Source: Myxococcales bacterium
GTDB lineage: Bacteria; Myxococcota_A; Polyangia; Fen-1088
Reading direction: 5' to 3'
Length of the DNA: 64,000 bases
NCBI GenBank assembly: GCA_003142855.1
Contig: PLNW01000092.1
Coordinates: 11,826-75,825, forward strand
Each line of letters opens with the position of its first letter. Within the stretch, counting starts at the first letter, position 1. Positions 1 to 64,000 of this stretch are shown here, piece after piece. Under the pieces are notes generated by a model. The model searched no databases. It was given only the letters and a program-made list of their open reading frames with translations, and was not told where the DNA came from. The translations under genes were made by a program, and so were the position numbers.

Positions 1-578
1 ACCTGGGGCCGGCCGTCGTTGCGGCGGTTGAGCGCCAGCGTGGTGTCGACCTTGGCGGGCTCGACCTTGGTAGGTGCCGCCGGGAAGTTGAAGTCCATGC
101 GATCGAAGCCGCCGCCCGATGCCCCGTGCCGGTATTCCAGCCCCGAGGTGGGCATGTGGCCGGTGGCCGCCATGTGCCAGGTGGAAAGAATCAGATCCGC
201 GGTCCAGCGCGGATCGCCCATGGCGTCCACGCTGGGGTTGCGCATCAGCGTGAGCGCCTTCTGCTTGCACTTGGCCACGCAGAAGTGGTCGGTCTTGGCG
301 CAGTCGGGACCGATGCACAGGTGGTCGAGCGGTCGCAGCGTGAAGGTGTAGCCCTCGGGCTTCACGTGCACGCCCTCCGGGCACAGCTTGGCGCACTCGC
401 CGCAGGCCACGCAGTCCGCCGAGCGGTTGATCTTGTACTTGCCCAGGGCATTGTGGTAGCGGTCGGGCGCGGGTCGCACCTGACGGGTCACCGCGAACTC
501 CGACTCGGCATCCGCAGCAGCGGACTGGGCCGGAACCGCCGCGGGCTCGGCTTTGGAGTTAGCGAGAGAGAAGGTCAC
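1..578 (-). CDS. 4Fe-4S ferredoxin-domain / glutamate-synthase-domain-2-like protein; N-terminal part only, gene runs off the window start
   Basis: Absent from the ORF track because it leaves the window. My reverse-strand translation from GTG 578 (TTG 581 is an alternative) reads VTFSLANSKAEPAAV...RYHNALGKYKINRSADCVACGECAKLCPEGVHV...CIGPDCAKTDHFCVAKCKQKAL...LEYRHGASGGGFDRMDF. It contains a CxxCxxCxxxCP ferredoxin motif. The start overlaps the stop of the upstream gene at 559. Confidence 0.6.
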   Translation of the reverse strand, partial: MTFSLANSKAEPAAVPAQSAAADAESEFAVTRQVRPAPDRYHNALGKYKINRSADCVACGECAKLCPEGVHVKPEGYTFTLRPLDHLCIGPDCAKTDHFCVAKCKQKALTLMRNPSVDAMGDPRWTADLILSTWHMAATGHMPTSGLEYRHGASGGGFDRMDFNFPAAPTKVEPAKVDTTLALNRRNDGRPQ

Positions 579-1956
579 CAAATGCCTCCCGTTCGACGTC
601 TTCTTTGAAAATCGCGCGCCCCACCTCGCCGCGCAGGCGCCGCACTTCGCGGATGCCCATGGCGCCCAACACCTCGAGAAGCTGCGAATGCCAGGCCGCC
701 ATGAGATTCACCATGCGTTGGACCACATAGGCGCTCTCCAGCTTCGGGGCCGCGGCCGGACAATGCTCCTGGTGGTCTGCGCTCTGCACCCCGCGACACA
801 CGCGGCAACCCAGCGACACCAGCAGAGCGGTGTCCACGGCCACCAGATCGGCGCCGCAGATGATGGCCTTGGCCATGTGCTCGGGCAAAGCGATGCCGCC
901 GGCGACGATCAACGTGATCTCGTCGCGCACGCCGGCCTTGACCAGGCGGCCGTGGATCTCGCGCATGACATCTTTGATGTGTCGTGGGCTTTCGACTCCC
1001 ACTTCGCACCCATGCAAGTCACCGCTCAGGTGGAAGACCTTCACGCCCGCCTGGCTGAGCTGCAGGATGCGCTCGGCCGCCAGCCCTTGCAGAGGCAGGC
1101 GAACCGCGACGACCAGCTTGGGATTGGCCGTCTTGGCCTTGGCAACCAGGGCCGACACTTCCGGGCCATCCACGAACTCGACCATCCGCACCTGCGGCAA
1201 CAGCGTCTGCACGCTGCCCAGTCCCTCGCTGCCAACCAACGGAACCAAGAACGGCATTTCCGCGGCCGGCGCTCCTGCCACCTCGGCCACGCGAGCCAGT
1301 GCCAGGGTCTTCAACTTCGCCGCTGTGGTCAGCCGGGCGCGCGCAAACTCCTGGCCGCCCACTTGCCAGGCGGGAATATCCAGGATAAGCGGGAGAGGCA
1401 GGTCGATCAGGTCCGCCGCCTCGCCCAGCAACTTGCCGTCATTAGAGAATGAGAGCCGCATGGGCTTGGGCCCGATGTCCACGCTGGTGCTGATGTATTC
1501 GCGACCGTGGATGCCGTCGCGGGTGGGGCGAACGATCTCGGACATGTCGGTCCAGATGGAATCGAAGCCAAAGCCATGGAAGCGGCCGCGGTAACCAGCC
1601 CCGGAAACCGGAACCCGGCCCGTGTCAGACTGGTTCCAGGTGGTGGCCATGATGTCGGGCTTCCAGTAGTCGTCGCCCATGGCCAGGAACTCGGGATTGA
1701 GCGAGATGGCCAGAATCCCCTTGGTGCAGCCCTGCACGCACGACAGGCAGGCGCGACATTCGTAGAGCGGCACAATCGAGGTCTGTGGGTCGCGGTTGTA
1801 GGCCGCTTCCTTGCGGTAGGTGTCGAACACGCAGCGGGGCTTCACGCAGTTGCTGCAGCGGGCGCAATCCTCGCGCCAGTCCACGCTTCCGTACTTGCCG
1901 ACGTGGCGAAAGCGTCCCGGCGTGGGCACTGGCTTGATATGGTACTTCTCAGACAT
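559..1956 (-). CDS. Glutamate-synthase-related FMN/Fe-S protein (GltB domain-2-like)
   Basis: 465-aa ORF. It has N-terminal Cys clusters (CARCSNCVKPRC, CRACLSCVQGC). The C-terminal segment ...LIVAGGIALPEHMAKAIICGADLVAVDTALL... resembles the FMN barrel of the glutamate synthase domain-2 family. It sits 8 nt downstream of the MetF-like gene. Confidence 0.7.
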   Translation of the reverse strand: MSEKYHIKPVPTPGRFRHVGKYGSVDWREDCARCSNCVKPRCVFDTYRKEAAYNRDPQTSIVPLYECRACLSCVQGCTKGILAISLNPEFLAMGDDYWKPDIMATTWNQSDTGRVPVSGAGYRGRFHGFGFDSIWTDMSEIVRPTRDGIHGREYISTSVDIGPKPMRLSFSNDGKLLGEAADLIDLPLPLILDIPAWQVGGQEFARARLTTAAKLKTLALARVAEVAGAPAAEMPFLVPLVGSEGLGSVQTLLPQVRMVEFVDGPEVSALVAKAKTANPKLVVAVRLPLQGLAAERILQLSQAGVKVFHLSGDLHGCEVGVESPRHIKDVMREIHGRLVKAGVRDEITLIVAGGIALPEHMAKAIICGADLVAVDTALLVSLGCRVCRGVQSADHQEHCPAAAPKLESAYVVQRMVNLMAAWHSQLLEVLGAMGIREVRRLRGEVGRAIFKEDVEREAFGDLLSR

Positions 1957-1964
1957 CGTGTGCT

Positions 1965-2849
1965 CTAGGCCAGGCGGGCTTCTTTGATCACCGCTGCGGC
2001 CAGCGGTTCACAGCCCGCGCTGTGGATGTGGATGCCGCGTACCCCGGCCATGGTCTTTGCCTTGCCTGCCACCTCGGCCGCGATGGCCACACCGGCCTGG
2101 GTCGCGTCGCCGCTGCGCAGGCGTTTGATGATGTCGTCGCTGATCGCGCTGCCCGGCCCGCTGCGCAGCTCTTCGGCTTGCGCCACGCTGGTCAGAGGCA
2201 GCACGCTGGCGATGATGGCGGCTTGCTTGTCCAGGCCCGCGGCTCGGATCGCCTTGAGCCATTCTTCAAAACCAGCCAAGTCGAAAATCGGATCGGTCAG
2301 CAGGATCTTCGCGCCCGCCGCGATCTTCTTTCTTGTTTGGGCCATGGCCAATTCCATGGGCCGGAGGTACGGATGAGCGGCTGCGGCCACTGTCAGCGCG
2401 GGCGCTGCCGGAAGCTTGGTTCCGCTGAAATCCAGCCCGGCGCTCGCCATCTTGGCCAGGGCCTGGGTCAACTGGACAGCATCCATGTCGTAGGCGCCCG
2501 CCGCTTGTGGAAATCCGCCCAGTGCCTGGTGCGCGCCCGACATGCAGAAAAAGGTCTTCACGCCGAGAGCAAAGGCGCCAAGCACGTCGGATTCCAGCGC
2601 CACGCGGTTGCGATCGCGCGTGCACAGGCTCAGCACCGGCTCGATCTTCTCCGCGGCCAGCAACGCCGCACAGGCCAAGGCCGAGCCGTGCGCCTGCTCG
2701 GCGTGGTCGCCCACGATCACGCCGTCGAGCGACGGCGGGAAGCACGCCGCCAGCTTCTTCACCGCCGCCGCATCCGTTCCATGCGGAGGAATACAGGCGG
2801 CGGTCACCACCGGTTTTCCGCTGCCCAGTTTCTCGGACAACTTACTCAT
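1965..2849 (-). CDS. Methylenetetrahydrofolate reductase-like protein (MetF family)
   Basis: Start ATG 2849 (MSKLSEKLGSGKPVV...) was chosen inside the 1965..3017 ORF. The product is 294 aa and carries the MTHFR-type motif LSLCTRDRNRVALESDVLGA. It overlaps the upstream stop by 8 nt (2842-2849). The upstream extension to 3017 would overlap the MvhD-like gene and is rejected. Confidence 0.75.
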   Translation of the reverse strand: MSKLSEKLGSGKPVVTAACIPPHGTDAAAVKKLAACFPPSLDGVIVGDHAEQAHGSALACAALLAAEKIEPVLSLCTRDRNRVALESDVLGAFALGVKTFFCMSGAHQALGGFPQAAGAYDMDAVQLTQALAKMASAGLDFSGTKLPAAPALTVAAAAHPYLRPMELAMAQTRKKIAAGAKILLTDPIFDLAGFEEWLKAIRAAGLDKQAAIIASVLPLTSVAQAEELRSGPGSAISDDIIKRLRSGDATQAGVAIAAEVAGKAKTMAGVRGIHIHSAGCEPLAAAVIKEARLA

Positions 2850-3459
2850 CGCCATCATCTTCATCTTCCAGTTGGTACGGGACATCCTCTGACAGGCCTG
2901 TGCTGTGCAACGGGTTCGGGGCCAGGGCAGACACACGCGCGACGAATTGATCGCGCACCGCCGCCACCTTCTGCCCCAGCGCCGCATCCACGCTGGCTGG
3001 GGCCGACGCTCCAGCACCCAGGGCCATGTCCTGCACCGCCGAGCCGGGCAGGTGGAACAACATCAATCGGTCTTTGCCGAGGCCAATCTCTGCCAGAAGC
3101 GAAGAAACCGCCTCAATTCGCCGACGGCAACGCTTGTTGCCTTCGTGATGGTGGCAGTTGCCTTCTTCACAGCACACAACCGCGACGGCGTGCGCACCGC
3201 CTTCAAAGGTCTTGAGAAGGTGCTCCGGCTGCAGCCGGCCCGCACAGGGAACCACCACCTCTTGCACCGGAAACGGCCAGCCGAAGTTCGGCGTCTCGGG
3301 CCGGAAGCGCTTGCCTGACGTGGGCAGGCGGCCGGCGCGCACGCTGTTCTCGCACACGAAAACTACGATCATAGAAACAGCGGCCCCGGCCGGACGCGCG
3401 TCCGCTTGCACTGTCGCCGTTTCAGCCACGAATTGAACCTTTCCGTGCCCTTCGGTCAT
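2842..3459 (-). CDS. MvhD/FlpD-like hydrogenase iron-sulfur (delta) subunit family protein
   Basis: 205-aa ORF with ...MIVVFVCENSV...VVPCAGRLQPEHLLKTFEGGAHAVAVVCCEEGNCHHHEGNKRCRRRIE..., a pattern typical of MvhD/FlpD. It has an acidic C-terminus. The start is uncertain: M1 at 3459 or the internal Met before IVVFVC. Confidence 0.7.
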   Translation of the reverse strand: MTEGHGKVQFVAETATVQADARPAGAAVSMIVVFVCENSVRAGRLPTSGKRFRPETPNFGWPFPVQEVVVPCAGRLQPEHLLKTFEGGAHAVAVVCCEEGNCHHHEGNKRCRRRIEAVSSLLAEIGLGKDRLMLFHLPGSAVQDMALGAGASAPASVDAALGQKVAAVRDQFVARVSALAPNPLHSTGLSEDVPYQLEDEDDGDE

Positions 3460-3699
3460 CTAATAGAGAACCGAGAGACACTGAACGGGTAACAGTAGCC
3501 GGAGGGTCATAACGCCCGGACTTACGGGTCGGGCGGAGCCATGTGAAGTGTACTTTCATAGCGGCCACGAGGTTGGGCAAAGTAGACGAACCGGGCGTCG
3601 TCTGTCTACAGGGACGGAGTGACTGTTTCACTTTTTCGAGTGACTTCAACTGAGCCAAACCACGGCCGAGGCAGTATTTACGGTCAATTCACTTGTCAG

Positions 3700-3777
3700 T
3701 TACGCAATGGAAACAAACGCAATCATTGCGTCGGATTTTTGCGACTTGACGCGGTGCCTGTTTACGCAAAGGAAACA
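3700..3777. promoter_or_regulatory. Candidate operator region: two 16-nt direct repeats plus a perfect 7-1-7 palindrome in an AT-richer intergenic island
   Basis: TTACGCAATGGAAACA (3700-3715) and TTACGCAAAGGAAACA (3762-3777) match at 15 of 16 positions and are 62 bp apart. ACGCAAT-C-ATTGCGT lies at 3717-3731. The region is upstream of the mvhD-metF operon and visibly less GC-rich than its surroundings. Confidence 0.3.
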
Positions 3778-3849
3778 TTTAAGTCACACGCCAGACACAA
3801 ACAGGCTGCGGCGCGTAGCAAAGCGTGGTTGGGTCGAATAGCCCACTTG

Positions 3850-4368
3850 CTAGCGACGGCCGCGGCTGCGTATGGTCTGGGCCAGACTGCGGAAACGCTT
3901 GGCTTCGGCCGGCACGGCGGCCTCGCCCCGCTCGACCGCCTGCAACGCCTCATCAGGACGCCCGGCCTCCAGCAGCGCCACGCCTAGATCCCAGTACGAG
4001 TCCGCCCATTGTGGCGCCAGTGCGATGGCGCGTTCTAGGCTTTGCACGCCTTCGTCCAGGCGGCCCAGGCGCGCGAGCGCCAGACCCAGCCCCTTGCAGG
4101 CGTAGGCGTGGTCGGGCTTGAGAGCGAGGGCTCGACGGCAATGCGCCTCAGTGGTGAGGTAGTCGCCCAGGAAGAAGCAAACGAAACCACCCAGGTCGAG
4201 CAGTGTCAGATTCTCGGGCGCCAGGGCGAGACCCTGATTGATCTTTTCCCGCGCGTCGCCCAGCGCGTGCTCCTCGATGGCGGTGCGGGCCTGCTGGATG
4301 ATGGTGTCGACCTCGGCCGTGGGCGGGGCGGCCTCGGCAGAGGCGCCCGCGGACTCGCCGCTGGTCAT
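3850..4368 (-). CDS. TPR-repeat protein, translationally coupled to rSAM/SPASM enzyme 1
   Basis: 172-aa ORF with TPR-like units (...AHCRRALALKPDHAYACKGLGLALARLGRLDEGVQSLERAIALAPQWADSYWDLGVALLEAGRPDEAL...). An ATGA start/stop overlap with the upstream gene lies at 4365-4368. Confidence 0.7.
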   Translation of the reverse strand: MTSGESAGASAEAAPPTAEVDTIIQQARTAIEEHALGDAREKINQGLALAPENLTLLDLGGFVCFFLGDYLTTEAHCRRALALKPDHAYACKGLGLALARLGRLDEGVQSLERAIALAPQWADSYWDLGVALLEAGRPDEALQAVERGEAAVPAEAKRFRSLAQTIRSRGRR

Positions 4369-5531
4369 GGTTTGCCCCCGGCGGCCGAGGCGGCCCCAGC
4401 CGCACGGCCGTCAAAGTAGCGCACCTCATCTTCGGTGGGCGCCTCGGCCAGCAGTTCAAAGCGCCGGTGTTTGACCACCTGGTGGTAGAAACAGTTTTCG
4501 TTCCCGATTCCGCCCTGAGCGTAGGTGGCCCAACTGCAACCGCCGCGGCACACGTCGCGATAGCGACAGACACGGCAGAACCCGCCCAGCTGATCCTCTT
4601 TGAAAAGCCGGTTGTACGCGAATGCATCCGCGCGGTTCCAGATGTCGCGCAGGCTCTGCCTGCGCACGTTGCCCTCGATGAAACGGGCCTCGCCGAGCAT
4701 CGACGAGGGCAGCGAGAGACACCCCTTCACGTCTCCGCCGCTCTCGATCCCGATCACCTGGCAGCCAGCTCGACAGCCCAGCCAGAAGGGCAAGGCCGTG
4801 TCGGCATCGCGCAGGTCGGGCTCGGGGTTGCCGAAGTAGCCGATGTCGTCGCTGGGATAGACTTTGAATTCAGGGCAGCTGATCCGGCACAACTCCGCGA
4901 TCTGGGGCACCAGCCACAACAGATCTTCGGGCGGCGAAACCATGTCTTTGTGCTCGCCCATGTTCCCGGTGGCGGTGGCGAACTGCAACTGCCAGGCGAA
5001 CACGCGGTGATCCATCAAGAATTGCCGCAACGACTTGAGCTGGCCCTGATTGATTCGGTTGATGGTGGTGTTCACCGCCACGGGCAAGCCAGCCGCCACG
5101 CTGAGATCGATGGCGCGTACCACCTTCACGAAGGAGCCGGGAGCCCGAAATTCGTCATGCTCTTTTTCGAAGCCGTCGATGCTGAAGGCCGCGCCACACA
5201 GCCCGGCCTTCTGCGCCTGATCGATATGTTTGGTCGACCAGGTGAGACCGTTGGAAATTAGGTTGACCCGCGCGCCCAGCTCGACCAGTCGCCGACCCAC
5301 CTCGTGCCAGCCCGGGTACATCGTGGGCTCGCCGCCGCTCAGGGTTATGCGCCGGCACCCAAGCTCCACCAGCTCGCCGGCCACGCGCATGCACTCGTCG
5401 AGCGACAGCTCGTCCGGCCGCTTGCTGCCGGCGATGGAGCCGCAGTGCTTGCACCGCAGGTTGCACGCCAGGGTCAATTCCCACACGCAAGCGCGCGGGA
5501 AGAACCCGACTCGCTGCAGGATTTCAATCAC
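4365..5531 (-). CDS. Radical SAM / SPASM-domain enzyme (cassette 1)
   Basis: 388 aa with a GTG start. It has the CxxxCxxC cluster ELTLACNLRCKHCGS and GGEP (LSGGEPTMYP). The C-terminal auxiliary-cluster Cys pattern is GCRAGCQVIGIESGGDVKGC...GGFCRVCRYRDVCRGGC, i.e. CX2CX5CX3C as in SPASM domains. It starts 17 nt downstream of the repeat-lipoprotein gene. Confidence 0.9.
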   Translation of the reverse strand: MIEILQRVGFFPRACVWELTLACNLRCKHCGSIAGSKRPDELSLDECMRVAGELVELGCRRITLSGGEPTMYPGWHEVGRRLVELGARVNLISNGLTWSTKHIDQAQKAGLCGAAFSIDGFEKEHDEFRAPGSFVKVVRAIDLSVAAGLPVAVNTTINRINQGQLKSLRQFLMDHRVFAWQLQFATATGNMGEHKDMVSPPEDLLWLVPQIAELCRISCPEFKVYPSDDIGYFGNPEPDLRDADTALPFWLGCRAGCQVIGIESGGDVKGCLSLPSSMLGEARFIEGNVRRQSLRDIWNRADAFAYNRLFKEDQLGGFCRVCRYRDVCRGGCSWATYAQGGIGNENCFYHQVVKHRRFELLAEAPTEDEVRYFDGRAAGAASAAGGKP

Positions 5532-5548
5532 GAGGGTGTTCTACCTGA

Positions 5549-6412
5549 CTAGTTCTTAGTCGGCATGGGCGCCATGTAGAGCGGCATCGGCCCCAGGCCG
5601 GCGTCCTGCTTCGGCTGCGGCGCTGAGTACCTCATAGGAAGCCCCGCGTCCGGCATCGTCGCCATGTAGAGAGCCACTGCGCCGCCGAGGTCTTTCTGCC
5701 CGGCGTCCGGCATCACCGCCATGTACTTCGTGGTAAGCCCGGCATCGGGGCCTGGGCTTCCCGCATCCGGCGAGATCGCCATGTACAGAGGATAAATCCC
5801 CGTCATTCCGCCCGCCCCTGTGGCTCCGCCCCCGCCCGACATGCCCGCCATGCCCATGTAGGCGGTAATCCCGCCGCCCCCAACAGTGCCAGGCACCGTT
5901 GCTCCCCCCTTCCCGGTCACTCCGCCTGTTCCCGTCGCTCCCCCCGCGAGCGTCATGCCCGCCATGCCCATATAGACGGTAATCCCGCCCCCTCCAACAG
6001 AGCCAGGCACCGTTGTTCCCCCCTTCCCGGTCACTCCGCCAGTCCCCGTCGCTCCCCCCGCGAACGTCATGCCCGCCATGCCCATGTATAGAGGAACCGC
6101 TGTCATTCCGCCTGCCCCTGTCGCTCCGCCTGGCCCCGTGGCTCCGCCTGCCCCTGTGGTTCCGCCCGCACCGGTCTCTCCGCCGGAGCCCGTCATGCCC
6201 GCCATGGCCATGTACACGGCAATCGCGCCGCCCCCAGCAGAGCCGGCCTGGGCGGATGAAGTATCCGCAGAGCCATCCTGACTGGCGTTCAGCGAGGTAT
6301 CGCCGCAGCCCACCAGCGCGAGCCCGATCCCCATCGAGGCAGGCACCACCACATAACGAACCGTATCCCTGAGGAAAATATGAATGCGCTCTCGGATGTC
6401 TTTCTCTCTCAT
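5549..6412 (-). CDS. Gly/Met-rich repeat lipoprotein with 8 Tyr-Met motifs; putative rSAM substrate (cassette 1)
   Basis: 287 aa. An AAGGAG SD lies 7 nt upstream of ATG 6412. The N-terminus is MREKDIRERIHIFLRDTVRYVVVPASMGIGLALVGC, with lipobox L-V-G-C. The body carries VYMAMAGM, LYMGMAGM, VYMGMAGM, AYMGMAGM, LYMAISPD, KYMAVMPD, LYMATMPD and LYMAPMP. There is no Cys after the lipobox. Confidence 0.75.
   Translation of the reverse strand: MREKDIRERIHIFLRDTVRYVVVPASMGIGLALVGCGDTSLNASQDGSADTSSAQAGSAGGGAIAVYMAMAGMTGSGGETGAGGTTGAGGATGPGGATGAGGMTAVPLYMGMAGMTFAGGATGTGGVTGKGGTTVPGSVGGGGITVYMGMAGMTLAGGATGTGGVTGKGGATVPGTVGGGGITAYMGMAGMSGGGGATGAGGMTGIYPLYMAISPDAGSPGPDAGLTTKYMAVMPDAGQKDLGGAVALYMATMPDAGLPMRYSAPQPKQDAGLGPMPLYMAPMPTKN
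5840..6090. repeat. 114-bp in-frame tandem repeat (about 2.2 units) inside the cassette-1 lipoprotein gene
   Basis: CATGCCCGCCATGCCCATRTA recurs at 5840, 5954 and 6068, a period of 114 nt (38 aa: YMGMAGMT[LF]AGGATGTGGVTGKGG[AT]TVPG[ST]VGGGGIT). A diverged copy lies at 6194. Confidence 0.8.
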
Positions 6413-6958
6413 GATCGGCTCCTTGCGCTACCGAGTGACTACTTGCGACGTTCCGCTCTCCCGAGAACAGCAAGTGTCATGCCACGGACTTTCAGCCTGC
6501 ACGGGACAGGCAAGTCCTCATAATAGCACGTGCGCCGAGGCCTTCCCCGGTGCTTTCTATGAAGCTCGTGGCAGCGTCGTCTCAGATTTCTGAGGCGATG
6601 CCCGGATGTGAATCACCCGCCAACGCGATCCGTCGCGCTCCGGTCTATGGCTACCTAGCCGCCGGAGCCGCCGCTGGGTACTCCCCGGCCAGCATCCCGT
6701 AGATGCGCGAGCTGCGGAAATGGTTGCGCAGCCACACGTATCACGGATGAGAAGCCTCTGGGTCCGGATCGGATCGATGCGCGGCATGTCTTCTCCAGTT
6801 GGCGGTGCGAAAGGCATTCGATCCCCGACCGCGTCGGGGTGTCAAACAACGCCGTCCCGCGCCCAGTGAGCCAGAAGTGAACGCCCCTGCTACTGGAAGG
6901 GTTGAGCGGCGCGAGGGCGCAGCGTGAACCGGCGAGCTTTGACCTCGGAGGAGTCACC

Positions 6959-8572
6959 ATGAAACGATACTTCGCAGCACAACGGTTTCGCACGGGGTTG
7001 CAGAACAAGCTGGGCCTGAGCGGGCTCGCTTCGCTTCTGTTGGTCGCGGTCCTGGCTGGGTGCTCTTCCTCGAAGGCGACGGGCGCTTCAGGCGGCAGCG
7101 GGGCCGGTACAAGCGGCACCACCGGGGCCAGCAGCAGTGGGGGACAGACCACCATCGGCGGTGTCACGAGTATTGCGAGCGCTGCGGGAGGATCGAGCGG
7201 CCAGGGTGGAACGACTGCCGCGATGGGAGGCACCACGGCTGTTGGGGGCACCACAGTCGGTGGGTCGACTACGGCAAGTGGCGGCACGAACGGCGGCGGT
7301 GCAACTGGTGGCGGCGCAACGGCCGTCAACAGCGCCACGGCGGGTAGCAGCGCAACGGCCGGCAGCAGCGCAACTGCCGGCAGCAGCGCGACCGCCGGCA
7401 GTGGCGCAATGGAAAGTGGCGGCACTGCGAGTGGCGGGCGCACGACGACCAGGAGCGGCGGGCTTGTGGCCGGTGGCACTACGTCCGGCGGAGGGACCAC
7501 GAGCTCAGGTGGTACGTCCAGCAACGGTGGAACGGCAGGCACAAGCCGCCCCGACGCTGGCGCAGACGCGGCTGCGGGTGTCGCTTCGCCCGATGCGCGC
7601 GGTGGCGGGGGCGCCGGAGCCGGAGGAACGGCCGGAACAGGGGGAACCGTGGCCGGCGGCACAGGCGTAGCCAGTTTCCACTGCGTGAACTGGGCCGACA
7701 ACCGGGACAACTTCGTCGACGGACATCTCCTCATGTCCGGGATCACTTCAGACACGGACACCTATGACGGCGTCACGACCAAGGCCAACATCGTCGTGGG
7801 CGCCTTCGTCGATCTGTTGCAGGCCAATTCCTTCCGCATGCCCATCAACGAGCCGACCGCTCTCGACCCCTGGTGGAATTCGTACAAGGCCGCCATCGAC
7901 GTCGGCATCGCCAAGGGAATGAAAGTGATCATTGGCTTCTGGGCGAAGGACAAGAACATTGGCAAGCCAGTCGACAACACCCGCTGGTACGCCATGTGGA
8001 AGGTCGTGATTGATGCCTACGTGAGCAATCCGCTCGTGTTCTACGATATCCACAACGAGCCGCACGGATTCACGCCCGCGCAGTGGATCACTCAGGTCAA
8101 TGGCTGGCTGGCGCAGTTCCCCAACGTGCCCAGGCAACAGATCATCGTGGCAGGCAGCGGCTGGGACGACAACGTCGCAAATGTGGCCAGTTCCTGGCCC
8201 GATCTGATGATGGAGATTCACAACTACGCGAACAACGGCCCGACGACCCAGGCAGGGTGGAAATCCAACCTGCTCAACCGCCTGGGCAACGCTGTCAGCC
8301 GCACCATTGTCGGCGAGTGGGCGGGCCAGTTGAACGAGGACTTCACCACCGGGATCGATGGCAACGCAGACAAGTCCTTTATCGTCGGCACGGCCAACAC
8401 AATCTATGACAACAAGATGGGAAGCTGCTGGTGGGCAGGCGCGTTCGCCCCGAGTGGAGGTACTTCGGGCTCCAGCCTGCTGGTTCAGAAGGGGACCGGA
8501 GACACCATGACCTTCACCGCCCAGGGTCCAGCCGCCCTCACCTACATTCAGCATTCGTGGGGCCTCAATTGA
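6959..8572 (+). CDS. Lipoprotein glycoside hydrolase family 5 (cellulase-like) with a long G/S/T/A-rich linker
   Basis: ATG 6959 is preceded by GGAGGA. The signal and lipobox read LLLVAVLAGCSSS, followed by a low-complexity linker of about 230 aa. The catalytic domain has YDIHNEPHG (acid/base NEP) and IVGEWAG (nucleophile). Confidence 0.8.
   Translation: MKRYFAAQRFRTGLQNKLGLSGLASLLLVAVLAGCSSSKATGASGGSGAGTSGTTGASSSGGQTTIGGVTSIASAAGGSSGQGGTTAAMGGTTAVGGTTVGGSTTASGGTNGGGATGGGATAVNSATAGSSATAGSSATAGSSATAGSGAMESGGTASGGRTTTRSGGLVAGGTTSGGGTTSSGGTSSNGGTAGTSRPDAGADAAAGVASPDARGGGGAGAGGTAGTGGTVAGGTGVASFHCVNWADNRDNFVDGHLLMSGITSDTDTYDGVTTKANIVVGAFVDLLQANSFRMPINEPTALDPWWNSYKAAIDVGIAKGMKVIIGFWAKDKNIGKPVDNTRWYAMWKVVIDAYVSNPLVFYDIHNEPHGFTPAQWITQVNGWLAQFPNVPRQQIIVAGSGWDDNVANVASSWPDLMMEIHNYANNGPTTQAGWKSNLLNRLGNAVSRTIVGEWAGQLNEDFTTGIDGNADKSFIVGTANTIYDNKMGSCWWAGAFAPSGGTSGSSLLVQKGTGDTMTFTAQGPAALTYIQHSWGLN
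7328..7399. repeat. 18-bp x4 in-frame tandem repeat encoding (S/N)SATAG in the GH5 linker
   Basis: aacagcgccacggcgggt / agcagcgcaacggccggc / agcagcgcaactgccggc / agcagcgcgaccgccggc. Confidence 0.8.
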
Positions 8573-8647
8573 GCTGACAGCCATTCGCGTCGGCTGTGAA
8601 AGGGCAGCCCCTCGCGCTGAACAAGAGTACAATGTTGTTCCTGGGCC

Positions 8648-9406
8648 ATGAAGGAACACGAGATCCGGCAGCGCATCGAGGGCTTCCTCAAGCGAACTGC
8701 GCGCGAGTTAGTGGTGCCGGCATCGATGGGTCTGGGCCTGGCGCTGGTCGGGTGCGACCATACTGGGATCAAGGTCGCGCGGGACGCAGCGGCTGAAACG
8801 GCCCAGTCCGTCGCGCCCGACGCGGCAGACGCGATGCTGACGAGGGATAGCGCTGCCAATGTCCCGGACGTGGCCAACCCGCGGGACTTCGGCATCAACG
8901 ATGACAGGCCCGCCCTCGATGCGTTCAAAGCAGACCTGCCTAGGCTGATCATTCCGTACGGGGTCCGCATAGAGCCGGACGCGAGCGTGGACGCGGCTGC
9001 CCCGAACGCGGATGCCCCGGACGCGGATGCAGGCGCCGCGGACGCGGAGGTTCGCGCCGTGGACTCTGGTCGCGACGCAGGCAAAGCTGACCTGCCTGCG
9101 ATCTTGCCGCCCTACATGCCGCCCTACATGCCTGCGCCCCTGCCCGATGCTGCGCAGGATCTTTCGGCAGTCATTGTCCCGTACATGGTGCCACCGCCCT
9201 ACATGGCGCCGGTCTTCGGCCCGCCTCCGCTGCCCCCGGATCCACCGCCACAGGCGCCGGAGCCGCCACCACCGCCGCCGCCACCACCGCCCTACCTGGC
9301 GCCGGTCTTCGATGCTGGCCAGGACTTGCCACGACCCATTCCCGGATACGTCGTCCCCCCACTGGCCCCATCACCGACGGTTCCGCCAGCCAAGGCACCC
9401 AAGTAG
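8648..9406 (+). CDS. Pro/Asp/Ala-rich repeat lipoprotein with P-Y-M motifs; putative rSAM substrate (cassette 2)
   Basis: 252 aa. The N-terminus MKEHEIRQRIEGFLKRTARELVVPASMGLGLALVGC is homologous to cassette 1 (24 of 37 identical by eye). The C-terminal part has PPYMPPYMPAP, VPYMVPPPYMAPV, PPYLAPV, PGYVVPP and a run of 10 Pro. There is no Cys after the lipobox. Confidence 0.75.
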   Translation: MKEHEIRQRIEGFLKRTARELVVPASMGLGLALVGCDHTGIKVARDAAAETAQSVAPDAADAMLTRDSAANVPDVANPRDFGINDDRPALDAFKADLPRLIIPYGVRIEPDASVDAAAPNADAPDADAGAADAEVRAVDSGRDAGKADLPAILPPYMPPYMPAPLPDAAQDLSAVIVPYMVPPPYMAPVFGPPPLPPDPPPQAPEPPPPPPPPPPYLAPVFDAGQDLPRPIPGYVVPPLAPSPTVPPAKAPK

Positions 9407-9439
9407 GCCGCAAGCCGTGGCAACGGCCAGGAGCCATCG

Positions 9440-10573
9440 GTGCTGGAAGTTCTGAGGCGGGCCGGCATCGCCCCGCGCGCCTGCGCGTGGGAGCTGACCT
9501 TGGGGTGCAACCTGCGCTGCCGACACTGTGGCTCGGCGGCAGGTCCGCGCCGCTCCGACGAGCTGACCCTGGAAGAATGCCTGCGCGTGGCCGACGAGCT
9601 GGGCGCCCTGGGATGCCAGCGCGCCACGCTCACCGGGGGCGAGCCCACGCTCTACCCGGACTGGGACAAGGTGGGCCGGCGCCTGGCCCAGCACATTGCC
9701 GAGGTCAGCTTGATCTCCAACGGTTGGGCATGGACCGCCCGCCATGCCCAGCAGGCCGCGCAGGCCGGTTTGCGTGGTGTCGCTTTCAGCCTCGACGGGC
9801 TGGAAAAGGAGCATGACTGCTTCCGCGCCGAGGGTTCGTTCCGGCGCGTGGTCGAGGCGGTGAAGCACACCCTGGCCGCCGGCCTGCCGGTGGGCATCAA
9901 CACGACGATTCACCGCCTCAACACCCGCCAGCTTCCCCAGTTGCGCCAATTTCTCATCGACATCGGCGTGCGCACCTGGCAATTGCAGTTCGCCATCGCC
10001 ACGGGCTACATGGCCGAAAATCGCGACCTGGTGGCGCCGCCCGAGGAGCGGCTGTGGCTGATTCCGCAGATCGCGGAAATGTGCCGTGCCAGCGACAACC
10101 GCATCAAAGTCTACGCCAGCGACCACATCGGCTACTTCGGCAAGCCCGAGCGCGACCTGCGCACCGGTGACACCTCCATGCCGTTCTGGCTGGGCTGCCG
10201 CGCCGGCTGCCATGTCATCGGCATCGAGAGCAACGGCAACGTGAAGGGCTGCCTGTCGCTGCCTTCGCAGGTGCAGGGCGAGAGCCGCTTCGTCGAGGGC
10301 AACCTGCGCCAGAGCAATCTGCGCGAGATCTGGAACCGCAAGGGCGCCTTCGCCTACAACCGCGAATTCCGTATCGAGCAACTGGGAGGCTTCTGCGCCG
10401 TATGCCGCTTCCGCGACATCTGTCGGGGCGGCTGCACCTGGACCATGTACGCCGAATCACCCACGCTGGCCGCGGGTAATCCGCACTGTTTCTACCACCA
10501 GGCCGTCAAGCACGGCCGCAGCGACCTGCTCGACGAAGAGCCCACGGCAGAGGAAAAGGCCTTCTTCGGCTAG
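9440..10573 (+). CDS. Radical SAM / SPASM-domain enzyme (cassette 2), paralog of 4365..5531
   Basis: 377 aa. GTG 9440 has an AGGAG SD 6 nt upstream. Motifs are ELTLGCNLRCRHCGS, LTGGEPTLYP and GCRAGCHVIGIESNGNVKGC...GGFCAVCRFRDICRGGC. It is roughly 55-65% identical to the cassette-1 enzyme by eye across the full length. Confidence 0.9.
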   Translation: MLEVLRRAGIAPRACAWELTLGCNLRCRHCGSAAGPRRSDELTLEECLRVADELGALGCQRATLTGGEPTLYPDWDKVGRRLAQHIAEVSLISNGWAWTARHAQQAAQAGLRGVAFSLDGLEKEHDCFRAEGSFRRVVEAVKHTLAAGLPVGINTTIHRLNTRQLPQLRQFLIDIGVRTWQLQFAIATGYMAENRDLVAPPEERLWLIPQIAEMCRASDNRIKVYASDHIGYFGKPERDLRTGDTSMPFWLGCRAGCHVIGIESNGNVKGCLSLPSQVQGESRFVEGNLRQSNLREIWNRKGAFAYNREFRIEQLGGFCAVCRFRDICRGGCTWTMYAESPTLAAGNPHCFYHQAVKHGRSDLLDEEPTAEEKAFFG

Positions 10574-11802
10574 CCGCCCGCCTCGGCGGCGTAGTCGTCC
10601 AGCAGCTCCTCCATTCGTGCGAAGACCTGGACCATGGTGTCCTCGTCGGGCAGAAGCGTGATGCGGAAGTGATCGCGGTAGGGAACGTTGAAGCTGGTGC
10701 CCGGGGCCACCAGCACGTGTTTGCGTTCCAGCAAGTCGAGCGCGAATTTCTGGTCGTCGAAATTCGGCAGCTTGCTGGTGTCCACCCGCACAAAGGCGTA
10801 CATGGCCCCGCGGGGCGGGACCACCGACAGATACTTGCTGCGTTTGCAGCCGTCCAGAACTGCCGCGCGCGTCTGGAACAGGCGACCGCCCGGCCGCACC
10901 AGATCGCGAATCGACTGGTAGCCGCCCAGAGCGGTCTGCACGGCCCACTGGCCCACAACATTGGAGCACAGCCGCAGCGACATGATGGTGTCTAGTCCCA
11001 TCAGGTATTCGCGCGCGTGGTCCTTCTCGCCTGAGAAACTGAGCCAGCCCACGCGAAAGCCGCAGGCCCGATACACCTTGGACAAGCCGGAGAAAGTCCC
11101 GCACAGGGTGTGCCTGGCCAGGGTGGCCACCGGCGTGTACTCGGCGCCCTCGTAGGTCATCTGGTCGTAGATCTCGTCGGAGAACACCACCAGGTCGCGC
11201 GACTCGGCGATGTCGACCATCTTGGCCAGCACCTCGCGTGGATAGACCGCCCCGGTCGGGTTGTTGGGCGAGATGATGACCATGGCGCGCGTCCGCGGTG
11301 TCACCAGGCGCGCAAGTTTGTCGAGGTCAGGCAGCCAGTTGTTTTCAGGCGGGCAGGGGTAGTGCACCGCCGTGCCGTCGGCCAGATGGGTGGCTGCGGT
11401 CCACAGGGGATAGTCGGGGCTGGGCACCAAGACCTCGTCCCCTTGGTTGAGCAAAGCGCGCAGCGAGAACAGGATCAGCTCGCTCACCCCGTTGCCCATG
11501 AAGACATCGTCCGCGTTGGCGTCCATGATCCCGCGGCTCTGCTGCTGCATCACCACCGCCTCGCGGGCCGAGAAAATTCCCTTCTGGTGGCAATAGGGTT
11601 CGGCGTCGCGCAGGTTCTCGATCATCGCCAAGCGCATGGTTTCGGGCGCACGAAACCCGAAGGCGCCGGGATTGCCGATGTTCAGCTTCACGATCTCGTG
11701 CCCCGCCTTTTCCAACTCGGCGGCCCGACGCGCCAGCGGACCACGGATCTCGTAGCGGACGTTGGCAAGTTGGGAGCTGGCTTGAATTCGCGTCGGGGAC
11801 AT
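10570..11802 (-). CDS. alaA: PLP-dependent aminotransferase class I/II, AlaA (YfbQ)-like alanine aminotransferase
   Basis: 410 aa. The N-terminus ...NVRYEIRGPLARRAAELEKAGHEIVKLNIGNPGAFGF...GNGVSELI...SPNNPTGAVY...SGLSKVYRACGFRVGW... is collinear with E. coli AlaA as I recall it. The stop overlaps the convergent rSAM stop in the palindrome CTAG at 10570-10573. Confidence 0.85.
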   Translation of the reverse strand: MSPTRIQASSQLANVRYEIRGPLARRAAELEKAGHEIVKLNIGNPGAFGFRAPETMRLAMIENLRDAEPYCHQKGIFSAREAVVMQQQSRGIMDANADDVFMGNGVSELILFSLRALLNQGDEVLVPSPDYPLWTAATHLADGTAVHYPCPPENNWLPDLDKLARLVTPRTRAMVIISPNNPTGAVYPREVLAKMVDIAESRDLVVFSDEIYDQMTYEGAEYTPVATLARHTLCGTFSGLSKVYRACGFRVGWLSFSGEKDHAREYLMGLDTIMSLRLCSNVVGQWAVQTALGGYQSIRDLVRPGGRLFQTRAAVLDGCKRSKYLSVVPPRGAMYAFVRVDTSKLPNFDDQKFALDLLERKHVLVAPGTSFNVPYRDHFRITLLPDEDTMVQVFARMEELLDDYAAEAGG

Positions 11803-11888
11803 TGTGACCTCGGCGGAAATCTCCCAGAAACCTGCGCCGCGCGCCAGTGCCGAGAACGCGATCAGATGCCGCGTTCAGCTAGGTGAGG

Positions 11889-12968
11889 CTAGCGCTGAAT
11901 GACGGTGGTATCAGCCATCTGGAAACAGCTCGAGCCGTCGCCCGCCACCCAACGGAACACGTTGTACCAAAACTGCGGGATGTTGTAGATTTTGTCCGCG
12001 GTGTAGTTCGCGCACTGGGCTTGGGCCTGGTAGATCGAATCGCCTTTCCACTGGCTGGTGTAGGTGACCCACTCGTCGGCCCAGGCGAAGACCCGGCCAG
12101 CGCCGACCTGTTTGTGAACGCCAACCAAGGTATTGGTCTGCCACGTGCCCATGACCTGGCAATCGGCGCAAGTGATGGGGCGGCCCATGAAGACACCCAC
12201 TTGGCGGTCCGTCGAATTAAGATTGTCGACCAGCGGGCTGTCCGAGGTATTCCAACCGCCAAACGGAATCGACCCGTCGGCACAGTAGCACATATTGTTG
12301 GTACAGTCGCTCTGAACGAAAATATCCGGGCTCGGTTGGTAGGAAATCCCGAATGGCGCCAGCAATTGATTGACCGGATCGACCTCCTGCGACTGCGAGC
12401 CATAGCCGCTCATCGTAATGAGGCCGCCGCCTTTGTTCACCCAGTCAGACAGAGCACTGACCTCGTCACCGGTGAAAGTCCAAAAGCCGGTGTACTCACT
12501 GTCCTCAAGGGCCTGGAGAATGATGACGTCATACTTCTTCAAGAAGTCCGCGGTCAGCGTGAAATTCCTCGTGGACCCGACCACGTTTCCGAACAGGGCC
12601 ATGGTGGCCGTTCCCTTGGTTTGGGTGTTCATGTAGTTTTGGAAGGCATCCGTGTTGTCGCCGCCGCCACTCTGGTTGCCGTAGTGGGCGACCTTGCCCA
12701 GAGACGCGATGGTCAGGCACTGGCAGTTGCCCGCATCGTCGCAACGCCAAGGCTTGGCGTCCCAACCGGCTGGCGGGCCGGTGAAAGTGGAGCCAGCGTC
12801 CATGGCGGTGATGATGGAAATGCCGCCCCCTTGTCCGCTCTCGCCGCCCAGCCCCGTGATGGCGCCGCTTCCAATGGTTCCGCCCGAGGCCGCGACTTTG
12901 GACTGGGTGCAAGCCGCGCCCAAGAACAAGAGCAAGGTACATATGGTGGGATAATCTCTTCTCTGCAT
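11889..12968 (-). CDS. Secreted lipoprotein, function unknown
   Basis: Start ATG 12968 (MQRRDYPTICTLLLFLGAACTQS, with a lipobox) was chosen inside the 11889..13148 ORF. A short Gly-rich linker is followed by a Cys-containing globular domain (..DVIILQALED..WVNKGGGLITMSGY.. hints at a ThuA/GATase1-like fold, unverified). Confidence 0.6.
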   Translation of the reverse strand: MQRRDYPTICTLLLFLGAACTQSKVAASGGTIGSGAITGLGGESGQGGGISIITAMDAGSTFTGPPAGWDAKPWRCDDAGNCQCLTIASLGKVAHYGNQSGGGDNTDAFQNYMNTQTKGTATMALFGNVVGSTRNFTLTADFLKKYDVIILQALEDSEYTGFWTFTGDEVSALSDWVNKGGGLITMSGYGSQSQEVDPVNQLLAPFGISYQPSPDIFVQSDCTNNMCYCADGSIPFGGWNTSDSPLVDNLNSTDRQVGVFMGRPITCADCQVMGTWQTNTLVGVHKQVGAGRVFAWADEWVTYTSQWKGDSIYQAQAQCANYTADKIYNIPQFWYNVFRWVAGDGSSCFQMADTTVIQR

Positions 12969-13132
12969 GTCCGTATAATATGCAACGCCGCTCAAAGGGG
13001 AAGTGTGGGCGCGCGGTCCGACGCGCCCCAGCATGCAGCGCCAGCGTCGGTGCGCCGCACCGCCAAACGAGCCCGATTCGGCTCGACCAATCCGTGGTTG
13101 TTTGGGGCCGCAAGTCACGCTAGTCTGCCTGC

Positions 13133-13834
13133 ATGCTTCGCCAAACAATCGTGTCTTCTATGGTTGCAGCGCTGGTGGCCCTGGGCGTCTCCTATGCCTC
13201 GATCCACGCGGAGCTGTTCCGCCGTTCCGTGGACGTTCCCACCTTACTCGGGTCCACGGTGGACACGGCACGCTCGGCACTCGACCAGTCGGGATTGCTC
13301 CTGGTCGTCGCCGAGGATCGGGAAGACACGGCCACGCCGCCAGGTCAGATCTTGGCCCAGCGTCCGTTGCCTGGGTCCAAGTTGCACGTAGGCGAGCCGG
13401 TGAACGTGGTCATCGCCCGTGCACCTGCCGTGGTCAAGGTGCCGGGCGTGGTCGGCCAGCTCGTTGGTGAAGCCCGCGTGCGCTTGGAAAAGGCTCGTCT
13501 CACGGTCAGCAGTGTGGTCGAGCAGCCCCATCCCACTCTGGGCGTGGGCATGGTCATCGCGCAAAGCCTGGCCGAGGGCGCGGAGGTCCGCGCTGGCACG
13601 GGCCTCGAGCTGAAGGTGTCCAAGGGCGCGGAAGCCATCACCGTGCCCGCGGTGACCGGAAAGTCATTGTCCAAGGCCAGGGATCTTTTGACACAGGTCG
13701 GACTGACCGTCGGCCAGATCCGCCACGCCTCAGACGACGATCGCAGCCCCGGAATCGTACTCGAGCAGAAGCCCGCCGCCAGCCAGACCCTGGGCAAGGG
13801 TATGCCGGTGGATCTGGTCGTGAACAGCGACTAG
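13133..13834 (+). CDS. Membrane-anchored protein made of three PASTA domains, with no kinase or PBP domain
   Basis: 233 aa. It has one N-terminal TM segment (IVSSMVAALVALGVSYA). Three units of about 65 aa follow: VPTLLGSTVDTARSAL..., VPGVVGQLVGEARVRLEKARL... and VPAVTGKSLSKARDLLTQVGL.... Confidence 0.8.
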   Translation: MLRQTIVSSMVAALVALGVSYASIHAELFRRSVDVPTLLGSTVDTARSALDQSGLLLVVAEDREDTATPPGQILAQRPLPGSKLHVGEPVNVVIARAPAVVKVPGVVGQLVGEARVRLEKARLTVSSVVEQPHPTLGVGMVIAQSLAEGAEVRAGTGLELKVSKGAEAITVPAVTGKSLSKARDLLTQVGLTVGQIRHASDDDRSPGIVLEQKPAASQTLGKGMPVDLVVNSD

Positions 13835-13839
13835 CCACC

Positions 13840-13986
13840 CGTCTTGATCCGGCGCTGGAGCTGAATGGCGGGAACCAGACCCACACCGCTGCCCAGCTCC
13901 ACGTCGGCTCCGCCACGCTGTACCGCAAGCTCAAGAGCTACGGCCTCATCGGCAGCAAGCACGCGGCCCACAAGCGTGCTCACTAG
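13840..13986 (+). pseudogene. Orphan C-terminal Fis-type HTH fragment of an NtrC-family (sigma-54 activator-like) regulator
   Basis: The frame ending at TAG 13984-13986 reads RLDPALELNGGNQTHTAAQLHVGSATLYRKLKSYGLIGSKHAAHKRAH*. This matches the ...ALE.TGGN...AA..LG.SR.TLYRKLK.YGL C-terminal pattern of enhancer-binding proteins. No ATG/GTG/TTG and no AAA+ domain lies upstream in frame. Confidence 0.45.
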
Positions 13987-13989
13987 ACT

Positions 13990-16356
13990 TCACGGAAGCT
14001 GCGCGTGCGGCTGCCCGCGCCCACGTTTTCTGCGGCTGCACACCAACAAAAACCCGAAGACCAGCCAGCCCCCCGTGGCCAGCCACAGCCCCGGGCGCAA
14101 CCCCGGCGTGCGATAGCGCATTTCGATCCGGTGCTCGCCCGCCGGCACCGGCAGCGCGCGCGCCAGCACGTCGGCTCGCTCGATGGGGGTCGCAACCCCG
14201 TCAACCGTGGCGCTCCAGCCGTGGGTCCATTCGTCCAGCAGCACGGCATAGCCCGGCCGGGTGGCCTGACAATTCAGGATCACGTGCTCAGCCTGCGGCT
14301 TCTCCAGCAAGCATGGTGTCGGCTCGTCGCTGGCGAGCAAGTCGCTCGTCCCCGGCCCTGCCAGCCGCACCTGACCCAGATCCAGTTCGGACCGTCGTGT
14401 GTCGAAGAGCGACTGGAGTGCGTCCTGGTCCGAAACCCCATGGCGCCAACGATAGGCCACGAAGGCACGTGGCCGGCGCACGGGATTCTCCAGCGCGACA
14501 TAGCCTGCAAAAGCAGCCCGCGAAACCACCGGCATGCCCATGGCTGGCGCCGAGGCTAGGTCGATGAGCAGGTAACGGATGTCGAGCACGTCCATCACCC
14601 GTTCCAGATTGGCGCGACCACTGGCGGTTGCGAAAGCGTCGAAGCGCGCGGTTCCGGCAATCACATACGCGGGAACCTCCGCGAACCCGAAACGCGCGTT
14701 GTCGTTGGCAGTCGCGGTGTGGTGAAGGAAAGCGGCGCGGGCCTCGCCGGAAACCGAGAGCGGGGTGACCTCGCTCACCCGGCGGATCAGGCGCGGCCAC
14801 TCCCCCGCTGGCGGCGGCAGCGTTTGTAACAGAGCAGGAACCGCGCGCACCACCTCGCGCGGAATGGTCACGTGAACCGCCCAGTCATGCTCGATCAGGT
14901 GCACCACCAGCGCGAGCAGCAAGAGAGGCCGGGCCCAACCGCCGAACCGGCGATGGCCGGCGAGCAACACCGTCAGCGGCACCAATGCGGCCACCACGGT
15001 GGCGGACAAACCCCCAGCCAACACCTCGGAGAGCGCGGCCGGGCCGTCCACCGCCTGGTGAGCAGCCTGGCTCGCGCTGGCGATGGCGGACAAGAGGTAT
15101 CCGCGTCCCAAAGTCGCCAGGCCCAACCCGACCGCGAGACAGACGGCCACCGCCGCGCTCAGCAGCGCCCGGGACTTGCGCGCTGAGGGCTCGAACAAGC
15201 GATCAAAGCCCACGCCAGCCAGCGCCGCCCACAGCAGCAACGCCGCAGCCATGTGCTTTTCTGGGTAGCGCAGCAAGTGTTCCGGCCAGACCAGCTTCCG
15301 GTATAGGCCGTAGATTGGCGTGAACGTGCCCAAGGCCAGGACGACGAAGAACAGCGACAAGATCGCCAGGCGCCGAGCCGGCCTGCCTCCGCGAAACGCG
15401 GCCAGCCCCGCGCACAGCAAAACCGGGGCGCCCAGGTACAAACTGGCTGACCATGTCGCTTCCAACGAGCCACCCCCGCTGGCCCACAAACTGGCCAGAC
15501 TGCGTTCCGGGCGAAAGCCCTGACCCAAAACATTGGGCCACACGAGTTCCAACAGGCGCAGCGGATGCAGAGACCAGGCGCCACCGTCGGCCAAGGAAAA
15601 GCCCGCGCCACGCACGCTGTCGCCCAGCGACGCCACCGCCATCGTCAAGGAAGCCGCCCCCATGAGTACACCCAGCGCGCCCGCGGCGCCCAACACCAGC
15701 AGCGAGGTCCAGCATCGCCGGGCCGTCAACGCGACCAGGGCCACGGCCAAGACCACTGAATTGAATCCCGCTGGATTGCCCGCGGCCACTGAGCCTGACA
15801 GCACCAGCGCGAAAATCAGACCGCGGCGCAGATAGGCCTGGCGCTCCTCGGCCTGGCTGAGGCCCAGCGCAGCCCACGCCAGCAAAGGCATCCAGCCCAG
15901 CGGCATGAGGATGCTGCCGTTGACCACCATGGAAGTGAAGGTGCCGGACAGCATGAGCGCGCTGCCTGCCAACAGACTGCCCAGAGCACTGGCGCCCAGT
16001 CGCCGGGACAAGAGCAAGGTGCCCACGCCTGCCAGTCCCAAGTGTAAAATCAGGATCAGGTCCGCTCCCCACAGCGGACCGACCAATGCCACCAGCCAGG
16101 CCAGTGGATAGGTCACGCCGTTGTTGGGGTCAGCTGCAAACCGTTCGCCCAGACGCAGGCCGTCCCACCACTCGGGGAAATGCCCGCGACTCAGGTTTTC
16201 GGCCAGGTAGCTACGCGACGGCAGCGTGTGGATCAGGTGGTCGCGGACCGCGAAGGTCTCGTCGAGAAACAGCGGACGAACATAGGCCGCGGTCGCCACC
16301 GCAACGAGCGCCAGCACCGAAAGCATGAGCGTGGTTTTCGTGCCTGCCCGGTTCAT
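13990..16356 (-). CDS. Large polytopic membrane protein, YfhO-like / GT-C-like (tentative)
   Basis: 788 aa. There are more than 10 hydrophobic segments in the first ~500 aa, followed by a soluble region and a final TM segment (WLATGGWLVFGFLLVC). The N-terminal FPEWWDGLRLGERF loop is present. The family assignment is from memory only. Confidence 0.6.
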   Translation of the reverse strand: MNRAGTKTTLMLSVLALVAVATAAYVRPLFLDETFAVRDHLIHTLPSRSYLAENLSRGHFPEWWDGLRLGERFAADPNNGVTYPLAWLVALVGPLWGADLILILHLGLAGVGTLLLSRRLGASALGSLLAGSALMLSGTFTSMVVNGSILMPLGWMPLLAWAALGLSQAEERQAYLRRGLIFALVLSGSVAAGNPAGFNSVVLAVALVALTARRCWTSLLVLGAAGALGVLMGAASLTMAVASLGDSVRGAGFSLADGGAWSLHPLRLLELVWPNVLGQGFRPERSLASLWASGGGSLEATWSASLYLGAPVLLCAGLAAFRGGRPARRLAILSLFFVVLALGTFTPIYGLYRKLVWPEHLLRYPEKHMAAALLLWAALAGVGFDRLFEPSARKSRALLSAAVAVCLAVGLGLATLGRGYLLSAIASASQAAHQAVDGPAALSEVLAGGLSATVVAALVPLTVLLAGHRRFGGWARPLLLLALVVHLIEHDWAVHVTIPREVVRAVPALLQTLPPPAGEWPRLIRRVSEVTPLSVSGEARAAFLHHTATANDNARFGFAEVPAYVIAGTARFDAFATASGRANLERVMDVLDIRYLLIDLASAPAMGMPVVSRAAFAGYVALENPVRRPRAFVAYRWRHGVSDQDALQSLFDTRRSELDLGQVRLAGPGTSDLLASDEPTPCLLEKPQAEHVILNCQATRPGYAVLLDEWTHGWSATVDGVATPIERADVLARALPVPAGEHRIEMRYRTPGLRPGLWLATGGWLVFGFLLVCSRRKRGRGQPHAQLP

Positions 16357-16588
16357 CCCGTTCCTCTTTTCCCCCTAGCAGGTTTGCCGTGCGCGGTCCA
16401 CCAAGCAGGGCGACCGCAGGTCCCCACCGGCCCGTTGAGCGAAGCCCATGTTGTCCATGCGCTGACAGCCGGACGCGACTTTTCCCCGCGCTTGCGCAAC
16501 CGGACATGCAGCCATTTTCGATGGCTTAGGTACCCACATCGTGGGGAAAGAGGGTTACTCTTGAAGAAGATCTCAATCGGAGGCACCG

Positions 16589-19500
16589 ATGGCTGCTCAG
16601 TACCGCCTTCCTGTCATTCTGTCCCTTGCCATAGCGACCATCATGGGCTGTACAACGGCGACGGTGTCGCCCGTGACCAACTCATCGGGGGGCACTGCCA
16701 CAGGCGGCAGCGCCGCTTCGGGCGGCATTATCAGCATCATCAGCACGGCTCCTGCTGGCGGAAACGGCGGCAGCGCGACCACGGCGGCCAACCCTTGCCT
16801 GGGCCCCAACCCACCCTCGAATTGCCACATGGTGCCCTCTGGTCCCGCCTGCGGCGACGGGAAGCTCAATCAGCCGTCCGAAGAATGCGACGACAACAAC
16901 AGCGTTCCAGGCGATGGCTGCAACGGGATCTGCAAGGTTGAGCCGAACTTCACCTGCCCCACACCCGGTCAGCCCTGCATCCCCACCTTCAAGTGCGGCA
17001 ATGGCAAGATCGAACCCGGCGAGGTGTGCGACGACGGCAACACCATCGCCAACGACGGCTGCAGCGCGGATTGCACAGTGCAAAGCGCGAGCTACATCTG
17101 TCCCACGCCCGGCCAACCCTGCACGCGGGTCGACTTCTGCGGGGACAAGCGCGTCAAAGGCGACGAGAACTGCGACGACGGAAACACTGTGTCCGGAGAC
17201 GGCTGCGACGAGAACTGCCACAAGGAAACCGGCTGGCTGTGCCTGGTTCCCGGCAGTCCCTGCACGCGGGTCAATGTCTGTGGCGACGGGATCCAGAGCT
17301 CGGGCGAACAGTGCGACGACGGCAACACCAAGGGTGGCGACGGTTGTTCGGCCGATTGCAAGTCCATGGAGTCGGGCTTCCAATGTCCCACGCCGGGCAA
17401 GCCCTGCCTGGACATGAACAAGTGTGGCGACGGAATTGTCACCGGTACCGAAACCTGCGACGACGCCAACACCGATCCCAACGACGGGTGCGACAATTGC
17501 CAGATCAAAAAGGGTTATGCCTGCCCGTTCCCTGGCGCCAAGTGCATTGCCAAGTGCGGTGACGGCATTCTGCTGCTCAACGAACGCTGCGATGACGGCA
17601 ACACCAAGGACGGCGACGGCTGTTCCAGCACCTGTCAGTGGGAACCGGGCTGGGCTTGCACGGGCAACCCCGGCGCCTACACCTGCCACGCAACCAAGTG
17701 TGGGGACAAGGTCAAGGAAGGCACGGAAAGCTGCGACGACGGCAATGACGACCTAGGCGACGGCTGCACGCCGCTGTGCACGCTCGAGCCGGATTGCAGC
17801 GGAGGCGCCTGCAAGTCGACCTGCGGCGACGGCATCGTGCTCAGCAACCTGGGCGAGGATTGCGACGACGGCAATGCCATCAGCGGGGACGGCTGTTCCT
17901 CGACCTGCAAGGTCGAACCTGGCTACCAATGCAAGCAGCCGCCCCTGGCAGATACCATGCTGGTTCCGGTGGTGTATCGCGACTTCAAGTTCAGTCGAGA
18001 CGTTCCTGACGATTTTGAACTCGGCGTGACCGGCTCAACCAGTCCTTTCCAGGGCATGGTCAACTCGGCTCTCGATGCCAATGGTAAGCCCGCCTATTCG
18101 GGCATCGGTGGCAACGCCCATGTGACGAGCGCCGCCTCCTTTGCCGAATGGTATCGCGACACGGCCGGGATCAACCACGCAACCCCGACCACTATGACGC
18201 TTTGGAACAATGGCCAGGGCGCCTACGTCAACCGGTACGGAGCCAACGGCGAACAGTGGCTCACAACCGAAACCGCCTACTATTGCGGCAACGTGGGAGC
18301 GGAACTGTTGGATCCGAATGGCATTCCCATCCCTTGCACGTCCGAGTACGCCAATGGAACCGATGACTGTTCCAAGAAAGTGGCTGCCGGAGAGACAATG
18401 CTCAAGTGCTACACTGCCAACGGCTCCTACAGTGCCACGTTCATCGTATCCAAGGTCGACGGCAACCCACTCTTCTTCCCGGTGGACGGCGACACATTCA
18501 CCCCTGCCACCGAGCTGACCGCCGCACAAATTCCACCCTACTACGACCCGATGGGGACCTGGCCGTTTGACCTGGATGCCGCGGGAAACAAACGCCTGCA
18601 CAATTTCAGTTTCACCAGCGAAGTCCGCTATTGGTTCCTCTATGACAAGACCAAGACCTACACCCTCGACTTCGTCGGAGACGACGATGTGTGGGTGTTC
18701 ATCAACCGCAAACTCGCCGTGGATCTCGGCGGCATTCATACTCCGGTCATTGGCACCGTCGTCATCGGCGCGACCGGCAATGGCGCCACCACGGTCGCGG
18801 TCCCGCAAACGCCATCTGTGACTGCGCCCCCTGCCCCCATTCAAACGACCGCCACTCTCGGGCTGCAGACCGGTCAGGTGTACGAGATCGCCGTCTTCCA
18901 GGCAGAACGCCAGACCACCGGCTCGTCGTACAAGCTCACCTTGAGCGGGTTCAATGCCTCGGCCAGTGTCTGCGGGCCCATCTGCGGCGATGGCGTTCTG
19001 TCTCCCGGGGAACAGTGCGACGACGGAACCAACGCCGGCGGCTACGGCCAATGCGGCCCGGGCTGCGTGCGCGGACCATACTGCGGGGACGGCATCGTCA
19101 ATGGCCCTGAAGCCTGCGACGACGGCAAGAACGTGAGTGCCTACGGCTCGACGGGCTGCGCGCCCGGCTGCCAGACGCCGGCGCGTTGCGGAGACGGGAA
19201 AGTGCAATTCGCCTTTGGCGAAACCTGCGACGATGGCGTCAATGACGGAACCTACGGCAGCTGCAGTTCCACCTGCCAGGCCGGCCCGCGCTGTGGCGAT
19301 GGCGTCGTCAATGGGGGGGCTGGTGTCGAGGAGTGCGACGACGGCATCAACGACGGCTCGTACAACAACTGCGCTCCTGGCTGCAAGCTGGGGCCGCGCT
19401 GCGGGGACGGCGTCTTGGCGACGGATTTTGGCGAGGAATGCGACGACGGCAACACCGTCGCGGGCGATGGCTGCAGTCCCAACTGCCGCAACGAAGGAAT

Positions 19501-19819
19501 CTGTGGAGATGCTGTCGTCAACACGGCCACAGGCGAAGAGTGCGATGACGGCGTCAACGACGGCGGCTACGGCGAATGCGGCCCTGGCTGCAAGCTCGGC
19601 CCCCGCTGTGGCGACGGCGTGAAGGAACTTCCTCAGGAGCAGTGTGATGACGGCAACAACAAGGGCGGCTACGGCGAGTGTGCCCCGGGTTGCGTGCTGG
19701 GGCCGCATTGCGGGGACGGCCAGCTACAGCCGGGGTTCGAAGAATGCGACGACGGCAACAACGTCGACGGCGACGGCTGCAGCGCCGCCTGCAAGTGGGA
19801 AGCCTGGCAGCAGCAGTGA
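16589..19819 (+). CDS. Lipoprotein with 8 Myxococcus-type Cys-rich repeats, a fibro-slime (PA14-like) domain, and 8 more Cys-rich repeats
   Basis: 1076 aa with lipobox IATIMGCTT. There are 16 units of the form CGDG.(5-9)[EQ]CDDGN. The central block ...LVPVVYRDFKFSRDVPDDFELGV...DDVWVFINRKLAVDLGGIH...YEIAVFQAERQTTGSSYKLTL is typical of the fibro-slime domain. Confidence 0.85.
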   Translation: MAAQYRLPVILSLAIATIMGCTTATVSPVTNSSGGTATGGSAASGGIISIISTAPAGGNGGSATTAANPCLGPNPPSNCHMVPSGPACGDGKLNQPSEECDDNNSVPGDGCNGICKVEPNFTCPTPGQPCIPTFKCGNGKIEPGEVCDDGNTIANDGCSADCTVQSASYICPTPGQPCTRVDFCGDKRVKGDENCDDGNTVSGDGCDENCHKETGWLCLVPGSPCTRVNVCGDGIQSSGEQCDDGNTKGGDGCSADCKSMESGFQCPTPGKPCLDMNKCGDGIVTGTETCDDANTDPNDGCDNCQIKKGYACPFPGAKCIAKCGDGILLLNERCDDGNTKDGDGCSSTCQWEPGWACTGNPGAYTCHATKCGDKVKEGTESCDDGNDDLGDGCTPLCTLEPDCSGGACKSTCGDGIVLSNLGEDCDDGNAISGDGCSSTCKVEPGYQCKQPPLADTMLVPVVYRDFKFSRDVPDDFELGVTGSTSPFQGMVNSALDANGKPAYSGIGGNAHVTSAASFAEWYRDTAGINHATPTTMTLWNNGQGAYVNRYGANGEQWLTTETAYYCGNVGAELLDPNGIPIPCTSEYANGTDDCSKKVAAGETMLKCYTANGSYSATFIVSKVDGNPLFFPVDGDTFTPATELTAAQIPPYYDPMGTWPFDLDAAGNKRLHNFSFTSEVRYWFLYDKTKTYTLDFVGDDDVWVFINRKLAVDLGGIHTPVIGTVVIGATGNGATTVAVPQTPSVTAPPAPIQTTATLGLQTGQVYEIAVFQAERQTTGSSYKLTLSGFNASASVCGPICGDGVLSPGEQCDDGTNAGGYGQCGPGCVRGPYCGDGIVNGPEACDDGKNVSAYGSTGCAPGCQTPARCGDGKVQFAFGETCDDGVNDGTYGSCSSTCQAGPRCGDGVVNGGAGVEECDDGINDGSYNNCAPGCKLGPRCGDGVLATDFGEECDDGNTVAGDGCSPNCRNEGICGDAVVNTATGEECDDGVNDGGYGECGPGCKLGPRCGDGVKELPQEQCDDGNNKGGYGECAPGCVLGPHCGDGQLQPGFEECDDGNNVDGDGCSAACKWEAWQQQ

Positions 19820-21694
19820 TTACGGATACGATCCGTCCACGATCCCGTTGATGTACTTCTCGATGTTGGTGTAGCCGGTCTTGTCGAAGTCGCCGGTGGC
19901 ATCGCTGGGGTCGTTGGGATTCAGGCCGTACTTGGTTTCCCAGGCGTCCGGCATGCCGTCCTTGTCTGTGTCGACGGGCGCAGTCCCGCCTGTCAGGGTT
20001 CCGTAGCCGCTGTTGCCCAGATTTGTCGCAGTTTGGGTTGTCCACAACTGGCCCGATTTCCCCAACGATTTCAGGTCGGCGACCACAAGAGAATCGACCT
20101 GATCGCGGCGCTGTGGCCATGCGCCAGCGTTGGCCAGCACCGTGGTGTAGGTGTCGGCCGCGCTGGTGGTCGGCATGCTCGCGGTATCTGTGGAGTTCGC
20201 CGCATTCGCCTTGGTCGTGCCCCCCGGAGAACCTGCATCCGTGCCGTTGAGTGTGCCGTCCTTGTCGCTGTCGAGGAGATTCCCCTTGGCGTAGACGGTT
20301 TGCCCGCTGTTCATCTGGTACCAATCGTCTCCCGGGGCGCTCGTCGACGGGCCCGCAATGAAGTAGTTGTTGATGATGTCGTGCCAGAAGATGCCGCTGG
20401 TGTCCCCGGCACAATAAGCGTAGCCGTAATTGTAGACCACGTTGTTGACGTACTGGGTGTTGGACTTGGCCAGGGGCTGGCGACCGTGGGCGTTGGCCCA
20501 CAGGTTACCGTACCAGGTGAAAAATCCCCCGGTCATCTCGGTGTGCGCCCCGAACTGTTGCCCGGTCGGGTCCGCGACGATGGAGTTCTGCACGGTGATG
20601 TTGGTCGCCCCCACCGCGTCGATGCTGTCGTACTGGGCGAACTCGATCGAGATATGGTCGCAGATCAGGTTGCTGGCATCGAGCAGATTGATCCCGCTCT
20701 TCTTTGCGTTCGAATCGAGCATACCCTGGCGGAAGCGCACGTAGCGTACAATCACGTTCGATGCTGCGTTGAATGAGACCTCACCTGCCATGACACCGAT
20801 GCCGTCACCGGGCGCGGTCTGGCCCGCGATGGTCAGGTTGCTCTTGACCGACACGGCGGATTGCAGATTGACGTACCCGCCGAGGTCGAAAACCACGATG
20901 CGGTTGTCCGCACTGACGGCGTCGCGGAAGGATCCCGTGCCCGTGTCGTTCAAATTGGTCACGTGGTACACGGCATAGCCTCGCCCGCCAGTCGCTTTCT
21001 TGCCAAAGCCGTACGCGCCGGGAAAGGCCACGGCCGGGCCGGACGGAATGGAGGAGGCTCCGCCTGAGCCGCCCTTCGCGCCGCCTGTGCTGCCAGTCGC
21101 TCCACCGGTCGCAGTCGTGCCACCCGCCGCGCCGCCGGTTGCGCTCTTCGTGCCGCCCGCCGCACCGCCTGTGCTGATCGAGCCGCCCTTCGCGCCCCCG
21201 CTGCCGCTCGTCGTGCCGCCTGCCGCGCCGCCAGTGCTGATCGAGCCGCCTGCTGCGCCACCGGTCGCGCCACCAACAACGATCATGCCGCCAGCCGCGC
21301 CCGCTATGCCTCCCTTGCCTCCGGTCGCGCCGCCAGTGCCAATCGTGCCACCTTTGGATCCGCCAATCTCGGTCACGCCGCCCGTGTCGGTCGCGCCGCC
21401 CGGGGCAGCGCTGCCGCCGGGACCGACGGTGCTGGCAACAGTCGTCCCACCAACGACGATCGCGCCGCCCGTCGCGCCACCACTGCTGGGGCTGCCGCCG
21501 CTCACCACGGTACCGCCGTTGCCCGAGCGCCCGGCGCTACCCGGATTGGAGCTGACGTTGCCTCCCGTGCCTGGCGCCGCTGAACTTCCGCCTGCCGCGC
21601 CTGCGCTGCCCTGGGGTGCGCCGGCGCCCGAGCAAGCGCCAGCAAGGGCGATGCCCAAAATTGTGATGGCCCGAAGGACTTGGCTGTTTCTCAT
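19820..21694 (-). CDS. Lipoprotein pectate lyase (PL1-like) with a G/A/T/S-rich linker and a Ca-binding-type C-terminal module
   Basis: Start ATG 21694 (MRNSQVLRAITILGIALAGACSG). The catalytic part reads AFPGAYGFGKKATGGRGYAVYHVTNLNDTGTGSFRDAV...NLTIAGQTAPGDGI...VRYVRFRQG.... The C-terminus has DTDKDGMPDAWETKYGLNPNDPSD..GYTNIEKYING. The stop abuts the convergent stop at 19819 with no spacer. Confidence 0.8.
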   Translation of the reverse strand: MRNSQVLRAITILGIALAGACSGAGAPQGSAGAAGGSSAAPGTGGNVSSNPGSAGRSGNGGTVVSGGSPSSGGATGGAIVVGGTTVASTVGPGGSAAPGGATDTGGVTEIGGSKGGTIGTGGATGGKGGIAGAAGGMIVVGGATGGAAGGSISTGGAAGGTTSGSGGAKGGSISTGGAAGGTKSATGGAAGGTTATGGATGSTGGAKGGSGGASSIPSGPAVAFPGAYGFGKKATGGRGYAVYHVTNLNDTGTGSFRDAVSADNRIVVFDLGGYVNLQSAVSVKSNLTIAGQTAPGDGIGVMAGEVSFNAASNVIVRYVRFRQGMLDSNAKKSGINLLDASNLICDHISIEFAQYDSIDAVGATNITVQNSIVADPTGQQFGAHTEMTGGFFTWYGNLWANAHGRQPLAKSNTQYVNNVVYNYGYAYCAGDTSGIFWHDIINNYFIAGPSTSAPGDDWYQMNSGQTVYAKGNLLDSDKDGTLNGTDAGSPGGTTKANAANSTDTASMPTTSAADTYTTVLANAGAWPQRRDQVDSLVVADLKSLGKSGQLWTTQTATNLGNSGYGTLTGGTAPVDTDKDGMPDAWETKYGLNPNDPSDATGDFDKTGYTNIEKYINGIVDGSYP

Positions 21695-21885
21695 GGTGCT
21701 ACCTTTCTCCATTCTATAATAGGGTCGCTCTACCAGGTCGGCGGGTCTACCCAAACTTGAAAAAATGCCGCCCTCGGCGCTGCTGTCCGCCTGCGGTACG
21801 AATCGCCGTCCCTTCGCCTCGCCTCGCCTGCTAGCATTCTGCGTGCTGCTAATCTGCTGCCTTCTCCAACATCCAACTAAAAACC

Positions 21886-22671
21886 ATGACCAAACAAACC
21901 GCACTCATCACAGGGGCTTCGGCGGGGTTGGGGCGCGAGTACGCCCGGCTTTTTGCCAAGGATGGGCACGACCTGGTGCTGGTGGCGCGGCGGCGCGAGC
22001 GCCTGGATGAACTGGCGCGCGAGCTGGTAGCGGCGCACGGGACCACCTGCATGGTCGTCACGGCGGATCTGGCGACGCCCGGTGCTGGCCAGCGCATCGC
22101 TGACCAGGTGCAGGCTGCAGGCCGCACCATCGATTTCCTGGTCAACAACGCCGGGTTCGGCAGGCGCGGACCGTTCGCGCAGTCGGACGTCCGGCCCCAG
22201 CTCGAAATGATCGACGTCAACGTGCGAGCGCTAGTCGAGCTGACCCGCCTGTTTCTTCCCGGCATGTTGCAGCGCCGTCAAGGGCGCATTCTCAACATCG
22301 CCTCGATGGCCGGGTTCGTGCCCGGACCGTTCATGGCAACCTACTACGCCAGCAAGGCTTTCGTGCTCAGCTTCACCGAGGCCATGGCGGGTGAGCTGCG
22401 CGGTACCGGCGTCACAGCCACCGCGAGCTGCCCCGGGCCCACGTCGACCGAGTTCGGCGAGGTCGCGGGCAGCAGCAAGTCCAATTTGTTCAAGCGCCAC
22501 GTGGCCGACGCAGCCTCGGTGGCCCGGCACGGCTACCGCGCCATGCTGGCTGGCACTGTGGTGGCCATCCCGGGGCTGCAGAACAAACTCAGCGTGCAAT
22601 CAGTGCGCATCGCCCCGCGCGCCGCAGTCCGCGCCATTTCCGCCAAACTCAACAGCGATCGCTCAAAATGA
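21886..22671 (+). CDS. Short-chain dehydrogenase/reductase (SDR) family oxidoreductase
   Basis: 261 aa with TGASAGLG Rossmann motif, NNAG, and YxxxK (YYASKAF). Confidence 0.9.
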   Translation: MTKQTALITGASAGLGREYARLFAKDGHDLVLVARRRERLDELARELVAAHGTTCMVVTADLATPGAGQRIADQVQAAGRTIDFLVNNAGFGRRGPFAQSDVRPQLEMIDVNVRALVELTRLFLPGMLQRRQGRILNIASMAGFVPGPFMATYYASKAFVLSFTEAMAGELRGTGVTATASCPGPTSTEFGEVAGSSKSNLFKRHVADAASVARHGYRAMLAGTVVAIPGLQNKLSVQSVRIAPRAAVRAISAKLNSDRSK

Positions 22672-22758
22672 CGGATTGGACTGACACGTTCCTGTCGGCA
22701 CGCTGAACGACGAATCGTAGTGACAAGCCTTGGTAGTCCACTAGACTGACCAGTCGGT

Positions 22759-25461
22759 GTGAAGGGCAGGTGGCCCGCCACCCATTATGGGCAAAGCCAC
22801 GTGGACAGTCTGAGAAAACAGACAGCGGAGGGAAGGCTCCGGAACCTGCGGCGCCCGCCAAAGACGCGCGCAAGGGCACCCGTGGTCCGACGTCCTCGCG
22901 AGCTAGGCGGTTCATTCCCCATCGTCGGCATCGGCGCGTCTGCCGGCGGGCTGGAAGCCATCGAGCAGTTCCTGCGCCACTTGCCACAGGGAAGCGGCAT
23001 GGCCTTTGTCGTTGTCCAGCATCTGGATCCCACGCACAAGGGAATGTTGGTGGAACTGCTCCAGCGGGCCACGCCCATGAAGGTCATCCAGGTCAAGGAC
23101 CGCCTGCGGGTCGAACCGGATCGCGTGTACGTGATCCCGCCCAACCAGGACATGTCGATCCTGCACGGGGTGCTGCACCTGCTGGCACCGGTGGCGCCGC
23201 GCGGGCTGCGCCTGCCCATCGATTTCTTCTTGCGCTCCTTGGCCGACGACCAGCGCGACCGCAGTATCGGCGTGATCCTGTCGGGCATGGGCTCGGATGG
23301 CACCCTGGGCGTGAGGGCCATCAAGGAGCAGGCCGGGGCGGTCTTTGTGCAGACGCCAGCCTCGGCCAAGTTCGATTCCATGCCTCGCAGCGTGATCGAC
23401 GCTGGGCTCGCCGATGTCATCGCGCCCGCCGAGGAACTGGCCGGCAAGATCGCCGCCTACCTCGCGCACGGGCCGCTGGTCAAACTGCGCGACCATCCGC
23501 TGGCCAGCAAGACCCAGAGTGGTATTGAGAAGGTGTGCGTGCTCCTGCGCAGCCAGACCGGCCACGATTTCTCGCAGTACAAGCGCAGCACCGTGTACCG
23601 CCGTGTCGAGCGACGCATGGGCCTGCACCAGATCGACAGCATCGCGGACTACGTCCGTCTCCTGCAGGAAAGCCCACAGGAGACCCAGCTTCTCTTCAAG
23701 GAGCTTTTGATCGGCGTGACCAGCTTCTTTCGCGATCCGGCGGCCTGGGAGGGCGTGCGCAAGAAGGCCATCCCGGCGATCTTGGCGGCGCATCCGGCCG
23801 GTGGGGCGCTGCGTGCCTGGGTGCCAGGATGCTCGACCGGGGAGGAAGCCTACTCCCTGGCCATGATCTTCAAGGAAGCGCTGGCCGAGGAGAAGCCGGC
23901 CGGCGGCTTTTCGCTGCAAATTTTCGCCACGGACCTCGACAAGGACTCTGTCGATAGGGCACGGCAGGGTGTCTATCCGGCCAACATTGCTGGCGACGTT
24001 TCGGCGGAACGTCTGCGCAGATTTTTCGTGGAGGAAAAGCACGGTTATCGGGTGGGCAAACAGATCCGCGAGATGCTGCTGTTCGCCCCGCACAACCTCC
24101 TCATGGACCCGCCCTTCACCCGGCTCGACATCCTGAGCTGCCGCAACCTTCTCATCTACTTGGCGCCCGAGCTGCAGAAGAAACTGCTGCCGCTGTTTCA
24201 CTACAGCCTCAATCCCGGCGGGGTTCTATTCCTTGGCAGCGCGGAGACCATTGGCGCGGCCACCGACCTTTTCGCTCCCCTCGACGGCAAGACGCGGATC
24301 TTTCGGCGTCTGGACAGCGCTCCGCGAACAGAACCGGTCGACTTCCCCACCTCGGTCTTGCCCGCGTACCCCCATGGGACTGCCGCGTTGGCTGGGCAGA
24401 CAGGCGCGCACAAGACCGCGCCCAACCTGCAGGCACTGGCCGAGCAGCTTCTCTTGCAGCGCCACGTACCGGCCGCCGTGCTGACCAACGACACAGGCGA
24501 CATCCTCTTCATCAGCGGCCGCACAGGCCCATACCTGGAGCCAGCAGCGGGCAAAGCCAACTGGAACATCTATGCCATGGCCCGCGAGGGGCTGCGCCAT
24601 GAGCTGAGCACGGCTTTCGGCAAGGCGCTGCGCGAGAAGCGCACTGTCACCCAGACCAACGTGAAGGTGGAAAGCAACGGCGGGATGCACGCCGTGGATA
24701 TCGCGATTGAGCCAATCCAGGAGCCAGAGACGCTGCGGGGGACGGTCATGGTGGTGTTCACGGAAGGGATGTCCGGCAATGCCAAGCTGCCGGGCAAGGC
24801 CAGGCGAACCGCTACCACTCCGGCCGCTCTGGCCCGCAGGGAACAAGAGCTGCGCCAGGCGCGCGACGAACTGCTGACGGCGCGCGAGGAGATGCAGACC
24901 TCGCAGGAGGAGCTCAAGTCGGTCAACGAGGAGCTGCAGTCCACCAACGAGGAGCTGCAGTCCACCAATGAGGAGCTGACAACCTCCAAAGAAGAGATGC
25001 AGTCCATGAATGAGGAACTGCAGACGCTCAATCAAGAGCTGCAATCCAAAGTGGACGAGCTGTCGCGGACCAACAACGACATGAGAAACCTGCTCGACAG
25101 CACCGACATCGCCACCTTGTTCCTGGACGATGCACTGAACGTGCGGCGCTTCACCCCCCAGATGCTCAAGATCATCAAGCTTATCCCGGGCGACGTGGGC
25201 CGGCCCATCACCGACCTGTCCTCGGATCTGGACTACCCCGATCTCGCAGAGAATGCGCGCGAGGTGCTGCGCAGCCTGGTCTTCAAGGAGAGACCGATGG
25301 CGACCCGCGACGGGCGCTGGTTTTCGGTGCGCATCATGCCTTACCGCACGCTCGACAACCGCATCGATGGCGTGGTGATCACTTTCGTCGACATCACCGC
25401 CGCCAAGACGCTGGAGGCGACGCTGCGGGCGACGCAGTCCGGCCAGGAGGCGGGAGGATGA
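22759..25461 (+). CDS. CheB methylesterase - CheR methyltransferase - coiled coil - PAS fusion protein
   Basis: 900 aa with a GTG start (uncertain). The CheB-like part is PIVGIGASAGGLEAIEQFLRHLP. The CheR-like part is VTSFFRDPAAWE...AWVPGCSTGEEAYSLAMI. A heptad coiled coil (EELKSVNEELQSTNEELQSTNEELTTSKEEMQSMNEELQTLNQELQ) precedes a C-terminal PAS (..RFTPQMLKIIKLIPGDVGRPITDL...WFSVRIMPYRT..). Confidence 0.85.
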   Translation: MKGRWPATHYGQSHVDSLRKQTAEGRLRNLRRPPKTRARAPVVRRPRELGGSFPIVGIGASAGGLEAIEQFLRHLPQGSGMAFVVVQHLDPTHKGMLVELLQRATPMKVIQVKDRLRVEPDRVYVIPPNQDMSILHGVLHLLAPVAPRGLRLPIDFFLRSLADDQRDRSIGVILSGMGSDGTLGVRAIKEQAGAVFVQTPASAKFDSMPRSVIDAGLADVIAPAEELAGKIAAYLAHGPLVKLRDHPLASKTQSGIEKVCVLLRSQTGHDFSQYKRSTVYRRVERRMGLHQIDSIADYVRLLQESPQETQLLFKELLIGVTSFFRDPAAWEGVRKKAIPAILAAHPAGGALRAWVPGCSTGEEAYSLAMIFKEALAEEKPAGGFSLQIFATDLDKDSVDRARQGVYPANIAGDVSAERLRRFFVEEKHGYRVGKQIREMLLFAPHNLLMDPPFTRLDILSCRNLLIYLAPELQKKLLPLFHYSLNPGGVLFLGSAETIGAATDLFAPLDGKTRIFRRLDSAPRTEPVDFPTSVLPAYPHGTAALAGQTGAHKTAPNLQALAEQLLLQRHVPAAVLTNDTGDILFISGRTGPYLEPAAGKANWNIYAMAREGLRHELSTAFGKALREKRTVTQTNVKVESNGGMHAVDIAIEPIQEPETLRGTVMVVFTEGMSGNAKLPGKARRTATTPAALARREQELRQARDELLTAREEMQTSQEELKSVNEELQSTNEELQSTNEELTTSKEEMQSMNEELQTLNQELQSKVDELSRTNNDMRNLLDSTDIATLFLDDALNVRRFTPQMLKIIKLIPGDVGRPITDLSSDLDYPDLAENAREVLRSLVFKERPMATRDGRWFSVRIMPYRTLDNRIDGVVITFVDITAAKTLEATLRATQSGQEAGG

Positions 25462-25961
25462 AGAAACGGGAGAGCACGGCCCCCGCGGCGCTGCGGGCAC
25501 GGGCGGAGGACCGACTGAAAGCGAAAGCGAGCCGGTCGCAGGCCGCCGGTCCCCATTCGGCAGAGGAGATGCAGCGTCTCGTCCACGAACTGCAGGTTCA
25601 TCAGATCGAACTGGAGTTGCAGAACGACGAACTGCAGGAGACGCGAGCCGAGCTGGAGGTAGCGGCAAAGGTTCATTCTGACCTCTACGACTTCGCGCCC
25701 GTCGGCTACTTGACCCTCGATAGTGATGGGGTGATCCAGAAGGTGAATCTCAAGCTGTACCCCACCCTGCGGGTTCTCTTCATGTCGGAATACACCGACG
25801 ATGCCATCGGCCACCACGGCGTGCTGGACCCCGGGACACACTTCATTGCGAAGCCGTTCAACGCTGCCGACCTCACCCGCATGGTGCGCGAGGTCCTCGA
25901 CGAAGTACCGACTGACCAGCCGAGCCATGGCTCGAGCCTGCGCAACCGGGAGATCAGATGA
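25458..25961 (+). CDS. 167-aa chimeric ORF: a PAS-leader duplicate fused to the C-terminal end of a receiver domain (probable in-frame gene fossil)
   Basis: Residues 1-98 are about 70% identical to residues 1-98 of the next gene (..LVHELQVHQIELELQN[DE]ELQ..YDFAP[VI]GYLTLD..KVNL). Residues ~104-150 read LRVLFMSEYTDDAIGHHGVLDPGTHFIAKPFNAADLTRMVREVLD, which is a REC beta5-alpha5 tail. ATGA overlaps occur at both ends (25458-25461 and 25958-25961). Confidence 0.6.
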   Translation: MKKRESTAPAALRARAEDRLKAKASRSQAAGPHSAEEMQRLVHELQVHQIELELQNDELQETRAELEVAAKVHSDLYDFAPVGYLTLDSDGVIQKVNLKLYPTLRVLFMSEYTDDAIGHHGVLDPGTHFIAKPFNAADLTRMVREVLDEVPTDQPSHGSSLRNREIR

Positions 25962-26250
25962 AGAGGCGGGAGGTCACCGACACCGCGACCCTGCGCGCAC
26001 GAGCCGAGGACCGGCTGAAAGAGAAGTCGGGCCGGTCGCGGGCCGCCAAACGCAAGACAGCGGAAGAGTCGCAGCGGCTGGTCCACGAGCTGCAGGTTCA
26101 CCAGATCGAGTTGGAGCTGCAGAATGAAGAATTGCAACAGTCGCGGGCAGAGTTGGAGGCGGGGTTGGAACGCTACTCTGACCTCTACGACTTTGCGCCG
26201 ATCGGCTACTTGACACTCGATGGCGACGGGGCGATCCGGAAGGTGAATCT
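25458..26250. repeat. Direct duplication with a 500-bp period (about 290 bp per copy) covering the 5' ends of two adjacent genes
   Basis: 25461-25748 and 25961-26248 align base for base at roughly 75-80% identity by eye (e.g. ctgcaggttcaYcagatcgaRYtggagYtgcagaaYgaMgaaYtgca; gacctctacgacttYgcgccS..cggctacttgacMctcgatRg...aaggtgaatctca). Confidence 0.8.
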
Positions 26251-28237
26251 CAGCGCGGCACGCCTGCTGGGGCTGGAGCGCTCTCACCTGGTCGGGGCGC
26301 GCTTCGGCCTCTTCGTCTCGGCCGAGTATCGCCCCGCCTTCAACGCTTTGCTCGAAAAAGTGTTCGAGGGCCAGGCCAAACAGGTCTGCGATCTGACGAT
26401 CGGTCCAGAGAAGAGCGCGCCCCTGTGGGTGCACGTCGAGGCGGTAGCCTCCGATGACGGTGGCCGTGAGTGCCGCGCTGTATTGACCGACATTACCGCG
26501 CGCCGGCGCATCGAAGAGACACTTCGCTTTCGACTGTCGCTGCTCGACCGTGCAGCCGATCACTCCCTCGAAGAGCTGCTGCAAGAGATGTTGGACGTGA
26601 TCGGAACGCTGACCGACAGCCCGATTGGTTTCTGCCACTTCGTCGAGCCTGACCAGAACACGCTTTCGCTGGCAGCCTGGTCCACGCGTACCATGAAGGA
26701 GTTCTGCTCGGCCAAGGGGCAAGGCACCCACTACCCGATCGCCGAGGCCGGTGTCTGGGTGGACTGCGTCCGTCAGCGATGGCCGGTCATTCACAACGAC
26801 TACGCGTCGCTCCCCCATCGCAAGGGGCTGCCCGAGGGACACGCCCCTATCACGCGCGAGCTGGTCGTACCCATCATCCGAGCGGATCTCATCGTGGCCA
26901 TCGTCGGTGTTGGCAACAAACCCAGCGACTACACGGACAGCGACGTCCAGATCGTCGCTCACCTTGCCGATGTGGCCTGGACCATCATCGAGCGCAAGCG
27001 CACGGAGCAGGCCCTACAAGAAAGCGAGACACGCTACCGTAAGGCTGCGGAAACGCTGGCCGAGGTGGACCGCAACAAGAATCAGTTCATGGCCGTGCTT
27101 TCGCACGAGCTGCGCAATCCGCTCGCGCCCATTACCAACAGCCTCTACATCCTCGACCACGCGGTTCCAGGCGGCGAACAGGCGAATCGAGCGCAGGCGG
27201 TGATTGGCCGACAGGTCGGACAGCTCGCCCGTTTGGTTGACGACCTGCTCGACGTGACCAGAATCTCGCACAACAAGATCCCGCTGCAGCGACAGCGATT
27301 GGATCTCAACGAACTGGTGCGGCGTACACTGGAGGACCATCGTCCCCAGTTCGAAGCGAACGAGGTACTCATCGAGCTAGCTCCCGCGCCCAAGCCCGTG
27401 TTGGTCAGCGGAGACCGAAACCGGCTCGCGCAAGTCGTTGGCAACCTCCTGCAGAACGCCGCCAAGTTCACCGGGCCGGGCGGTCGCGTGCGCGCAATCG
27501 TGTCGGTGGACAGCGAGGGCAAGCTGGCCGTGGTTCGTGTCGCCGACACCGGCGTGGGCATGGCCCCGGAGATGCTGGCGCGGCTGTTCCAACCGTTCTC
27601 ACAGGCTGATACCACCCTCGATCGCAGCAGGGGCGGCTTGGGCCTCGGGCTGGCGCTGGTCAAGGGGCTGGTCGAGCTTCACGGAGGCACGATCTCCGCG
27701 CACAGCCCTGGGCTAGGCCAAGGGGCAGAGTTCGTCGTGCGCCTGCCCCTCGCGCTGGAGGAGACTGCCACTGACGCGCTCGCGCTCCCACGCGCCCCGG
27801 GCGGCCGCCGGCGCGTGCTCATCATCGAGGACAACATCGACGCGGCCGACAGCCTGCGCGAGGCGCTCGAGTTCAGCGAGCATGAGGTCGAAGTCGCGTA
27901 CAACGGTCCAGCAGGCATCGCCAAGGCACGCAAGTACAAGCCCGAGGTCGTGTTCTGCGACATCGGGCTGCCCGGCATGGACGGCTTCGATGTGGCGCGC
28001 GCCTTCCGGGCTGACGACGCGCTCAGGGGCACCTATCTCGTGGCGCTGAGCGGATACGCCCAGCCCGAAGACGTGCTACGAGCGTCGGAGGCCGGCTTCG
28101 ATCAACATCTGGCCAAGCCGCCGAGCTTGGAGCGCCTGGAACAAGCCCTGGCGCGCGTGCCCGCGGCGAAAACTGCGCCCGAGCCAATGCACGAGTCCGG
28201 GCTCGACGAACAGACGCCTGGACCCGTCGTGAATTGA
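25958..28237 (+). CDS. Hybrid sensor histidine kinase (coiled coil-PAS-GAF-HisKA-HATPase-REC)
   Basis: 759 aa. It has an H-box FMAVLSHELRNPLAPI, an N-box NLLQNAAKFT, a G-box DTGVGMAPEM...GGLGLGLALVK, and a receiver VLIIEDNIDAADSL...DIGLPGMDGFDVAR...ALSGYAQPED...KP. Confidence 0.9.
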   Translation: MKRREVTDTATLRARAEDRLKEKSGRSRAAKRKTAEESQRLVHELQVHQIELELQNEELQQSRAELEAGLERYSDLYDFAPIGYLTLDGDGAIRKVNLSAARLLGLERSHLVGARFGLFVSAEYRPAFNALLEKVFEGQAKQVCDLTIGPEKSAPLWVHVEAVASDDGGRECRAVLTDITARRRIEETLRFRLSLLDRAADHSLEELLQEMLDVIGTLTDSPIGFCHFVEPDQNTLSLAAWSTRTMKEFCSAKGQGTHYPIAEAGVWVDCVRQRWPVIHNDYASLPHRKGLPEGHAPITRELVVPIIRADLIVAIVGVGNKPSDYTDSDVQIVAHLADVAWTIIERKRTEQALQESETRYRKAAETLAEVDRNKNQFMAVLSHELRNPLAPITNSLYILDHAVPGGEQANRAQAVIGRQVGQLARLVDDLLDVTRISHNKIPLQRQRLDLNELVRRTLEDHRPQFEANEVLIELAPAPKPVLVSGDRNRLAQVVGNLLQNAAKFTGPGGRVRAIVSVDSEGKLAVVRVADTGVGMAPEMLARLFQPFSQADTTLDRSRGGLGLGLALVKGLVELHGGTISAHSPGLGQGAEFVVRLPLALEETATDALALPRAPGGRRRVLIIEDNIDAADSLREALEFSEHEVEVAYNGPAGIAKARKYKPEVVFCDIGLPGMDGFDVARAFRADDALRGTYLVALSGYAQPEDVLRASEAGFDQHLAKPPSLERLEQALARVPAAKTAPEPMHESGLDEQTPGPVVN

Positions 28238-28255
28238 TCTCTCGCAGGATCGCGC

Positions 28256-29434
<1,179 letters not shown>

Positions 29435-29437
29435 TTT

Positions 29438-29459
29438 TCTCTCGGTTGTCCCCGAGAGA
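29438..29459 (-). promoter_or_regulatory. 8-bp perfect hairpin 3 nt upstream of the helicase start codon (possible translational control element)
   Basis: The mRNA sense reads UCUCUCGG-GGACAA-CCGAGAGA-AAA-AUG. Plus-strand arms are at 29438-29445 and 29452-29459. The hairpin covers the position where an SD would be expected. Confidence 0.35.
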
Positions 29460-29585
29460 CGCCATCCGAGCCTGCCTTTTCGCGCAACGATCCGAGACGA
29501 CCACTTCGAGGTTGGTTACTAACTACGAGCAGTAGTGATGCGGGCAACAACCCGTGAAGTCAAGGTTTTGATGATCGCTGCCGAT

Positions 29586-31433
29586 CTACGGCAACGCGAC
29601 CGCGTACTTCTTCAGCGCCGTCGCGTGGGCCGAGATGACGGCGAGCGTGCTTGAATCCGCGTCGTAGACGGAGAACCATCCCGCCGTCTCGTGTGGGGGA
29701 TCCCCGGTCCACTTGCTGGGCGGACGAGCCTCGCCAGCCCAGGCCCAGAAGTTGTCCCCGGCAATCGCGCCCTGTGCGGCCATTAGACTCTCGACCTTGG
29801 AAAACAGCGATTGATAATATTTGTCGCGATTGGTGACCGGGGTTGCGGGATCGTACTTTCCGGTTGACGCCCATCCGTCGCGGGCCAGGCCGAACTCTTC
29901 CATCACCAGTGGCTTGCCCAGGCTTGCAGAATCCGTGTTGTGTGTGTTGAGGTAGTTCACCGCGAAATCCGTGGCGGTCTGCAATTGGCTGGCGCTACTG
30001 TCGGTGGCGTTGTACTTGCCCCATGGCTCGACCCAGATGTGGCAAGTGGTGTAGTCGATGGTGGGACTGGCGTGTGTGGTTTTGAAATCGCCTCCCCATG
30101 AACCCTCGCTGCCGACCGTGAGCATATGGTTGGAATCCAGCGACTTGATGAATTGGCCAAGATCGCCAATCCAATTGGCCGGGTAATTGCGCGGCTCGTA
30201 GGCAAGCTGCCAGGAGAAGATCGTCGGATCGTCGCGATAGGTCCGGCCGTTGACGGTATTGATGCGCTTGATGACGGTCTGGATGTGGGCCCGATAGGCA
30301 GTCTGGCAGGGCGCGCAGGCGTAGAAGCGGTCAATGTACTGGGTGAAGGTGTTGTAGTCTCCACCCGGATCCAATCGATAGGGGATCTTGGTGCCCTGTC
30401 CCCAGCTCACATACTGGGCCATCCCTCCTGTCCATTCCCAATAGTTGTTGAGCACCATCACCACGCGAATACCGCGTTGACTGAGCTGATCCAGAAAGTA
30501 GTCCAGTCCCTGAAAGACCTGCTCGTTGTAGACCCCGGGCTGGGGCATCAACGAGGGCACTGTGCGATAGGGCTCCGTGTCCGGCCCTTCCGAGGCTGCC
30601 ATGGCCCTGACGTTGGTAATGCCAAGAGTCTGCAGCCGATCGAGCTCGCGGCCCAGGCGCGCCCGGTCACCGGGTGAGCTGCTGGCGCCAAGATTCATGC
30701 CTTGCCAGAAGTTGGTGCCCACGAAGACGTAACGCTTGCCGGCCTCCGCGAACTGAGTCCCCTTTGTGGCGACAAAGGCCATGGTGGAGGGCTGGCTGCT
30801 GGCGTCCGCGCCGCCGACGCTGCCTGCATCGACGCTGCCGCCGGTTCCCGGTCCACCGGTGCCTGCGCCTCCGCTGCCTCGAGCGTCTATGCCGCCGTCT
30901 TTTCCGCCGGTCGCCGTGCCCCCGCTGCCAGCGGCGACCGTGCCACCCGTTGCCGTGCCGCCAGTGCCGCCTCCGCCGCTGCCGCCCGCCGTGCCGCCAG
31001 TCGACCCGCCACCGGTCGCTACGCCGCCGGTAGCCATGCCCGTCGATGCGCCACCTGTAGCCGTGCCGCCGGTCCCGCTGCTGCCCGCCGTGCCCGTGCC
31101 TCCAGCTGATGCGCCGCCGGCTTCGCTGGTTCCTGCCGCAGTTGTGCCGCCAGACAATGCGCCACCGGTTACCGTGCCGCCCGCGCCACCGATAGCCACG
31201 CCACCGGAGCTGCTGGTTCCCGCCGCGCTCGTGCCGCCAGTCGATGAACCGCCGGTAGCCGCACCGCCGGTCGCTTTCGAACCGCCCGAAGAGGTTGAGC
31301 CACCCACTGCCGAAGAAGCGCCAGCGCCGCTAGCCCCACCAGCGTTCCGATTTGTGTTTCCAGGGGTGCCCGAACAAGCGACGGCAGCGAGCAACAACAC
31401 GGAGCAAGCAAAACTGGAAACCAATCGCATCAT
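29586..31433 (-). CDS. Lipoprotein GH5 beta-mannanase-like enzyme with a G/A/T/S-rich linker
   Basis: 615 aa. The signal and lipobox read MMRLVSSFACSVLLLAAVACSG. The catalytic part reads FVGTNFWQGMNLG...VMVLNNYWEWTGGMAQY...FSWQLAYEPRN...PLVMEEFGLARDG. The start overlaps the vapC stop by 4 nt. Confidence 0.8.
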   Translation of the reverse strand: MMRLVSSFACSVLLLAAVACSGTPGNTNRNAGGASGAGASSAVGGSTSSGGSKATGGAATGGSSTGGTSAAGTSSSGGVAIGGAGGTVTGGALSGGTTAAGTSEAGGASAGGTGTAGSSGTGGTATGGASTGMATGGVATGGGSTGGTAGGSGGGGTGGTATGGTVAAGSGGTATGGKDGGIDARGSGGAGTGGPGTGGSVDAGSVGGADASSQPSTMAFVATKGTQFAEAGKRYVFVGTNFWQGMNLGASSSPGDRARLGRELDRLQTLGITNVRAMAASEGPDTEPYRTVPSLMPQPGVYNEQVFQGLDYFLDQLSQRGIRVVMVLNNYWEWTGGMAQYVSWGQGTKIPYRLDPGGDYNTFTQYIDRFYACAPCQTAYRAHIQTVIKRINTVNGRTYRDDPTIFSWQLAYEPRNYPANWIGDLGQFIKSLDSNHMLTVGSEGSWGGDFKTTHASPTIDYTTCHIWVEPWGKYNATDSSASQLQTATDFAVNYLNTHNTDSASLGKPLVMEEFGLARDGWASTGKYDPATPVTNRDKYYQSLFSKVESLMAAQGAIAGDNFWAWAGEARPPSKWTGDPPHETAGWFSVYDADSSTLAVISAHATALKKYAVALP

Positions 31434-31921
31434 GATGATTCTCCCGTCGGCGGACGGCCCTTGCCACTCTGCTTTGCGCGCGCCCGCAGCGGGGTCACGC
31501 GCAGGCCGGCAGCCTTTGCCAGTCGTGCTTGCCGATCGTCGTGGGTCACGAATGCGGTCGCACCCAAGATGATCGCTGCGGCTACGTGCAGGATGTCGAG
31601 CGAACGGGCACCCTGGATGGCCGTGTGCCGGCGACTGATCGATTCGGCCTGGGAATACACGTCGACCAAATCATAGGCGGGTGGCTGCCAAAGGCCGGCC
31701 GCGATATCGGCCTGCACGTGACCCCAAGCCTGCTCGACGATGCCCAGGGAGATTTCGCGGCGAAAGACCTTGAGGTGCCATGCTGTCACCAGCTCGACCC
31801 TGTGCAGATGGGTCAGCACCACGGGCGGGGCAAACCGCGCCCGCACGCGAAGGGCTTGCGCGCTATCGGGTTCAGGAAGGTACCACTTCGTGATGACACT
31901 GGTGTCGAAGTACGCGGTCAC
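31430..31921 (-). CDS. vapC: PIN-domain type II toxin VapC
   Basis: 163 aa. It reads MTAYFDTSVITKWYL...SLDILHVAAAIILGATAFVTHDDRQARLAKAAGLRV, with the acidic PIN residues D6 and D(HDD). It overlaps the antitoxin stop by 4 nt. A tail of about 25 aa runs into the mannanase start. Confidence 0.85.
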   Translation of the reverse strand: MTAYFDTSVITKWYLPEPDSAQALRVRARFAPPVVLTHLHRVELVTAWHLKVFRREISLGIVEQAWGHVQADIAAGLWQPPAYDLVDVYSQAESISRRHTAIQGARSLDILHVAAAIILGATAFVTHDDRQARLAKAAGLRVTPLRARAKQSGKGRPPTGESS

Positions 31922-32178
31922 ACGCGCTCTCCCCGTAGCTCACGCACGATTTCGCTGGGCGTCGCCCCTGTCACCGTCGCATTCGCCATCATCTGCTTCA
32001 TCCTGAGGGCCGAGTCGGGCCAGCGCAGACGACCCTTCGCGTGGGTCGCGGGAACGATGCGCGCGACTACCTTCCCGCGCTTGGTGACAGCAATCTCCTG
32101 GCCCTTCTGCACCTGGGAAAGCACGCTGGCCAAACCGTGCTGAACCTCGCGAACCGTCGCCGTCTTCATGTTAGACAT
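31918..32178 (-). CDS. Type II antitoxin (Phd/YefM-like), partner of VapC
   Basis: 86 aa. It reads MKTATVREVQHGLASVLSQVQKGQEIAVTKRGKVVARIVP, the typical prevent-host-death N-terminal fold signature. It lies immediately upstream of vapC and overlaps it. Confidence 0.8.
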   Translation of the reverse strand: MSNMKTATVREVQHGLASVLSQVQKGQEIAVTKRGKVVARIVPATHAKGRLRWPDSALRMKQMMANATVTGATPSEIVRELRGERV

Positions 32179-32217
32179 TATGTCTAATTATCCGGGAAAG
32201 GGCAAGAGCCAACCTGC

Positions 32218-34584
32218 TCAGTACGTCCGCACCCGCAATCCGCCGCCAAAGCTGGCCACCCACACTTCGCCGGCTTTGTAGGGATTGAAGAAGACTCGCA
32301 TCGGGTGCGCAAAGGGATAGTCCGGGTCCGCAACGAATGTGGGGGACGCGGCAGAGAGATTGCTGGTGCTCCACAGTCCGTTGGTTTCGGTGGTCATGAA
32401 CATATGGTTCGGATTGCCTGGGTCGATGGTGCAGGATTCTACGTTGTAGTCTTCAGTGTCGCCCTGCCAAAGGTGCGTCCAGTGCTGGCCGCGATCAATG
32501 GTTCGATACAGCCCATTGGCGCCCGTCGGCCCCACGCCGCCAAACTGCTGGAACACGCCGACATACCAGGTCTGTTGCGCAGAATCGTTGGGGTCGATGA
32601 CGATGTCTTTGGTCCAGTAGTGCATGTTGGCATCAGAGCGGTCGAGCCAGGTCGTTCCGCCGTCGCTGCTGACGAAGACGCCTGAGGAATCGGTGAACCC
32701 AGTGGTGCGGTGCCCAGAATAGGTGGCCACCAGGGTGCCGTCCTTGAGCACGACGATGTTGTAAGGATGGCCCTCTGTGCGCGGCGGGCTGGTGAGTTTG
32801 CTCCAGGTCGCCGCTGCTCCTTGGTCGAGCTGGCTGGTGTAGAAGATGCCTCCTTGAGTGCTGTGCACCACGCTGGCGTACATGCTCTTGCCGTTGTTGG
32901 GATCGATGGCCAGGAAGATCACCGGATGGCCAAAGCTGTGCACGGTGGTCCAGTGGGCGCCCGCGTCTGTCGACTGCATGATGGCCCCGCTGCCGCTGTC
33001 AAGGGTGGCGTCCGTGAGCCGATAGCTCATGTACATGTCGTGGATCGATGATGTGGCCGCGTACATCACGCCCGAGGTGGGATGCAACACCGCCTGGTAG
33101 GTGGTGTTCAGCGAAAGGCCATTGTTGGACTCGCGCATCCAATGGACGCCCGCATCCGTGGAACGCACGCTCTTTATGTCGGTAATTGAGCCGAAGATCG
33201 AATTCGCCGCCCAAGTCAGCCACCAGCCCGAGGTCTGCTCCACGCCCGAGGTCCGGTAGGCTTTGCCCTTGGGGGTGACCGCGCCCTGGGGATTCTCGTC
33301 AAGTGGATTGACGTAGGCCTGGTGCCAGTGCGCGCCGCCATCGGAGGTGAGGTGCACGAACCCCATGTCGGTCATGACCACGCGGTTGGCGTCGGTCTTG
33401 AGCACGGCGAACCCTTCAGCGCACTCGCCGAAACCCCAGTTCTCATCTCCGCCGCTGCCCGACCAACCCGTGGCGATGTTGGCGTTGTTCGCAGTCTGGA
33501 AGACGTTCGACCAATGCGCCCCGGCGTCAGTGGTCTTGCAAACGCTCGGTGCCCCGGTCCCCGTGTCGGAACCGGCCAGGTAGGCGACGGTAATGTCGTC
33601 TTTGGCCATGCCGACGAACGCCGGGGCCTGGCCGGCAGGAAGATTCGCGGTGAGATCCGTCCAATTCGTTTCCCCGACATCCAGCCGATAGACTCCGATG
33701 GAGGCAGACCCGTACAGCTCGCAACCGGAGACGCCGGCCCACGCGTCGCCCGAGCCCGCGGTCACAGCGAAAAAGCGCGTGGTGGTCGCCGTCTTGGCCC
33801 CGGCGAATGACACAATCACTTCCCCACTCTTGATTCCGGCATGGGGCTGCAAAGCGAAACTGGCGCCATTGTTGGTCGAGACCAGCAGCCCATCGTTGGT
33901 CCCCACATAGATCGTGGTGCCATCCCAGAATGCGCCGCCCAGGATCACGCCAGCGCCGGAGTCTGCGGCGGTGTAGACAGAGGCCACTGTGGCGCCACCA
34001 TTACTTGAGAAATACAGGGTGCCGTAGTCGCCCACCAGCAGACGCTGCGTGCTCGTCGGATCTACTTCCAGGTAGAGCAGGTCAGTGGCATTTCCGGCCG
34101 CGAGCTTGAAGGTCGTGCCCCCATTGGTCGAAGCGAACAGCGTGGGCGATTCAGCCACCGACGGGATCCCGTACAGCGTGGGCGCGGCGGAGGTGAAACG
34201 TATCTGGGCGTTGGCCCCACCGCCCAGGGCACGAAAATCGATCGTCGTCCAGGTCGCGCCAAAGTCACTGGAATGGAAGACTGCACCCATGTCTGTCGAC
34301 ATGTAGATCTGCTGGTCGAATGGACTGATCTCGGGCACGAAGAGCGCGCCTCCGCCGCCGACGCCGCGCGATTGCCACGGTCCAGATGCGGTGGTGCCTG
34401 TCGACGTTCCGGTGGTGCCAGTCGTTCCGCCGGTTGGCGCGGTGCCACCGGTGCCAGAAGTTCCGCCGCTAGTGCCGTTCGTGGTTCCACCTGTCCCCGA
34501 CGGTGAGCCACGTCTCGAGCATGAACTACAGGCAGAAAAGCCCAGACACCACGCCAGGGCGGCGAAGACCGAGAACCGCTTCAT
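32218..34584 (-). CDS. Lipoprotein with about 10 BNR/Asp-box repeats (GH74-like or sialidase-fold glycoside hydrolase)
   Basis: 788 aa with lipobox LGFSACSS. Asp-boxes (S-x-D-x-G-x-T-W pattern) include SSDFGATW, STNGGTTF, SSNGGATV, STNNGASF, TTDAGAHW, TSDGGAHW, STDAGVHW, STDAGAHW, SSDGGTTW and TIDRGQHW. Confidence 0.75.
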   Translation of the reverse strand: MKRFSVFAALAWCLGFSACSSCSRRGSPSGTGGTTNGTSGGTSGTGGTAPTGGTTGTTGTSTGTTASGPWQSRGVGGGGALFVPEISPFDQQIYMSTDMGAVFHSSDFGATWTTIDFRALGGGANAQIRFTSAAPTLYGIPSVAESPTLFASTNGGTTFKLAAGNATDLLYLEVDPTSTQRLLVGDYGTLYFSSNGGATVASVYTAADSGAGVILGGAFWDGTTIYVGTNDGLLVSTNNGASFALQPHAGIKSGEVIVSFAGAKTATTTRFFAVTAGSGDAWAGVSGCELYGSASIGVYRLDVGETNWTDLTANLPAGQAPAFVGMAKDDITVAYLAGSDTGTGAPSVCKTTDAGAHWSNVFQTANNANIATGWSGSGGDENWGFGECAEGFAVLKTDANRVVMTDMGFVHLTSDGGAHWHQAYVNPLDENPQGAVTPKGKAYRTSGVEQTSGWWLTWAANSIFGSITDIKSVRSTDAGVHWMRESNNGLSLNTTYQAVLHPTSGVMYAATSSIHDMYMSYRLTDATLDSGSGAIMQSTDAGAHWTTVHSFGHPVIFLAIDPNNGKSMYASVVHSTQGGIFYTSQLDQGAAATWSKLTSPPRTEGHPYNIVVLKDGTLVATYSGHRTTGFTDSSGVFVSSDGGTTWLDRSDANMHYWTKDIVIDPNDSAQQTWYVGVFQQFGGVGPTGANGLYRTIDRGQHWTHLWQGDTEDYNVESCTIDPGNPNHMFMTTETNGLWSTSNLSAASPTFVADPDYPFAHPMRVFFNPYKAGEVWVASFGGGLRVRTY

Positions 34585-34781
34585 GAGAAATCCCCCTCTT
34601 CTGATGGTCTCACTGCTGGTCTTGCGAGCAAGCGGAATCGCTGCCCTGACCTTTATGGTCGCGCCGCATTCTGGTGGCGCACCGCTCGGATGGCTCGGAT
34701 GGCTTCACTGCGAGGGGCACGGGCAAGACGTGATACACTCCCCGCTTCGGTACCCCGGTAGACCACAGCCCTCCATGAAGG

Positions 34782-36245
34782 ATGAATGCAATGCAAACTG
34801 GACGGATTGAGATAGCGAAACTTCGCTTTGGCATCATGGCCGCTTTCGGGCTGTGGTACGCGGCGGCCGTGGGTGTTGGCTGCGGCTCAAACAACAACGG
34901 CCAGGCTCCGTCGGGTGGCACGATCCAGTCCACCACGGGTGGCGGCGCTGGCAACGCCGCGGCTGGCAGCGCAGGCAACGGCGCGGCCGGAAGCGCGGGC
35001 AACGGCGCGGCCGGAAGCGCGGGCAACGGTGCGGGTGGTGCCAGCACGTCTCCCACAACGGGCGGCTCCACAGAAAGCGGGACGGGTGGGGGCGCCGCGG
35101 GCGCCGCGGGCGCCGCAGGCAGTTCGGCAACTGGCGGGGCCAGCGCAACTGGTGGGGCCAGTGCAACTGGTGGCGTAGCTACTGGCGGGGTCAGCGCAAC
35201 AGGCGGCTCGGCTACCGGCGGGGCCAGTGTGGCCGGCGGTTCAGCCACCGGCGGCGCCAGCGCGAAAGGCGGTTCGGTCACTGGCGGCGCCAGCGTGGCC
35301 GGCGGCTCGGCTACTGGCGGCGCAACCAAGACAGGCGGGACCGTCAGTGGCGGAGCCGGCGCATCTAGTTCTGCAACTGGAGGGTCAGCCGCGGGGGGCA
35401 GCACGGGCGGAAGCCAAGGCGGGACCAGCAGCACGAGCGCAAGCAGCGGCGGATCCACGAGCACAGGGGCCTGCGCGCCTCGCGTGCTATCGCTGAGTTC
35501 CAACGCCACTGGCTCGGCCGCCGACACGGCCTACTCCCATGTCGAAGTGGACATGAAGACCGACTTGCCCATTGGAAACGCGGCGCGCACCGTCGAGTTC
35601 TGGGCCTACATCAAGACCACGGACTGGGTCGGCGAGATGAATGAGGTCTACTACATTGGCCCAGCAGCGAACGCCACATCAGCCTCGACATTCGGTCTCG
35701 ACTTCGGCACCAACGACGTAACAGGGAGCAAGACCAATCACGCGACGCTGAACCCATTTACCAATGGACTCAACGACGACACTGGCGCCGACCTCGGAAT
35801 CGACTCGTCGACCAACCAGTGGGTGCATGTCGCGATGACCTGGGATCAGAAGGCGCTGCTAACCTACGTCAACGGGCTCCCCAAGATCACGGACAACGCA
35901 ACGACTGCTATCCCGGTACTCAAGACCACCCAGTCGCTCCTGTACATTGGGTGCAACCCGACCAACAGTAACTGCTTCAATGGCGACTTTGCCGAGTTCC
36001 GCGTGTGGAACGTGGCCCGCAGCGCCGCGGACATCCTGGCCAACTACAAGAAGCCGATGGTGGGCAACGAAGCCGGCTTGGTCGGTTACTGGAAGTTCGA
36101 TGATGCCGCTAACGCAACCAGCGCGGCGGACTCCGTGACCACGACCGGGCACACCGCCCACCCCGGCACACTGAAAGCCACCACGACCGCACAGAACCCG
36201 ACCTTCGCCACGCCCAACCCGGCCGTGCCGATTACCTGTCCTTGA
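34782..36245 (+). CDS. Lipoprotein with a long Gly-rich repeat linker and a LamG (concanavalin-A-like lectin) domain
   Basis: 487 aa with lipobox AAVGVGCGS. The linker holds (GGSATGGAS)-type repeats. The LamG signature reads ..WVHVAMTWDQKALLTYVNG...GDFAEFRVWNVARSAADI. Confidence 0.75.
   Translation: MNAMQTGRIEIAKLRFGIMAAFGLWYAAAVGVGCGSNNNGQAPSGGTIQSTTGGGAGNAAAGSAGNGAAGSAGNGAAGSAGNGAGGASTSPTTGGSTESGTGGGAAGAAGAAGSSATGGASATGGASATGGVATGGVSATGGSATGGASVAGGSATGGASAKGGSVTGGASVAGGSATGGATKTGGTVSGGAGASSSATGGSAAGGSTGGSQGGTSSTSASSGGSTSTGACAPRVLSLSSNATGSAADTAYSHVEVDMKTDLPIGNAARTVEFWAYIKTTDWVGEMNEVYYIGPAANATSASTFGLDFGTNDVTGSKTNHATLNPFTNGLNDDTGADLGIDSSTNQWVHVAMTWDQKALLTYVNGLPKITDNATTAIPVLKTTQSLLYIGCNPTNSNCFNGDFAEFRVWNVARSAADILANYKKPMVGNEAGLVGYWKFDDAANATSAADSVTTTGHTAHPGTLKATTTAQNPTFATPNPAVPITCP
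34974..35035. repeat. 24-bp in-frame tandem repeat (about 2.5 units) encoding GNGAAGSA
   Basis: ggcaacggcgcggccggaagcgcg occurs twice, followed by ggcaacggtgcgggtgg. Confidence 0.75.
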
Positions 36246-36248
36246 TCT

Positions 36249-37298
36249 CTACCCCCAGCGAAACCAGCGCAGCCCCAGAACAAACGACACCACTCCCCAC
36301 GCGGCCAGCACGGCAAGATAGGGCAGCGTGCCCACCAGACCGGCGCCGTCGATGGTCACCGCGCGTATGCCGTCGCACATAGCGGTGAGAGGCAGCGCCT
36401 TGATCAAGGGGCGCGTGACATCGGGGAAATGCGTGGACGAGAAGAACACGCCCGAGAGCACGAACATGGGCAGCATCACCAGGTTCATCAGGCCGCTCAC
36501 CGTCTGCATGTTCTGCGCGCGCGACGAGACCAGGATGGCGATAGCCGCGAAGCTGGCGCTGCCAGCCAGGCTGACCAGGCCCAGCGCCGCGTATGAGCCG
36601 GCCACCTGCACGCCGAACGCCAGGCGCGCGAACAGCAGAATCACCACCATCTCGAACGGGATCACCATCAGGCGCGACAGACCGAAGGCAAACAACAAGT
36701 GCCGCCGTCGCATGGGCGCGGCCAGCAAGCGCTTGAGCAACTTGCGCACGCGCATCTCCACAATCACCCAGCCGATGCCCCACATGGATCCCGACATGAG
36801 ATTCATGGCCAGCAGGCCCGGGATCAGGAAATCGATGTAGCGCGAGCCGGGCTCGTGTACTTCCTGATCGCGCACCACCAGGGCATCCTGGCGACCTGCG
36901 GCCTTCTGCAAGATGGCGTCGACGGTGCTGCGAGCCAGGCGCGCCTCGGGCCGCACGGGATCGAAACGATAGCTCAAGGGCTGGCCCGGCTGCGCGGGCG
37001 GCACCAGCACCACCGCCACTTGACCCGAACGCAGGGCGGCCTTGGCCGCCGCTTCGTCCAACAGCTCAACTTGCACGCCGCCTTTCGCGAGCGCCTCGCG
37101 CGACTGCGCAGAAATCCCGGGCAATACGCCGGCCACCACCGGCTCGGGGCCCTTCACGCGAAAAGCGATGCCCAGCGCCACCGAGAGCAGAACCGGAAAT
37201 CCGAAGGTCCAGAACAGCGCCCCTGGCTCGCGCATCATCTCGCGCAAGCGCATCAGTGTGAGCTGCACCACCGGACGCGGACGTCGCAGCTCAGTCAT
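36249..37298 (-). CDS. ABC-2 type transporter permease
   Basis: 349 aa. One N-terminal TM segment is followed by an extracytoplasmic loop of about 150 aa and then 5 further TM segments, the typical ABC-2 layout. It overlaps the ATPase gene by 8 nt. Confidence 0.85.
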   Translation of the reverse strand: MTELRRPRPVVQLTLMRLREMMREPGALFWTFGFPVLLSVALGIAFRVKGPEPVVAGVLPGISAQSREALAKGGVQVELLDEAAAKAALRSGQVAVVLVPPAQPGQPLSYRFDPVRPEARLARSTVDAILQKAAGRQDALVVRDQEVHEPGSRYIDFLIPGLLAMNLMSGSMWGIGWVIVEMRVRKLLKRLLAAPMRRRHLLFAFGLSRLMVIPFEMVVILLFARLAFGVQVAGSYAALGLVSLAGSASFAAIAILVSSRAQNMQTVSGLMNLVMLPMFVLSGVFFSSTHFPDVTRPLIKALPLTAMCDGIRAVTIDGAGLVGTLPYLAVLAAWGVVSFVLGLRWFRWG

Positions 37299-38337
37299 CG
37301 TGCAAGGCCCTTCCGGTCAGCGAAACGAACACGTCTTCCAGCGTGGCCTTGCGTGTTCCCAGGCGCAGTAGGTGCTGCCCGCGCTCTTGCAGCAGCGTGC
37401 GCAGCGCCGGCACCGCGCGCTCAGGCTCGACCGCAGCCAAGGCCCACACACCCTCGCCCGACAAGTGCACCTCGGTCACCGTGGGCAGAGCGCGCAGGGT
37501 GGCCTCATCGAGCGCGCCCGGTCCGGCGCCCGTCTCCAGCTCCAGCTCGACCACATGCTCCGCGCCCAATCCGGCGATCAGCTCGGCCGGCGTGCCCAGC
37601 CGGATGAGTCGTCCTCGATCCAAGATGGCCACCCGGTCGCATAGACGCTGGGCCTCTTCCATATAATGTGTAGTCAGCACCACCGTGCCGCCGCGGGCGC
37701 GGTAGGCAGCCACCAGCCCCCAGATCTGGCGGCGCGACTGTGGGTCCAGGCCTGTGGTGGGCTCGTCGAGAAACAGGATCTCCGGCTCGGCCACCAGCGC
37801 GCAAGCAATGGCCAGCCGCTGCTTCTGACCGCCTGACAGCTTGACCACCCAGGCCCGCCGTTTTTCCTCCAACTGCACGTCCGCCAGCAGCGCCTCCAGC
37901 GGACGCGGTCGCTGATAGAAGCTGCGGAACAGAGTCAGCACCTCATCCACGGTCAGCTTCTCGGGCAGGCGCGTCTCCTGCAGGGCCACGCCCAGCCGCT
38001 CGCGCAGCCGGCTCTCGTCGTGGGCCCAGTCCATTCCCAGCAACTTCACCTCGCCGCTGGTGGGTGCAAGCAGCCCCTCCAACATCTCCACCGTGGTGGT
38101 CTTGCCGGAACCGTTGGGGCCGAGCAGCCCGAAACACTCGCCGCGGCGAATGGAAAGATCCAGGCCCTCCACGGCCAGCACTTCTCCTGCGCGCTTGCGC
38201 CCCGAACCCCGTCCCGCCTCGTAGACTTTGCGCAGGCCCCGGCACAAGACGGCCGGCTCAGCGTCGGGGGCAGCGGGGTTCACGGGGGTTGCTATAGCGT
38301 GGCCGGAGCAGCTGCGCCACCCGGGGTCTATGCACAA
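37291..38337 (-). CDS. ABC transporter ATP-binding protein
   Basis: Walker A GPNGSGKTT, signature LSGGQKQRL and Walker B ILFLDEPTTGLD are present. The start is uncertain. The ORF maximum begins at TTG 38337, with a GGAGG 9 nt upstream that lies inside the terminator hairpin. GTG 38283 is an alternative. Confidence 0.88.
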   Translation of the reverse strand: MCIDPGWRSCSGHAIATPVNPAAPDAEPAVLCRGLRKVYEAGRGSGRKRAGEVLAVEGLDLSIRRGECFGLLGPNGSGKTTTVEMLEGLLAPTSGEVKLLGMDWAHDESRLRERLGVALQETRLPEKLTVDEVLTLFRSFYQRPRPLEALLADVQLEEKRRAWVVKLSGGQKQRLAIACALVAEPEILFLDEPTTGLDPQSRRQIWGLVAAYRARGGTVVLTTHYMEEAQRLCDRVAILDRGRLIRLGTPAELIAGLGAEHVVELELETGAGPGALDEATLRALPTVTEVHLSGEGVWALAAVEPERAVPALRTLLQERGQHLLRLGTRKATLEDVFVSLTGRALHDD

Positions 38338-38339
38338 AG

Positions 38340-38369
38340 AAGAGGGCCTCCATTTCTGGAGGCCCTCTT
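38340..38369 (-). terminator. Rho-independent terminator downstream of the GH5/CBM gene
   Basis: A perfect 13-bp stem, AAGAGGGCCTCCA (38340-38352) with loop TTTC and TGGAGGCCCTCTT (38357-38369). On the minus-strand transcript it is followed by CUUCUUUGUG. Confidence 0.6.
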
Positions 38370-38388
38370 GCGATCTCGTCAGCCGAGA

Positions 38389-40716
38389 TTAGGGATTCAG
38401 CGCCTTGAGCTGAGTCTGCACCGGAACACCAATCGCATTCGGTGTCCCGCTGTAGTCCGCGATGATCTGCGGAAATCCACAGCCCCACTCGTCCACAATC
38501 CAAGCCCATGAGGTCCAGCTCATGCCGGCCCCCTCGAACTTGGTAATGTAGTTCGAGTAGATTGAAGCGTCGCAGGTGGTGGGAGCAACGTAGTTGCTCG
38601 ATATATTCGCCGTACCGAACTCCGTGGCGATGACCGGAAGGGTCGCGGCCGGCGTAAGGTACGCGGTAGCGCTATTCGAGTCTTTGAACGCGTAGGGGTG
38701 GGTTACATAGGCAATCGCACCCCCGGTAACGGGATTGGCCACGTAGTAGGAGATGTTGTACGTCCAGTCCGTGCCGCTCACGAGAATGAGATTATTCGCG
38801 CCCTTCGCACGGATGGCAGTAACCGTAGTTTGCATCCAGGTCTTCAGGCCAGCCGAATCTTGGGTTGGCTCGTTGTAGAGTTCGTAGATGATTCTTCCAT
38901 CTTGGAAGAATGGATCCGACGCAATCGAGGTCCAGAAGGTCGTGTGCGCCGCGGTGGGCACGCCGGAAGTGTCGAATGCCGTCCCCCCCGATACGTAGTG
39001 AAGGTCGAAGATGACGTCCATCCCCGCCTGTAGGATCCAATTGATCACGCGCTTGACTTCCTTTTGATACGCGCCTCCATTGCAGGTTGCGGCTCCGGTG
39101 GTGGCTCCACTCCAGAGCTTGTCCATCACGGCCAAGCGAACCGCATTGGCTTTCCAGGTCTTTATCCGCTGGATGTCTTCGCGTGTGATTCCAAATCCCG
39201 CGCAGTCCCATTCCATCGACGGGCGCACGAGCCCACGGATCTTGTAGGCCGCACCGTTGCGCTTGATCTGGTTGCCCGTGGTCGTCCACGTGACGGTCGC
39301 GGCGGGAGTGGTCGGGGCTGGCTCGGTCAAGAAATGGACGTCATCGATGTTGCAGTCAAAGGCGTTGGCGGCTGGAGAACCGGTGCGCGGGCTCAAGGGA
39401 TTCACGTGGATCTGGAAGGCCATCAGCTTGGTCTTGTCCACACCGGTGCCAAATGTCGTCCCATTGGGATCCTGCAATACTTCGGTGAAGTAGAGCTTGT
39501 AGTAGGTCCAATTCTTTGTGATGACGGCGTTCTTGACCCCGTACTGATTGCAGGTGTTGGCCGAGTAGCTGCACGGGCTTGCGACGATGGATGAGTCTAT
39601 GTCGGCGTCCTGCACGGCATCGACCGTCTTGGTGAAGGCGAACTGAAGATCGGCATTGCACTTGGCCCAGAAGCCAACACCCGTGTACTTGGAGGCATTG
39701 TAGGCCAGCTTCTTCTTGGTGCCCGCGGTTCGGGCCATGAAGTCGATGCCAAAGCCAGCGTAGGAACCCGTACCGGCCTTGCCGGGTGAGGAAACTCGAA
39801 GCGAACCCTTGCTGCTGCAAGGTCCATGCTGGGTCGTATCGACTGCGAAGTGATTCGCGGCGTTCTGGGGATTCACGATGCTTGGCGTTTGCGTCATGTT
39901 GTACTGGTCATTGACATCGTCCACAGCGTACGCGTACCAAGGTTGTGCGCCGGCACCGCGTCCGTCTTGCACGTACTGATAGAGCGAATCCGTCTCGAAA
40001 TCCGAGATGACGTTGATCGCGGGAATGGAGACAGTGCCGTAGACCGGATCCGTGCAGCTCAATGCCGTTGCCGAGACAGTGCTTCCAGCCGTCCCGGAGA
40101 CTCCGCCAGTGCTCGAACTGCCGCCGGAACTTACGGCACCACCAGTCGCTGCGCCTCCCGTTGCCGCTCCACCTGTCGCGGAGCCGCCGCTCGTACGCGT
40201 ACCACCTTGAATCACTCCACCGGTCGCGACGCCGCCGGTATTGGGCGAACCGCCCGGACTCGTTCCCCCGATCGGTGAGCCGCCGCTCGCACGCGTACCA
40301 GCTTGAATCACCCCACCGGTCGCGGCGCCGCCGGTATTGGGCGAACCAGCTTGGTTGGATCCGCCCGTGGAGGAGCCACCTGTGCTGGGTGAACCGGCCT
40401 GGCTCGATCCCGCCATGGGGGAACCGCCGACATTGGAGGAGCCGCCTTGGTTCGCTCCTCCCGTGGCAGGCGAACCACCCTGGGCGGAACTTCCACCAAC
40501 GGCAGTCGTTCCACCGGGATTTGGATTGCTACCCGGCGCGATGGATCCGCCTTGCGCGGGGTTTCCGGCCGCCGCGCCGGCGGAGCTCGACGTTCCACCA
40601 GTAGATCCTGTGTTCTTGTTGCTGCTCGGCGCGCATCCGAAGGCCAAGAACACGAAAGAAAGTCCACAGGCTGCACTGGCGCATAACTTGGAACGATGAG
40701 GTGTGAGATTTCGCAT
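38389..40716 (-). CDS. Lipoprotein GH5 endoglucanase with a Gly-rich linker and a CBM-like beta-sandwich domain
   Basis: Start ATG 40716 (MRNLTPHRSKLCASAACGLSFVFLAFGCAPS) has an AGGAGCG SD. The linker has duplicated ..SPNTGG[AV]ATGGVIQ[AG]GTR[AT]SGGS... A putative CBM of about 230 aa follows. The GH5 part has YELYNEPT and VIATEFGT. Confidence 0.8.
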   Translation of the reverse strand: MRNLTPHRSKLCASAACGLSFVFLAFGCAPSSNKNTGSTGGTSSSAGAAAGNPAQGGSIAPGSNPNPGGTTAVGGSSAQGGSPATGGANQGGSSNVGGSPMAGSSQAGSPSTGGSSTGGSNQAGSPNTGGAATGGVIQAGTRASGGSPIGGTSPGGSPNTGGVATGGVIQGGTRTSGGSATGGAATGGAATGGAVSSGGSSSTGGVSGTAGSTVSATALSCTDPVYGTVSIPAINVISDFETDSLYQYVQDGRGAGAQPWYAYAVDDVNDQYNMTQTPSIVNPQNAANHFAVDTTQHGPCSSKGSLRVSSPGKAGTGSYAGFGIDFMARTAGTKKKLAYNASKYTGVGFWAKCNADLQFAFTKTVDAVQDADIDSSIVASPCSYSANTCNQYGVKNAVITKNWTYYKLYFTEVLQDPNGTTFGTGVDKTKLMAFQIHVNPLSPRTGSPAANAFDCNIDDVHFLTEPAPTTPAATVTWTTTGNQIKRNGAAYKIRGLVRPSMEWDCAGFGITREDIQRIKTWKANAVRLAVMDKLWSGATTGAATCNGGAYQKEVKRVINWILQAGMDVIFDLHYVSGGTAFDTSGVPTAAHTTFWTSIASDPFFQDGRIIYELYNEPTQDSAGLKTWMQTTVTAIRAKGANNLILVSGTDWTYNISYYVANPVTGGAIAYVTHPYAFKDSNSATAYLTPAATLPVIATEFGTANISSNYVAPTTCDASIYSNYITKFEGAGMSWTSWAWIVDEWGCGFPQIIADYSGTPNAIGVPVQTQLKALNP

Positions 40717-40875
40717 GATTCGCTCCTGTGCTGTGATCCTTCCAGGCTGAAACGGGTATCGACTAGTCACGCTAACCCGCGAGCAGCACAGATGTGGAAG
40801 TTTTCCCCACACGAATCCCGCCCGTGCCCGGCGCGCCTCGGCATGACTGGATGCGTCGGAGAATCGGTTCGCCGC

Positions 40876-41700
40876 TCAGCGCGGGACCGATGGAGCGGGC
40901 TGCGTGTAGAGCGAGACAACCTCGGCCGCTGTGAGCGCGCGCTGGTAGATCACGATGTCATCGAGATCCCCGACAAAGTACCGCCCGCCCTGCGACCAGG
41001 TGCCCAAGTAGAGGGCGTCGTTGCCCGGCAGAATAAGGTTCGCAACCGCGTTCGCCTCCGACTGGACGCCGTTCTCGTAGAACAAGATCTGCTTCGCACT
41101 GTCGTCCACAACAGCGACAACGTGCGTCCATAGGCCCGCTTCGACACCACTGGCCTCGGCATATTCGTAGTGCCACGGCATCGCATCGACCGGGTTCGGA
41201 TATGCGAAGTTGTACTTCCAGATCTGCGGCTCGAAGTGCGACCCAGGGAACCAGACGTCCATTTCCCAACCACCGGTCTTGGGAATTTCGGTGCTGATAA
41301 GGGTAACGTAGGTATCGGGGTTATTGGGGTCACTACCGCTGCCCGAGGCAGGAGGAGAAGATGCCCAGGCGCCGGGACGCGCCCAGAGCGCTACGCTCCA
41401 ACTGGGAGTCGCCTCGGAGAACGTCCCCCCCCAAACTACTGAATTCCCCGACTCGAAATGGAGTGCATTGCCAAAGCGGCCGGGGGTTGGCGTAGCGCCG
41501 AGGATGGTGCCGTCATTCGTGTGGCCCGAATCATCCAGGAGCATGCCGTCCTTCAGGTTGTCGCAAGACCAATACGCGACCATGTCCTGTCTAAGACTGT
41601 TGGGCGCCAGGCCCACAACGTCGAGTCGTCCCTGTGAACAGCTGGTCAGCACCAGCGCCAGCGGAACAAATGTTCGATGCGATGCCATCGCTAGAGCCAC
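40876..41700 (-). CDS. LamG-domain lipoprotein
   Basis: 274 aa with lipobox LALVLTSCSQ. It reads ..DDSGHTNDGTILGATPTPGRFGNALHF...WTHVVAVVDD...GDLDDIVIYQRALTAAEV. It overlaps the upstream gene by 10 nt. Confidence 0.7.
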   Translation of the reverse strand: MALAMASHRTFVPLALVLTSCSQGRLDVVGLAPNSLRQDMVAYWSCDNLKDGMLLDDSGHTNDGTILGATPTPGRFGNALHFESGNSVVWGGTFSEATPSWSVALWARPGAWASSPPASGSGSDPNNPDTYVTLISTEIPKTGGWEMDVWFPGSHFEPQIWKYNFAYPNPVDAMPWHYEYAEASGVEAGLWTHVVAVVDDSAKQILFYENGVQSEANAVANLILPGNDALYLGTWSQGGRYFVGDLDDIVIYQRALTAAEVVSLYTQPAPSVPR

Positions 41701-42746
41701 GCAATCAAGGTTAGGCTAGGCAGCAGGTCCGGGTGCCCCGAGGTCGCTGCCTGAGCACTAGGAAACCCACCAAGAAACCGGACCACCGGATAGGGCTGGG
41801 CCAGCTGCGCGTGGACCTCGATGGCCAACTCAAAGTGGTGAACCAGCGACAAGCGAAGTCCAGCACCCGCGTCAGCGAGAAAGGCCCAGCGCCCCGCGGT
41901 CTTACCTTGGTAGTCACTCGAGGACGCCCGGCCTTCGGCCGAGGTGTGCTGAGCGCCTGCGCCCAAGGAGAAGAACGGCTGCAAGCGCTGACGCGGCCGC
42001 AGCCGAACCCCGGCCTCGATCAGCCCGTACTGCTCTGCCAGATCGGCCCATCCCGACGAGGCCTGGACGCGGGCTCGAGTCCCGAGGCCAGCCGCGGTAG
42101 CCCGCATGAGGACGTAGGAGCCCAGCGCCAGGTCGAGCCGAACCATGGGGAGCAGCGCCGGGCCTACGCCGTCGAAGCTGGCGACCCCGCTGCCGCCAAC
42201 TTCGATTGCCCAGCGCGAATCTCGACGCGAATCGAGTGCTCGGTCGACGAAGCGAGTCACTGCCACGGGCGGCGGCTTGGCTACAACAACGAGCTCACCG
42301 CTGCCGGCCATGGCGATTTCCAGCAGGCTGGCCCGCAGAAGCTCGATCGCCCGGATGGCCAGAATCTCTGCCGCGCGATTGGATTCGGGCTGGTTGGGAA
42401 TGCGCCTGACCACCGACTTGCCAGTCACCCGGTCGATGACCCACACCTCGACCGAGCCCGGCGACACATCGCCGAGAAGCGCGACCACCGCGTCGACGTT
42501 GTTCCCGCTCGCCGTCTGTTCCAACGATGCGCGCGGGTCAGCCCCGGGTGTGCTGGCTGTGATCTGCACGTCAAACCCCGCTGACACCAACTCGCCGTGC
42601 ATGCGCACCAACGCCTCGGCCGTGACTGCCTTGGGATTCGCCGGTCGCACCAGGATGACCGTCGCGCCCCAGCCCGCCGGTGCTGCCAGGGTCGCGACCA
42701 GCGCCAGGCCCGCAGCCCATACTCGCCTCAAGACGATCGCGTTCAC
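41691..42746 (-). CDS. Secreted protein of unknown function; the C-terminal half shows beta-barrel-like alternating patterns
   Basis: 351 aa with a signal peptide MNAIVLRRVWAAGLALVATLAAPAGWG. The C-terminal half has amphipathic strands (PFFSLGAGAQHT, AFLADAGAGLRLSL, FELAIEVHAQLA). An ATGA overlap links it to the FecR gene. Confidence 0.55.
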   Translation of the reverse strand: MNAIVLRRVWAAGLALVATLAAPAGWGATVILVRPANPKAVTAEALVRMHGELVSAGFDVQITASTPGADPRASLEQTASGNNVDAVVALLGDVSPGSVEVWVIDRVTGKSVVRRIPNQPESNRAAEILAIRAIELLRASLLEIAMAGSGELVVVAKPPPVAVTRFVDRALDSRRDSRWAIEVGGSGVASFDGVGPALLPMVRLDLALGSYVLMRATAAGLGTRARVQASSGWADLAEQYGLIEAGVRLRPRQRLQPFFSLGAGAQHTSAEGRASSSDYQGKTAGRWAFLADAGAGLRLSLVHHFELAIEVHAQLAQPYPVVRFLGGFPSAQAATSGHPDLLPSLTLIAWL

Positions 42747-44056
42747 GGCCTTCGGCGAAGCGCCCTCGCTGCGCCGGCGTAGGTTCCGGCGGGAAAGCGC
42801 CGCAGGTAATCGTCGGCGACCGTCTGGGCCGCAGCAACTCCCATCAATTCTTGCGTCACGATCATTTTTCGCCCCAGCGCCTCAGAAGCATAGGCTCCGG
42901 AAGGAGCCTCTTCAAGATAGCGTTCGTACCATGACAGCGCCTTGCGCCCGCTGCCATCGCGCACCTCTTCCAGACGCCCAAGGAGAAAAGCCGCGTCGAG
43001 CGCGCGCGCCGAGCCCGGGAAGCGACTGCGTTGGGTCAACAGCGCCTGTTTGGCGATGCTGTCCCGTCGGCGGTAACGAGCCGCATCGGCCAAGGCCGAG
43101 AGATCCTCGCCCGAGGCTTCAGCCAGGCAACGCTCCAGCCCGCGCCGCTCCACATCTTTGAGGATCGAATCCAGGTCTCCAGCCACCAGGGCCGCCGTCC
43201 AGCTGCGAGGCCAGGCAACGGCACTGCGCGCATGAAGGCTCGGACGCGGGCCAGTCGCATCGCCCGCGCCGTCGCCACCACGCTCGCCGTCAAGACCTGG
43301 CTTGCCTAGCCCGAGCTCGGGCTCAGGCGAAACCGAGGCACTGCCAGCAGACGAAACCGCAGTGCCATCCATCTCTCGCAAGACCACTTCTCGCTTGGGG
43401 AGGTTGATGGCCAAGCGCTGGCCCGCGCCCACGGTGATGGCGCCCTCGGAAAGCGGCCCGGTGACCGAAACCATCCCCTGCTCCATGCGAAGATCGAGCT
43501 GCTCGCCCGTGGCATCCCAGGCGACGGTGAAGGTCGTTCCTTTCACCGTGATGAGAAAGGGTCCTGCATCGACCAGCCAGTGCGCGCCTGGACGGTGCGC
43601 GACTTTGACCGATGCTGTGCCCCGCTCGATGGCGAAGCGAGCGCCGCTGGCGTCGACCGAGCGCAAGCGGCCGCGCGCACCAGCGAGAAACTCCAGCTCG
43701 CTCCCCTCGGCGAATCGCAGTCTCACGCCCGCACTGCCCAACGAGCGCAGGTATCCTCCGTCGACGATCTCGCCTCCTTCAACCTGGTAGGCCAGGCTGG
43801 TCGCCTGTGGCACCGCCATTCGCGCGCCCGAGATAACCCACAGCAAGGCACAAGCAACCGCACCCACGCCCACGCCCACGAATGACAGTCTGAGCAGACG
43901 GACCCGCTGGCGTTGGCGCCCCGCAAGCCGCGCCCTCACGAGGTCGAGCCCGCTCTCGCTCTGCGCGGGAGTCATGGGCGCGATCGCCGATCGAACAAAC
44001 TCGGCCGCCCGCTCGACTGGGACCGGCACCATCCCGCTATTCCCTTCACGCTCCAT
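42743..44056 (-). CDS. FecR-domain anti-sigma factor-like protein with a helical-repeat C-terminus
   Basis: 437 aa with a single TM segment (LSFVGVGVGAVACALLWVI). The FecR-type beta-rich segment reads ..RFAIERGTASVKVAHRPGAHWLVDAGPFLITVKGTTFTVAWD..RMEQGMVSVTG. It overlaps the sigma gene by 11 nt. Confidence 0.75.
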   Translation of the reverse strand: MEREGNSGMVPVPVERAAEFVRSAIAPMTPAQSESGLDLVRARLAGRQRQRVRLLRLSFVGVGVGAVACALLWVISGARMAVPQATSLAYQVEGGEIVDGGYLRSLGSAGVRLRFAEGSELEFLAGARGRLRSVDASGARFAIERGTASVKVAHRPGAHWLVDAGPFLITVKGTTFTVAWDATGEQLDLRMEQGMVSVTGPLSEGAITVGAGQRLAINLPKREVVLREMDGTAVSSAGSASVSPEPELGLGKPGLDGERGGDGAGDATGPRPSLHARSAVAWPRSWTAALVAGDLDSILKDVERRGLERCLAEASGEDLSALADAARYRRRDSIAKQALLTQRSRFPGSARALDAAFLLGRLEEVRDGSGRKALSWYERYLEEAPSGAYASEALGRKMIVTQELMGVAAAQTVADDYLRRFPAGTYAGAARALRRRP

Positions 44057-44753
44057 AGGGCCCTTGCCTTTCCTCGAAAAAGCCAGCCAGATCCCTGTCG
44101 CTCGCGATCCAGCGTGTCACATCGACAACCGCCCGGGCATGGGCGCGCTTGACCGTCGACAATGAGATCTCCATGGCCGTGGCGATCTCGGCAAAGGTCA
44201 TCGACTCCAGGTGACGCAGCGAAAAGACCAGGCGCTCGCGCGTCCCAAGCTCGTCCAGGATTTTGTAAAAGCGACGAAGGATGTCCCGCGCTTCGGGATC
44301 GGCCTCGCCGGATGGGGTATCCGGCAGCTCTTTGGGTTCGAAGAGGGCGAGCCAGCGGCCGGCTCGCTTGCGACGGAGATCCCACTTCAAGATTCGGATC
44401 GCAAACGAAACGATGAAGCTGCGCAGGGCCTCAGGCTTGCAAAGGGTCTTCACGCGGGCGAACAGCCGATAGAACACCTCCTGCGTGATGTCCTCGGCTT
44501 CGTCCTGGTTGCCCAGAGAGCGGCTGGCCATGTTGAAGACCAGAGGCGCGAATCGGTTCCAGGTCGCCGCGTGGGCCCACGGCTCGCCCGCCATGAGCGC
44601 CCGGGCCAGGTCAGCATCGTCAGCATCCGGACCCTGACGCCCAGGCGGCACGATATAGAGCGGCACCCGTTTGCGTCCGGCAGACATGTGCGGCCTCGCG
44701 TCCGTCCTTTCCATGTTCAACAGTAGCAGATCGAAGCGGCAGCGGGTCACCAC
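44046..44753 (-). CDS. ECF-type RNA polymerase sigma-70 family factor
   Basis: Region 2 reads DEAEDITQEVFYRLF. Region 4 reads RERLVFSLRHLESMTFAEIATAMEISLSTVKRAHARA. The true start is probably an internal Met (MERTD.. or MSAGRK.., about 44687-44714). Confidence 0.85.
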   Translation of the reverse strand: MVTRCRFDLLLLNMERTDARPHMSAGRKRVPLYIVPPGRQGPDADDADLARALMAGEPWAHAATWNRFAPLVFNMASRSLGNQDEAEDITQEVFYRLFARVKTLCKPEALRSFIVSFAIRILKWDLRRKRAGRWLALFEPKELPDTPSGEADPEARDILRRFYKILDELGTRERLVFSLRHLESMTFAEIATAMEISLSTVKRAHARAVVDVTRWIASDRDLAGFFEERQGPYGA

Positions 44754-44880
44754 ATATACCGCGCAGCGCTGTCACAACGAGACTTCGACATGATTCCAGC
44801 TTAGGTGGAAGAGACCACATCAGGGCTTGGAGCCAACGCCCAGCCGTGCAAATATGGCGTCCGCGCTGGAGGAACCCACG

Positions 44881-45576
44881 ATGCGAAAGACTCTCGGCCT
44901 CTGCTTCCTTGCCCTCACCCTGACCGCCGCAACGGCGCACGCCCAGGGTCTCTTCCTTGAAAAAGGGGAGCCCGGCACAAGCGCCGCAGTTGGTGGCGCC
45001 GCCATAGGGACCGGGTGGAGTGCGTCTGTTGTCCCCAGTTACACCTACCGGGGCATGTTTGACGTGGGAGTCGACCTTACCTGGTATGGGTACAACAACA
45101 GCAACAGCGATGCGAGCAAGCTCTCAGCCATCGGCGCGATGCCGTTTGTGAACGTCTACTTTATCCGCGCCGGGGATGACACGGCCAAGATCGCGTTGCC
45201 AGTGTCGGTATCGGGCACTCTCGGGGTCGAGAAGCGAATCTTCATGGGCAATGGTTCGGAGCCCAATCCTGACGGATGGGGCCTGCTGCTGGGCGGTTCC
45301 CTCTTCAGGCGCATGGACTTCACCAACACTTTCGCCGGCATTCCAGAGATATTCCTCGCGTACGACCTGCAAGCCACTACCTGGCACAGCGCCGCGGATG
45401 GGGCCAATGCCGCCGTTCACAATCAGGGCGAGACAACCGACTACCAGCACAAGGTGCGCATGTTTTTCCGCCCCAACATGGCTTTCAGGAGCGACAAGAT
45501 TTTGTACACAATTGTCCCCTACGTGGGCTACCAGGCCGGCTTTGCCGTCGGCGCCAACCTGGGCGCCATCTTCTAG
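44881..45576 (+). CDS. Putative small outer-membrane beta-barrel protein
   Basis: ATG 44881 is preceded by GGAGGA. The signal peptide is MRKTLGLCFLALTLTAATAHAQG. Alternating hydrophobic strands end in a C-terminal ..GANLGAIF, where a terminal Phe is typical of OMPs. Confidence 0.55.
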   Translation: MRKTLGLCFLALTLTAATAHAQGLFLEKGEPGTSAAVGGAAIGTGWSASVVPSYTYRGMFDVGVDLTWYGYNNSNSDASKLSAIGAMPFVNVYFIRAGDDTAKIALPVSVSGTLGVEKRIFMGNGSEPNPDGWGLLLGGSLFRRMDFTNTFAGIPEIFLAYDLQATTWHSAADGANAAVHNQGETTDYQHKVRMFFRPNMAFRSDKILYTIVPYVGYQAGFAVGANLGAIF

Positions 45577-45665
45577 CGACAGTTCTGGCGCGAGGCGCCC
45601 GGCAAGCTAAACTGTTCGCAAGAAAGAAGAAACCGTCTAGCTTTCACGTCTAAGACACGAGTCCC

Positions 45666-47327
45666 GTGAGTACTTCCGCACGCCTCGAAGACAATATTGG
45701 CTTCGCCTGTACCGACCTGCAGTGCCGGCTAGGACGCGAGTCCGCGGTGGCCGTGCGCTGGCTGGGTTCAGATGGGGAGCGGACTGATCTCACCTTCGGA
45801 CAGCTCGCCGTCGAGAGCACCCGGTTTGCAGCCGTGCTGACCAAGCTGGGCGTGGCACCCGGGGCGCGCGTCTTCATCATGTTGCCCAAGCTGCCCGAGG
45901 TGTTCATCGCCTTTCTGGGTGGCCTGAAGGCGCGCGCCGTGATGGGCCCCTTGTTCGCCAACTTTGGCGACGAGGCGCTCTTGGATCGATTGGGCGATTC
46001 ACACGCGTGCGTCTTGCTCACCAAGCACAGCTTGCTCAAGAAGGTTCACCGCATCCGCGACCGGCTGCCCGACCTGCGCCATGTCCTGCTGGTGGATGCT
46101 GACGACCACCTGTCCCCCGACGTCCTCAGCTATCGCCGCCTCATGCGCGAGGCCTCGACCGATTTCGCGGTGGCGCCCACTCCGCCGGAAACGCCGTCGC
46201 TCCTGCACTACACCTCCGGCTCGACGGGGAAGCCCAAAGGCGTGTTGCACGTGCACGGGGCCTTGCCCAGCATCGTGAAGACGACCCGCGATGTCCTGGG
46301 CGTGGGACCGGGCGACATCTTTTGGTGCACGGCCGACGCGGGCTGGGTAACAGGGACGTCCTATGGAATCATCGGGCCCTGGGCCGTGGGCGCTACGCAG
46401 GTGCACTACGGCGGCAGCTTCGACGCCGGCGCGTGGATGACCATCCTCGAGCAGGAACGGGTCAACGTCTGGTACACAGCCCCGACTGCTCTGCGCATGC
46501 TCATGCGTGAAGAGGCATCGTTGTACACAAGTCGGCGCCTCGAAGCCCTGCGCTGCGCTGCCAGCGTGGGCGAGCCGCTCAACCCCGAGATCACCTTCTG
46601 GGCTCGCCGGACCCTGGGCAAGGAGATTCACGACACCTGGTTCCAGACTGAGACCGGCGCCATCATGATCGCCAACCGCCCCGGGCTGGCGGTGCGTCCC
46701 GGCTCCATGGGCAAGATGGTGGACGGCGTCGAGGCGGTCATCTTGGACAGCGCGGGGCACTCCCTGCCCGCTGGACAGCAGGGTCGACTGTGCCTGCGTC
46801 GCGGCTGGTCCTCCATGTTCGCTCAGTACCTCAACCGCCCCGATGTCTACGCCAGCCGGTTCCACGGCGAATACTACGACTCGGGCGACATGGCGGTGCG
46901 GGACGCCGATGGCTATTTCTGGTTTGTGGGCCGCACCGACGATGTGATCAACACCTCGGGCCACTTGGTGGGCCCGTTCGAAATCGAAAGTGTCTTGATG
47001 GAGTTGCCCGAGGTGGCCGAAGCAGCCGCGGTGAGCGCGCCCGACCCCATCCGCTTCGAAAAGGTCGTGGTCTTCGTCTGCCTGCGCCCGGGGCAGTCCC
47101 CTTCGCGCGAGCTGCAGAGCCGCATTCGCCTGCACGTGGCGAACCGCGTGTCGTCGGTGGCCAGCCCCCAGGACGTGGTGTTCGTGACCAGCTTGCCCAG
47201 AAACCGCAGCGGCAAGATCATGCGGCGGGTTCTGCGCGCGCGTTTCTTGGGCCAGGACGAGGGCGACCTGTCCAGCATGGAAACCTGGCACCCGGGCGAG
47301 TTCGGCGACCGGCGCGAGCGAGTCTAG
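45666..47327 (+). CDS. AMP-forming acyl-CoA synthetase (acetyl-CoA synthetase-like)
   Basis: 553 aa. It has the AMP-binding motif LHYTSGSTGKPKGV, then ..YGIIGPW.., ..TWFQTETG.., ..YDSGDMAVRDADGYFWFVGRTDDVIN.. and ..LPRNRSGKIMRR. Confidence 0.85.
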   Translation: MSTSARLEDNIGFACTDLQCRLGRESAVAVRWLGSDGERTDLTFGQLAVESTRFAAVLTKLGVAPGARVFIMLPKLPEVFIAFLGGLKARAVMGPLFANFGDEALLDRLGDSHACVLLTKHSLLKKVHRIRDRLPDLRHVLLVDADDHLSPDVLSYRRLMREASTDFAVAPTPPETPSLLHYTSGSTGKPKGVLHVHGALPSIVKTTRDVLGVGPGDIFWCTADAGWVTGTSYGIIGPWAVGATQVHYGGSFDAGAWMTILEQERVNVWYTAPTALRMLMREEASLYTSRRLEALRCAASVGEPLNPEITFWARRTLGKEIHDTWFQTETGAIMIANRPGLAVRPGSMGKMVDGVEAVILDSAGHSLPAGQQGRLCLRRGWSSMFAQYLNRPDVYASRFHGEYYDSGDMAVRDADGYFWFVGRTDDVINTSGHLVGPFEIESVLMELPEVAEAAAVSAPDPIRFEKVVVFVCLRPGQSPSRELQSRIRLHVANRVSSVASPQDVVFVTSLPRNRSGKIMRRVLRARFLGQDEGDLSSMETWHPGEFGDRRERV

Positions 47328-47371
47328 CGCGATTATTCCGAGGCTTGTGCTTTCATGGCTCCGCGCCGCCA

Positions 47372-49339
47372 ATGAAGAACCTCTATCTCCGGTACCACGT
47401 TCCGCTGCACGTCGCTGTGCTGACGGCGGTCGTGTTTGCCGTGTTCTCCAACAACTACCGGCACGACTATCCGCTCGATAGCGGTCATCTCCTGCTGGAG
47501 AACTCCTACGTCCGCAGTCTGAGATTCATTCCGCAGTATTTTCTCGACGGCCGCACCCTCACCAGCCTGCCGGCCAATGCCGACTACCGGCCGGTGCTGC
47601 AGGTCACCCACGCCCTCAACTATGCCATCAGCGGATACGACACCTGGTCGTGGCACCTGACGCAAGTCCTTCTTCACCTGGTGTGCGTGCTGGGGCTGTA
47701 CTTCCTGTGCCGTCGCATTCTGCAGCAGTTCCATCCCGACTTGCCGTTTCTTGAACACGCCACCATCCCCCTCATCGCGGCGCTGCTGTTTGCCGTGCAC
47801 CCGACCACCTCGGGCGTGATCAACTACCTTTCGGCACGCTCGTCACTGCTCACCGCCGCGTTTCTGCTTCCCTCGATGGTGCTGTACACGCGGCCCCGGC
47901 ATCACGATTCATCGGCGAATTTTCCGGTCGCCGCGGCCATCCTCTACGCACTCGCGCTGTTCACGAAGATCGAGGCCATCGGCGCTTTGGCCGTGTATTT
48001 TTTCTACGATGTCGTGCACACGGCCCGACGACGGGCGGGCAGCACAGCGGATGTCGTGCACGGCGGCCTGCTGCGCGACATCGCGGCCACCTGCAACCGC
48101 GCGACGTTGAAGCGGTTATGGGTCTTCGTCGCGATCACGGGTCTCTATCTTGTGTGCTACCGGCACGCCATGGCTGGCTACCACCAGGCGGCCCGGCACG
48201 CAGCCGACATGACCCCGGCGGTGTATCTCTTCACCCAGACCACAGCCTGGTGGCACTATGTGCTGAACTGGTTCGCGCCGGTACGGCTGGTGGCCGACGA
48301 CCTGACCTATCCGGTGTTCCGATCCTTGTGGGCGCCCGAAGTGCTGCTGGCCATAGCCGGCTGGGTGCTGGCGGCCGGGCTCATCACCTGGTGGTACCCG
48401 CGCTACGCCTATCTCGCCCTTGCCGCGCTCTCGGCGCTCGCCCTCATCTCGCCGACCTCCTCAATCATGCCGCTGGCCGAGATGGTGAACGAGCACCGGC
48501 CCTACCTGCCGCTGGCCGTCCTGTCGCTCACCTGGATCATTCCCGCTTCGCTTTTCGCATTCCGCGTCGGCCGCTCGAGCGCCGTGGTGCGCGCTTTCGC
48601 CGCCACCGGCCTGATCGTCCTGGCGGCCGCGTTTTTCCTGCTGACGTTCCAGCGCAACCAGGTGTTTGCCAACGAAGAATCCTACTACCGCGACATCATG
48701 CAGAAGGCCCCCTCGTCGCGCGCCTACGTCAACTACGGGCTGACCTTCATGCGCCGGGGGCAATACGACGAGGCGCTCAAGTACTATCGGCTGGCGCTGG
48801 AGCAGGCGCCCAACTGGCACATCATCCACATCAACCTGGGCATCGTTTATCAGCAACTGGGCAACTGGGACCAGGCCCGATATCACTTCGACCGGGCGGT
48901 ACAAACCGAGCAGTATTCGGCCCAGGCGCTGGCGTATCGCGGCGAGTACTTCCTCAAGCGAAAAGACTATGCAGCTGCGCTGCAGGATTTCGCAAAGAGC
49001 ATTCCGCTGAGCCGGGAGATGTTCGCCATCTACCAAGGGATGGCGACCGCATCCGCCGGACTTGGCGACTGGACCGCGAGCATCGAGTATACGGTCCTGT
49101 GCCACGCGCTCGACCCGCAGCAGACCGAAGCGCAGATCGTCTCCATCGCGACGCCGTTCTGGGAGCGACCCCAGCGGTATCAGGCTGGCCTCAACTATTT
49201 CCAACAAGTCGACAGGCTCTATCCGGGTCGGTGGTGGGTGCAGCAAAACATCGGTGATCTGGCCCTGAAGCTAGGCCAGCAAGCGCTTGCCGATCAATCG
49301 TTTGCCGAGGCGAAACGACTCAAGGAAGGCGGTAAATGA
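47372..49339 (+). CDS. Polytopic membrane protein with C-terminal TPR repeats (TMTC/PMT-like GT-C candidate)
   Basis: Start ATG 47372 (MKNLYLRYHVPLHVAVLTAVVFAVF). The 46790 upstream extension overlaps the acyl-CoA synthetase gene and is rejected. About 10 TM segments are followed by TPR units (..AYVNYGLTFMRRGQYDEALKYYRLALEQAPNW..NLGIVYQQLGNWDQARYHFDRAV..). Confidence 0.75.
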   Translation: MKNLYLRYHVPLHVAVLTAVVFAVFSNNYRHDYPLDSGHLLLENSYVRSLRFIPQYFLDGRTLTSLPANADYRPVLQVTHALNYAISGYDTWSWHLTQVLLHLVCVLGLYFLCRRILQQFHPDLPFLEHATIPLIAALLFAVHPTTSGVINYLSARSSLLTAAFLLPSMVLYTRPRHHDSSANFPVAAAILYALALFTKIEAIGALAVYFFYDVVHTARRRAGSTADVVHGGLLRDIAATCNRATLKRLWVFVAITGLYLVCYRHAMAGYHQAARHAADMTPAVYLFTQTTAWWHYVLNWFAPVRLVADDLTYPVFRSLWAPEVLLAIAGWVLAAGLITWWYPRYAYLALAALSALALISPTSSIMPLAEMVNEHRPYLPLAVLSLTWIIPASLFAFRVGRSSAVVRAFAATGLIVLAAAFFLLTFQRNQVFANEESYYRDIMQKAPSSRAYVNYGLTFMRRGQYDEALKYYRLALEQAPNWHIIHINLGIVYQQLGNWDQARYHFDRAVQTEQYSAQALAYRGEYFLKRKDYAAALQDFAKSIPLSREMFAIYQGMATASAGLGDWTASIEYTVLCHALDPQQTEAQIVSIATPFWERPQRYQAGLNYFQQVDRLYPGRWWVQQNIGDLALKLGQQALADQSFAEAKRLKEGGK

Positions 49340-49436
49340 CTGACCCGCCGAACTCCCGCGCATTTTCGCTTTGCTTGTGCGCCCCGACGCGCTATCACTA
49401 AGCAGGTCGAAACAGGACTAGCGGAGGCCTCTTTTC

Positions 49437-50372
49437 ATGCATCGAAAAAAGATCGCACTCATCGGCGCGGGAAACATTGGTGGCGAGCTCGCGGCCCAGG
49501 CAGCCCGACTCGAGCTGGGCGACGTCTATCTGTTCGACATCCCGGACAAGTTGGGCATCGCCCAGGGCAAGGCCCTGGACCTGGAGCAGAACGGCTCCAT
49601 CCTGGGCTACGACGTGCGCATCAAGGGGACGTCCAACTGGGACGATCTGGCGGGCAGTGACGTGGCCATCGTGACCGCGGGCATCCCGCGCAAGCCCGGC
49701 ATGTCGCGCAACGATCTGCTGGGGGTCAACCTGCGCATCATTCGCAGCGTGGCCGAGAACCTCAAGGTGCAAGCCCCGGATTGCTTCGTCATCGTGATTT
49801 CCAATCCACTCGACGCCATGGTGCACGAGATGAAGCGGGCCACCGAGTTTCCTCCTGAACGTGTAGTGGGCATGGCAGGCCAGCTCGATTCAGCACGTTT
49901 TCAGCTCTTCTTGGCGCGTGAGGCAGGCGTGGCCGTCAAGGACGTGCGCGCCATGGTGCTGGGCGGTCACGGTGAAACCATGGTTCCCGTGCTCACCTAC
50001 TGCACCATCAACGGCATCCCGGTCCGCCAGCTCATCCCGCAGAACCGGCTGGACGCAATCATCCAGCGCACGCGCGACAGCGGTGCCGAAGTGGTCAAGC
50101 TCATGGGTTCGAGCGCCTACTACGCCCCTGCTTCAGCGGCCGTTCAACTGGCGCGTTCCTACCTCTACGACGAAAAGCGCCTGCTTCCCTGCGCAGCGTA
50201 CTTGCGGGGCGAATATGGCGTACACGACGTCTACATGGGCGTACCCGCGGTCATCGGCGGCCAGGGGGTGGAGAAGATAGTGGTCATCGAACTCGACGCC
50301 ACCGAGCGCCAGATGTTGGAGAATTCGGTGCAGGGGGTGCGTGACCTCATCGCCGCGGCCGAGAGCTTGTAG
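49437..50372 (+). CDS. mdh: Malate dehydrogenase (LDH-like MDH family)
   Basis: 311 aa. It reads KIALIGAGNIGG...DIPDKLGIAQGKALD...VTAGIPRKPGMSRNDLL...ISNPLDAMV...GGHGETMVP. Confidence 0.92.
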   Translation: MHRKKIALIGAGNIGGELAAQAARLELGDVYLFDIPDKLGIAQGKALDLEQNGSILGYDVRIKGTSNWDDLAGSDVAIVTAGIPRKPGMSRNDLLGVNLRIIRSVAENLKVQAPDCFVIVISNPLDAMVHEMKRATEFPPERVVGMAGQLDSARFQLFLAREAGVAVKDVRAMVLGGHGETMVPVLTYCTINGIPVRQLIPQNRLDAIIQRTRDSGAEVVKLMGSSAYYAPASAAVQLARSYLYDEKRLLPCAAYLRGEYGVHDVYMGVPAVIGGQGVEKIVVIELDATERQMLENSVQGVRDLIAAAESL

Positions 50373-50374
50373 CG

Positions 50375-52885
50375 CTACGGCTCGATGGTGGGCGCGTCGT
50401 CGCGCATGAAGGTCACCAGGAACTTCTGAATCGCGGTGCGCGCGCTGGGATTCTGGGTCGACACGAAGTGACCGTCATACTCAAGTTTGCCGTTGCTGTC
50501 GGCGGCGGGCTGGTACTGGATTTGCGCTGCCGTGACCGGGGCCAGGCTGCCAAAGGCTTGGTTGTCGATGACGGGAGGATCGATCGTGGTCATGCCGTAG
50601 TTCGCCGTGTAGTCGTCGACCAAGGGCGTCGCTATCGGGAAGCCCGCGGCCACGGCGTAGAGCCGCTGTGTCTCGACAGGCGCGTAGCTGTCGCTGGTGC
50701 CGTACACGTGCAGCGCGTGGCGCCGGCTGACCCCTTGATAGGGCTCCAAGAAGAGATGCCGGCCGAAATTCACTGAGTCCGAACGCTCGAAGTACATCTG
50801 CATCAGATTCAGCACCTGGTCGTCGGTCCCGACAGCGTTCTCGCCGAGAACCAAGGGCAGCGTGCTGGCCATGTCGACCGGCTGGCTCTTCTGCAAGATG
50901 GTGTAGATGAGGGTTCCGCCCGTGCCGCTCATCACCCCCGCGCCATAGCCGGCCTGGAAGGCCAGTGCCAGCGAAGCGGCATTCCCGCCCTGCGAATGTC
51001 CGTACAGCGCCACATGCGCGGAATCGATCTTGATGTCTTGGCCGGCAAAGCCGTCGAGCGCTCGCGGGATGGCCAGCAGATCGGCCGCGGCCTGCAGGGC
51101 GTTGTCGCGGGCCGCGCGCGGATTGAGAAAATTGTAGACCAATTCCCCGACGTCCACAGTGGAGTTTCCATTGCGCGTCCCGTGCAGAATTCCGTCGTAG
51201 CCCAATGTCGCCGTGGCAACCGCAGGCCCGCCCGCAGCCAGCCCCTGGGCGTAGTCTTCAGCCAGGCCCAGCTCGACGGCAGAACGGTAGGAACCGCCCG
51301 TGCCGTGACTGTAGACCACCAGCGGCCACCCCGCGGTCGGGGGCGTGCCGTGAGGAACCGCGAGCGAGATGCAAACGTTTTCATTGCGCACGATGCTCGC
51401 CGTCCCGTCGCTTGCCAGGATGATGCCGCCGCCATCGTTGGGGTCGAGGTAGGGAGGCGTTCCTTGCTGGAACACCGGCAGGCTGATTGTGCCCTGGTAT
51501 TCATCGAAACTGGCGCCGACCAGTTGATCGGGAAAACAGCCCCGCTTGTGGAGCGCGCCGGTCTGGCCATCATCACAGGGAGAAACGGCACCCGGATCAC
51601 TGCAACGAACCAGCGAACTCAGCGTGGGTGTGGGCGCTGCTGCAATGGCCGCTTGGATCGCGATCATGGGATCCTCGATCCTTTCGGTCGTGAACACGGC
51701 CACCGCAGCCAACTCGTCCGTGGTCAGTTTGGTGGGTGCCTGGTCGTCCGCTATATAGGCCCGCAAGGGAGCGTAGGCGGTCCAGGCAGCCGTCAGATCG
51801 GGATCGATCGGTGCCGCATCGGCCAGCATGGCAGCAAAGTCGCTGTCCTGACCGAACACCTTTCCCGCCTCATCGGTTGCGATGCTCCTCACGATGGCCG
51901 CGTAGGTGGTACCCGGCCGCAGCGGGTGGCCGAAGGGTGGACGCATCGCCAGGTAGCGGTCGCAAATGTAGAGAGTCCAATCCCCATAGATGTTGTAGCG
52001 CAGACCCGAAATGACTCCGTACTCCGGGGAGCTGGGCGTGATGTTGAGCAAAGCCAGCGACTGCTGGTTGAGCGGAGTCGTCGCCTGCACGGAGAAGCTG
52101 CCCACGTCCGGCGTCCGCGAAAAGCGGAAGAAGATCGCCTCATTGACGCCAAAACCGGTCGAGTCCTGCTCGATGGCAGCCATGTAGCGAGCCACCAGGT
52201 CGAACGGAAGCAGCCGCGCGCCCGGGGTTGGATGGCCGGTCAGGTCGATCTTGCCGTTCTTGCGACGAATGTCGTTGGGGAAGGGCAACTGGTAGAAGTC
52301 GCTGCTGGGTGGATCGCTGGCGCGAGGTACGTGAAACAAGACCGTGGGCGTGGCTGCCTCCGTCGGGTCACAGCCTGCCCCGGACCAAGGTTGCAAGAGC
52401 GCCGCCTTGGTGCAGATCCCTGACAAGCACAGCAGTCCGGCCATGCAGTCCGTGCTTTGCGTGCACCCGGCGGACAGATCGCCCGAACCTGGGGTCGAAC
52501 ACACACCGGTCAGCCCCTGTCCCGCGCACATGAGCCCGGCGCCGCACTGGCCATCGCCCGAACAGTCGGCACCCAAGGCCCCGGTGCCCACCGGCGCGCA
52601 CTCGCCCACCTGCGGGCCTTGCGTGCAGTAGTAGCCCGGCATGCATTCGGCCGAAAGAACGCAGGCCGCATCCGGAATGGTGGAGCCGGCGGGCTGGCAG
52701 GTGTGGGTAACAGAGTCGCAGAAAAGTCCAGTGCGACAGTCAGCCAGGCTGTGGCAGGTGACACCCACCCCTGAGTCGCCATGAGTGATCAGCCCCGAGG
52801 ACGACTTGCCGCCACAACCGGAAAGCGCCAAGGCAAGAACAACACCGACCGAGAAGAAGGACCGCGGACAAATGCGAAGTGTCAT
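50375..52885 (-). CDS. Lipoprotein with four C-x5-C-x5-C-x4-8-C modules and a C-terminal alpha/beta-hydrolase domain
   Basis: Start ATG 52885 (MTLRICPRSFFSVGVVLALALSGCGG). The Cys modules are CHSLADCRTGLFCDSVTHTC, CVLSAECMPGYYCTQGPQVGEC, CSGDGQCGAGLMCAGQGLTGVC and CTQSTDCMAGLLCLSGIC. A nucleophile elbow YGHSQGG is present. Confidence 0.65.
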   Translation of the reverse strand: MTLRICPRSFFSVGVVLALALSGCGGKSSSGLITHGDSGVGVTCHSLADCRTGLFCDSVTHTCQPAGSTIPDAACVLSAECMPGYYCTQGPQVGECAPVGTGALGADCSGDGQCGAGLMCAGQGLTGVCSTPGSGDLSAGCTQSTDCMAGLLCLSGICTKAALLQPWSGAGCDPTEAATPTVLFHVPRASDPPSSDFYQLPFPNDIRRKNGKIDLTGHPTPGARLLPFDLVARYMAAIEQDSTGFGVNEAIFFRFSRTPDVGSFSVQATTPLNQQSLALLNITPSSPEYGVISGLRYNIYGDWTLYICDRYLAMRPPFGHPLRPGTTYAAIVRSIATDEAGKVFGQDSDFAAMLADAAPIDPDLTAAWTAYAPLRAYIADDQAPTKLTTDELAAVAVFTTERIEDPMIAIQAAIAAAPTPTLSSLVRCSDPGAVSPCDDGQTGALHKRGCFPDQLVGASFDEYQGTISLPVFQQGTPPYLDPNDGGGIILASDGTASIVRNENVCISLAVPHGTPPTAGWPLVVYSHGTGGSYRSAVELGLAEDYAQGLAAGGPAVATATLGYDGILHGTRNGNSTVDVGELVYNFLNPRAARDNALQAAADLLAIPRALDGFAGQDIKIDSAHVALYGHSQGGNAASLALAFQAGYGAGVMSGTGGTLIYTILQKSQPVDMASTLPLVLGENAVGTDDQVLNLMQMYFERSDSVNFGRHLFLEPYQGVSRRHALHVYGTSDSYAPVETQRLYAVAAGFPIATPLVDDYTANYGMTTIDPPVIDNQAFGSLAPVTAAQIQYQPAADSNGKLEYDGHFVSTQNPSARTAIQKFLVTFMRDDAPTIEP

Positions 52886-52951
52886 AGGCAAGGCTCCTTG
52901 TCCCCAAGAGTAACCCCGCTTGCCAACCGCCACAACGCGACCAGCGGAACG

Positions 52952-55033
52952 CTAGATATCGGCCTGCGCGAGTGAGAACTTGTTGTTCTTCTCGTACAGG
53001 ACCTGGAAGCTGTCGCGCGACTCCGGCGGCAGCAGGCGCTTCACCTTCTCCTGTCGGCCCCGCTCGAAGAGCACGAACACGCGATGGCCGCGGTGACTCT
53101 TCACCCACTCCTCCATCTTCTCGTCGGCGTTGTCGGTGTCGAAGACCGTGCGTTCCTCCTGCGGGCCTTCGTAGATTTCGTTCTTCGTATAGAAGGTCTC
53201 ACCCCGCCAATACATGGAGTAGGCGATGAGCCGCTCGTCGGGCGAACGGCGGTGCTTGTAGTACTCGGCCACGGTTCCCTTCTGCGACCAGAAGGGCGCC
53301 ACCTCGCGCATGAACACGTCGAGCAGGAACCAGGTAAAGAGCACGGCCGACGCGCACAGCCCCACCACGGCCGTGCGCAGTGATTTGCGCCAGGCCAGCG
53401 CCACCAGGGTCAGGCAGAACAGCACAGCAAAGACAATGAGGGGCGCGCGGAAGTCCAGTTCTTTGGGCCAGGGCCGCCCGGTCGGGCTGTGGACGTAGTC
53501 GTAGGAGAACAGCCACAGGAAGCGCTCGCTGGCGTTCTTGGCGTTCACAAGATCGGTCATCACCAGAATCAAGAGGGGAACGCCCGGAAGCACGGAGAGA
53601 AAGCCCCGCCGTGCATCTCGACGGGTGAGCAGGTCGTCGAGGAAACACCCGATGACGATGCCCAGCCCGGGAATCGCGGGCATGACGTAGTGGTGAAACT
53701 TGGTCATGGACATGGACACCACGGCGTAGCCCGCCACGAACCAGATGGCGCCCAGCCAGTACACGGCCTGCCGGCGCACATCGTCCGCCTTGCGCATGAC
53801 CATGGTCGCCATGGCCGCAGGAGCCAACGCTACCCACGGCAAGGTGCCGTAGCCCAGCTCGCGCAGGAAGTACTCGAACGTGCCCCGATCGCCGTGGCGG
53901 CCCAGCATCATGCGCCGCCAGTGGTTGTCGCCGAACAGCTCGTTCCAGAAGGCCCACCCGTGTTTGGCAATCATGGCGTGGTGCCAGGGCGCCGCGACCA
54001 CGGCGACCACCACGATCGACAGCAACACCGCGGGCAGAAGTTGCGCGCGTCGCAGCCGCTTCCAGTTCCAGGTGAAGAGCAGGTAAGCGACGAAAATGAT
54101 TACGGGCAGGCCCAGGCCGGCAAAGCCCTTGGCCAGCACCGCCAGGCCGCACAGCATGGCCGCAATATAGAGGTAGAGGGGAGCGCGGTAGCGCGCGCGT
54201 GCCGCAAAGAACAGAAACGCGGCCGAGCCGAGGTAATAGGGAATCATCAACACCGCGCCGTACATCAGGACTTCGCCTTCGCCCCACGGCACCTTCACCT
54301 TGAGCTGGACCGAATCGATGATCAGTTGCGGCACAACGATGAGCAGGAAGACGCCGACGGTGGTGTAGAACAGCGGGTGATGGGGCCAGCTTCGCCAGCC
54401 GCGCCCGCGCCGAGGCAGCACCTCGTCGCGATCGTCGAGCAAGGCGAGCGTCCCCAGCGCCAAGGCCATGGTCATGGGTCCAACAAAGGCCATGTCAGTC
54501 ATGGCCTGACGAGCAATCAGACTGAACATGGGACATGTGCCGGTCACCAGCGCCGCCAGGAACCCGGCGCGACGGTTCACGAAGCGCGACACCACCAAGT
54601 ACACACCCCACAGGGCCAGCACGCCGAACAGGCAGAAGGGCACACGCACCGCCCATTCGGTGCGTGACAGCAGGGCCATCTCGCCTGGGTCGTTGCCAGG
54701 CAGGCCGATGCGCGCGATGTGCATGCCGATGCTCATGATCCAGAAGGTCAGCACCGGCTTGGACCAGAACACGTCGGCGTCGCGTGGGGATCCGGGCCAC
54801 CACAAGCTGATGAAGTCGCCCCGCTTGGTCATCTGGCGCGCGACCTCTGAGTAGTGCGTTTCCCACGGATCCCACAGGCCGTAGCTGCCGGCAAACGGGA
54901 TGTAGAGCAGAAGGCCGACCATGATCACGAGCAGGGTCATCTGCCGCTCGCTCAGGCGGTCGAACCAATTCACATGGGCCGGGCCCGCGGAAGCTGGGGT
55001 GGAGACTTTCGGGGCGTTTTCTGGGGTGGTCAC
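52952..55033 (-). CDS. GT-C fold glycosyltransferase, family 39 (ArnT/PMT-like)
   Basis: 693 aa with more than 12 TM segments. The first-loop motif reads GSYGLWDPWETHYSEVARQM...FWSKPVLTFW. A C-terminal soluble domain is present. Confidence 0.78.
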   Translation of the reverse strand: MTTPENAPKVSTPASAGPAHVNWFDRLSERQMTLLVIMVGLLLYIPFAGSYGLWDPWETHYSEVARQMTKRGDFISLWWPGSPRDADVFWSKPVLTFWIMSIGMHIARIGLPGNDPGEMALLSRTEWAVRVPFCLFGVLALWGVYLVVSRFVNRRAGFLAALVTGTCPMFSLIARQAMTDMAFVGPMTMALALGTLALLDDRDEVLPRRGRGWRSWPHHPLFYTTVGVFLLIVVPQLIIDSVQLKVKVPWGEGEVLMYGAVLMIPYYLGSAAFLFFAARARYRAPLYLYIAAMLCGLAVLAKGFAGLGLPVIIFVAYLLFTWNWKRLRRAQLLPAVLLSIVVVAVVAAPWHHAMIAKHGWAFWNELFGDNHWRRMMLGRHGDRGTFEYFLRELGYGTLPWVALAPAAMATMVMRKADDVRRQAVYWLGAIWFVAGYAVVSMSMTKFHHYVMPAIPGLGIVIGCFLDDLLTRRDARRGFLSVLPGVPLLILVMTDLVNAKNASERFLWLFSYDYVHSPTGRPWPKELDFRAPLIVFAVLFCLTLVALAWRKSLRTAVVGLCASAVLFTWFLLDVFMREVAPFWSQKGTVAEYYKHRRSPDERLIAYSMYWRGETFYTKNEIYEGPQEERTVFDTDNADEKMEEWVKSHRGHRVFVLFERGRQEKVKRLLPPESRDSFQVLYEKNNKFSLAQADI

Positions 55034-55418
55034 GTGGCGTCCTGCACTGGAGGAAATCTACCTCTATCACAGGGTAGCCCCGCGGCCGAAACCAAAGGGT
55101 TTGAGGTGATTCGTCTGGTCAGCCACCCCAACCTAGCCAATCCGGCGGCGCCGCACTGGCCTCGCCCATCCCTGACCCTTCGGAGTTGCGACATCGCCGG
55201 ATCTCCCCGACCCTCCCGCGGACCCGCCTAGACCCGCCTCCCCGCGGCCCACGCTGACCTACCATGCACCACCTACCCCGCCCACAGCCCGATCCTAGTC
55301 CGCGACAAGACACCATCGGCGGGTGGCGCTGCCGCTTGAGGAGGAAACCGCGGCCTCATCCGCAGTCCGAGTTTTGCGCGTGCTTTATCCTCCTTCCGGA
55401 GTCAAGGATCCACCCTTG

Positions 55419-56567
55419 ATGCCCGCTTCTGCCAAGGTGGTCCTGCGCAAGAACCTGGGGCGTGCCCTGCGCCAGGGACACCCCTGGGTCTTCCGTGATG
55501 CCCTGGCAGAAGTTCCCACCATCCCGAACGGAACCATGGTTGCGTTGACCGGACGAGACGGCAGGCCCCTGGCTTATGGCTACTGGGATTGCACCGGACC
55601 CATCGCGGTGCGTGCCCTGGACCTGCAGCCGGTATCCGATGGGCGGATGCTGGTCTGCGATCGCTTGCGCCAGGCCCTGGCCAAGCGGCTGGCGCGACTC
55701 GACCGGGACCAGACCAACGCCTTTCGCTGGGTCCACGGCGAAGGCGACGGCCTACCGGGAATCCACGTCGATCTCTACGACCAGGTGGCTGTGGTGCGTT
55801 TCGACGGCGCAGGCGCCAGGGCCTTCTACCGCGATCTCGATGACATGTTGGCCGAGTGCTCGGCCCCGCTGCGCTTGTCACGCGTCGTCGATCGCGAGCG
55901 GCGCGACGGCAATCTGGGCGAAATCGAGGTACGCGAAAATGGAATTCGCTTCATCGTGGACTTGGGCCGGGGCCAGAAGGGCGGGCTGTTTCTCGACCAG
56001 CGCGAGAACCGGCAGGCGGTGGCGGGTCACGCTGCGGGCCAGTCGCTGCTGAATCTGTACGGCTACACTGGCGGCTTTTCACTTTACGCCGCAGCCGCCG
56101 GTGCCACCCGGACCGACACCGTGGACATAGCGAAGCCGGCGCTGGCCACAGCACGCCGCAATTTCCAGCTCAACCGTCTGTCACTGCAAAACGCCGGGTT
56201 CCACGCCACCGATGCGCTGGCGTTTCTCGAACAAGCGGCTCGCCGCACGCAGCGTTGGGATATCGTGGTCTCGGATCCGCCCAGTTTCGCCCCGTCCCGG
56301 CGCGCCTTGCCCGCAGCTCGACGCGCCTACTTTCGGCTGCATCGGCTGGCGACTGCCGTGGTCGCGCCCGGCGGCCTGCTGTGCGCGGCTTCCTGTTCCA
56401 GCCATTTTCCGCGCGACGAATTCTTGACCAGCGTCGAGCGGGGCGCGGCTGCTGCGGGCCGCAGGTTCCGGCTGGAATCCGTGACTGGGGCTGGATTCGA
56501 CCACCCGACCCTGCCGGCTTTCCCGGAGGGCGATTACCTGAAGTTCGCGATTGGGCGCGTGGACTGA
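55419..56567 (+). CDS. Class I SAM-dependent rRNA methyltransferase, RlmI-like (PUA + MTase)
   Basis: Start ATG 55419 (MPASAKVVLRKNLGRALRQGHPWVFRDAL). It reads ..GLFLDQRENR...LNLYGYTGGFSLYAAAAGA...VVSDPPSF. Confidence 0.8.
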   Translation: MPASAKVVLRKNLGRALRQGHPWVFRDALAEVPTIPNGTMVALTGRDGRPLAYGYWDCTGPIAVRALDLQPVSDGRMLVCDRLRQALAKRLARLDRDQTNAFRWVHGEGDGLPGIHVDLYDQVAVVRFDGAGARAFYRDLDDMLAECSAPLRLSRVVDRERRDGNLGEIEVRENGIRFIVDLGRGQKGGLFLDQRENRQAVAGHAAGQSLLNLYGYTGGFSLYAAAAGATRTDTVDIAKPALATARRNFQLNRLSLQNAGFHATDALAFLEQAARRTQRWDIVVSDPPSFAPSRRALPAARRAYFRLHRLATAVVAPGGLLCAASCSSHFPRDEFLTSVERGAAAAGRRFRLESVTGAGFDHPTLPAFPEGDYLKFAIGRVD

Positions 56568-56783
56568 TTCTCCTCTGATATGGAAACCCTGAAAGGGTTC
56601 GCTCTGCCCTTCGGCTCCCCACGCCCTCCCCCACCCCGCTCGCTTCGCTCGGCCTCGCCATGCCCTCCCACGATGGTGCGCCGCCGGCGACGAGGGCGCG
56701 CGCGAAGCGCGCGGGGCGGGCAGGGCCGGCGGGCGGTCCCGAAGTCCCCGCAGGGGGAGCCGGCGAGCTCCCCACGCGACTAG
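56568..56783 (-). repeat. GC-rich multi-hairpin intergenic element, long copy (REP-like)
   Basis: The reverse complement shares three blocks with 58331-58413: TAGTCGCGTGGGGAGCyCGCCGGC, TCGCCGGCGGCGyACCATCGyGGGAGGG and GAACCCTTTCAGGGTTyCCAT. It carries extra inserts with further hairpins (GCGCGC-TTC-GCGCGC, TCCCC-CTGC-GGGGA). The first TAG is the stop codon of the 56780 gene. Confidence 0.6.
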
Positions 56784-57796
56784 TTGAACGTGATGCTCTT
56801 CAGGCACAAATTGTCGACGGTGATGGCTGTCGTCGACGAGGGGATCTCCACGGCAACCCAGTTGATGTTGGGCACGTCCGCCGGAAGCAAGGCGGTGCCG
56901 CTGCCGTTCCAGCAGGCCGTATTGAAGCTGGTGAACGCAATCGCGCCTCCGGTGTAGGCCGCGCAGTACTGCGTAGTCAGGGGATCTCCCTTTCTGTGCA
57001 CAATTACGCGCAACACATTGGTAGACGTGCCCGAGACCGAGACATTGATGCTCGTGTACGGCGTGCCCATGGCAGAACCGTCGGTGGACGCATACACGCC
57101 GATTTCAATACCCCAGTTTCCACTGTAATCGGGTTGAGTCGGGGTTGTGGCAAGGGCTGCAATCGTGCCCGAGACGCAAAGGGCGTTCGGGGAATTCCAG
57201 GGCGCCGTGATGGTGCAGGGACTGTTGCCCGAGACTCCGCCGAGGCACGCTGGGTCTGTCACGACATCGCCTACCGAACCCCAGTTTGGCCATCCGTAGC
57301 CAGTCATCACGCCGACGGCCAGTCCCTGCTTGAACGTGACGGTATCCCCGGTGGTGGGGCCGGTGGCCGTGTCCGGCGTGGCCGTGTCTGGCGTGGCCGT
57401 GTCCGGCGTGGCCGCGTCCGGCGTGGCCGCGTCCGGCGTTGGTTGCGCGCACACGCAGGTCGAGAACCTGCCCTCCTCTGTGCACACCTTGACGCCGGGC
57501 GGGCCGGACAGGCACGGGCACACGAGGCTTGTGCCGGAAACACACTCGGGCGGCAAGACCACTGGACCATCCGCCTCGGATGTTCCGGCATCGGGCAGTG
57601 AAACGACTTGGCGACCACCCGATGTGGCAGGAGAAGATGCGCCACCCGTGGCGGTTGCTCCGCCGGTTCCCATGTTGCCCGCGCTGGGGCCACCACCTGC
57701 CACAGCAGCATCTGCGGTGCCGTTGCCGCCGCCACCGCAGCCGCCGAGAGACGCCACCAGAAGAGACAAGAGCACGGCGCGCAGTCTGGCAACCAT
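56780..57796 (-). CDS. Secreted lipoprotein with a (TPD[AT]A) repeat linker and a C-terminal beta-sandwich (CBM-like) domain
   Basis: Start ATG 57796 ([22 protein letters not shown]). A Cys-rich segment is followed by [26 protein letters not shown]. The C-terminal ~200 aa are rich in aromatic, Gly and Thr residues. The function is not recognised. Confidence 0.6.
57361..57435. repeat. 15-bp x5 in-frame tandem repeat
   Basis: The unit GCGTGGCCGYGTCYG occurs five times consecutively and encodes (TPD[AT]A)5 on the minus strand. Confidence 0.85.
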
Positions 57797-57895
57797 ATAG
57801 ACGATGGTCGCTCCGTTCGGGCTTCGTCGCAAACCCAATTCATCCCTGTTGCAGTCACGCGCGTCGGCGCTAGTCTCTTGCGCTCAGGAGTTTTC

Positions 57896-58333
57896 ATGGC
57901 CCTTGAACGCACGCTCGCCATCATCAAGCCCGACGCCGTGGCACAAAACGCCATCGGTGCCATCATCGCAACCATCGAACATGCCGGACTGCGGGTCATC
58001 GGCCTGCGCCAGCTGCGACTGAGCCAGGCCCAGGCCGAAGGTTTCTATGGCGTGCATCGGGAGCGTCCCTTCTTCCCCAAGCTGGTTGCGTTCATGACCT
58101 CAGGGCCCTGCGTGGTCATGGCCCTGGAGGGCGACAATGCCATCCAACGCTGGCGCGAATTGATGGGCCCGACCGACTCGACCAAGGCGCCCGCCGGCAC
58201 CATCCGCGCAAGCTTCGGAACCAGCATCGAGCGCAACGCTGTACACGGCAGCGACGCCCCGGACACGGCTCGCTTCGAATTGGCTTGGATGTTCGCAGGC
58301 GCTGAACTGGGTCTGTCCGAGCAGGCAAAGTAG
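57896..58333 (+). CDS. ndk: Nucleoside diphosphate kinase
   Basis: 145 aa. It reads [23 protein letters not shown]...[31 protein letters not shown]...GTIRASFG...[16 protein letters not shown] is present. Confidence 0.95.
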
Positions 58334-58413
58334 TCGCGTGGGGAGCCCGCCGGCTTCGCCGGCGGCGTACCATCGCGGGAGGGTTTGGGAACCCTTTCAG
58401 GGTTCCCATGTAA
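58331..58413 (+). repeat. GC-rich two-hairpin intergenic element, short copy (REP-like), inverted relative to 56568-56783
   Basis: It begins at the ndk TAG stop. Hairpin 1 is CCGCCGGC-TTC-GCCGGCGG and hairpin 2 is GGGAACCCT-TTC-AGGGTTCCC. It ends 1 nt before the rlmN ATG. Confidence 0.6.
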
Positions 58414-59595
58414 ATGTCTCTCGCTACGCGACGCAAGACGTTGGCCTTGGCATTCGGGCCTGCGTTGCGACGATCCGTAGCTATACTCCCGCCGTTGGAC
58501 CTCCGATCGCTCACCATCGAGGAGCTGCGCGAACGTGTGGCGCGCCAGGGTGAACCCCCATTTCGCGCTGAACAAGTCTTCCGCTGGCTGCACAGTCCAG
58601 GCCCGGGTGGCGTGGGTAGCGTGCGCACCCCCGACGCTGTCAGCAACATTCCCCGCTCCCTGCGCGACGCCCTGCTGGCCGAGGCGCCCTTGCAACCAAT
58701 TCGCCTGGACGGTGTTGTAGTCGCGGCCGATGGCACGCGCAAGTTCCGTTTCCGCACCCACGACGGCTGTGCCATCGAGTCGGTGCTGATCCCCGACGAC
58801 AAGCCCGAGCGGGCCAAGCTGACCCTGTGCCTGTCGTGCCAGGCCGGCTGCGCCTGGGGCTGCGCCTTCTGCGCCACCGCCACGCTCGGCTTCGGCCGGC
58901 ACCTATCTGCCGGCGAAATGGTCGAGCAACTCTACTGGGGCATGGAATCCGCGGGGCAAAAGCCGAGCAACGTGGTCTTCATGGGCATGGGCGAGCCGCT
59001 GCACAACCTGGAGGCGGTGGCGCGCGCGCTTCGCATCTTCGAGCATCCTTGGGGCGCGGGACTGTCGCCCCGACGCCTCACGGTTTCCACCGCCGGCGTG
59101 GTGCCTGGAATCGATGCCTTGGCCAAGCTGCGGCCGGCGCCCAATCTGGCCATCTCGCTCAACGCCACCACGGACGAAGTGCGCGACCGGATCATGCCCG
59201 TCAACCGACACTGGAACATCGCCGCGCTGCTGGCCGCCGCTCGACGCTTCCCGCTGGCCCACCACCGTTGCATCACTTTCGAATACGTCCTGCTTGCCGG
59301 CGTCAACGACAGCGACATGGATGCCGCTCGCTTGCCGCGCCTGTTGCGTGGTATTCCGAGCAAGGTGAACATCATCCCGTACAATCCCGTGCCCGGTCTG
59401 CCCTTCGAGAGCCCCAGCGCGGAACGGGCCCTGGCCTTCCAGAACGCAGTTCGGCTTGCGGACATTCCGGTCTACATCCGCACGTCACGCGGCTCGGACG
59501 CCGCCGCGGCTTGCGGGCAGCTGGCCGCGCGCGCTGACGAACCTCTGGAAAAGTGTGAACTGGCAGCCAGTGCAAAGACAGGACGCGCCCTATGA
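58414..59595 (+). CDS. rlmN: 23S rRNA/tRNA (adenine-C2)-methyltransferase RlmN (radical SAM)
   Basis: 393 aa. It reads ..PPFRAEQVFRWLH.., a cluster motif CLSCQAGCAWGCAFCAT, ..VVFMGMGEPLHN.., ..TVSTAGV.. and ..GSDAAAACGQL. Confidence 0.9.
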   Translation: MSLATRRKTLALAFGPALRRSVAILPPLDLRSLTIEELRERVARQGEPPFRAEQVFRWLHSPGPGGVGSVRTPDAVSNIPRSLRDALLAEAPLQPIRLDGVVVAADGTRKFRFRTHDGCAIESVLIPDDKPERAKLTLCLSCQAGCAWGCAFCATATLGFGRHLSAGEMVEQLYWGMESAGQKPSNVVFMGMGEPLHNLEAVARALRIFEHPWGAGLSPRRLTVSTAGVVPGIDALAKLRPAPNLAISLNATTDEVRDRIMPVNRHWNIAALLAAARRFPLAHHRCITFEYVLLAGVNDSDMDAARLPRLLRGIPSKVNIIPYNPVPGLPFESPSAERALAFQNAVRLADIPVYIRTSRGSDAAAACGQLAARADEPLEKCELAASAKTGRAL

Positions 59596-60608
59596 GCGGG
59601 GCTGCCCTACACTGGCGCGAAAGCCCTGCCCCGGGCGGAATGCGACTTTCTGCTGCAGAGGTGCTGGCCCTGGTCCGTGATCCCATGCAGGCCGTGGAGG
59701 CGCGCCTGCTGGCTCAGATGGACAGCCCCATCGGGCGCATCCCCGACGTGGGAGACCACCTGCTCAGTGCAGGTGGCAAGCGGCTGCGCCCGCTCTTGGC
59801 GGTGCTCGCTTGCCAGGCGACCGACGCGCCCTTGAACGTGGCCATCGCGGTTGCCTGCGCCGCCGAGCTCATCCACACCGCCACCCTCTTCCACGACGAC
59901 GTGGTGGACGGCGGGGCGGTCCGGCGCGGGCGGCCCGCTGCGCACATGGTGTACGGCAACGGGATTGCCGTACTGGTGGGTGATTTCTGTCTGGCGCGCG
60001 GGCTCGAGGCGATCTCAGCCACCGGATCGTTGGTCGCGGTCCAGACCATGGCCGCGGCCGTGACGGAAATGGCCGAGGGCGAAGTAGCGCAATTGGAAGG
60101 CGCCGGTGATCCCGAGGCCACCGCCGAGGGCTACTTCGATATCATCGACCGCAAGACCGGATCGCTGATGGCGTGGTGTGCACGTGTGGGTGGGGTGCTG
60201 TCTGGACCCCTCGATGCGACCATGGCCCGCTACGGCCGCTTGCTGGGGCGCGCATTCCAGATCACCGACGACGTGCTCGACTGCGCGGGCAGCGAAACCG
60301 CCAGCGGCAAGTCCCCGGGGCGAGACCTGCAAGAGGGCAAGCTGACCCTGCCGGTGTTGCTGGCGTGTGAGGCCTGCCCTGCCGTGCGCAAGGACATCCG
60401 TGCTGCCATGGGCGAGACGGGGGTATCGACGGAGGACGCCGCCCGCATCATGCAGGCGACGCGCGCCGCAGGCGGCGTCGACCGCGCCCGCGCCCAGGCC
60501 TTGGCCCTGGCCCACGACGCCGTTGCCGAGCTGCAAGCCGTGCCCCCCTCGCCCTACCGGGATGCGCTGGCCGCGCTGGCGCGCCTTTCGGTCGAGCGGG
60601 TGGCGTGA
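59592..60608 (+). CDS. Polyprenyl diphosphate synthase (IspB-like, long-chain)
   Basis: 338 aa. It has the first DDxxD (LFHDDVVDGGAVRRGRPA) and the second (FQITDDVLD). ATGA coupling links it to rlmN. Confidence 0.9.
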   Translation: MSGAALHWRESPAPGGMRLSAAEVLALVRDPMQAVEARLLAQMDSPIGRIPDVGDHLLSAGGKRLRPLLAVLACQATDAPLNVAIAVACAAELIHTATLFHDDVVDGGAVRRGRPAAHMVYGNGIAVLVGDFCLARGLEAISATGSLVAVQTMAAAVTEMAEGEVAQLEGAGDPEATAEGYFDIIDRKTGSLMAWCARVGGVLSGPLDATMARYGRLLGRAFQITDDVLDCAGSETASGKSPGRDLQEGKLTLPVLLACEACPAVRKDIRAAMGETGVSTEDAARIMQATRAAGGVDRARAQALALAHDAVAELQAVPPSPYRDALAALARLSVERVA

Positions 60609-60609
60609 C

Positions 60610-61299
60610 ATGGCCCAGGCCGCAAGTGACGTGCGCGCCATGTTCGACCGCATCGCCGGTCGCTACGATGTCGCCAATCGGGTCATGTCCGCCGGTCTCG
60701 ACGTTGTTTGGCGGCGCCGGGCCATGCGCCTCTTGCTCGACGGACTGGCCCCGCGTTCCTGGGTGCTGGATCTGGGCGCGGGTACGCTCGACGGCGCGGT
60801 CGAAATCTTGCGACAGCGACCCGACGCGCATGTGGTGGCTGCGGACTTCGCGCGCACCATGCTGGCCGAGGGTCGGCGCAAGCCCGGCGCCGCTGCCGTG
60901 GCCCTGCACGCCGCCGACGGCCACCGGCTGCCCTACCGGGACGGTGCCTTCGCCGCAGCCTTTTCTGGTTTTTGCGTGCGCAACCTGCGCGACCTGGCGT
61001 CGGGGCTGTCCGAGCTACGCCGGGTGCTACGGCCCAGCGGGCGCTTGGTCATTCTGGAATTCTTTCGGCCTGCGCGGGCGCGTCCTTTCTGGGACGGACT
61101 GTGGACCGGCCGACTGCTGCCGCTTCTGGGATGGGCGATAGGCGGCGATCGCGCGGCCTACCGCTACCTGCCGGATTCCATCCAGCGTTTCGATACCCGG
61201 GCCGATTTTGAAGCCAAACTCCGCGTCGCCGGATTCGCCGATGTGCGCGGTCAGGAGCTTTTCCCAGGCGGGATCGCCTCGCTGGTGGAGGCGCGATGA
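60610..61299 (+). CDS. ubiE: Demethylmenaquinone/ubiquinone C-methyltransferase (UbiE/MenG family)
   Basis: Start ATG 60610. It reads MFDRIAGRYDVANRVMSAGLDVVWRR..., LDLGAGTLDG and ..FCVRNL...VLRPSGRLVILEF...YRYLPDSI. Confidence 0.85.
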   Translation: MAQAASDVRAMFDRIAGRYDVANRVMSAGLDVVWRRRAMRLLLDGLAPRSWVLDLGAGTLDGAVEILRQRPDAHVVAADFARTMLAEGRRKPGAAAVALHAADGHRLPYRDGAFAAAFSGFCVRNLRDLASGLSELRRVLRPSGRLVILEFFRPARARPFWDGLWTGRLLPLLGWAIGGDRAAYRYLPDSIQRFDTRADFEAKLRVAGFADVRGQELFPGGIASLVEAR

Positions 61300-61856
61300 A
61301 ACTCCTGGTCGCCGTCGGGGGCGCTTCTGGATCGCTGTATGCGCGCCGACTGCTGGAAACCCTGGCTGCCTCGCCCGATGTCGAGGTGGCCACGTGTTTT
61401 TCCCCCTGCGGCCTGCAGGTCTGGCGTCACGAGCTGGGCAGCGAACCCAACTTCCCGTTCCGCCGCTACCAGGTCGACGACTTTACCTCGCCCTTCGCCT
61501 CGGGCTCGGCGCTGTGGGACGCTGTGGTCGCCATCCCTTGCTCGGTGGGACGCTTGGCGCGCATCGCCCACGGTGTGGGCGACGATCTCATCAGCCGAGC
61601 CGCGGACGTGGCCTTGAAAGAACGGCGCAAGCTGGTGCTGGTGGTGCGCGAGACTCCGCTGTCGCCGATCCACCTGGAAAACATGCTGACAGTGACACGC
61701 GCAGGGGCTGTCGTATTGCCGGCGGCACCGTCGTTCTACTTTCGACCGACCACCGTTGAGCAACTTGCCGACACGGTGGTGGCGCGCGTGCTCGACCAGC
61801 TGGGCGTTGCGCACTCGCTCGGGCTGCGATGGGCCGAGGAGGACGCGCGGCGATGA
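61296..61856 (+). CDS. ubiX: UbiX-family flavin prenyltransferase (MqnM-like in a futalosine context)
   Basis: 186 aa. It reads MKLLVAVGGASGSLYARRLLE...VVAIPCSVGRLARIAHGVGDDLISRAADVALKERRKLVLVVRETPLS..HLENML. Confidence 0.9.
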   Translation: MKLLVAVGGASGSLYARRLLETLAASPDVEVATCFSPCGLQVWRHELGSEPNFPFRRYQVDDFTSPFASGSALWDAVVAIPCSVGRLARIAHGVGDDLISRAADVALKERRKLVLVVRETPLSPIHLENMLTVTRAGAVVLPAAPSFYFRPTTVEQLADTVVARVLDQLGVAHSLGLRWAEEDARR

Positions 61857-62449
61857 GCAGCGATGTCGCGACGGCGGCGAGCCCATCTCCGGATCTCTTC
61901 GCTCTCGGCCGCGCGGCCCAGGCGGCATCCCGTGCCGCGACCGGTGGCTGCGGCTTCTTCTCTTGCAACACCTTCATCGCGACGTCGCTTCCCATGCTGA
62001 CCGAGGCCACGGGCCGCGGGCTGCGCGGCTTGCTTCGGCTTTCCCTGCCGGTGGACGAACCCGTGCAGGAGCAAGAGCGACGCTTGGCCCAGCTTGCGGA
62101 TCAAGTTCGCGAAGGTCTGGTTCTCGACGGCGTCGTGCCCACACCCGAAGAAGATTGCCTGGGACTTGCCACCTTGCTGTTTGTCGCCCGCTGTCGCCTG
62201 ACTCTGACCGGAGTTCCGCATGTGCTCGTCGATCTGGATCGCCTCGGCCCCAAGTTGGGCCAACTGGCCCTGGGCTTCGGCGCCGACGAGCTGTGCGGGC
62301 CCATCGTAGAAAAGCGGGTGCTGCGCCTGGGCGACCACGCCGGCAGCCGCGCGATCACGCGCGCCGAGGCAGCCCAGCTTCTGCGCGGGGCCGGGCTGCG
62401 CGCCTTCGAGCGCGTGGCAGGAGGTGGGCTAGAGGAGTTCGCGCCGTGA
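61853..62449 (+). CDS. Truncated MqnE/MqnC-like paralog (C-terminal half only, no CxxxCxxC cluster motif)
   Basis: 198 aa with ATGA and GTGA overlaps on both sides. By eye it aligns to the C-terminal ~170 aa of the next gene (..ERRLAQLADQVREG.. vs ..ERVDHLLLLRALQEE..; LALGFGADELCGPIVEKRVL vs TALWFGADDLDGTVQEEKIY; ITRAEAAQLLRGAGL vs LTPAEIVHLIHAAGR). Confidence 0.55.
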   Translation: MSSDVATAASPSPDLFALGRAAQAASRAATGGCGFFSCNTFIATSLPMLTEATGRGLRGLLRLSLPVDEPVQEQERRLAQLADQVREGLVLDGVVPTPEEDCLGLATLLFVARCRLTLTGVPHVLVDLDRLGPKLGQLALGFGADELCGPIVEKRVLRLGDHAGSRAITRAEAAQLLRGAGLRAFERVAGGGLEEFAP

Positions 62450-63570
62450 CGCTGGCCTCGATTTCCGAGAAGGTCAGCGCAGGGATTCCGCTGTCGTTCG
62501 ACGATGGCGTTGCCCTTTTTCGCGAACCCGATCTGCTGAAACTGGGCGCGCTGGCCAACCAGGTGCGCGAGCAGCGTCACGGCGATCGCACCACCTTCAA
62601 CCGCAATCTGCACATCAACCCGAGCAACCTATGCGTGGCGGGCTGTCTGCTGTGCTCGTTCTCGCGCCGCAGCCCCGAGCAGCCCGGCGCTTATACCCTC
62701 AGCCTGTCGCAGGCGTGGGACAAGCTGAAGGCGAGACTGGACGCTGGCGGTCGCGTGACTGAAGTCCATGTGGTGGGCGGACTGAACGACAGCCTGCCTT
62801 TCGACTACTACGTCGAACTTCTGGCCGGCCTGAAGCGGCTGCAGCCCGCGCTTCACATAAAGGCGTTCAGCGCGGTCGAGATCTTCCACTTTCACAAGCT
62901 TTTCCAGTTGGAGGTGCGCGAGGTCTTGCGGCGCCTGGTGGCGGCTGGGCTCGGCTCGCTGCCCGGAGGCGGCGCCGAGATCTTCGCGCCCCGGGTGCGC
63001 CAGCGCATCTGCCCCAACAAGTGCAACGCCGAACAGTGGCTGCAGGTGCACCGCACGGCACACGAGATGGGTCTGCGCTCCAACTGCACCATGCTCTACG
63101 GAACCATCGAGACCATCGAAGAACGCGTCGATCACCTGCTGCTCTTGCGGGCGCTTCAGGAGGAAACCGGCGGGTTTCAGGCCTTCATCCCCCTGGCCTT
63201 TCACCCCGACAACAATGCCCTTTCACACCTTCCCGCACCCACGGCGGTCGACGATCTGCGCGTGTGCGCGGTGTCGCGGCTCCTGCTGCACAACATTCCG
63301 CACCTCAAGGCCTACTGGGTCTCACTGGGGATCAAGACCGCGCAGACCGCGCTGTGGTTCGGCGCCGATGATCTGGACGGCACCGTGCAAGAGGAAAAGA
63401 TCTATCACCTGGCTGGCTCAGAGACGCCGCAGGCCCTGACGCCGGCTGAGATCGTCCATCTCATCCACGCGGCCGGCCGCACGCCCGTGGAACGGGACAC
63501 GCTGTACAACGTCGTGGCAGAAGGCGAGGCGCTACCACCATGCGCGTCGCCTGCGGGAGGACAGCGATGA
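62446..63570 (+). CDS. Futalosine-pathway radical SAM enzyme (MqnE aminofutalosine synthase / MqnC family)
   Basis: GTG 62446 start, 374 aa. The cluster motif is NPSNLCVAGCLLCSF (CX3CX2C). It reads ..VHVVGGLN...HIKAFSAVEI...GGGAEIF...MLYGTIET...AFIPLAFHP...GADDLDGT. The long upstream extension in the ORF track (from 61756) is rejected. Confidence 0.85.
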   Translation: MTLASISEKVSAGIPLSFDDGVALFREPDLLKLGALANQVREQRHGDRTTFNRNLHINPSNLCVAGCLLCSFSRRSPEQPGAYTLSLSQAWDKLKARLDAGGRVTEVHVVGGLNDSLPFDYYVELLAGLKRLQPALHIKAFSAVEIFHFHKLFQLEVREVLRRLVAAGLGSLPGGGAEIFAPRVRQRICPNKCNAEQWLQVHRTAHEMGLRSNCTMLYGTIETIEERVDHLLLLRALQEETGGFQAFIPLAFHPDNNALSHLPAPTAVDDLRVCAVSRLLLHNIPHLKAYWVSLGIKTAQTALWFGADDLDGTVQEEKIYHLAGSETPQALTPAEIVHLIHAAGRTPVERDTLYNVVAEGEALPPCASPAGGQR

Positions 63571-64000
63571 GCCAGCGGCTGCGCCTGGCCGCGGTTTCCT
63601 TTCTCAACGCGCGGCCCATCACCTACGGGATCGAGCAGGGCCTGGTGGGCGCCGAGCGCTTCGACCTGCGTTTCGCCGAACCCTCGCGCTGTGCCGCCGC
63701 GGTGGCCGCGGGCGAGGCAGACCTGGGGCTCATGCCCATCGCCAGCTACGCCGCCTCGGTGGAAGAACTGCGTGTGGTGCCCGGCATTGGCATCGCCAGC
63801 CGCGGCCCGGTGCGCACGGTTGTGCTGGTGGGCCAGGTGCCATGGGAAGAGATGACCGCCATCGCGCTCGACGGAGCCTCGCGTACCTCGCAGATGTTGG
63901 CGCGCCTCTTGACCCGGGAACGCGGCCTTGATCCCGACTTCGTCGAAGTGCCTCACGACCGGATCGCAGATGCGGCAAGCGGCACGCGCGGCGCGCTCAT
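63567..64000 (+). CDS. mqnA: Chorismate dehydratase MqnA (partial, runs off the window end)
   Basis: Absent from the ORF track because it is open-ended. ATG 63567 overlaps the upstream TGA. The translation is MSQRLRLAAVSFLNARPITYGIEQGLVGAERFDLRFAEPSRCAAAVAAGEADLGLMPIASY...VPGIGIASRGPVRTVVL, an MqnA/periplasmic-binding-fold signature. Confidence 0.8.
   Translation, partial: MSQRLRLAAVSFLNARPITYGIEQGLVGAERFDLRFAEPSRCAAAVAAGEADLGLMPIASYAASVEELRVVPGIGIASRGPVRTVVLVGQVPWEEMTAIALDGASRTSQMLARLLTRERGLDPDFVEVPHDRIADAASGTRGAL

Follow-up and report, generated by a model that had tools for sequence, protein, structure and literature searches.

Spliceases are radical SAM (rSAM)/SPASM enzymes that excise tyramine at XYG sites, and their canonical splice motif requires Gly after the Tyr. 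The splicease class of RiPPs dates from 2018 and was enlarged in 2022. Cytoplasmic modification of full-size or secreted proteins is known from two other types of SPASM enzyme, namely QhpD/QhpC and anSME, the formylglycine maturase of sulfatases. PlpX-like enzymes adjacent to YG-rich ORFs occur in 189 genera, with confirmation of 27 pairs of enzyme and substrate (PMC10849128). The splicease reaction is accompanied by a mass loss of 135.06 Da, and protease inhibition by the products requires the ketoamide (PMC11626197). In binary splicease systems a leader helix is used and activates the enzyme (PMC11414181). The described spliceotides are Nif11/NHLP-type peptides that are processed by PCAT exporters (PMC10885120).

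Organisation of the locus

In the current analysis we have characterised two cassettes, each with a lipoprotein gene followed by an rSAM/SPASM gene, in a window of 64 kb, the whole stretch of DNA analysed, which encodes no third cassette of this type. A translation check located all the ORFs of both cassettes where the initial annotation had placed them (Table 1). Ribosome-binding sites precede lipoprotein A (AAGGAG) and rSAM-B (AGGAG), and neither cassette has a gene for a dedicated RiPP protease or transporter in its vicinity.

Table 1. Features of the two cassettes and the intervening gene (window coordinates)
Feature	Coordinates	Strand	Length	Basis or remark
TPR protein	3850..4368	-	172 aa	TPR Pfam matches
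rSAM-A (rSAM/SPASM enzyme A, class A clade)	4365..5531	-	388 aa	Radical_SAM + SPASM
Lipoprotein A (precursor A)	5549..6412	-	287 aa	ORF and translation
Leader of precursor A, codons 1-36	6305..6412	-		24/36 residues identical to leader B (own count)
GH5	6902..8572	+		
Lipoprotein B (precursor B)	8648..9406	+	252 aa	ORF
Leader of precursor B, codons 1-36	8648..8755	+		conservation in 14 homologs
rSAM-B (rSAM/SPASM enzyme B, class B clade)	9440..10573	+	377 aa	Radical_SAM + SPASM

The start codon of the TPR gene overlaps the stop codon of rSAM-A (ATGA), and the two are translationally coupled; rSAM-B has no TPR partner. A TPR protein or domain adjoins or is fused to the enzyme in 25 loci, many enzyme homologs being of about 545 aa with a fused TPR, and class C enzymes carry the homologous domain as a C-terminal fusion. 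The GH5 gene, earlier listed with the system, is linked to such cassettes in only six loci, all closely related, and is a bystander.

Relationship of the enzymes to spliceases

Both enzymes comprise Radical_SAM and SPASM domains and are full-length paralogs that share 64% identity over 376 aa, in agreement with the 55-65% estimated by eye. The CxxxCxxC (C23/C27/C30) and CX2CX5CX3C (C319/C322/C328/C332) motifs are invariant; among 12 diverse homologs all the Fe-S Cys ligands and about 120 further positions are unchanged. The AF2 model of rSAM-B is a partial TIM barrel, and anSME is one of the structural neighbours.

The two highest scoring NCBIfam models are the same for both enzymes: rSAM-A matches TIGR03913 at 241 bits and TIGR04103 at about 233 bits (other families at most 130), and rSAM-B matches TIGR04103 at 252 bits and TIGR03913 at 251 bits (other families at most 147). 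All these scores are far below the equivalog cutoffs of 725 (TIGR04103) and 591.75 (TIGR03913). PlpX, a proven tyramine splicease (sequence from PMC9484694, supplement 14), has the same top two models, with 677 bits for TIGR04103 and 322 bits for TIGR03913. It shares 31% full-length identity with each window enzyme, over 361 aa for rSAM-B (E=3e-50) and about 360 residues for rSAM-A, and has the same rSAM plus SPASM architecture without an N-terminal RRE. The myxobacterial clade is connected to PlpX by a continuum of enzymes at 29-40% identity, and the intermediates score 270-320 bits on TIGR04103/TIGR03913 and at most 172 on other models. By these comparisons the window enzymes are a divergent, splicease-like branch of the PlpX superfamily. 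This placement was absent from the initial annotation, which had proposed an undescribed system with an unrecognised substrate family; since the enzymes branch from the splicease family, the cassettes look like a variant of a known system rather than a wholly new one.

TIGR03913, the GDL motif peptide-associated radical SAM/SPASM maturase, is the co-best match of the window enzymes (241-251 bits) and belongs to the same clan, since PlpX too matches it, second only to TIGR04103. The window scores are nevertheless far below its cutoff, the profile of 477 positions is about 100 residues longer, and no GDL-motif peptide adjoins the window enzymes. The heme and cofactor clades AhbD, NirJ and PqqE, raised earlier as a possible placement, were rejected at 84-130 bits against cutoffs of 381-515.

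anSME and QhpD/QhpC resemble the proposed system in that an rSAM/SPASM enzyme works in the cytoplasm on a protein that is still unfolded and carries a signal peptide, ahead of Sec export. Their sequence relationship to the window enzymes is, however, much weaker than that of PlpX, and their Cys/Ser oxidation or thioether links need Cys or Ser, whereas the window cores have no Cys. The triceptide enzymes XyeB/GrrM/FxsB, to which the cassettes had also been compared, likewise act on repeated short aromatic-centred motifs, but the top curated matches do not include them. The +2 residue is often Gly or Ala, and +1 and +2 are free to vary at orthologous sites, which is a poor fit to a fixed omega-X-X crosslink.

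Precursor lipoproteins and their tyrosine sites

An alignment of the two lipoproteins extends no further than residues 1-62 (48% identity, E=3e-17), consistent with the earlier observation that what they share is limited to the first 36 residues and short Tyr motifs; the modules DAGQKDLGGAVALYM, DAGKADLPAILPPYM and the remaining examples are each found in the translations. Residues 1-36 of precursor A form a leader helix combined with a lipoprotein signal peptide. The amphipathic helix M-x-[ED]-x-[ED]-I-R-x-R-I-x-x-F-L is followed by a hydrophobic segment and the lipobox LVGC, ending at Cys36. Leader B is of the same type (residues 1-36, LVGC), and 14 homologs keep M1, E3, R7, I10, E11, F13, L14, K15, R16, A18, R19, V22-S26, G28, G30, L31, G35 and C36 invariant. 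For precursor B, AF2 predicts a helix at 3-20 only, the rest being disordered.

Precursor A has no match in Pfam or NCBIfam. Its core is Gly/Met/Ala-rich and disordered, with the typical unit G-x-V-A-L-Y-M-A-x-M-P-D-A-G and 10 Tyr sites (8 YM, 1 YS, 1 YP). That of precursor B is Pro/Asp/Ala-rich and disordered, with the recurring unit D-L-P-x(4)-P-Y-[GML] and 7 Tyr sites (4 YM, 1 YG, 1 YL, 1 YV). Thus Met follows 8/10 mature Tyr in A and 4/7 in B. Neither YM count was attained in 200,000 shuffles that preserved composition, and the motif is not due to chance. At +1, Met is enriched 11-fold.

A wider survey of MAGs of uncultured Myxococcota covered 46 related substrates, 45 of which have the lipobox Cys at about position 36; their pooled mature regions contain about 0.1% each of Cys and Trp. 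The Tyr is preceded by P, L, V, K or R, with Pro at 20% of the sites and at the majority of those in precursor B. It is followed at +1 by M (49%), G (14%), L (10%) or S (8%), at +2 by A (57%), and at +3 and +5 by P. In the cassette-B family the invariant Tyr104 is followed by G in 7 orthologs, by M in 5 and by L in 2. At orthologous and in-register sites with an invariant Tyr, the next residue can be Gly, Met, Ala or Leu, and repeat lipoproteins next to enzymes at three loci (L074, L059, L069) carry LYAAP, KYGVP, AYGVP and LYMAP in register. The fixed context and the Tyr104 site identify Tyr as the conserved, target-like residue. Lipoproteins A and B have no Cys downstream of the lipobox, which excludes thioether chemistry as had been argued.

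Links to canonical XYG substrates are found in the relatives of the window clade. The leader helix motif is common to short XYG peptide precursors through classes A-E, and basal members of the clade are paired with canonical X-Tyr-Gly precursors. Enzymes 45-50% identical to those of the window adjoin short precursors such as ...QPMYGVTMYGIEPMYGVDPGGG (L076, L077), and some related enzymes are fused to YG/YM tails. Class D, which is canonical, Gly-rich and YG-bearing, is the sister of class A in the tree.

Pairing of enzymes and substrates

A substrate gene lies directly 5' of the enzyme gene in about 45 related loci. Wherever the locus is intact and the enzyme identity is at least 57%, it is immediately upstream, separated by 3-75 nt, and the pairing persists down to about 45% identity with different leaders and even as enzyme-substrate fusions. 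Each enzyme clade corresponds to one substrate class in the tree, though single genomes encode two to three or more classes. Orthologs of precursor A are found upstream of class A enzymes (L002, L003, L013-L018) and those of precursor B upstream of class B enzymes (L008-L010, L019); all 22 homologs of precursor B keep the leader and the PY sites. As judged from gene order and clade correspondence, the lipoproteins and rSAM/SPASM enzymes are real enzyme-substrate pairs, as first proposed.

Proposed mechanism and its alternatives

We suggest, at a probability of about 0.58, that the cassettes are binary splicease-like systems that convert Tyr sites to alpha-ketoamide residues ahead of Sec/lipoprotein export. 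The precursor consists of an N-terminal amphipathic helix (about 3-20), a hydrophobic segment, the lipobox Cys36 and a long disordered core with 7-10 repeats of the type hydrophobic-Tyr-[Met/Gly/Leu/Ser]-Ala/Pro, as seen in the sequence and with AF2. By analogy with binary spliceases, the enzyme would bind the leader helix in the cytoplasm, and the TPR protein or domain probably helps to hold the long unfolded precursor. At each Tyr site a tyramine equivalent (C8H9NO, about -135.06 Da) would be removed, leaving the Tyr carbonyl bonded to the carbonyl of the preceding residue, as PlpX homology and the substrate motif suggest. The modified precursor may then be exported by Sec, lipidated at Cys36 by the lipoprotein pathway and freed of its leader by signal peptidase II, so that a dedicated RiPP protease or transporter would be unnecessary. 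This would yield a disordered polypeptide, anchored by lipid and bearing several electrophilic ketoamide warheads.

Like PlpX-type spliceases, the cassettes have an adjacent precursor gene, multiple sites per precursor and an invariant Tyr after a hydrophobic or variable X, with canonical XYG cores in relatives of the clade; as in binary systems, there is a helical leader and no Y protein gene. They differ in that the Tyr is mostly followed by Met (also Leu, Ser, Val), in the precursors being lipoproteins of 250-290 aa in which the n-region of a signal peptidase II signal peptide serves as leader, in the TPR partner coupled or fused to the enzyme, in enzyme scores below the TIGR04103 cutoff, and in their hosts, uncultured Polyangia with two to three or more paralogous classes per genome. 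Met in place of Gly, a leader inside a lipoprotein signal peptide and the TPR partner set the cassettes apart from described spliceotides, and Scott et al. 2022 may list a related myxobacterial type.

Several observations argue against tyramine excision. Identity to proven spliceases is just about 31%, with scores far below the equivalog cutoffs. YG occurs at only 1/17 mature Tyr sites of the window, and the preference for Met could reflect a changed reaction rather than mere tolerance. Pro at -1 would yield an unusual alpha-keto-beta-proline, for which no precedent was found in the accessible literature. Comparison of the leader helix with the Y proteins PlpY and PcpY gave no significant sequence similarity. 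If the substrate is modified in the cytoplasm, its signal peptide poses a timing problem, and the order of modification before export is speculation.

The same divergence, the same lack of Gly and the enrichment of Met at +1 favour another possibility, which we regard as rather unlikely, that the pairs are genuine and Tyr is the target of some other chemistry. rSAM/SPASM maturases are known to switch chemistry at such divergence. The reaction could then be a Tyr-centred C-C or C-O crosslink, as in the initial annotation, a Tyr C-beta modification, a ThiH/HydG-type side-chain cleavage, or a Tyr/Met-specific reaction evolved from a splicease ancestor. The interchange of G, M and L at one orthologous Tyr site, and of G, A and M in register within single proteins, speaks against +1 as a partner in the reaction, so Met is not essential. 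Moreover, the crown group includes the canonical YG class, nested beside class A, and the known crosslinking families WgkB, SuiB-like, PqqE and MftC score far below the splicease models. A three-residue cyclophane does not fit because several sites (YMG) have no C-beta at +2, a misfit recognised earlier. Because the enzymes belong to the PlpX superfamily, tyramine excision is more likely than crosslinking or Met-centred chemistry.

That the adjacency is incidental, with the enzymes acting on a small unannotated peptide or a cofactor/heme intermediate (AhbD/NirJ/PqqE) and the lipoproteins being unmodified envelope proteins, would agree with the low complexity and missing family assignment of the latter and with a weak similarity to AhbD/NirJ, which all SPASM enzymes show. 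We consider it very improbable in view of the conserved upstream substrate gene, the adjacency kept with different leaders and as fusions, and the match of clades to classes over many MAGs with several classes each; the AhbD, NirJ and PqqE scores are low, and no other conserved small ORF was seen. Slighter still is the chance that the cassettes are decaying or inactive paralogs, for which splicease homology would be uninformative on current function. Several paralogous cassettes per genome and one related precursor that looks truncated (L029) point that way, but the invariant positions of the enzymes, intact reading frames, good ribosome-binding sites and clear purifying selection on leaders and Tyr sites, while the spacers drift, do not.

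If tyramine excision does take place in these cassettes, the product would most plausibly act at the cell envelope as a multivalent inhibitor or trap of proteases, by analogy with other spliceotides, which inhibit proteases.

Organisation of the two cassettes

The window encodes two diverging cassettes, A on the minus strand and B on the plus strand, each with a precursor gene followed by a radical SAM enzyme of the rSAM/SPASM type. All six ORFs proposed in the initial annotation are found at their positions (Table), with good ribosome-binding sites for the cassettes. The pairing of the cassettes that it described is also real and beyond chance. The enzymes rSAM-A and rSAM-B share 64% identity across their full length, the N-termini of the precursors are alike, and the YM count of either precursor is matched by none of 200,000 composition-preserving shuffles. 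Precursors A and B are alignable over residues 1-62 only (48% identity, E=3e-17), and 24 of their first 36 residues are identical as counted by eye. Cys is absent beyond Cys36 in both.

Table. Features of the two cassettes and of related loci with repeat lipoproteins (window positions except where a locus is named)
Feature	Position	Strand	Description
Precursor A	6412->5549	minus	ORF of 287 aa
rSAM-A, rSAM/SPASM enzyme	5531->4365	minus	388 aa; 17 nt after precursor A
TPR protein	4368->3850	minus	172 aa; start overlaps the rSAM-A stop (ATGA)
Precursor B	8648..9406	plus	ORF of 252 aa
rSAM-B, rSAM/SPASM enzyme	9440..10573	plus	377 aa; 33 nt after precursor B
GH5 gene	6902..8572	plus	between cassettes A and B
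NF033662-type lipoprotein loci	L055, L059, L061, L063, L067, L069, L074 (e.g. L074:7218-8093)	minus (L074 example)	

The GH5 gene between the cassettes was considered as a possible part of the system. A GH5 homolog is present within 6 kb of the cassettes in 6 loci only, all of them close relatives, and its membership is rejected. In the related loci L004-L006 a GH5 gene (about 7104-8417, minus strand) that is 92% identical to that of the window adjoins a different class of cassette, with a short YMAQ precursor and a TPR-fused enzyme. The GH5 neighbourhood thus hosts differing cassettes across genomes, and the gene is a bystander. GH5 too is predicted to be a lipoprotein (…LLLVAVLAGCSS… in the N-terminal half, window 6902-7650), and its linker of about 230 aa is rich in Gly/Thr/Ser/Ala and without Tyr motifs. 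In composition this linker is similar to the spacers of precursor A; GH5 has neither the leader helix nor the Tyr sites.

The minus strand at 559-3459 encodes a glutamate-synthase-like FMN/Fe-S protein (559-1956), MTHFR (1965-3017) and FlpD/MvhD (2842-3459), a module resembling the MetF/MvhD-type methylene-THF reductase systems. The same genes adjoin the ortholog of cassette A in loci L002 and L003, past its TPR gene. Long overlapping ORFs are also seen at 1-16000, such as a 368-aa ORF antisense to GH5 (6655-7761, minus strand); these long antisense ORFs are explained by the G+C content of 60-70% and are not treated as genes.

Relationship of the enzymes to spliceases

Both enzymes have the Pfam domains Radical_SAM and SPASM. 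The motifs CxxxCxxC (C23/C27/C30) and CX2CX5CX3C (C319/C322/C328/C332) are invariant, as are C253, C271 and C350. Among the NCBIfam profiles the highest scores are obtained with TIGR04103, 'nif11-class peptide radical SAM maturase 3' (about 233 bits for rSAM-A and 252 for rSAM-B; cutoff 725 not reached), and TIGR03913, 'GDL motif peptide-associated maturase' (241 and 251 bits; cutoff 591.75 not reached). These two lead by about 100 bits the remaining families, which include AhbD, NirJ, PqqE, MftC, SkfB and WgkB and score at most 147 bits. TIGR04103 is presumably the family of PlpX, the experimentally proven splicease that excises tyramine at X-Tyr-Gly. The PlpX sequence, machine-read from a paper supplement (PMC9484694, file 14), scores 677 bits with TIGR04103, itself under the cutoff, and 322 bits with TIGR03913.

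PlpX shares 31% identity with rSAM-B over 361 residues (E=3e-50) and 29-40% with the myxobacterial enzyme clade to which the window enzymes belong. The intermediates of this clade, at 35-40% identity, score 270-320 bits on TIGR04103 and TIGR03913 and at most 172 bits elsewhere. No clade member attains an equivalog cutoff, and the clade therefore forms a branch of its own within the splicease superfamily. By profile scores and identity to PlpX, the window enzymes are nearer to the proven spliceases than to other characterised rSAM families. The initial annotation had regarded the system as an unrecognised one; on these comparisons its enzymes are assigned to the splicease superfamily.

Known cofactor and heme clades do not capture the window enzymes. 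Scores are 128-130 bits for AhbD (cutoff 500), 119-123 for NirJ (515), 84-90 for PqqE (381) and 117-129 for MftC (265), and the ORF list and Pfam matches reveal no genes of cofactor or heme pathways near the cassettes. Membership of TIGR03913 is likewise rejected, as the scores are below 591.75 bits and the adjacent precursors match none of the curated precursor families. A sequence search of the PDB gave no splicease and no relative closer than PlpX. This search and Foldseek with the AF2 model, whose SPASM region is of low confidence, recovered only generic SPASM/twitch maturases (SkfB, PqqE, BlsE, SuiB, anSME and MoaA); as the PDB holds no splicease, the structure search cannot discriminate.

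Pairing of enzymes and substrates in related genomes

Close homologs of the enzyme number in the hundreds, and many of them carry a TPR fused at the C-terminus; precursor B has 22 homologs, none of them annotated. In the neighbourhoods of distant enzyme homologs an unannotated gene is always situated directly upstream (90, 121, 208 and 260 aa), and these genes of variable length have like N-termini and short Tyr motifs. A scan with one genome per species yielded 78 loci, every one in a MAG of uncultured Myxococcota or 'delta' origin. Every intact locus with an enzyme identity of at least 57% has the upstream substrate gene, and related arrangements with a different leader continue to about 45% enzyme identity; these distant leader types were found by manual inspection and a motif scan, beyond the strict leader regex. 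In all, the adjacent leader-bearing precursor gene is conserved in about 45 loci, in keeping with the enzyme/substrate pair and the co-occurrence across Myxococcota envisaged in the initial annotation.

The substrates have been grouped into classes A-I, of which A and B are those of the window. Single MAGs hold two or three cassette classes, and in a neighbour-joining tree each enzyme clade has one substrate class. Natural enzyme-substrate fusions are encoded in loci L079-L085 (e.g. L085:6001-7668), in which the rSAM/SPASM region precedes a hydrophobic, lipobox-like segment (GLAPAAIVATLGLSGC) and a Cys-rich tail that repeats PEYGV/PDYGIP or CCDCEYMGP sites. The co-diversification and these fusions make incidental adjacency very unlikely, and on this comparative evidence the precursors and the rSAM/SPASM enzymes are taken to be genuine enzyme-substrate pairs.

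By the filters used, 14 loci have no obvious Tyr-motif substrate within 6 kb (L051, L054, L056-L058, L060, L062, L065, L066, L068, L070, L071, L073 and L075). Their enzymes are 45-50% identical to those of the window and up to 40% to PlpX, and their substrates may be short peptides or encoded elsewhere. At L029:4742-5986 the class C precursor upstream of the enzyme seems truncated or frameshifted, with only the C-terminal ...TLYLAQLPVPRS in frame, which may reflect a pseudogene or an error of assembly.

Tyrosine sites of the substrates

The 17 Tyr sites in the mature regions of the window precursors comprise 12 YM and one each of YG, YL, YS, YV and YP, so that the window cores depart from the X-Tyr-Gly motif at all but one site. 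Over 46 substrates, Tyr is followed by Met in 49% (11-fold enriched), Gly in 14%, Leu in 10% and Ser in 8%; position -1 is P/L/V/K/R, +2 is Ala in 57%, and +3 and +5 are Pro. At the Tyr104 site of the cassette-B family Pro-Tyr is invariant and is followed by Gly in 7 orthologs including that of the window, Met in 5 and Leu in 2.

Enzymes 45-48% identical to those of the window adjoin short classical RiPP precursors with canonical cores (...ECQVQPMYGVTMYGIEPMYGVDPGGG in locus L077). Other clade enzymes, also splicease-like, are found with large lipoproteins of the 'acidic double-disulfide repeat' type (NF033662; 126.7 bits) that have one Y[G/A/M][A/I/V]P site per repeat; members of this curated family may be substrates of spliceases. 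In the repeats of L074 the residue after Tyr varies in register (LYAAPMP, KYGVPLP, AYGVPIA, KYGVPLP, LYMAPPP), and the fusion proteins have CCDCEYMGPAP in alternation with CCECDYGLP. In the curated family search the class H repeats give the one match, to the generic NF033662; classes A-G and I have none.

In the crown of the tree the sister group of class A, the YMA class of the window, is class D, which is Gly-rich and has the canonical sites LYGIGG/VYGTGG. With the root placed at PlpX and PcpX, canonical XYG substrates are found on the basal branches, and the YM-rich lipoproteins come out as derived. The best interpretation of Tyr-Met is thus a variant Tyr-Gly splice site, and its distribution does not have the appearance of a Tyr/Met reaction pair.

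Other peptide maturases were also considered. Thioether maturases (sactisynthases, ranthipeptide synthases, QhpD) and anSME are rejected on the zero Cys after the lipobox, which upholds the early argument against thioether chemistry; Cys and Trp each make up about 0.1% of the mature regions of the 46 substrates. Three-residue cyclophane (triceptide) maturases are rejected because precursor A has YMG sites, in which Gly occupies the third position. Positions +1 and +2 moreover vary at orthologous sites, and XyeB/GrrM/FxsB are outside the best 25 curated matches.

Leader, lipobox and TPR partner

The leader motif M-x-[DE]-x-x-[MIV]-R-x-x-[IV]-x-x-[FV]-[LC] is common to the short peptide precursors and the lipoproteins, and in the latter a hydrophobic segment and a lipobox come next. 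In the window precursors this segment reads ...R-x-VVVPASMG(I/L)GLALVG-C36 with an invariant C36, and 45 of the 46 substrates have a lipobox-like [LVIAM..][ASGTV][GAS]C near position 36. By sequence heuristics, on which the predicted lipoprotein signal is based, the precursors have the features of signal peptidase II lipoproteins, namely a positive n-region, a hydrophobic h-region and a lipobox Cys. The AF2 model of precursor B has a helix at residues 3-20 and is disordered in the remainder.

Splicease systems of type I obtain the activating helix from a Y protein and those of type II from the leader. In binary spliceases the leader α-helix occupies the site of the Y protein of ternary systems and activates the enzyme, and the XYG sites of splicease substrates are reported to dock at the SAM pocket (PMC11414181). 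No Y-protein gene was noticed beside either cassette on reading the ORF list, and by analogy the leader of the window precursors may activate the enzyme in the same manner. A likeness in sequence of the leader helix to the Y proteins PlpY and PcpY is rejected, as the best ungapped scores are equalled by 1-74% of shuffles (at least 12% in most comparisons) and are not significant.

Described spliceotides, the products of these pathways, use PCAT exporters for leader removal (PMC10885120). The window ORFs and Pfam matches include no protease or transporter gene at the cassettes, and the lipobox suggests removal of the leader by signal peptidase II. A TPR is fused to or encoded beside the enzyme in 25 loci; among the classified loci it is found in classes A and C and is absent from classes B, D and E. 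A role of the TPR in handling the precursor is suggested.

Proposed modification and alternatives

The cassettes resemble the splicease/spliceotide systems in the rSAM core and C-terminal SPASM domain with auxiliary-cluster Cys, and in a precursor that adjoins the enzyme and has an N-terminal leader and a core with sites. They differ in that the enzymes are under the TIGR04103 cutoff of the PlpX family and most sites are not X-Tyr-Gly; on these two counts the system is not filed as a bona fide spliceotide. Unlike described spliceotides, the precursors are protein-sized lipoproteins whose leader is a part of the signal peptide, and the TPR partner and the presence, in uncultured Polyangia, of several paralogous classes within one genome are distinctive. 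The cassettes appear to work like a binary (type II-like) spliceotide pathway and are termed splicease-like.

The analysis reveals splicease homology, conserved adjacency with co-diversification, invariant Tyr in a disordered core, and a leader helix with a lipoprotein signal after it. With this basis we favour tyramine excision at the Tyr sites of the window, with a probability of about 0.58. A tyramine equivalent (C8H9NO, 135.06 Da; PMC11626197) would be excised at each Tyr, leaving the preceding residue as a ketoamide. Modification would precede Sec export and LspA would remove the leader. The product would be a lipid-anchored multivalent ketoamide polypeptide. It may act as a protease inhibitor or trap, a role proposed because the ketoamide is needed for protease inhibition by other spliceotides (PMC11626197).

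The main rival is another radical reaction directed at Tyr that would have arisen from an ancestral splicease. It is favoured by the strong preference for Met after Tyr and the low identity to PlpX; we consider it less likely than tyramine excision. In a specific form of such a departure the crown-group enzymes would have left tyramine excision for an undescribed radical transformation at hydrophobic-Tyr-Met-Ala-Pro sites. This would give a new class of modified surface lipoproteins in Polyangia, with a RiPP-style leader removed by the general lipoprotein signal peptidase; we hold it to be rather improbable. New chemistry in these cassettes retains a residual chance.

Scott et al. 2022 (Chem 8:2659) are reported to have mined YG-rich ORFs next to PlpX-like enzymes in 189 genera (PMC10849128); the YM-rich classes would probably be missed by such a YG-based screen. 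Among the papers searched none links spliceotides to myxobacterial lipoproteins, though a related myxobacterial type may be in Scott et al. 2022, and nothing was found on TIGR04103 or TIGR03913.

Implications

If the YM sites are spliced, the accepted motif would widen from X-Tyr-Gly to X-Tyr-(Gly/Met/Ala/Leu/Ser). This would matter for genome mining, so far aimed at YG-rich ORFs, and for protein engineering with spliceases, namely the installation of β-amino acids and ketoamides and TyrEx labelling. Tyramine excision in these cassettes would also represent a natural multi-site backbone splicing of envelope-bound proteins of 250-290 aa, in which a RiPP-style leader is merged with a lipoprotein signal peptide and the housekeeping Sec/Lgt/LspA route replaces a dedicated protease and transporter. 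Should the chemistry differ, the pair would be a defined entry to a new reaction, with genes and sites known and many natural variants. The cassettes are a testable extension of a young RiPP class and bear on its motif definition, mining and use in protein engineering. With tyramine excision, the lipid-anchored arrays of ketoamide warheads, with P1-like Leu/Val/Lys/Arg/Pro, would be a possible envelope-bound protease defence of uncultured peat and fen Myxococcota.

What the first reader, a model, noticed from the sequence alone, without database searches (positions are those of the whole stretch)
5549..6412. Cassette-1 substrate candidate: 8 YM motifs embedded in Gly-rich 38-aa repeats generated by a 114-bp tandem duplication
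Eight of the ten Tyr residues in the mature region are followed by Met: VYMAMAGM, LYMGMAGM, VYMGMAGM, AYMGMAGM, LYMAISPD, KYMAVMPD, LYMATMPD and LYMAPMP. The central part is a near-perfect 114-bp tandem repeat (5840, 5954, 6068) encoding YMGMAGMT-x-AGGATGTGGVTGKGG-x-TVPG-x-VGGGGIT. The motif number is therefore being expanded by recent slippage or recombination.

A multi-copy core is typical of RiPP precursors handled by iterative rSAM enzymes. The Gly-rich context is reminiscent of the Gly-rich repeat substrates of the GrrM-type rSAM system, as I recall them. This protein is much larger, however, and carries a lipobox. Its Met content is unusually high.
Basis: seen in the sequence. Interest (0 to 1): 0.7.

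Follow-up and report, generated by a model that had tools for sequence, protein, structure and literature searches.

The report
Tyrosine-repeat lipoprotein substrate of splicease-like enzyme
This gene encodes a membrane-anchored, disordered protein with repeated tyrosine motifs that is very probably rewritten, before export, by the radical SAM enzyme encoded next to it; that enzyme's nearest relatives cut tyrosine out of protein backbones, and the pairing is an unannotated gene family in uncultured soil myxobacteria.

Summary
The minus-strand ORF 6412..5549 encodes 287 aa with a lipobox Cys36, and 8 of 10 mature-region Tyr are followed by Met (p about 2e-7). The 114-bp repeat is real but overstated: two full units are 92% identical, plus a partial third.

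The reading as substrate of the adjacent rSAM/SPASM enzyme is strongly supported. In 51 of 75 related loci, all from Myxococcota or unclassified MAGs, an rSAM homolog sits about 18 nt downstream of a gene with three shared features:
- the same highly conserved N-terminal helix;
- a lipobox;
- repeated motifs with the consensus [P/L]-Y-[M>G,A,S]-[A]-P-x-P-D.

Tyr is the invariant residue. Met is the commonest next residue (47%) but is replaced by Gly, Ala or Leu in whole clades, so YM is not the functional unit.

The GrrM analogy fails. The enzyme's best matches by about twofold are the tyramine-splicease family (TIGR04103, PlpX type, X-Y-G sites) and the GDL/DUF1843 family (TIGR03913). It is below the cut-off of both and forms its own clade.

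Best model: a binary, splicease-like system acting on a lipoprotein precursor whose signal peptide doubles as the recognition leader. The chemistry is untested. I class it as a new variant of a known kind.

The parts
5549..6412 (-). Precursor gene, 287 aa plus stop: leader/signal peptide, lipobox Cys36, then low-complexity region with 10 Tyr
   Evidence: ORF list. Composition and Tyr contexts. An identical 287-aa gene is called on three of the 14 metagenome contigs that carry the same rSAM. No Pfam or NCBIfam hit.
6419..6424 (-). Shine-Dalgarno AAGGAG, 6 nt before the ATG at 6412
   Evidence: Read from the sequence.
6305..6412 (-). Leader (aa 1-36): conserved charged amphipathic stretch (aa 2-20), hydrophobic PASMGxGLA segment, lipobox LVGC. 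Proposed dual role as SPII signal peptide and rSAM recognition/activation element.
   Evidence: Leader HMM finds the same element in 39 sources, 38 related loci plus the window. Column conservation: E4 85%, R8 95%, R10 87%, F14 75%, L15 80%, P26 100%, G30 95%, G32 95%, Cys 100%. Hydrophobic moment 0.31-0.44 at 100 degrees. Lipobox-like Cys in 55 of 59 precursors.
5576..6214 (-). Span holding the ten mature-region Tyr codons. Y67 6214-6212, Y109 6088-6086, Y147 5974-5972, Y185 5860-5858, Y207 5794-5792, Y210 5785-5783, Y230 5725-5723, Y249 5668-5666, Y262 5629-5627, Y279 5578-5576. All but Y207 fit the motif Y-x-[A/G].
   Evidence: Family logo from 309 unique Tyr contexts: +1 M47/G18/A8, +2 A56, +3 P48, +5 P39.
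5797..6088 (-). 114-bp tandem repeat, 2.6 copies. The two full 38-aa units are 6088..5975 and 5974..5861.
   Evidence: TRF. Pairwise identity 92.1% in DNA and 89.5% in protein for the two full units.
6107..6184 (-). 18-bp tandem repeat (4.3 copies) encoding GGxTGx spacer hexapeptides
   Evidence: TRF.
4365..5531 (-). Radical SAM/SPASM maturase, 388 aa. CX3CX2C at C23/C27/C30 and a seven-Cys SPASM motif. No signal peptide and no N-terminal RRE domain. Starts 17 nt after the precursor stop.
   Evidence: Pfam PF04055 82.9 bits and PF13186 31.7 bits. NCBIfam best hits TIGR03913 241 bits and TIGR04103 233 bits, both below cut-off. Invariant Cys columns. 916 homologs with E <= 1e-20; the few listed hits that carry an organism name are Polyangia or Deltaproteobacteria MAGs.
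3850..4368 (-). TPR protein, 172 aa. Its start overlaps the rSAM stop by 4 nt. Clade-specific accessory partner.
   Evidence: Pfam TPR families. Separate downstream gene in L001-L007 and L012, fused to the rSAM C-terminus in 10 loci and in many database homologs, absent elsewhere.
8648..9406 (+). Paralogous precursor (cassette 2), 252 aa. Same leader and lipobox, Pro-rich, 7 Tyr (PYM x4, PYG, PYL, GYV).
   Evidence: 4 of 7 YM, p = 9.5e-6.
9440..10573 (+). Paralogous radical SAM/SPASM maturase (cassette 2), 377 aa, 64% identical to the cassette-1 enzyme, no TPR

Best explanation
The 287-aa protein is the ribosomally made substrate of the radical SAM/SPASM enzyme encoded 17 nt downstream, helped in this clade by a TPR partner.

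Proposed sequence of events:
1. In the cytoplasm the enzyme recognises the unusually conserved N-terminal part of the precursor: a charged amphipathic helix followed by a PASMGxGLA segment.
2. It acts repeatedly on the Tyr-centred motifs ([P/L/V]-Y-[M/G/A/S]-[A/G]-x-[M/P]-P). There are nine such sites here, eight of them Y-M.
3. The same N-terminal region then serves as a lipoprotein signal peptide. This means Sec export, diacylglyceryl transfer to Cys36, and cleavage by signal peptidase II, which replaces a dedicated leader protease and exporter.
4. The result is a lipid-anchored, disordered Gly/Thr/Met-rich chain that carries the modified sites outside the cytoplasm.

The enzyme's closest characterised relatives are the tyramine spliceases (PlpX type). 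[quoted passage not shown] The most likely chemistry is therefore the same excision at X-Y-M/A/G sites, a loss of 135.07 Da per site.

Shown here: gene linkage, the motif, the leader and lipobox, enzyme homology, and repeat turnover.
Inferred: that modification happens, that it targets Tyr, its chemistry, lipidation, and localisation.

My probabilities: substrate of the rSAM with Tyr motifs as the sites, about 0.85. Tyramine excision specifically, about 0.4.
For: Linkage:
- 51 of 75 related loci with enough upstream DNA have a precursor with the same leader ending a median 18 nt before the rSAM, on the same strand.
- No other gene is conserved in the neighbourhood.
- Twelve of the 60 assemblies carry two or three of the fetched loci.

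Sites:
- In 59 precursors (309 unique Tyr contexts), residues around Tyr are strongly non-random. +1 is M 47% against a 4.3% background, G 18%, A 8%. +2 is A 56%, +3 is P 48%, +5 is P 39%.
- Spacers evolve freely by insertion, deletion and repeat turnover.
- No second residue is invariant. This fits a reaction on Tyr and the backbone better than a cross-link to a fixed partner.

Leader:
- It is conserved far beyond what a signal peptide needs.
- A lipobox-like Cys is present in 55 of 59 precursors.

Enzyme:
- Full-length NCBIfam matches to TIGR04103 (233-301 bits) and TIGR03913 (241-296 bits) in the eight family members tested, about twice the next family.
- Shared signature motifs with annotated members of those families: FWxGCxAG...GIExxGxxKGCxSLP, [DN][DN]IGY[FY]G, WQxQ...GN.
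- In an NJ tree the family is monophyletic (99%). It groups with the splicease-type references plus an Agathobacter enzyme, to the exclusion of TIGR04133 and TIGR04053, in 72% of bootstraps.

Motif equivalence:
- A Nostoc TIGR04103 locus has a Nif11 precursor ending IALYGLPPELF.
- DUF1843 peptides next to TIGR03913-type enzymes carry Y-G, Y-M (RPMYMATMTEA) or Y-A at the same aligned Tyr.
- Inside this family, YG-only clades (DAYGVP, DAYGIP, VYGIGG) alternate with YM clades among enzymes up to 77% identical.

Literature:
- Spliceases act at XYG, tolerate multiplied sites and whole proteins, and in binary systems depend on a helix in the precursor leader (PMC11414181, PMC5995677, PMC11626197).
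- Lipoprotein signal peptides used as RiPP leaders are established for MNIO enzymes (PMC13056109).
Against: - This protein has no Y-G site, and every characterised splicease site in the literature I could read is X-Y-G.
- The enzyme is only 31-37% identical to the splicease-type references and scores far below both curated cut-offs (233 vs 725 bits; 241 vs 592 bits).
- Its sister position to the splicease clade has only 55% bootstrap support.
- I found no experimental report on what the TIGR03913 enzymes do to DUF1843 peptides, so Y-M tolerance is inferred from co-occurrence only.
- The key survey of splicease types (Scott et al., Chem 2022) is not in the held library. I could not check whether part of this family is already listed there.
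- No enzyme-substrate complex model could be run.
- Lipidation rests on a pattern match, not on a signal-peptide predictor or on data.
Confidence: 0.45

Rival explanations
1. The rSAM does modify this protein at the Tyr motifs, but by cross-linking rather than excision. Candidates are a Tyr-to-neighbour C-C or C-O bond, either a three-residue cyclophane as in triceptides (Xye/Grr/Fxs type) or a PqqE-like Tyr cross-link. The repeats would become small rigid rings.
For: - Aromatic-X-X motifs in multi-repeat precursors are typical of cyclophane-forming rSAM/SPASM enzymes (my own knowledge of the triceptide literature).
- The motif Y-M-A has an aromatic residue at position 1 and a Cbeta-bearing residue at position 3 in 56% of sites.
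- The closest solved structures are cross-linking RiPP maturases: SkfB, PqqE and SuiB.
Against: - Position +2 is Gly, which has no Cbeta, in 9% of family sites. That includes 3 of the 8 YM sites here (YMGMAGM).
- No partner residue is invariant.
- The enzyme's sequence neighbours are splicease and GDL families. No cyclophane synthase family appears among its 25 best NCBIfam hits.
- The structural hits are generic for the fold, and the model is of low confidence (pLDDT 61).
Confidence: 0.25
2. The rSAM modifies the protein at another position or with no mass change. Examples are epimerisation to D-residues, as by rSAM epimerases, or chemistry on Met or Pro next to Tyr. Tyr would then serve only as a recognition element.
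For: - Met (+1), Ala (+2) and Pro (+3, +5) are enriched beside Tyr.
- rSAM peptide epimerases exist, and EpeE appears among the weaker structural matches.
Against: - Only Tyr is invariant, and Met, Ala and Pro are each replaceable.
- The enzyme is not close to known epimerase families in NCBIfam.
Confidence: 0.1
3. The protein is an ordinary low-complexity lipoprotein, for example a Met-rich Cu(I)-binding or tether protein with MxM/MxxM motifs such as MGMAGM. It is not modified, and the rSAM neighbour acts on something else.
For: - MGMAGM-type Met clusters resemble Cu(I)-binding Met motifs (my own knowledge).
- The neighbouring GH5-like protein has a similar Gly/Ser/Thr-rich stretch after its lipobox-like Cys.
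Against: - Precursor and rSAM stay adjacent across enzymes down to about 45% identity, while everything in the precursor except the leader and the Tyr motifs changes.
- Most family members are not Met-rich apart from the Y-M position.
- The leader is conserved well beyond signal-peptide needs.
Confidence: 0.05

Closest known systems
Spliceotide systems: tyramine spliceases PlpX/PcpX (type I, with PlpY) and RhaX/RcsX/RasX (binary type II); NCBIfam TIGR04103 'nif11-class peptide radical SAM maturase 3'
   Same: - rSAM/SPASM enzyme, homologous over its full length and one of the two best family matches.
- Shared signature motifs.
- The substrate gene lies immediately upstream.
- Sites are centred on an invariant Tyr in a hydrophobic/Pro context (known tags PLYGLPI and MYGVV; here PLYMAPMP and ALYMATMPD; in relatives DAYGVPD).
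- Multiple sites per substrate and whole proteins are tolerated. Binary systems rely on a leader helix (PMC11414181, PMC10533398, PMC5995677).
   Different: - Scores are 233-301 bits against a cut-off of 725, and identity is 31-40%. The family is a separate clade (99% bootstrap).
- The +1 residue is mostly Met, not Gly.
- The leader is a lipoprotein signal peptide, not a Nif11/NHLP or type II leader.
- There is no PlpY. A TPR protein sits in its place in some clades.
- Substrates are 90-300 aa disordered lipoproteins with up to 11 sites.
- The chemistry is untested.
GDL-motif peptide (DUF1843, PF08898) / TIGR03913 rSAM/SPASM system of Proteobacteria and Bacteroidota
   Same: - The other of the two best enzyme matches (241-296 bits; 36% identity to the Azospirillum enzyme).
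- Precursor genes lie in tandem upstream.
- The conserved Tyr is followed by G, M or A (MLYGG, KPYGV, PMYMATM, LYAAG), the same alternation as here.
   Different: - The score is below the 592-bit cut-off.
- DUF1843 peptides are about 60-aa helical proteins with one N-terminal Tyr and a GDL motif. They have no signal peptide and no repeats.
- The TIGR03913 enzymes carry a C-terminal extension of about 100 aa that is absent here.
DAG-RiPPs: RiPP-lipoprotein hybrids made by ChrH/DybH-type MNIO enzymes (PNAS 2026, PMC13056109)
   Same: - A cytoplasmic maturase without a signal peptide acts on a precursor whose leader is an SPII signal peptide with a lipobox.
- The general lipoprotein pathway supplies leader removal, lipidation and export, so the cluster has no protease or transporter gene.
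- Members also occur in Myxococcota.
   Different: - The enzyme class is different: MNIO, not radical SAM. That paper never uses the term radical SAM or rSAM.
- The MNIO systems have a single C-terminal CPxCGxG core, not multi-copy Tyr motifs.
- Lipidation is shown experimentally there and only predicted here.
   Same: rSAM/SPASM enzyme next to a secreted, Gly-rich, repetitive precursor with aromatic residues in each repeat.
   Different: - The precursor hits no NCBIfam model.
- The GRRM rSAM model is not among the 25 best hits of the enzyme, so it scores below 59 bits.
- The Gly-rich spacers are absent from most family members, which are Pro/Asp-rich instead.
TIGR04133 rSAM/SPASM with 'radical SAM-associated putative lipoprotein' (Treponema, Bacteroidota)
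   Same: - Third-best enzyme family (127-156 bits).
- The partner is a lipoprotein encoded immediately upstream.
- The Treponema example has Y-G directly after the lipobox Cys (..LTSCYGMP).
   Different: - The score is well below the 425-bit cut-off, and the family falls outside the splicease-like group in the tree.
- The partner lipoprotein is a folded 130-aa domain with a single YG, not a repeat protein.

Membership tests
Radical SAM / SPASM superfamily (the neighbouring enzyme) | CX3CX2C cluster motif and a Pfam Radical_SAM hit above the gathering score | tested here: met
   C23-x3-C27-x2-C30 (ACNLRCKHCGS). PF04055 scores 82.9 bits against 29.5.
Radical SAM / SPASM superfamily (the neighbouring enzyme) | SPASM domain with seven Cys (C-x-G-x4-C ... 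C-x2-C-x5-C-x3-C ... C) | tested here: met
   PF13186 scores 31.7 bits against 21.5. C253, C271, C319, C322, C328, C332 and C347 are invariant in 12 homologs.
Tyramine splicease (TIGR04103, PlpX type) | Enzyme reaches the curated equivalog score (725 bits) | tested here: not met
   232.6 bits (cassette 1) and 252.1 bits (cassette 2). 259-301 bits in six relatives.
Tyramine splicease (TIGR04103, PlpX type) | Substrate carries X-Y-G splice sites | tested here: not met
   No YG in this protein (Y followed by M x8, P, S). One PYG in the cassette-2 paralog. Relatives within the family include YG-only precursors.
Tyramine splicease (TIGR04103, PlpX type) | Nif11/NHLP-type leader with a PlpY partner (type I), or an activating leader helix (binary types) | tested here: inconclusive
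   There is no Nif11/NHLP leader and no PlpY-like small ORF. A conserved amphipathic N-terminal stretch exists, but its binding to the enzyme could not be modelled.
Tyramine splicease (TIGR04103, PlpX type) | [quoted passage not shown] | not testable with these tools
   Needs co-expression and MS/MS.
GDL-motif peptide system (TIGR03913 + DUF1843) | Enzyme reaches the curated score (591.75 bits), and the precursor has the DUF1843 / Y-X10-GDL motif | tested here: not met
   241.1 and 251.2 bits. The precursor has no Pfam hit.
GRRM system (GrrM / Gly-rich repeat precursor) | Enzyme and precursor match the GRRM NCBIfam models | tested here: not met
   The precursor matches 0 NCBIfam families at E <= 0.01. 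The GRRM rSAM model is not among the 25 best of 63 enzyme hits, and the 25th hit scores 58.7 bits.
DAG-RiPP (RiPP-lipoprotein hybrid) | Precursor has an SPII-type signal peptide with a lipobox, and a cytoplasmic maturase is encoded alongside | tested here: met
   LVGC at Cys36 follows a hydrophobic segment. A lipobox-like Cys is present in 55 of 59 family precursors. The rSAM has no signal peptide. This is a pattern match only; no SignalP-type predictor was available.
DAG-RiPP (RiPP-lipoprotein hybrid) | Diacylglyceryl and N-acyl modification of the N-terminal Cys of the mature product | not testable with these tools
   Needs MS of the membrane fraction.
TIGR04133 rSAM/lipoprotein system | Enzyme reaches the curated score (425 bits) | tested here: not met
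   127.1 and 146.6 bits.

The most novel reading that the evidence does not exclude
A previously unrecognised clade of tyramine spliceases that accepts X-Y-Met/Ala as well as X-Y-Gly sites and works on lipoprotein precursors.

The product would be a lipid-anchored, intrinsically disordered chain carrying up to about ten electrophilic alpha-ketoamide (beta-amino acid) units outside the cytoplasm. It could act as a multivalent covalent protease trap or as a reactive matrix polymer.

Its signal peptide would double as the enzyme-activating leader, which would make it the first radical-SAM example of a RiPP-lipoprotein hybrid. The system would be expanded to several paralogous cassettes per genome in uncultured peat and groundwater Polyangia.
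Probability: 0.3. Interest if true: 0.8.

Novelty: new variant of a known kind. Interest (0 to 1): 0.62.

Why it matters
- **Wider splicease rule.** If the chemistry is splicing, the recognised splicease rule would widen from X-Y-G to X-Y-M/A. Genome mining by YG frequency, the approach described for the 2022 survey (PMC10849128), would miss such systems.
- **New tools for protein engineering.** It would add compact enzymes of 355-390 aa to the toolbox for installing beta-amino acids and keto handles in proteins.
- **A second enzyme class for RiPP-lipoprotein hybrids.** Whatever the chemistry, it would show that the lipoprotein pathway is co-opted by a second enzyme class, radical SAM. That would extend the RiPP-lipoprotein concept, which so far rests on MNIO enzymes.
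- **Unexplored surface chemistry.** It points to a large family of surface-directed modified proteins in uncultured Myxococcota.
- **A gap in public protein data.** The leader search returned only six short, unnamed fragments among 5.8 billion clustered proteins, although the intact 287-aa gene is called on at least three metagenome contigs.

Tried and rejected
**Led nowhere**
- AlphaFold2 of the precursor alone gave mean pLDDT 37. This is compatible with disorder but uninformative, and even the leader helix was only partly predicted.
- AlphaFold2 of the rSAM with 12 homologs gave pLDDT 61. Foldseek against the PDB returned only generic RiPP rSAM folds: SkfB, PqqE, SuiB, anSME. The sequence search of the PDB gave the same. 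No splicease structure exists to compare with.
- An enzyme-substrate complex model could not be run. The tool takes one chain and only window or database sequences.
- Literature searches found no description of this family. Scott et al. 2022 (Chem) and Morinaka et al. 2018 (Science) are not held.
- The promoter scan found nothing. The terminator-like hairpin at 3732..3716 is a consensus-level match only.
- No tRNA genes are present.
- A search for further conserved neighbours (protease, transporter, second enzyme) found none.

**Considered and rejected**
- GrrM/GRRM membership: models not matched.
- YM as the essential dipeptide: replaced by YG, YA or YL in whole clades.
- TPR as a core component: present in only 18 of the 79 loci (8 separate, 10 fused) and absent from cassette 2.
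- A three-residue cyclophane at position +2: that position is Gly in three sites here.
- A Cu-binding Met-motif protein with an unrelated rSAM neighbour: the linkage is too well conserved.
Full report
**1. Observation**

The finding's coordinates are exactly a minus-strand ORF (6412..5549, 287 aa plus stop). It has a strong Shine-Dalgarno (AAGGAG, 6 nt upstream).

The product starts MREKDIRERIHIFLRDTVRYVVVPASMGIGLALVGC. That is a charged stretch, then a hydrophobic stretch, then a lipobox-like LVGC.

After Cys36 there are 10 Tyr. Given 23 Met in 251 residues, 0.92 YM are expected. Binomial p = 1.9e-7, and no shuffle out of 200,000 reaches 8. Seven of 9 remain after one duplicated unit is removed.

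The tandem repeat is real but was described too generously:
- TRF gives period 114, 2.6 copies and 87% matches at 5797..6088.
- Only two full 38-aa units exist. They are 92% identical in DNA, with 9 differences.
- The third 'copy' shares only its beginning.
- An 18-bp repeat at 6107..6184 builds the GGxTGx spacers.

**2. The locus**

The precursor gene is followed after 17 nt by a 388-aa radical SAM/SPASM gene (5531..4365). That gene overlaps by 4 nt a 172-aa TPR gene (4368..3850).

The enzyme has CX3CX2C at residues 23-30, so there is no room for an N-terminal RRE domain. It has a complete seven-Cys SPASM motif and no signal peptide.

A second, divergently placed cassette lies at 8648..10573. 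It comprises a 252-aa precursor with the same leader and a 377-aa rSAM, and it has no TPR.

The identical rSAM occurs on 14 metagenome contigs. On the three that were read, the 287-aa precursor is also identical.

**3. Related loci**

The rSAM has 916 database homologs with E <= 1e-20. The few listed hits that carry an organism name are Polyangia or Deltaproteobacteria MAGs, and many are fused to a C-terminal TPR domain.

A scan of one genome per species returned 79 loci in 60 assemblies, nearly all MAGs labelled Myxococcota, Polyangia or 'delta proteobacterium'. Twelve assemblies carry two or three of these loci.

An HMM built only from the leader, with no Tyr information, found the same N-terminal element in 39 sources: 38 of the fetched loci plus the window. 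With hand-curated divergent leaders added, 59 precursors were collected.

In 51 of 75 loci with enough upstream DNA, the precursor ends a median 18 nt before the rSAM start, on the same strand. Several of the remaining loci hold Tyr-motif proteins of another build or split genes.

No other gene family recurs in the neighbourhoods. TPR is separate in the cassette-1 orthologs, fused in one clade, and absent elsewhere. The core system is therefore binary.

**4. What is conserved in the precursors**

- **The leader.** Conservation is E4 85%, R8 95%, R10 87%, F14 75%, L15 80%, R20 77%, P26 100%, G30 95%, G32 95%, L33 92% and Cys 100%. This is far more than Sec or signal peptidase II requires.
- **A lipobox-like Cys** is present in 55 of 59 precursors.
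- **Tyr-centred motifs.** Over 309 unique Tyr contexts, +1 is M 47% (background 4.3%), G 18%, A 8%, S 6% and L 5%. +2 is A 56%, +3 is P 48% and +5 is P 39%. The consensus is [P/L/V]-Y-M-A-P-x-P-D-A-G.

Everything between the motifs is free to change. Spacers are Gly/Thr-rich here, Pro/Asp-rich in most relatives, a perfect 19-aa repeat (GVMPPYMAPDPGPEAEEDP) in L044, and Cys-rich DxDxDG modules in L060 and L061.

Orthologs whose rSAM is 87-96% identical have 7-11 Tyr sites and different repeat content.

The YM dipeptide, however, is not the unit:
- 12 of 52 loci with at least 3 Tyr have no YM. They use YG, YA or YL.
- Only 22 of 52 have at least 60% YM.
- YG-only precursors sit next to enzymes 75-77% identical to this one.
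- Y262 (RYSAPQP) in this protein is a family-type site too.

**5. What the enzyme is related to**

Against NCBIfam, both window enzymes and six diverse relatives match two families over their whole length:
- TIGR04103, 'nif11-class peptide radical SAM maturase 3', at 233-301 bits.
- TIGR03913, 'GDL motif peptide-associated radical SAM/SPASM maturase', at 241-296 bits.

These scores are about twice those of any other family, but far below the curated cut-offs of 725 and 592 bits.

According to the literature, PlpX is the prototype tyramine splicease. It belongs to a SPASM subclass found with Nif11/NHLP precursors. [quoted passage not shown]

A tblastn of annotated plasmids supplied reference loci:
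- A Nostoc TIGR04103 locus has a Nif11 precursor ending IALYGLPPELF and a small ORF directly downstream of the enzyme. This is the A-X-Y layout described for plp.
- Azospirillum and Aureibacter loci have tandem DUF1843 peptides that begin MLYGG, KPYGV, RPMYMATMTEA, LYAAG, MYAAS and PYGAG.
- An Agathobacter locus has an unannotated 35-aa ORF ending GPVMYGTGVRM.
- A Treponema TIGR04133 locus has a 'radical SAM-associated putative lipoprotein' with C-Y-G at its lipobox.

So in the sister family the residue after the conserved Tyr alternates between G, M and A, just as it does here.

The window enzyme is 31-37% identical to these references. It shares their signature motifs: FWxGCxAG..GIExxGxxKGCxSLP, [DN][DN]IGY[FY]G, WQxQ..GN, and GN.R..SL..IW.

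In a neighbour-joining tree with 100 bootstraps:
- the Myxococcota family is monophyletic in 99% of replicates;
- the four splicease-type references form a clade in 100%;
- the two are sisters in only 55%;
- together with the Agathobacter enzyme they exclude TIGR04133 and TIGR04053 in 72%.

**6. Model**

Shown by the data:
- tight, widely conserved linkage of the enzyme and a precursor;
- Tyr-centred multi-copy motifs;
- a leader that is both over-conserved and lipoprotein-like;
- enzyme homology to spliceases;
- repeat turnover.

Inferred:
- The cytoplasmic enzyme binds the leader. Binary spliceases are activated by a helix in the precursor leader (PMC11414181), and the TPR, placed or fused where PlpY sits in type I systems, may assist in some clades.
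- The enzyme then processes each Tyr site, most likely by tyramine excision.
- The same leader then sends the product through Sec, Lgt and LspA. This removes the leader and anchors the chain by Cys36. The logic is that recently proven for MNIO-made 'DAG-RiPPs' (PMC13056109).
- Residue +2 is Gly, not Lys. In M. xanthus a +2 Lys marks inner-membrane retention (PMC3222651). This is only a weak hint that the protein leaves the inner membrane.

Only Tyr is invariant, and position -1 is highly variable. Spliceases show the same tolerance for X in X-Y-G. This fits a reaction on Tyr and the backbone better than a cross-link to a fixed partner.

My probabilities: substrate with Tyr sites about 0.85. 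Tyramine excision about 0.4.

**7. Rivals**

- A Tyr cross-link or cyclophane, 0.25. It is weakened by Gly at +2 in three sites here and by the enzyme's family affinities.
- A mass-neutral or non-Tyr modification, 0.1.
- An unmodified Met-rich lipoprotein, 0.05. It is contradicted by the conserved linkage.
- The GrrM analogy is rejected on model scores. A similar Gly/Ser/Thr-rich stretch follows the lipobox-like Cys of the neighbouring GH5-like protein, and most family members lack Gly-rich spacers.

**8. Novelty**

The kind is known: a radical SAM/SPASM maturase with a multi-core precursor. So is the idea of a lipoprotein signal peptide serving as a RiPP leader.

New here:
- a distinct, unannotated enzyme clade below every curated cut-off;
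- Y-M as the dominant site;
- the first radical-SAM case of the lipoprotein route that I could find;
- TPR fusion;
- long disordered multi-site substrates.

A leader search of 5.8 billion clustered proteins returned only six fragments of 38-101 aa, with no name or Pfam domain. The intact 287-aa gene is nevertheless called on the three metagenome contigs that were read.

I could not read Scott et al. 2022, which lists 939 predicted splicease systems mined by YG frequency (PMC10849128, PMC10533398). The YG-type relatives may already be counted there. The YM clade probably is not.

**9. What did not help**

Single-chain AlphaFold models and fold searches were generic. Promoter and tRNA scans were empty. 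Several literature searches found nothing on this family.

Noticed in passing
window 8648-10573 (+): A second, paralogous cassette: a 252-aa Pro-rich precursor with the same leader and lipobox (PYM x4, PYG, PYL, GYV) followed by a 377-aa rSAM/SPASM, with no TPR. Two related MAG contigs also each carry both a cassette-1-type and a cassette-2-type locus within about 20 kb (L002/L020, L005/L021).
   Followed up: partly
window 6902-8572 (+), repeat at 7314-7409: A GH5 (cellulase-family) protein between the two cassettes. After a lipobox-like Cys it has a long Gly/Ser/Thr-rich stretch that contains an 18-bp tandem repeat. The Gly-rich composition of the finding is therefore not peculiar to it.
   Followed up: partly
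window 559-3459 (-): Directly downstream of the TPR gene lie genes with FlpD, MTHFR and Glu_synthase Pfam domains. This looks like a methylene-tetrahydrofolate reductase module with an electron-transfer partner and is unrelated to the cassette.
   Followed up: no
L080 2043-2758; L082 2159-2872: DUF1843 'GDL-motif' peptides next to TIGR03913-type rSAM enzymes carry Y-G, Y-M (RPMYMATMTEA) or Y-A at the same aligned N-terminal Tyr. I found no experimental report of what that enzyme family does to them.
   Followed up: partly
L084 2053-2442; L034 precursor: The Treponema 'radical SAM-associated putative lipoprotein' (TIGR04133 system) has Tyr-Gly directly after its lipobox Cys (LTSCYGMP). One Sandaracinaceae precursor of the present family does too (AVSGCYGV). 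The lipidated Cys itself would then be the X of an X-Y-G site.
   Followed up: no
L083 2291-2398: An unannotated 35-aa ORF (MFNLEELSLEFVKISELKTSKNLFGPVMYGTGVRM) lies upstream of an Agathobacter rectalis rSAM that is 37% identical to the window enzyme. It looks like an unrecognised X-Y-G precursor in a human gut bacterium.
   Followed up: no
L032 (four genes upstream of the rSAM); L044 1-277; L060 1592-2843; L061 1977-3756: Extreme precursor variants occur in the family. L032 has four tandem precursor genes. L044 has five perfect 19-aa repeats (GVMPPYMAPDPGPEAEEDP). L060 and L061 have proteins of more than 400 aa in which Y-[A/M/G]-[A/G]-P-F-E motifs link Cys-rich DxDxDG modules.
   Followed up: partly
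window 5549-6412 and the protein database: The precursor leader finds only six fragments of 38-101 aa among 5.8 billion clustered proteins, so most homologous precursors seem to be missed or truncated by gene callers. Long spurious ORFs overlap the gene in other frames and on the opposite strand, for example 5556-6473 (-), 6013-6372 (+) and 6069-6281 (+).
   Followed up: partly

Follow-up and report, generated by a model that had tools for sequence, protein, structure and literature searches.

Two radical SAM (rSAM) cassettes lie within a single 64-kb window, the whole stretch of DNA analysed here, from an uncultured peat myxobacterium. Each cassette combines an rSAM/SPASM gene with a gene encoding a predicted Tyr-repeat lipoprotein, which raises the question of how a cytoplasmic enzyme could engage a protein destined for export. 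A preliminary description of the locus proposed that a charged N-terminal extension shared by the two putative substrates serves as a recognition leader and is later removed, with the signal peptide, by signal peptidase II. In the first cassette (minus strand), the substrate 1 gene (6412->5549) has a Shine-Dalgarno sequence, AAGGAG, 6 nt 5' of its ATG at 6412 (6419..6424), conserved in type-1 homologues. The same strand carries rSAM/SPASM enzyme 1 (4365..5531, 388 aa, Pfam Radical_SAM and SPASM) and a TPR protein (3850..4368, Pfam TPR) whose start overlaps the enzyme 1 stop. In the second cassette (plus strand), the substrate 2 gene (8648->9406) is accompanied by rSAM/SPASM enzyme 2 (9440..10573, 377 aa, 64% identity to enzyme 1). 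Both enzymes are devoid of a signal peptide, no RRE/PqqD-like domain was detected in them by Pfam or NCBIfam, and neither cassette contains a dedicated protease or exporter gene.

Both substrate ORFs were confirmed, and codons 1-37 of the two genes span 6302-6412 and 8648-8758, respectively. Substrate 1 begins with MREKDIRERIHIFLRDTVRY-VVVPASMGIGLALVGC and substrate 2 with MKEHEIRQRIEGFLKRTARE-LVVPASMGLGLALVGC. In each, residues 1-20 form a charged, predicted-helical extension (MREKDIRERIHIFLRDTVRY, 6353..6412, minus strand, based on the ORF, alignment, AF2 and the codon-position pattern; MKEHEIRQRIEGFLKRTARE, 8648..8707, plus strand, based on the ORF, BLASTP, alignment and AF2). A near-identical h-region and lipobox follow as residues 21-36 (VVVPASMGIGLALVG with Cys36 at codon 6305-6307, 6305..6352, minus strand, from alignment and a PROSITE-like pattern; LVVPASMGLGLALVG with Cys36 at codon 8753-8755, 8708..8755, plus strand). 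Only this N-terminus could be aligned between the two proteins by BLASTP (30/62 identical, E 3e-17). The mature part of substrate 1 (5549..6304, minus strand) is built of Gly-rich repeats, lacks Cys and carries YM(A/G)xMPDAG Tyr motifs, and that of substrate 2 (8756..9406, plus strand) is rich in Asp, Ala and Pro and has PYM(P/A) motifs together with a poly-Pro run. A mis-called start or non-coding conservation is excluded by the Met common to about 80 homologues, by the type-1 Shine-Dalgarno sequence and by the differences at the three codon positions over codons 1-20 (0.37/0.28/0.56), a pattern of protein-level selection.

In the family alignment (A1), M1 and R7 of the extension are invariant, with E3, F13 and L14 conserved at 90% or more; in the h-region and lipobox, P24 is invariant and A25, G28, G30, L31 and C36 reach at least 90% with fixed spacing. 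The h-region consensus, P-A-S/T-x-G-L/I-G-L, is unusually conserved, and FL(K/R) sits 6-7 residues ahead of the h-region. Extension, h-region and lipobox are length-invariant together, which bears out the proposal that leader and signal peptide form one unit. It had also been claimed that none of the other ~11 lipoproteins in the window has such an extension, their n-regions being 2-8 aa. The first part stands, as no homologue of the extension was found among them; the lengths need amending, since most n-regions can be 2-10 aa, depending on the possible start, and two (the GH5 lipoprotein at 6959 and the ORF at 34782/34791) are perhaps 12-17 aa long.

The N-terminus has the features of a lipoprotein signal. 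A PROSITE PS51257-like pattern for the lipobox, whose general form is [LVI][ASTVIG][GAS]-C, matches both substrates, the h-regions are uncharged and 15-16 aa long, and residues 1-22 carry a net charge of +1 to +6 in 63/63 leaders (at least +2 in 60). The PROSITE rule of thumb that Cys lies within residues 15-35 is missed by one residue because the 20-aa extension precedes the signal. A Tat signal was excluded, as the pattern is R7-x-R9 instead of RR and there was no TIGR01409-type match in Pfam or NCBIfam. The missed position rule could also be read as a sign of an uncleaved signal anchor, that is, a type II membrane protein with a short cytoplasmic tail, one transmembrane helix and an unlipidated Cys. 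AF2, run with a 63-sequence leader alignment, gave one continuous helix over residues 2-35, as such an anchor would have, with pLDDT for the leader alone of 85 and 82 (residues 1-20) and of 56 and 52 (h-region), and the ESM Atlas look-alikes of residues 1-40 were generic N-terminal membrane helices only. We consider an anchor very unlikely all the same, as at least 90% of members retain the Cys, in a context canonical for a lipobox, with family residues L/V/M/A at -3, G/V/S/A at -2 and G/A/S at -1. It occupies position 36 in 47/57 members and keeps this context even when shifted, within 35-41, in the others. The mature parts are otherwise Cys-free and LspA (PF01252, E 3e-36) is encoded in the genome. 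The amphipathicity of the extension is modest (muH 0.42, z 0.8 vs shuffles), and a strong amphipathic helix is therefore unsupported.

The leader is narrowly distributed. A search of 1.84 billion cluster representatives gave 253 leader matches; among the 150 matches listed, nearly all start at residue 1 and 119 have at least two Tyr motifs. In the 89 genomes of the order, the leader family is present in 2/19 genera (10/10 genomes of g1 and 12/13 of g11), at 2-7 copies per genome. A 400-genome sample of the phylum yielded, outside the source genome, no more than four matches, marginal and partial (E about 1e-3), which covered the h-region and lipobox only. Mean identity is 0.56 for the leader vs 0.24 for the mature part, with the leader higher in 1540/1540 pairs, and by this alignment-based measure its conservation far exceeds that of an ordinary signal peptide. 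Behind it lie repetitive mature parts of hypervariable sequence, and the logo over 839 sites gives a Tyr context of VPxYMAPMPDAG. Among the substrates, 35/57 adjoin an rSAM gene; the other 22 lie elsewhere, retain leader and motif, and are presumably modified in trans, as they are away from any rSAM gene. This arrangement resembles that of RiPPs, in that the leader is conserved, the core is hypervariable and further precursors are encoded away from the maturase genes.

Could this conservation arise at the level of DNA? In the mycoplasma Vsp/Vlp families, a block of promoter, start region and signal peptide is duplicated and recombined as a whole. The leader might likewise be the shared 5' module of a variable surface-lipoprotein family, conserved through concerted evolution and expression control. 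The repetitive, hypervariable mature parts would agree with this, as would the many truncated leader-only ORFs or chimeras (24-65 aa) found upstream of genes for Cys-rich lipoproteins. Moreover, all type-2 leaders, and likewise the Cys-rich genes with the extension, are preceded by a conserved GAAAAGCGGTACCATG/GTACAATG, and since this similarity (GAAAAGCGGTACCATG...) reaches ~30 nt 5' of the ATG, duplication of whole 5' modules could explain part of the conservation. However, the upstream DNA of type-1 leaders, conserved as GCGCAAGGAGCCGAyC-ATG, is unrelated to that of type-2 leaders, yet both types share one protein consensus. Leaders of the two genera are 40-60% identical, with conservative replacements, and third-position changes dominate (0.37/0.28/0.56), which points to purifying selection on the protein and not to recent conversion. 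A block-duplicated 5' module is thus an improbable account of the leader as a whole. The unusual conservation of the h-region (P24, A25, G28, G30, L31) would also be accounted for if the released signal peptide were itself a functional product, for example a pheromone-like one; the enterococcal pheromones derive from lipoprotein signal peptides. We regard this as far-fetched, as the cassettes contain no receptor or processing genes for such a peptide, and it would leave unexplained both the linkage to rSAM and TPR genes and the enzyme fusions described below.

The distribution of the enzymes follows that of the leader. A close rSAM/SPASM clade was found in exactly the leader-bearing genomes, with one genome, G031, lacking both. 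The TPR partner is present as a single copy in 21/22 genomes that have the system and nowhere else in the order; each genome thus has one TPR protein alongside several rSAM enzymes and many substrates, and in the second genus (g11) it is fused to the rSAM enzyme. Leader subtypes and rSAM clades do not pair strictly, as G046 (a MAG, 93% complete) has type-2 leaders and no cassette-2-type rSAM gene was found in it. The best NCBIfam matches of the enzymes were TIGR03913 and TIGR04103, at 233-252 bits (E 1e-69 to 1e-75), below the cut-offs of 591.75 and 725, so that enzymes 1 and 2 are not members of these families. Neither substrate matched Nif11/NHLP or any other NCBIfam or Pfam family at E <= 0.01.

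Related rSAM clades were found to carry other modules ahead of a signal sequence. The sister clade is a natural fusion in which the rSAM domain is followed by a linker of 15-25 aa, a hydrophobic segment and V[DP][DE]YG[MI]PD repeats. More than 60 clusters belong to this clade, and the hydrophobic segment, present in 62/66 long homologues, mostly ends in a lipobox-like Cys. In these predicted proteins the enzyme itself occupies the position of the charged extension. A derivation involving the fused form by simple gene fission is excluded, as the gene order is reversed, with the substrate upstream of the enzyme in the present system. In a third related clade, from other genera of the same order, 17/20 loci are paired with small lipoprotein precursors that have a zinc ribbon ahead of the signal peptide, which is followed by APPYGIAPLYGAP motifs. 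These alternative architectures, like the anatomy and conservation of the leader and its co-occurrence with the enzymes, are direct observations. They suggest, tentatively and with rather less than even confidence on our part, a design principle for rSAM-modified lipoproteins of Myxococcota in which the maturase is recruited or tethered by a cytoplasmic module ahead of the signal, be it a charged helix, a zinc ribbon or the enzyme, with the housekeeping Lgt/LspA pathway acting as leader peptidase and exporter. If true, LspA would in the fused clade cut the finished lipoprotein off its own maturase at the internal lipobox. The helix, the zinc ribbon and the covalent fusion offer three natural variants for comparison.

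The extension is also found apart from the rest of the leader. Without the PASxGLGL h-region, it heads a minority of Cys-rich (DUF4215-like) lipoproteins in sister genomes, and these carriers have neither Tyr motifs nor rSAM neighbours. Common occurrence on unrelated lipoproteins of this organism without rSAM neighbours had been named beforehand as evidence against a recognition leader; such cases do exist, although they are uncommon. A profile of the extension alone recovered one further copy in the source genome, G000:C14:1-66 (MKEQDVRQRMESFMKMPRAAAL...), which is truncated by the contig end and is the single instance of this kind there. The preliminary description had also suggested modelling the enzyme with the leader. 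This was run as a single-chain AF2 proxy, using the natural in-frame read-through of substrate 2 into rSAM 2 with the TAG read as Q and a mixed alignment. The leader pLDDT did not gain (80/79/43 in the fusion vs 85/82/56 alone), and as contacts were not reported this counts as a weak negative.

Both results would be expected if the extension governed the timing or routing of export, with the helix slowing or redirecting SRP/Sec engagement and binding no enzyme, so that long repetitive precursors stay long enough in the cytoplasm or take a particular route. ESPR, YSIRK and KxYKxGKxW extensions act in export or localisation in this manner and are untied to any cytoplasmic modifying enzyme. Like the present leader, they are conserved n-region extensions, set before an otherwise ordinary signal peptide in large surface proteins with repeats; unlike it, they precede SPase I signals, there being an SPase II signal here, and they show no sequence match to it. 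The substrates did not match ESPR (PF13018) in Pfam or NCBIfam, and there was no Pfam match to a Tat signal. The Cys-rich carriers, which are not obvious rSAM substrates, and the lack of a docking sign in the AF2 proxy speak for export timing, and the literature on MNIO enzymes emphasises that precursors bearing signal peptides must not be exported prematurely (PMC12452194). However, the extension is confined to genomes with the rSAM enzyme and, in 21/22, the TPR partner, and the module type varies with the rSAM clade (zinc ribbon, enzyme), a variation not expected of a general export device. We therefore judge an effect on export alone to be unlikely, although such a role is compatible with a recognition leader as a second function.

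Taken together, the comparative evidence favors a role of the leader in engaging the enzyme. That the 36-residue leader is a recognition leader for a cytoplasmic rSAM system, then removed by SPase II, is plausible, strengthened by the anatomy, conservation and co-occurrence with rSAM, weakened by an AF2 proxy that was uninformative to negative, and unproven; we give it about an even chance. The first 36 residues would be a two-part leader made as one unit, in which residues 1-20, a positively charged helix, would remain in the cytoplasm, and residues 21-36 would be a lipoprotein (signal peptidase II) signal ending in the lipobox Cys. The cytoplasmic rSAM/SPASM enzyme would hold the precursor by this leader, probably aided by the single-copy TPR partner, and would modify the Tyr-centred repeats (VPxYMAPMPDAG and variants) prior to export. 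Sec export, Lgt lipidation and LspA cleavage would then take off the whole leader, the general lipoprotein pathway doubling as leader peptidase and exporter. In this scheme we infer the binding of the leader, the order of events, the cleavage and the chemistry at Tyr.

Accounts of RiPP and protein maturation by rSAM enzymes usually include a leader, a protease and an exporter, each dedicated to the pathway. Cytoplasmic SPASM enzymes acting before export on periplasm-bound proteins are known from QhpD/QhpC and from anSME and its sulfatases. QhpD needs the N-terminal leader of QhpC, which is later cut by a dedicated protease and the product exported by an ABC transporter; for anSME, to our knowledge, the signal peptide of the sulfatase is not needed. 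Unlike these enzymes, which target Cys or Ser and whose products are not lipoproteins, the present system would act on Tyr motifs of predicted lipoproteins. It resembles the systems of TIGR04103 (nif11-class maturase 3) and TIGR03913 (GDL-motif peptide maturase) in that several precursors share a conserved leader and vary in the core, and differs from them in having a lipoprotein signal and no double-glycine site or PCAT transporter.

The closest parallels involve MNIO enzymes. DAG-RiPPs (DybA/DybH; PNAS 2026, PMC13056109) are RiPP-lipoprotein hybrids made by these enzymes, and have been shown to be modified in the cytosol and then processed by Lgt, LspA and Lnt. The precursors described here likewise have an SPase II signal and lipobox, an enzyme without signal peptide and no dedicated protease or exporter, although the enzyme is rSAM/SPASM, and the definition of DAG-RiPPs does not cover them. 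DAG-RiPP precursors are recognised independently of a leader, by way of a minimal C-terminal motif, and pathways that need a leader are expected by the authors to make poor candidates (PMC13056109). In contrast, the present proteins, of 90-290 aa, have a conserved signal extension and many internal Tyr motifs as the putative targets. The term 'radical SAM' has 0 occurrences in that paper (PMC13056109), and RiPP-lipoprotein hybrids are known only with MNIO enzymes. In the bufferins (MNIO BufB/BufC), a Sec signal peptide replaces the classical leader and, according to preliminary data, is probably part of the recognition sequence; a partner protein has been suggested to mask it until modification ends, and ~16% of Buf2 precursors have lipoprotein signals (PMC12452194). 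Bufferins differ in their machinery (MNIO and DUF2063 acting on Cys, as opposed to rSAM/SPASM and TPR), and no conserved charged extension ahead of the signal, such as the present substrates carry, has been described for them.

Our literature searches found no paper joining radical SAM/SPASM enzymes with a lipoprotein signal peptide or with a lipobox precursor peptide, and signal peptidase goes unmentioned in a 2023 review of RiPP leader proteases. If the proposed reading is true, recognition leader and lipoprotein signal peptide are merged in this rSAM system, and housekeeping machinery takes care of leader removal, lipidation and export, a route judged unlikely for leader-dependent pathways in the 2026 DAG-RiPP paper. 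The reading would further be relevant to a problem posed for the bufferins, namely how a precursor with a signal peptide avoids premature export. The analysis also defines a Tyr-motif lipoprotein family of uncultured peat and wetland Myxococcota, of which the literature searches found no earlier description.

Two minor observations concern expression. Metatranscriptome contigs from four peat/wetland RNA libraries, 90-97% identical, span the leader region (e.g. 6215-6494); as they come from relatives, they are weak evidence and make neither a 5' end nor transcription certain. Upstream of substrate 2, which is without a Shine-Dalgarno sequence, the -10-like hexamer TACAAT (8628..8633, plus strand) lies 14 nt before the ATG at 8648; from its sequence and position we infer a promoter -10 element, and the substrate 2 mRNA is possibly near-leaderless.

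Two diverged cassettes lie on opposite strands of the window. The first (minus strand) comprises a Tyr-motif repeat lipoprotein, substrate 1 (6412->5549, a 287 aa ORF), its rSAM/SPASM enzyme (5531->4365) and a TPR gene (4368->3850); the second (plus strand) comprises substrate 2 (8648->9406, 252 aa) and rSAM/SPASM 2 (9440->10573). The enzymes share 64% identity over their full length, and the substrates can be aligned at the N-terminus alone (30/62 identical, E 3e-17), with nothing beyond. No protease or exporter genes were found within either cassette. Between them lies a GH5 (cellulase family) lipoprotein gene (6959-8572, plus) with a Gly/Ser/Thr-rich linker; if it starts at ATG 6959, its basic n-region is 17 aa and unrelated to the charged extension of the substrates. 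In the related genomes G047 and G051, too, the two cassettes are near neighbors on a single contig and point in divergent directions.

The preliminary description had noted a charged N-terminus joined to a lipoprotein signal on both substrates (codons 1-37 of each), which stood and could be extended to a family. Each N-terminus runs from ~20 charged residues through VVPASMG[IL]GLALVG to Cys36. An AAGGAG lies 6 nt upstream of the substrate 1 ATG at 6412, and the same initiator Met is found in all of ~80 six-frame homologues from related genomes; this leader is a translated, genuine N-terminus. Across an alignment of 63 leaders, M1, R7 and P24 are invariant, and E3, F13, L14, A25, G28, G30, L31 and C36 are kept at 90% or more. 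Pairwise differences at codon positions 1/2/3 averaged 0.37/0.28/0.56 for codons 1-20 and 0.34/0.11/0.56 for codons 21-36, which places the selection at the protein level. AlphaFold2, given this alignment, predicted a helix over residues 2-35, with good pLDDT for residues 1-20 (85 and 82) and poor values for the h-region (56 and 52); its amphipathicity is modest (muH 0.42, z 0.8 against shuffles).

Mean identity is 0.56 in the leader against 0.24 in the mature part, the leader being higher in 1540/1540 pairs. Among 57 distinct Tyr-motif substrates, 35 adjoin an rSAM and 22 are located elsewhere; since the latter retain both leader and Tyr motif, they are probably modified in trans. Judged from sequence, this leader/core arrangement and precursor distribution are RiPP-like.

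The leader also fits a lipoprotein signal. A PROSITE-like lipobox pattern is satisfied, and residues 1-22 carry a net charge of +1 to +6. Of 57 family members, 47 have the Cys at position 36 and the others have it at 35-41, with lipobox context in every one. Nearly all mature parts are Cys-free, the lipobox Cys aside, and the genome encodes LspA. The sole formal miss is the PROSITE rule placing the Cys at or before 35, explained by the lengthening of the N-terminus by the charged extension. That the leader stays in place as an uncleaved signal anchor is, given this fit, very improbable, and that the released signal peptide is itself functional is scarcely to be expected. The short n-regions ascribed to the other lipoproteins of the window were borne out in part: most lipobox ORFs can start with 2-10 aa, but two possibly have 12-17 aa, not homologous to the charged extension.

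The proposal that the extension recruits the cytoplasmic rSAM before LspA removes it meets evidence against it in g1, one of the two leader-bearing genera. There, a large family of DUF4215-like, Cys-rich lipoproteins includes a minority that begin with the charged extension alone (MKEQDVRQR[IM]ESF[LM]K), joined to a different, ordinary signal peptide (MPRAAAxxxAGLVGLAC); these have neither Tyr motifs nor an rSAM neighbor. It follows that the PASxGLGL h-region is as specific to Tyr-motif proteins as the charged helix. This genome has one such copy, truncated at the end of a contig (L173, G000:C14:1-66, minus); sister-genome loci are L079, L082, L050 and L081. The family has a CGDG..CD repeat and occurs in tandem arrays. 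Short lipoprotein genes with Tyr motifs (111-116 aa), along with numerous leader-only ORFs (24-65 aa), sit directly 5' of the Cys-rich genes or overlap their start. They may represent remnants, upstream ORFs or frameshifts from assembly; some leader-only ORFs are chimeras (short-gene and leader-only loci: L010, L027, L028, L030, L035, L045, L061, L067, L069).

The leaders of cassette-2-like substrates (type 2) and the extension-bearing Cys-rich genes have ~30 nt of upstream DNA in common, in which a TACCAT/TACAAT hexamer sits 14-15 nt from the ATG; this sharing points to copying of whole 5' modules. Conservation of the leader through such a shared module would fit this upstream DNA, and we consider it a distinctly unlikely account of the leader. 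Every type-2 leader has GAAAAGCGGTACCATG / GTACAATG in front of it (window 8615-8647 and the equivalent sites in homologues) and lacks an upstream Shine-Dalgarno; the hexamer is -10-like, and its closeness to the ATG suggests near-leaderless mRNAs. Type-1 leaders, those of cassette-1-like substrates, are instead preceded by GCGCAAGGAGCCGAyC-ATG. Also against recognition, no RRE domain was detectable. When the natural in-frame read-through joining substrate 2 to rSAM 2 was modelled with AlphaFold, leader pLDDT did not rise (80/79/43 vs 85/82/56 alone), a result that counts for little as the output comprised confidence values without contacts.

Among 89 genomes of the order, the leader is restricted to two genera (g1, 10/10; g11, 12/13), at 2-7 copies per genome, and the close rSAM clade (at least 57% identity) occurs in exactly the same genomes, both being absent from G031, the single g11 exception. 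Exactly one TPR protein was found in 21/22 leader-bearing genomes and none in the rest of the order; in g11 it is fused to an rSAM. The TPR protein (window 3850-4368, minus) stays at one copy per genome regardless of rSAM paralogue number (1-6), and the g11 fusion involves one rSAM. It is a candidate adaptor or chaperone serving the system as a whole.

The strongest argument for a recognition leader comes from the architectures of related clades. A sister enzyme clade (39-41% identity, >60 clusters from NCBI, JGI, ENA and Logan, e.g. L093:3956-5584, plus) is a natural fusion of rSAM/SPASM, a charged linker of 15-25 aa, a hydrophobic segment ending in most in a lipobox-like Cys (e.g. AAAAVVLATALGASAQAC) and an acidic tail in which V[DP][DE]-Y-G-[MI]-P-D motifs (VxDYGMPD) recur. 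The hydrophobic segment is present in 62 of 66 long homologues; a strict lipobox-like Cys occurs in 48 of the 66, and in 42 at least two Tyr follow downstream. Enzyme and substrate are here fused, with a membrane-targeting segment between them. The fused proteins (P0157-P0221) are 404-598 aa, from Myxococcota MAGs. Other genera of the order harbor a third clade (37-40% identity), and at 17/20 of its loci (L183-L202) the rSAM adjoins a small lipoprotein precursor of 109-210 aa (e.g. L189:935-1417, minus; L187 2667-3161). These precursors start with a zinc ribbon (MSHLxPCxxCxRHV...CPFC) and linker, followed by a charged n-region, h-region, lipobox Cys at 61-70 and a Gly-rich mature part with APPYGIAPLYGAP at the end. 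Third-clade rSAMs have a common conserved 32-aa tail (QGKRERLV..PFDNGRFEI..EE). TIGR04103 and TIGR03913 are the best matches for all three clades, with scores under the cut-offs. Three related enzymes so appear to have Tyr-motif proteins with a lipobox as their substrates. A different cytoplasm-side module stands immediately before the membrane-targeting segment in each system, in one case the enzyme itself, a pattern expected if the pre-signal position is where enzyme and substrate engage.

A role of the extension in timing export, compatible with recognition as a second function, seems rather unlikely, since a general export device would not foresee three types of pre-signal module among related enzymes. 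The recognition leader, strengthened by the three architectures but weakened by the Cys-rich lipoproteins lacking an rSAM neighbor, is partly supported; it is the best explanation and evenly poised between right and wrong, and the binding, cleavage, chemistry and sequence of steps it involves are putative.

Experiments on DAG-RiPPs show that a cytosolic enzyme can modify a precursor before Lgt, LspA and Lnt lipidate and cleave it (PMC13056109). Those enzymes are MNIOs recognizing a C-terminal motif, pathways that depend on a leader are expected there to make poor candidates, and radical SAM is unmentioned (PMC13056109), whereas here the enzyme is a radical SAM and a dedicated pre-signal leader is present. 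Work on bufferins reports that their recognition sequence probably includes the signal peptide, and it describes premature export as an open problem (PMC12452194). Signal peptidase is unmentioned in a review of RiPP leader proteases from 2023, and full-text literature searches pairing radical SAM with terms for lipoprotein signals returned no paper. The system would be a variation on the RiPP/protein-lipoprotein hybrid theme, with radical SAM replacing MNIO and a dedicated pre-signal leader added.

In 400 genomes sampled across the phylum, the leader profile had just four matches outside the genome of the window, all of them marginal and partial (E about 1e-3), to h-region and lipobox. Against 1.84 billion cluster representatives it gave 253 matches, 155 at E <= 1e-10; among the 150 listed, nearly all begin at residue 1 and 119 have at least two Tyr motifs, the Tyr context consensus being V-P-x-Y-M-A-P-M-P-D-A-G (839 sites). 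The window comes from an uncultured Myxococcota MAG. Near-identical DNA is present in peat and permafrost metagenome runs, several possibly the source sample itself. Metatranscriptome contigs from four peat or wetland libraries overlap both substrate genes and the GH5 gene in part (window 5500-9500) at 90-97% identity, hence from relatives. A third substrate subtype in g11 (L021, L023, L051, L054, L060, L024) has leader MKERDIRDHINAFLRTRLQN and Gly-rich cores with (T/L)VYG(I/T)GG or LYAAPFGG replacing YMAPMPDAG, and adjoins rSAMs 66-77% identical to enzyme 1.
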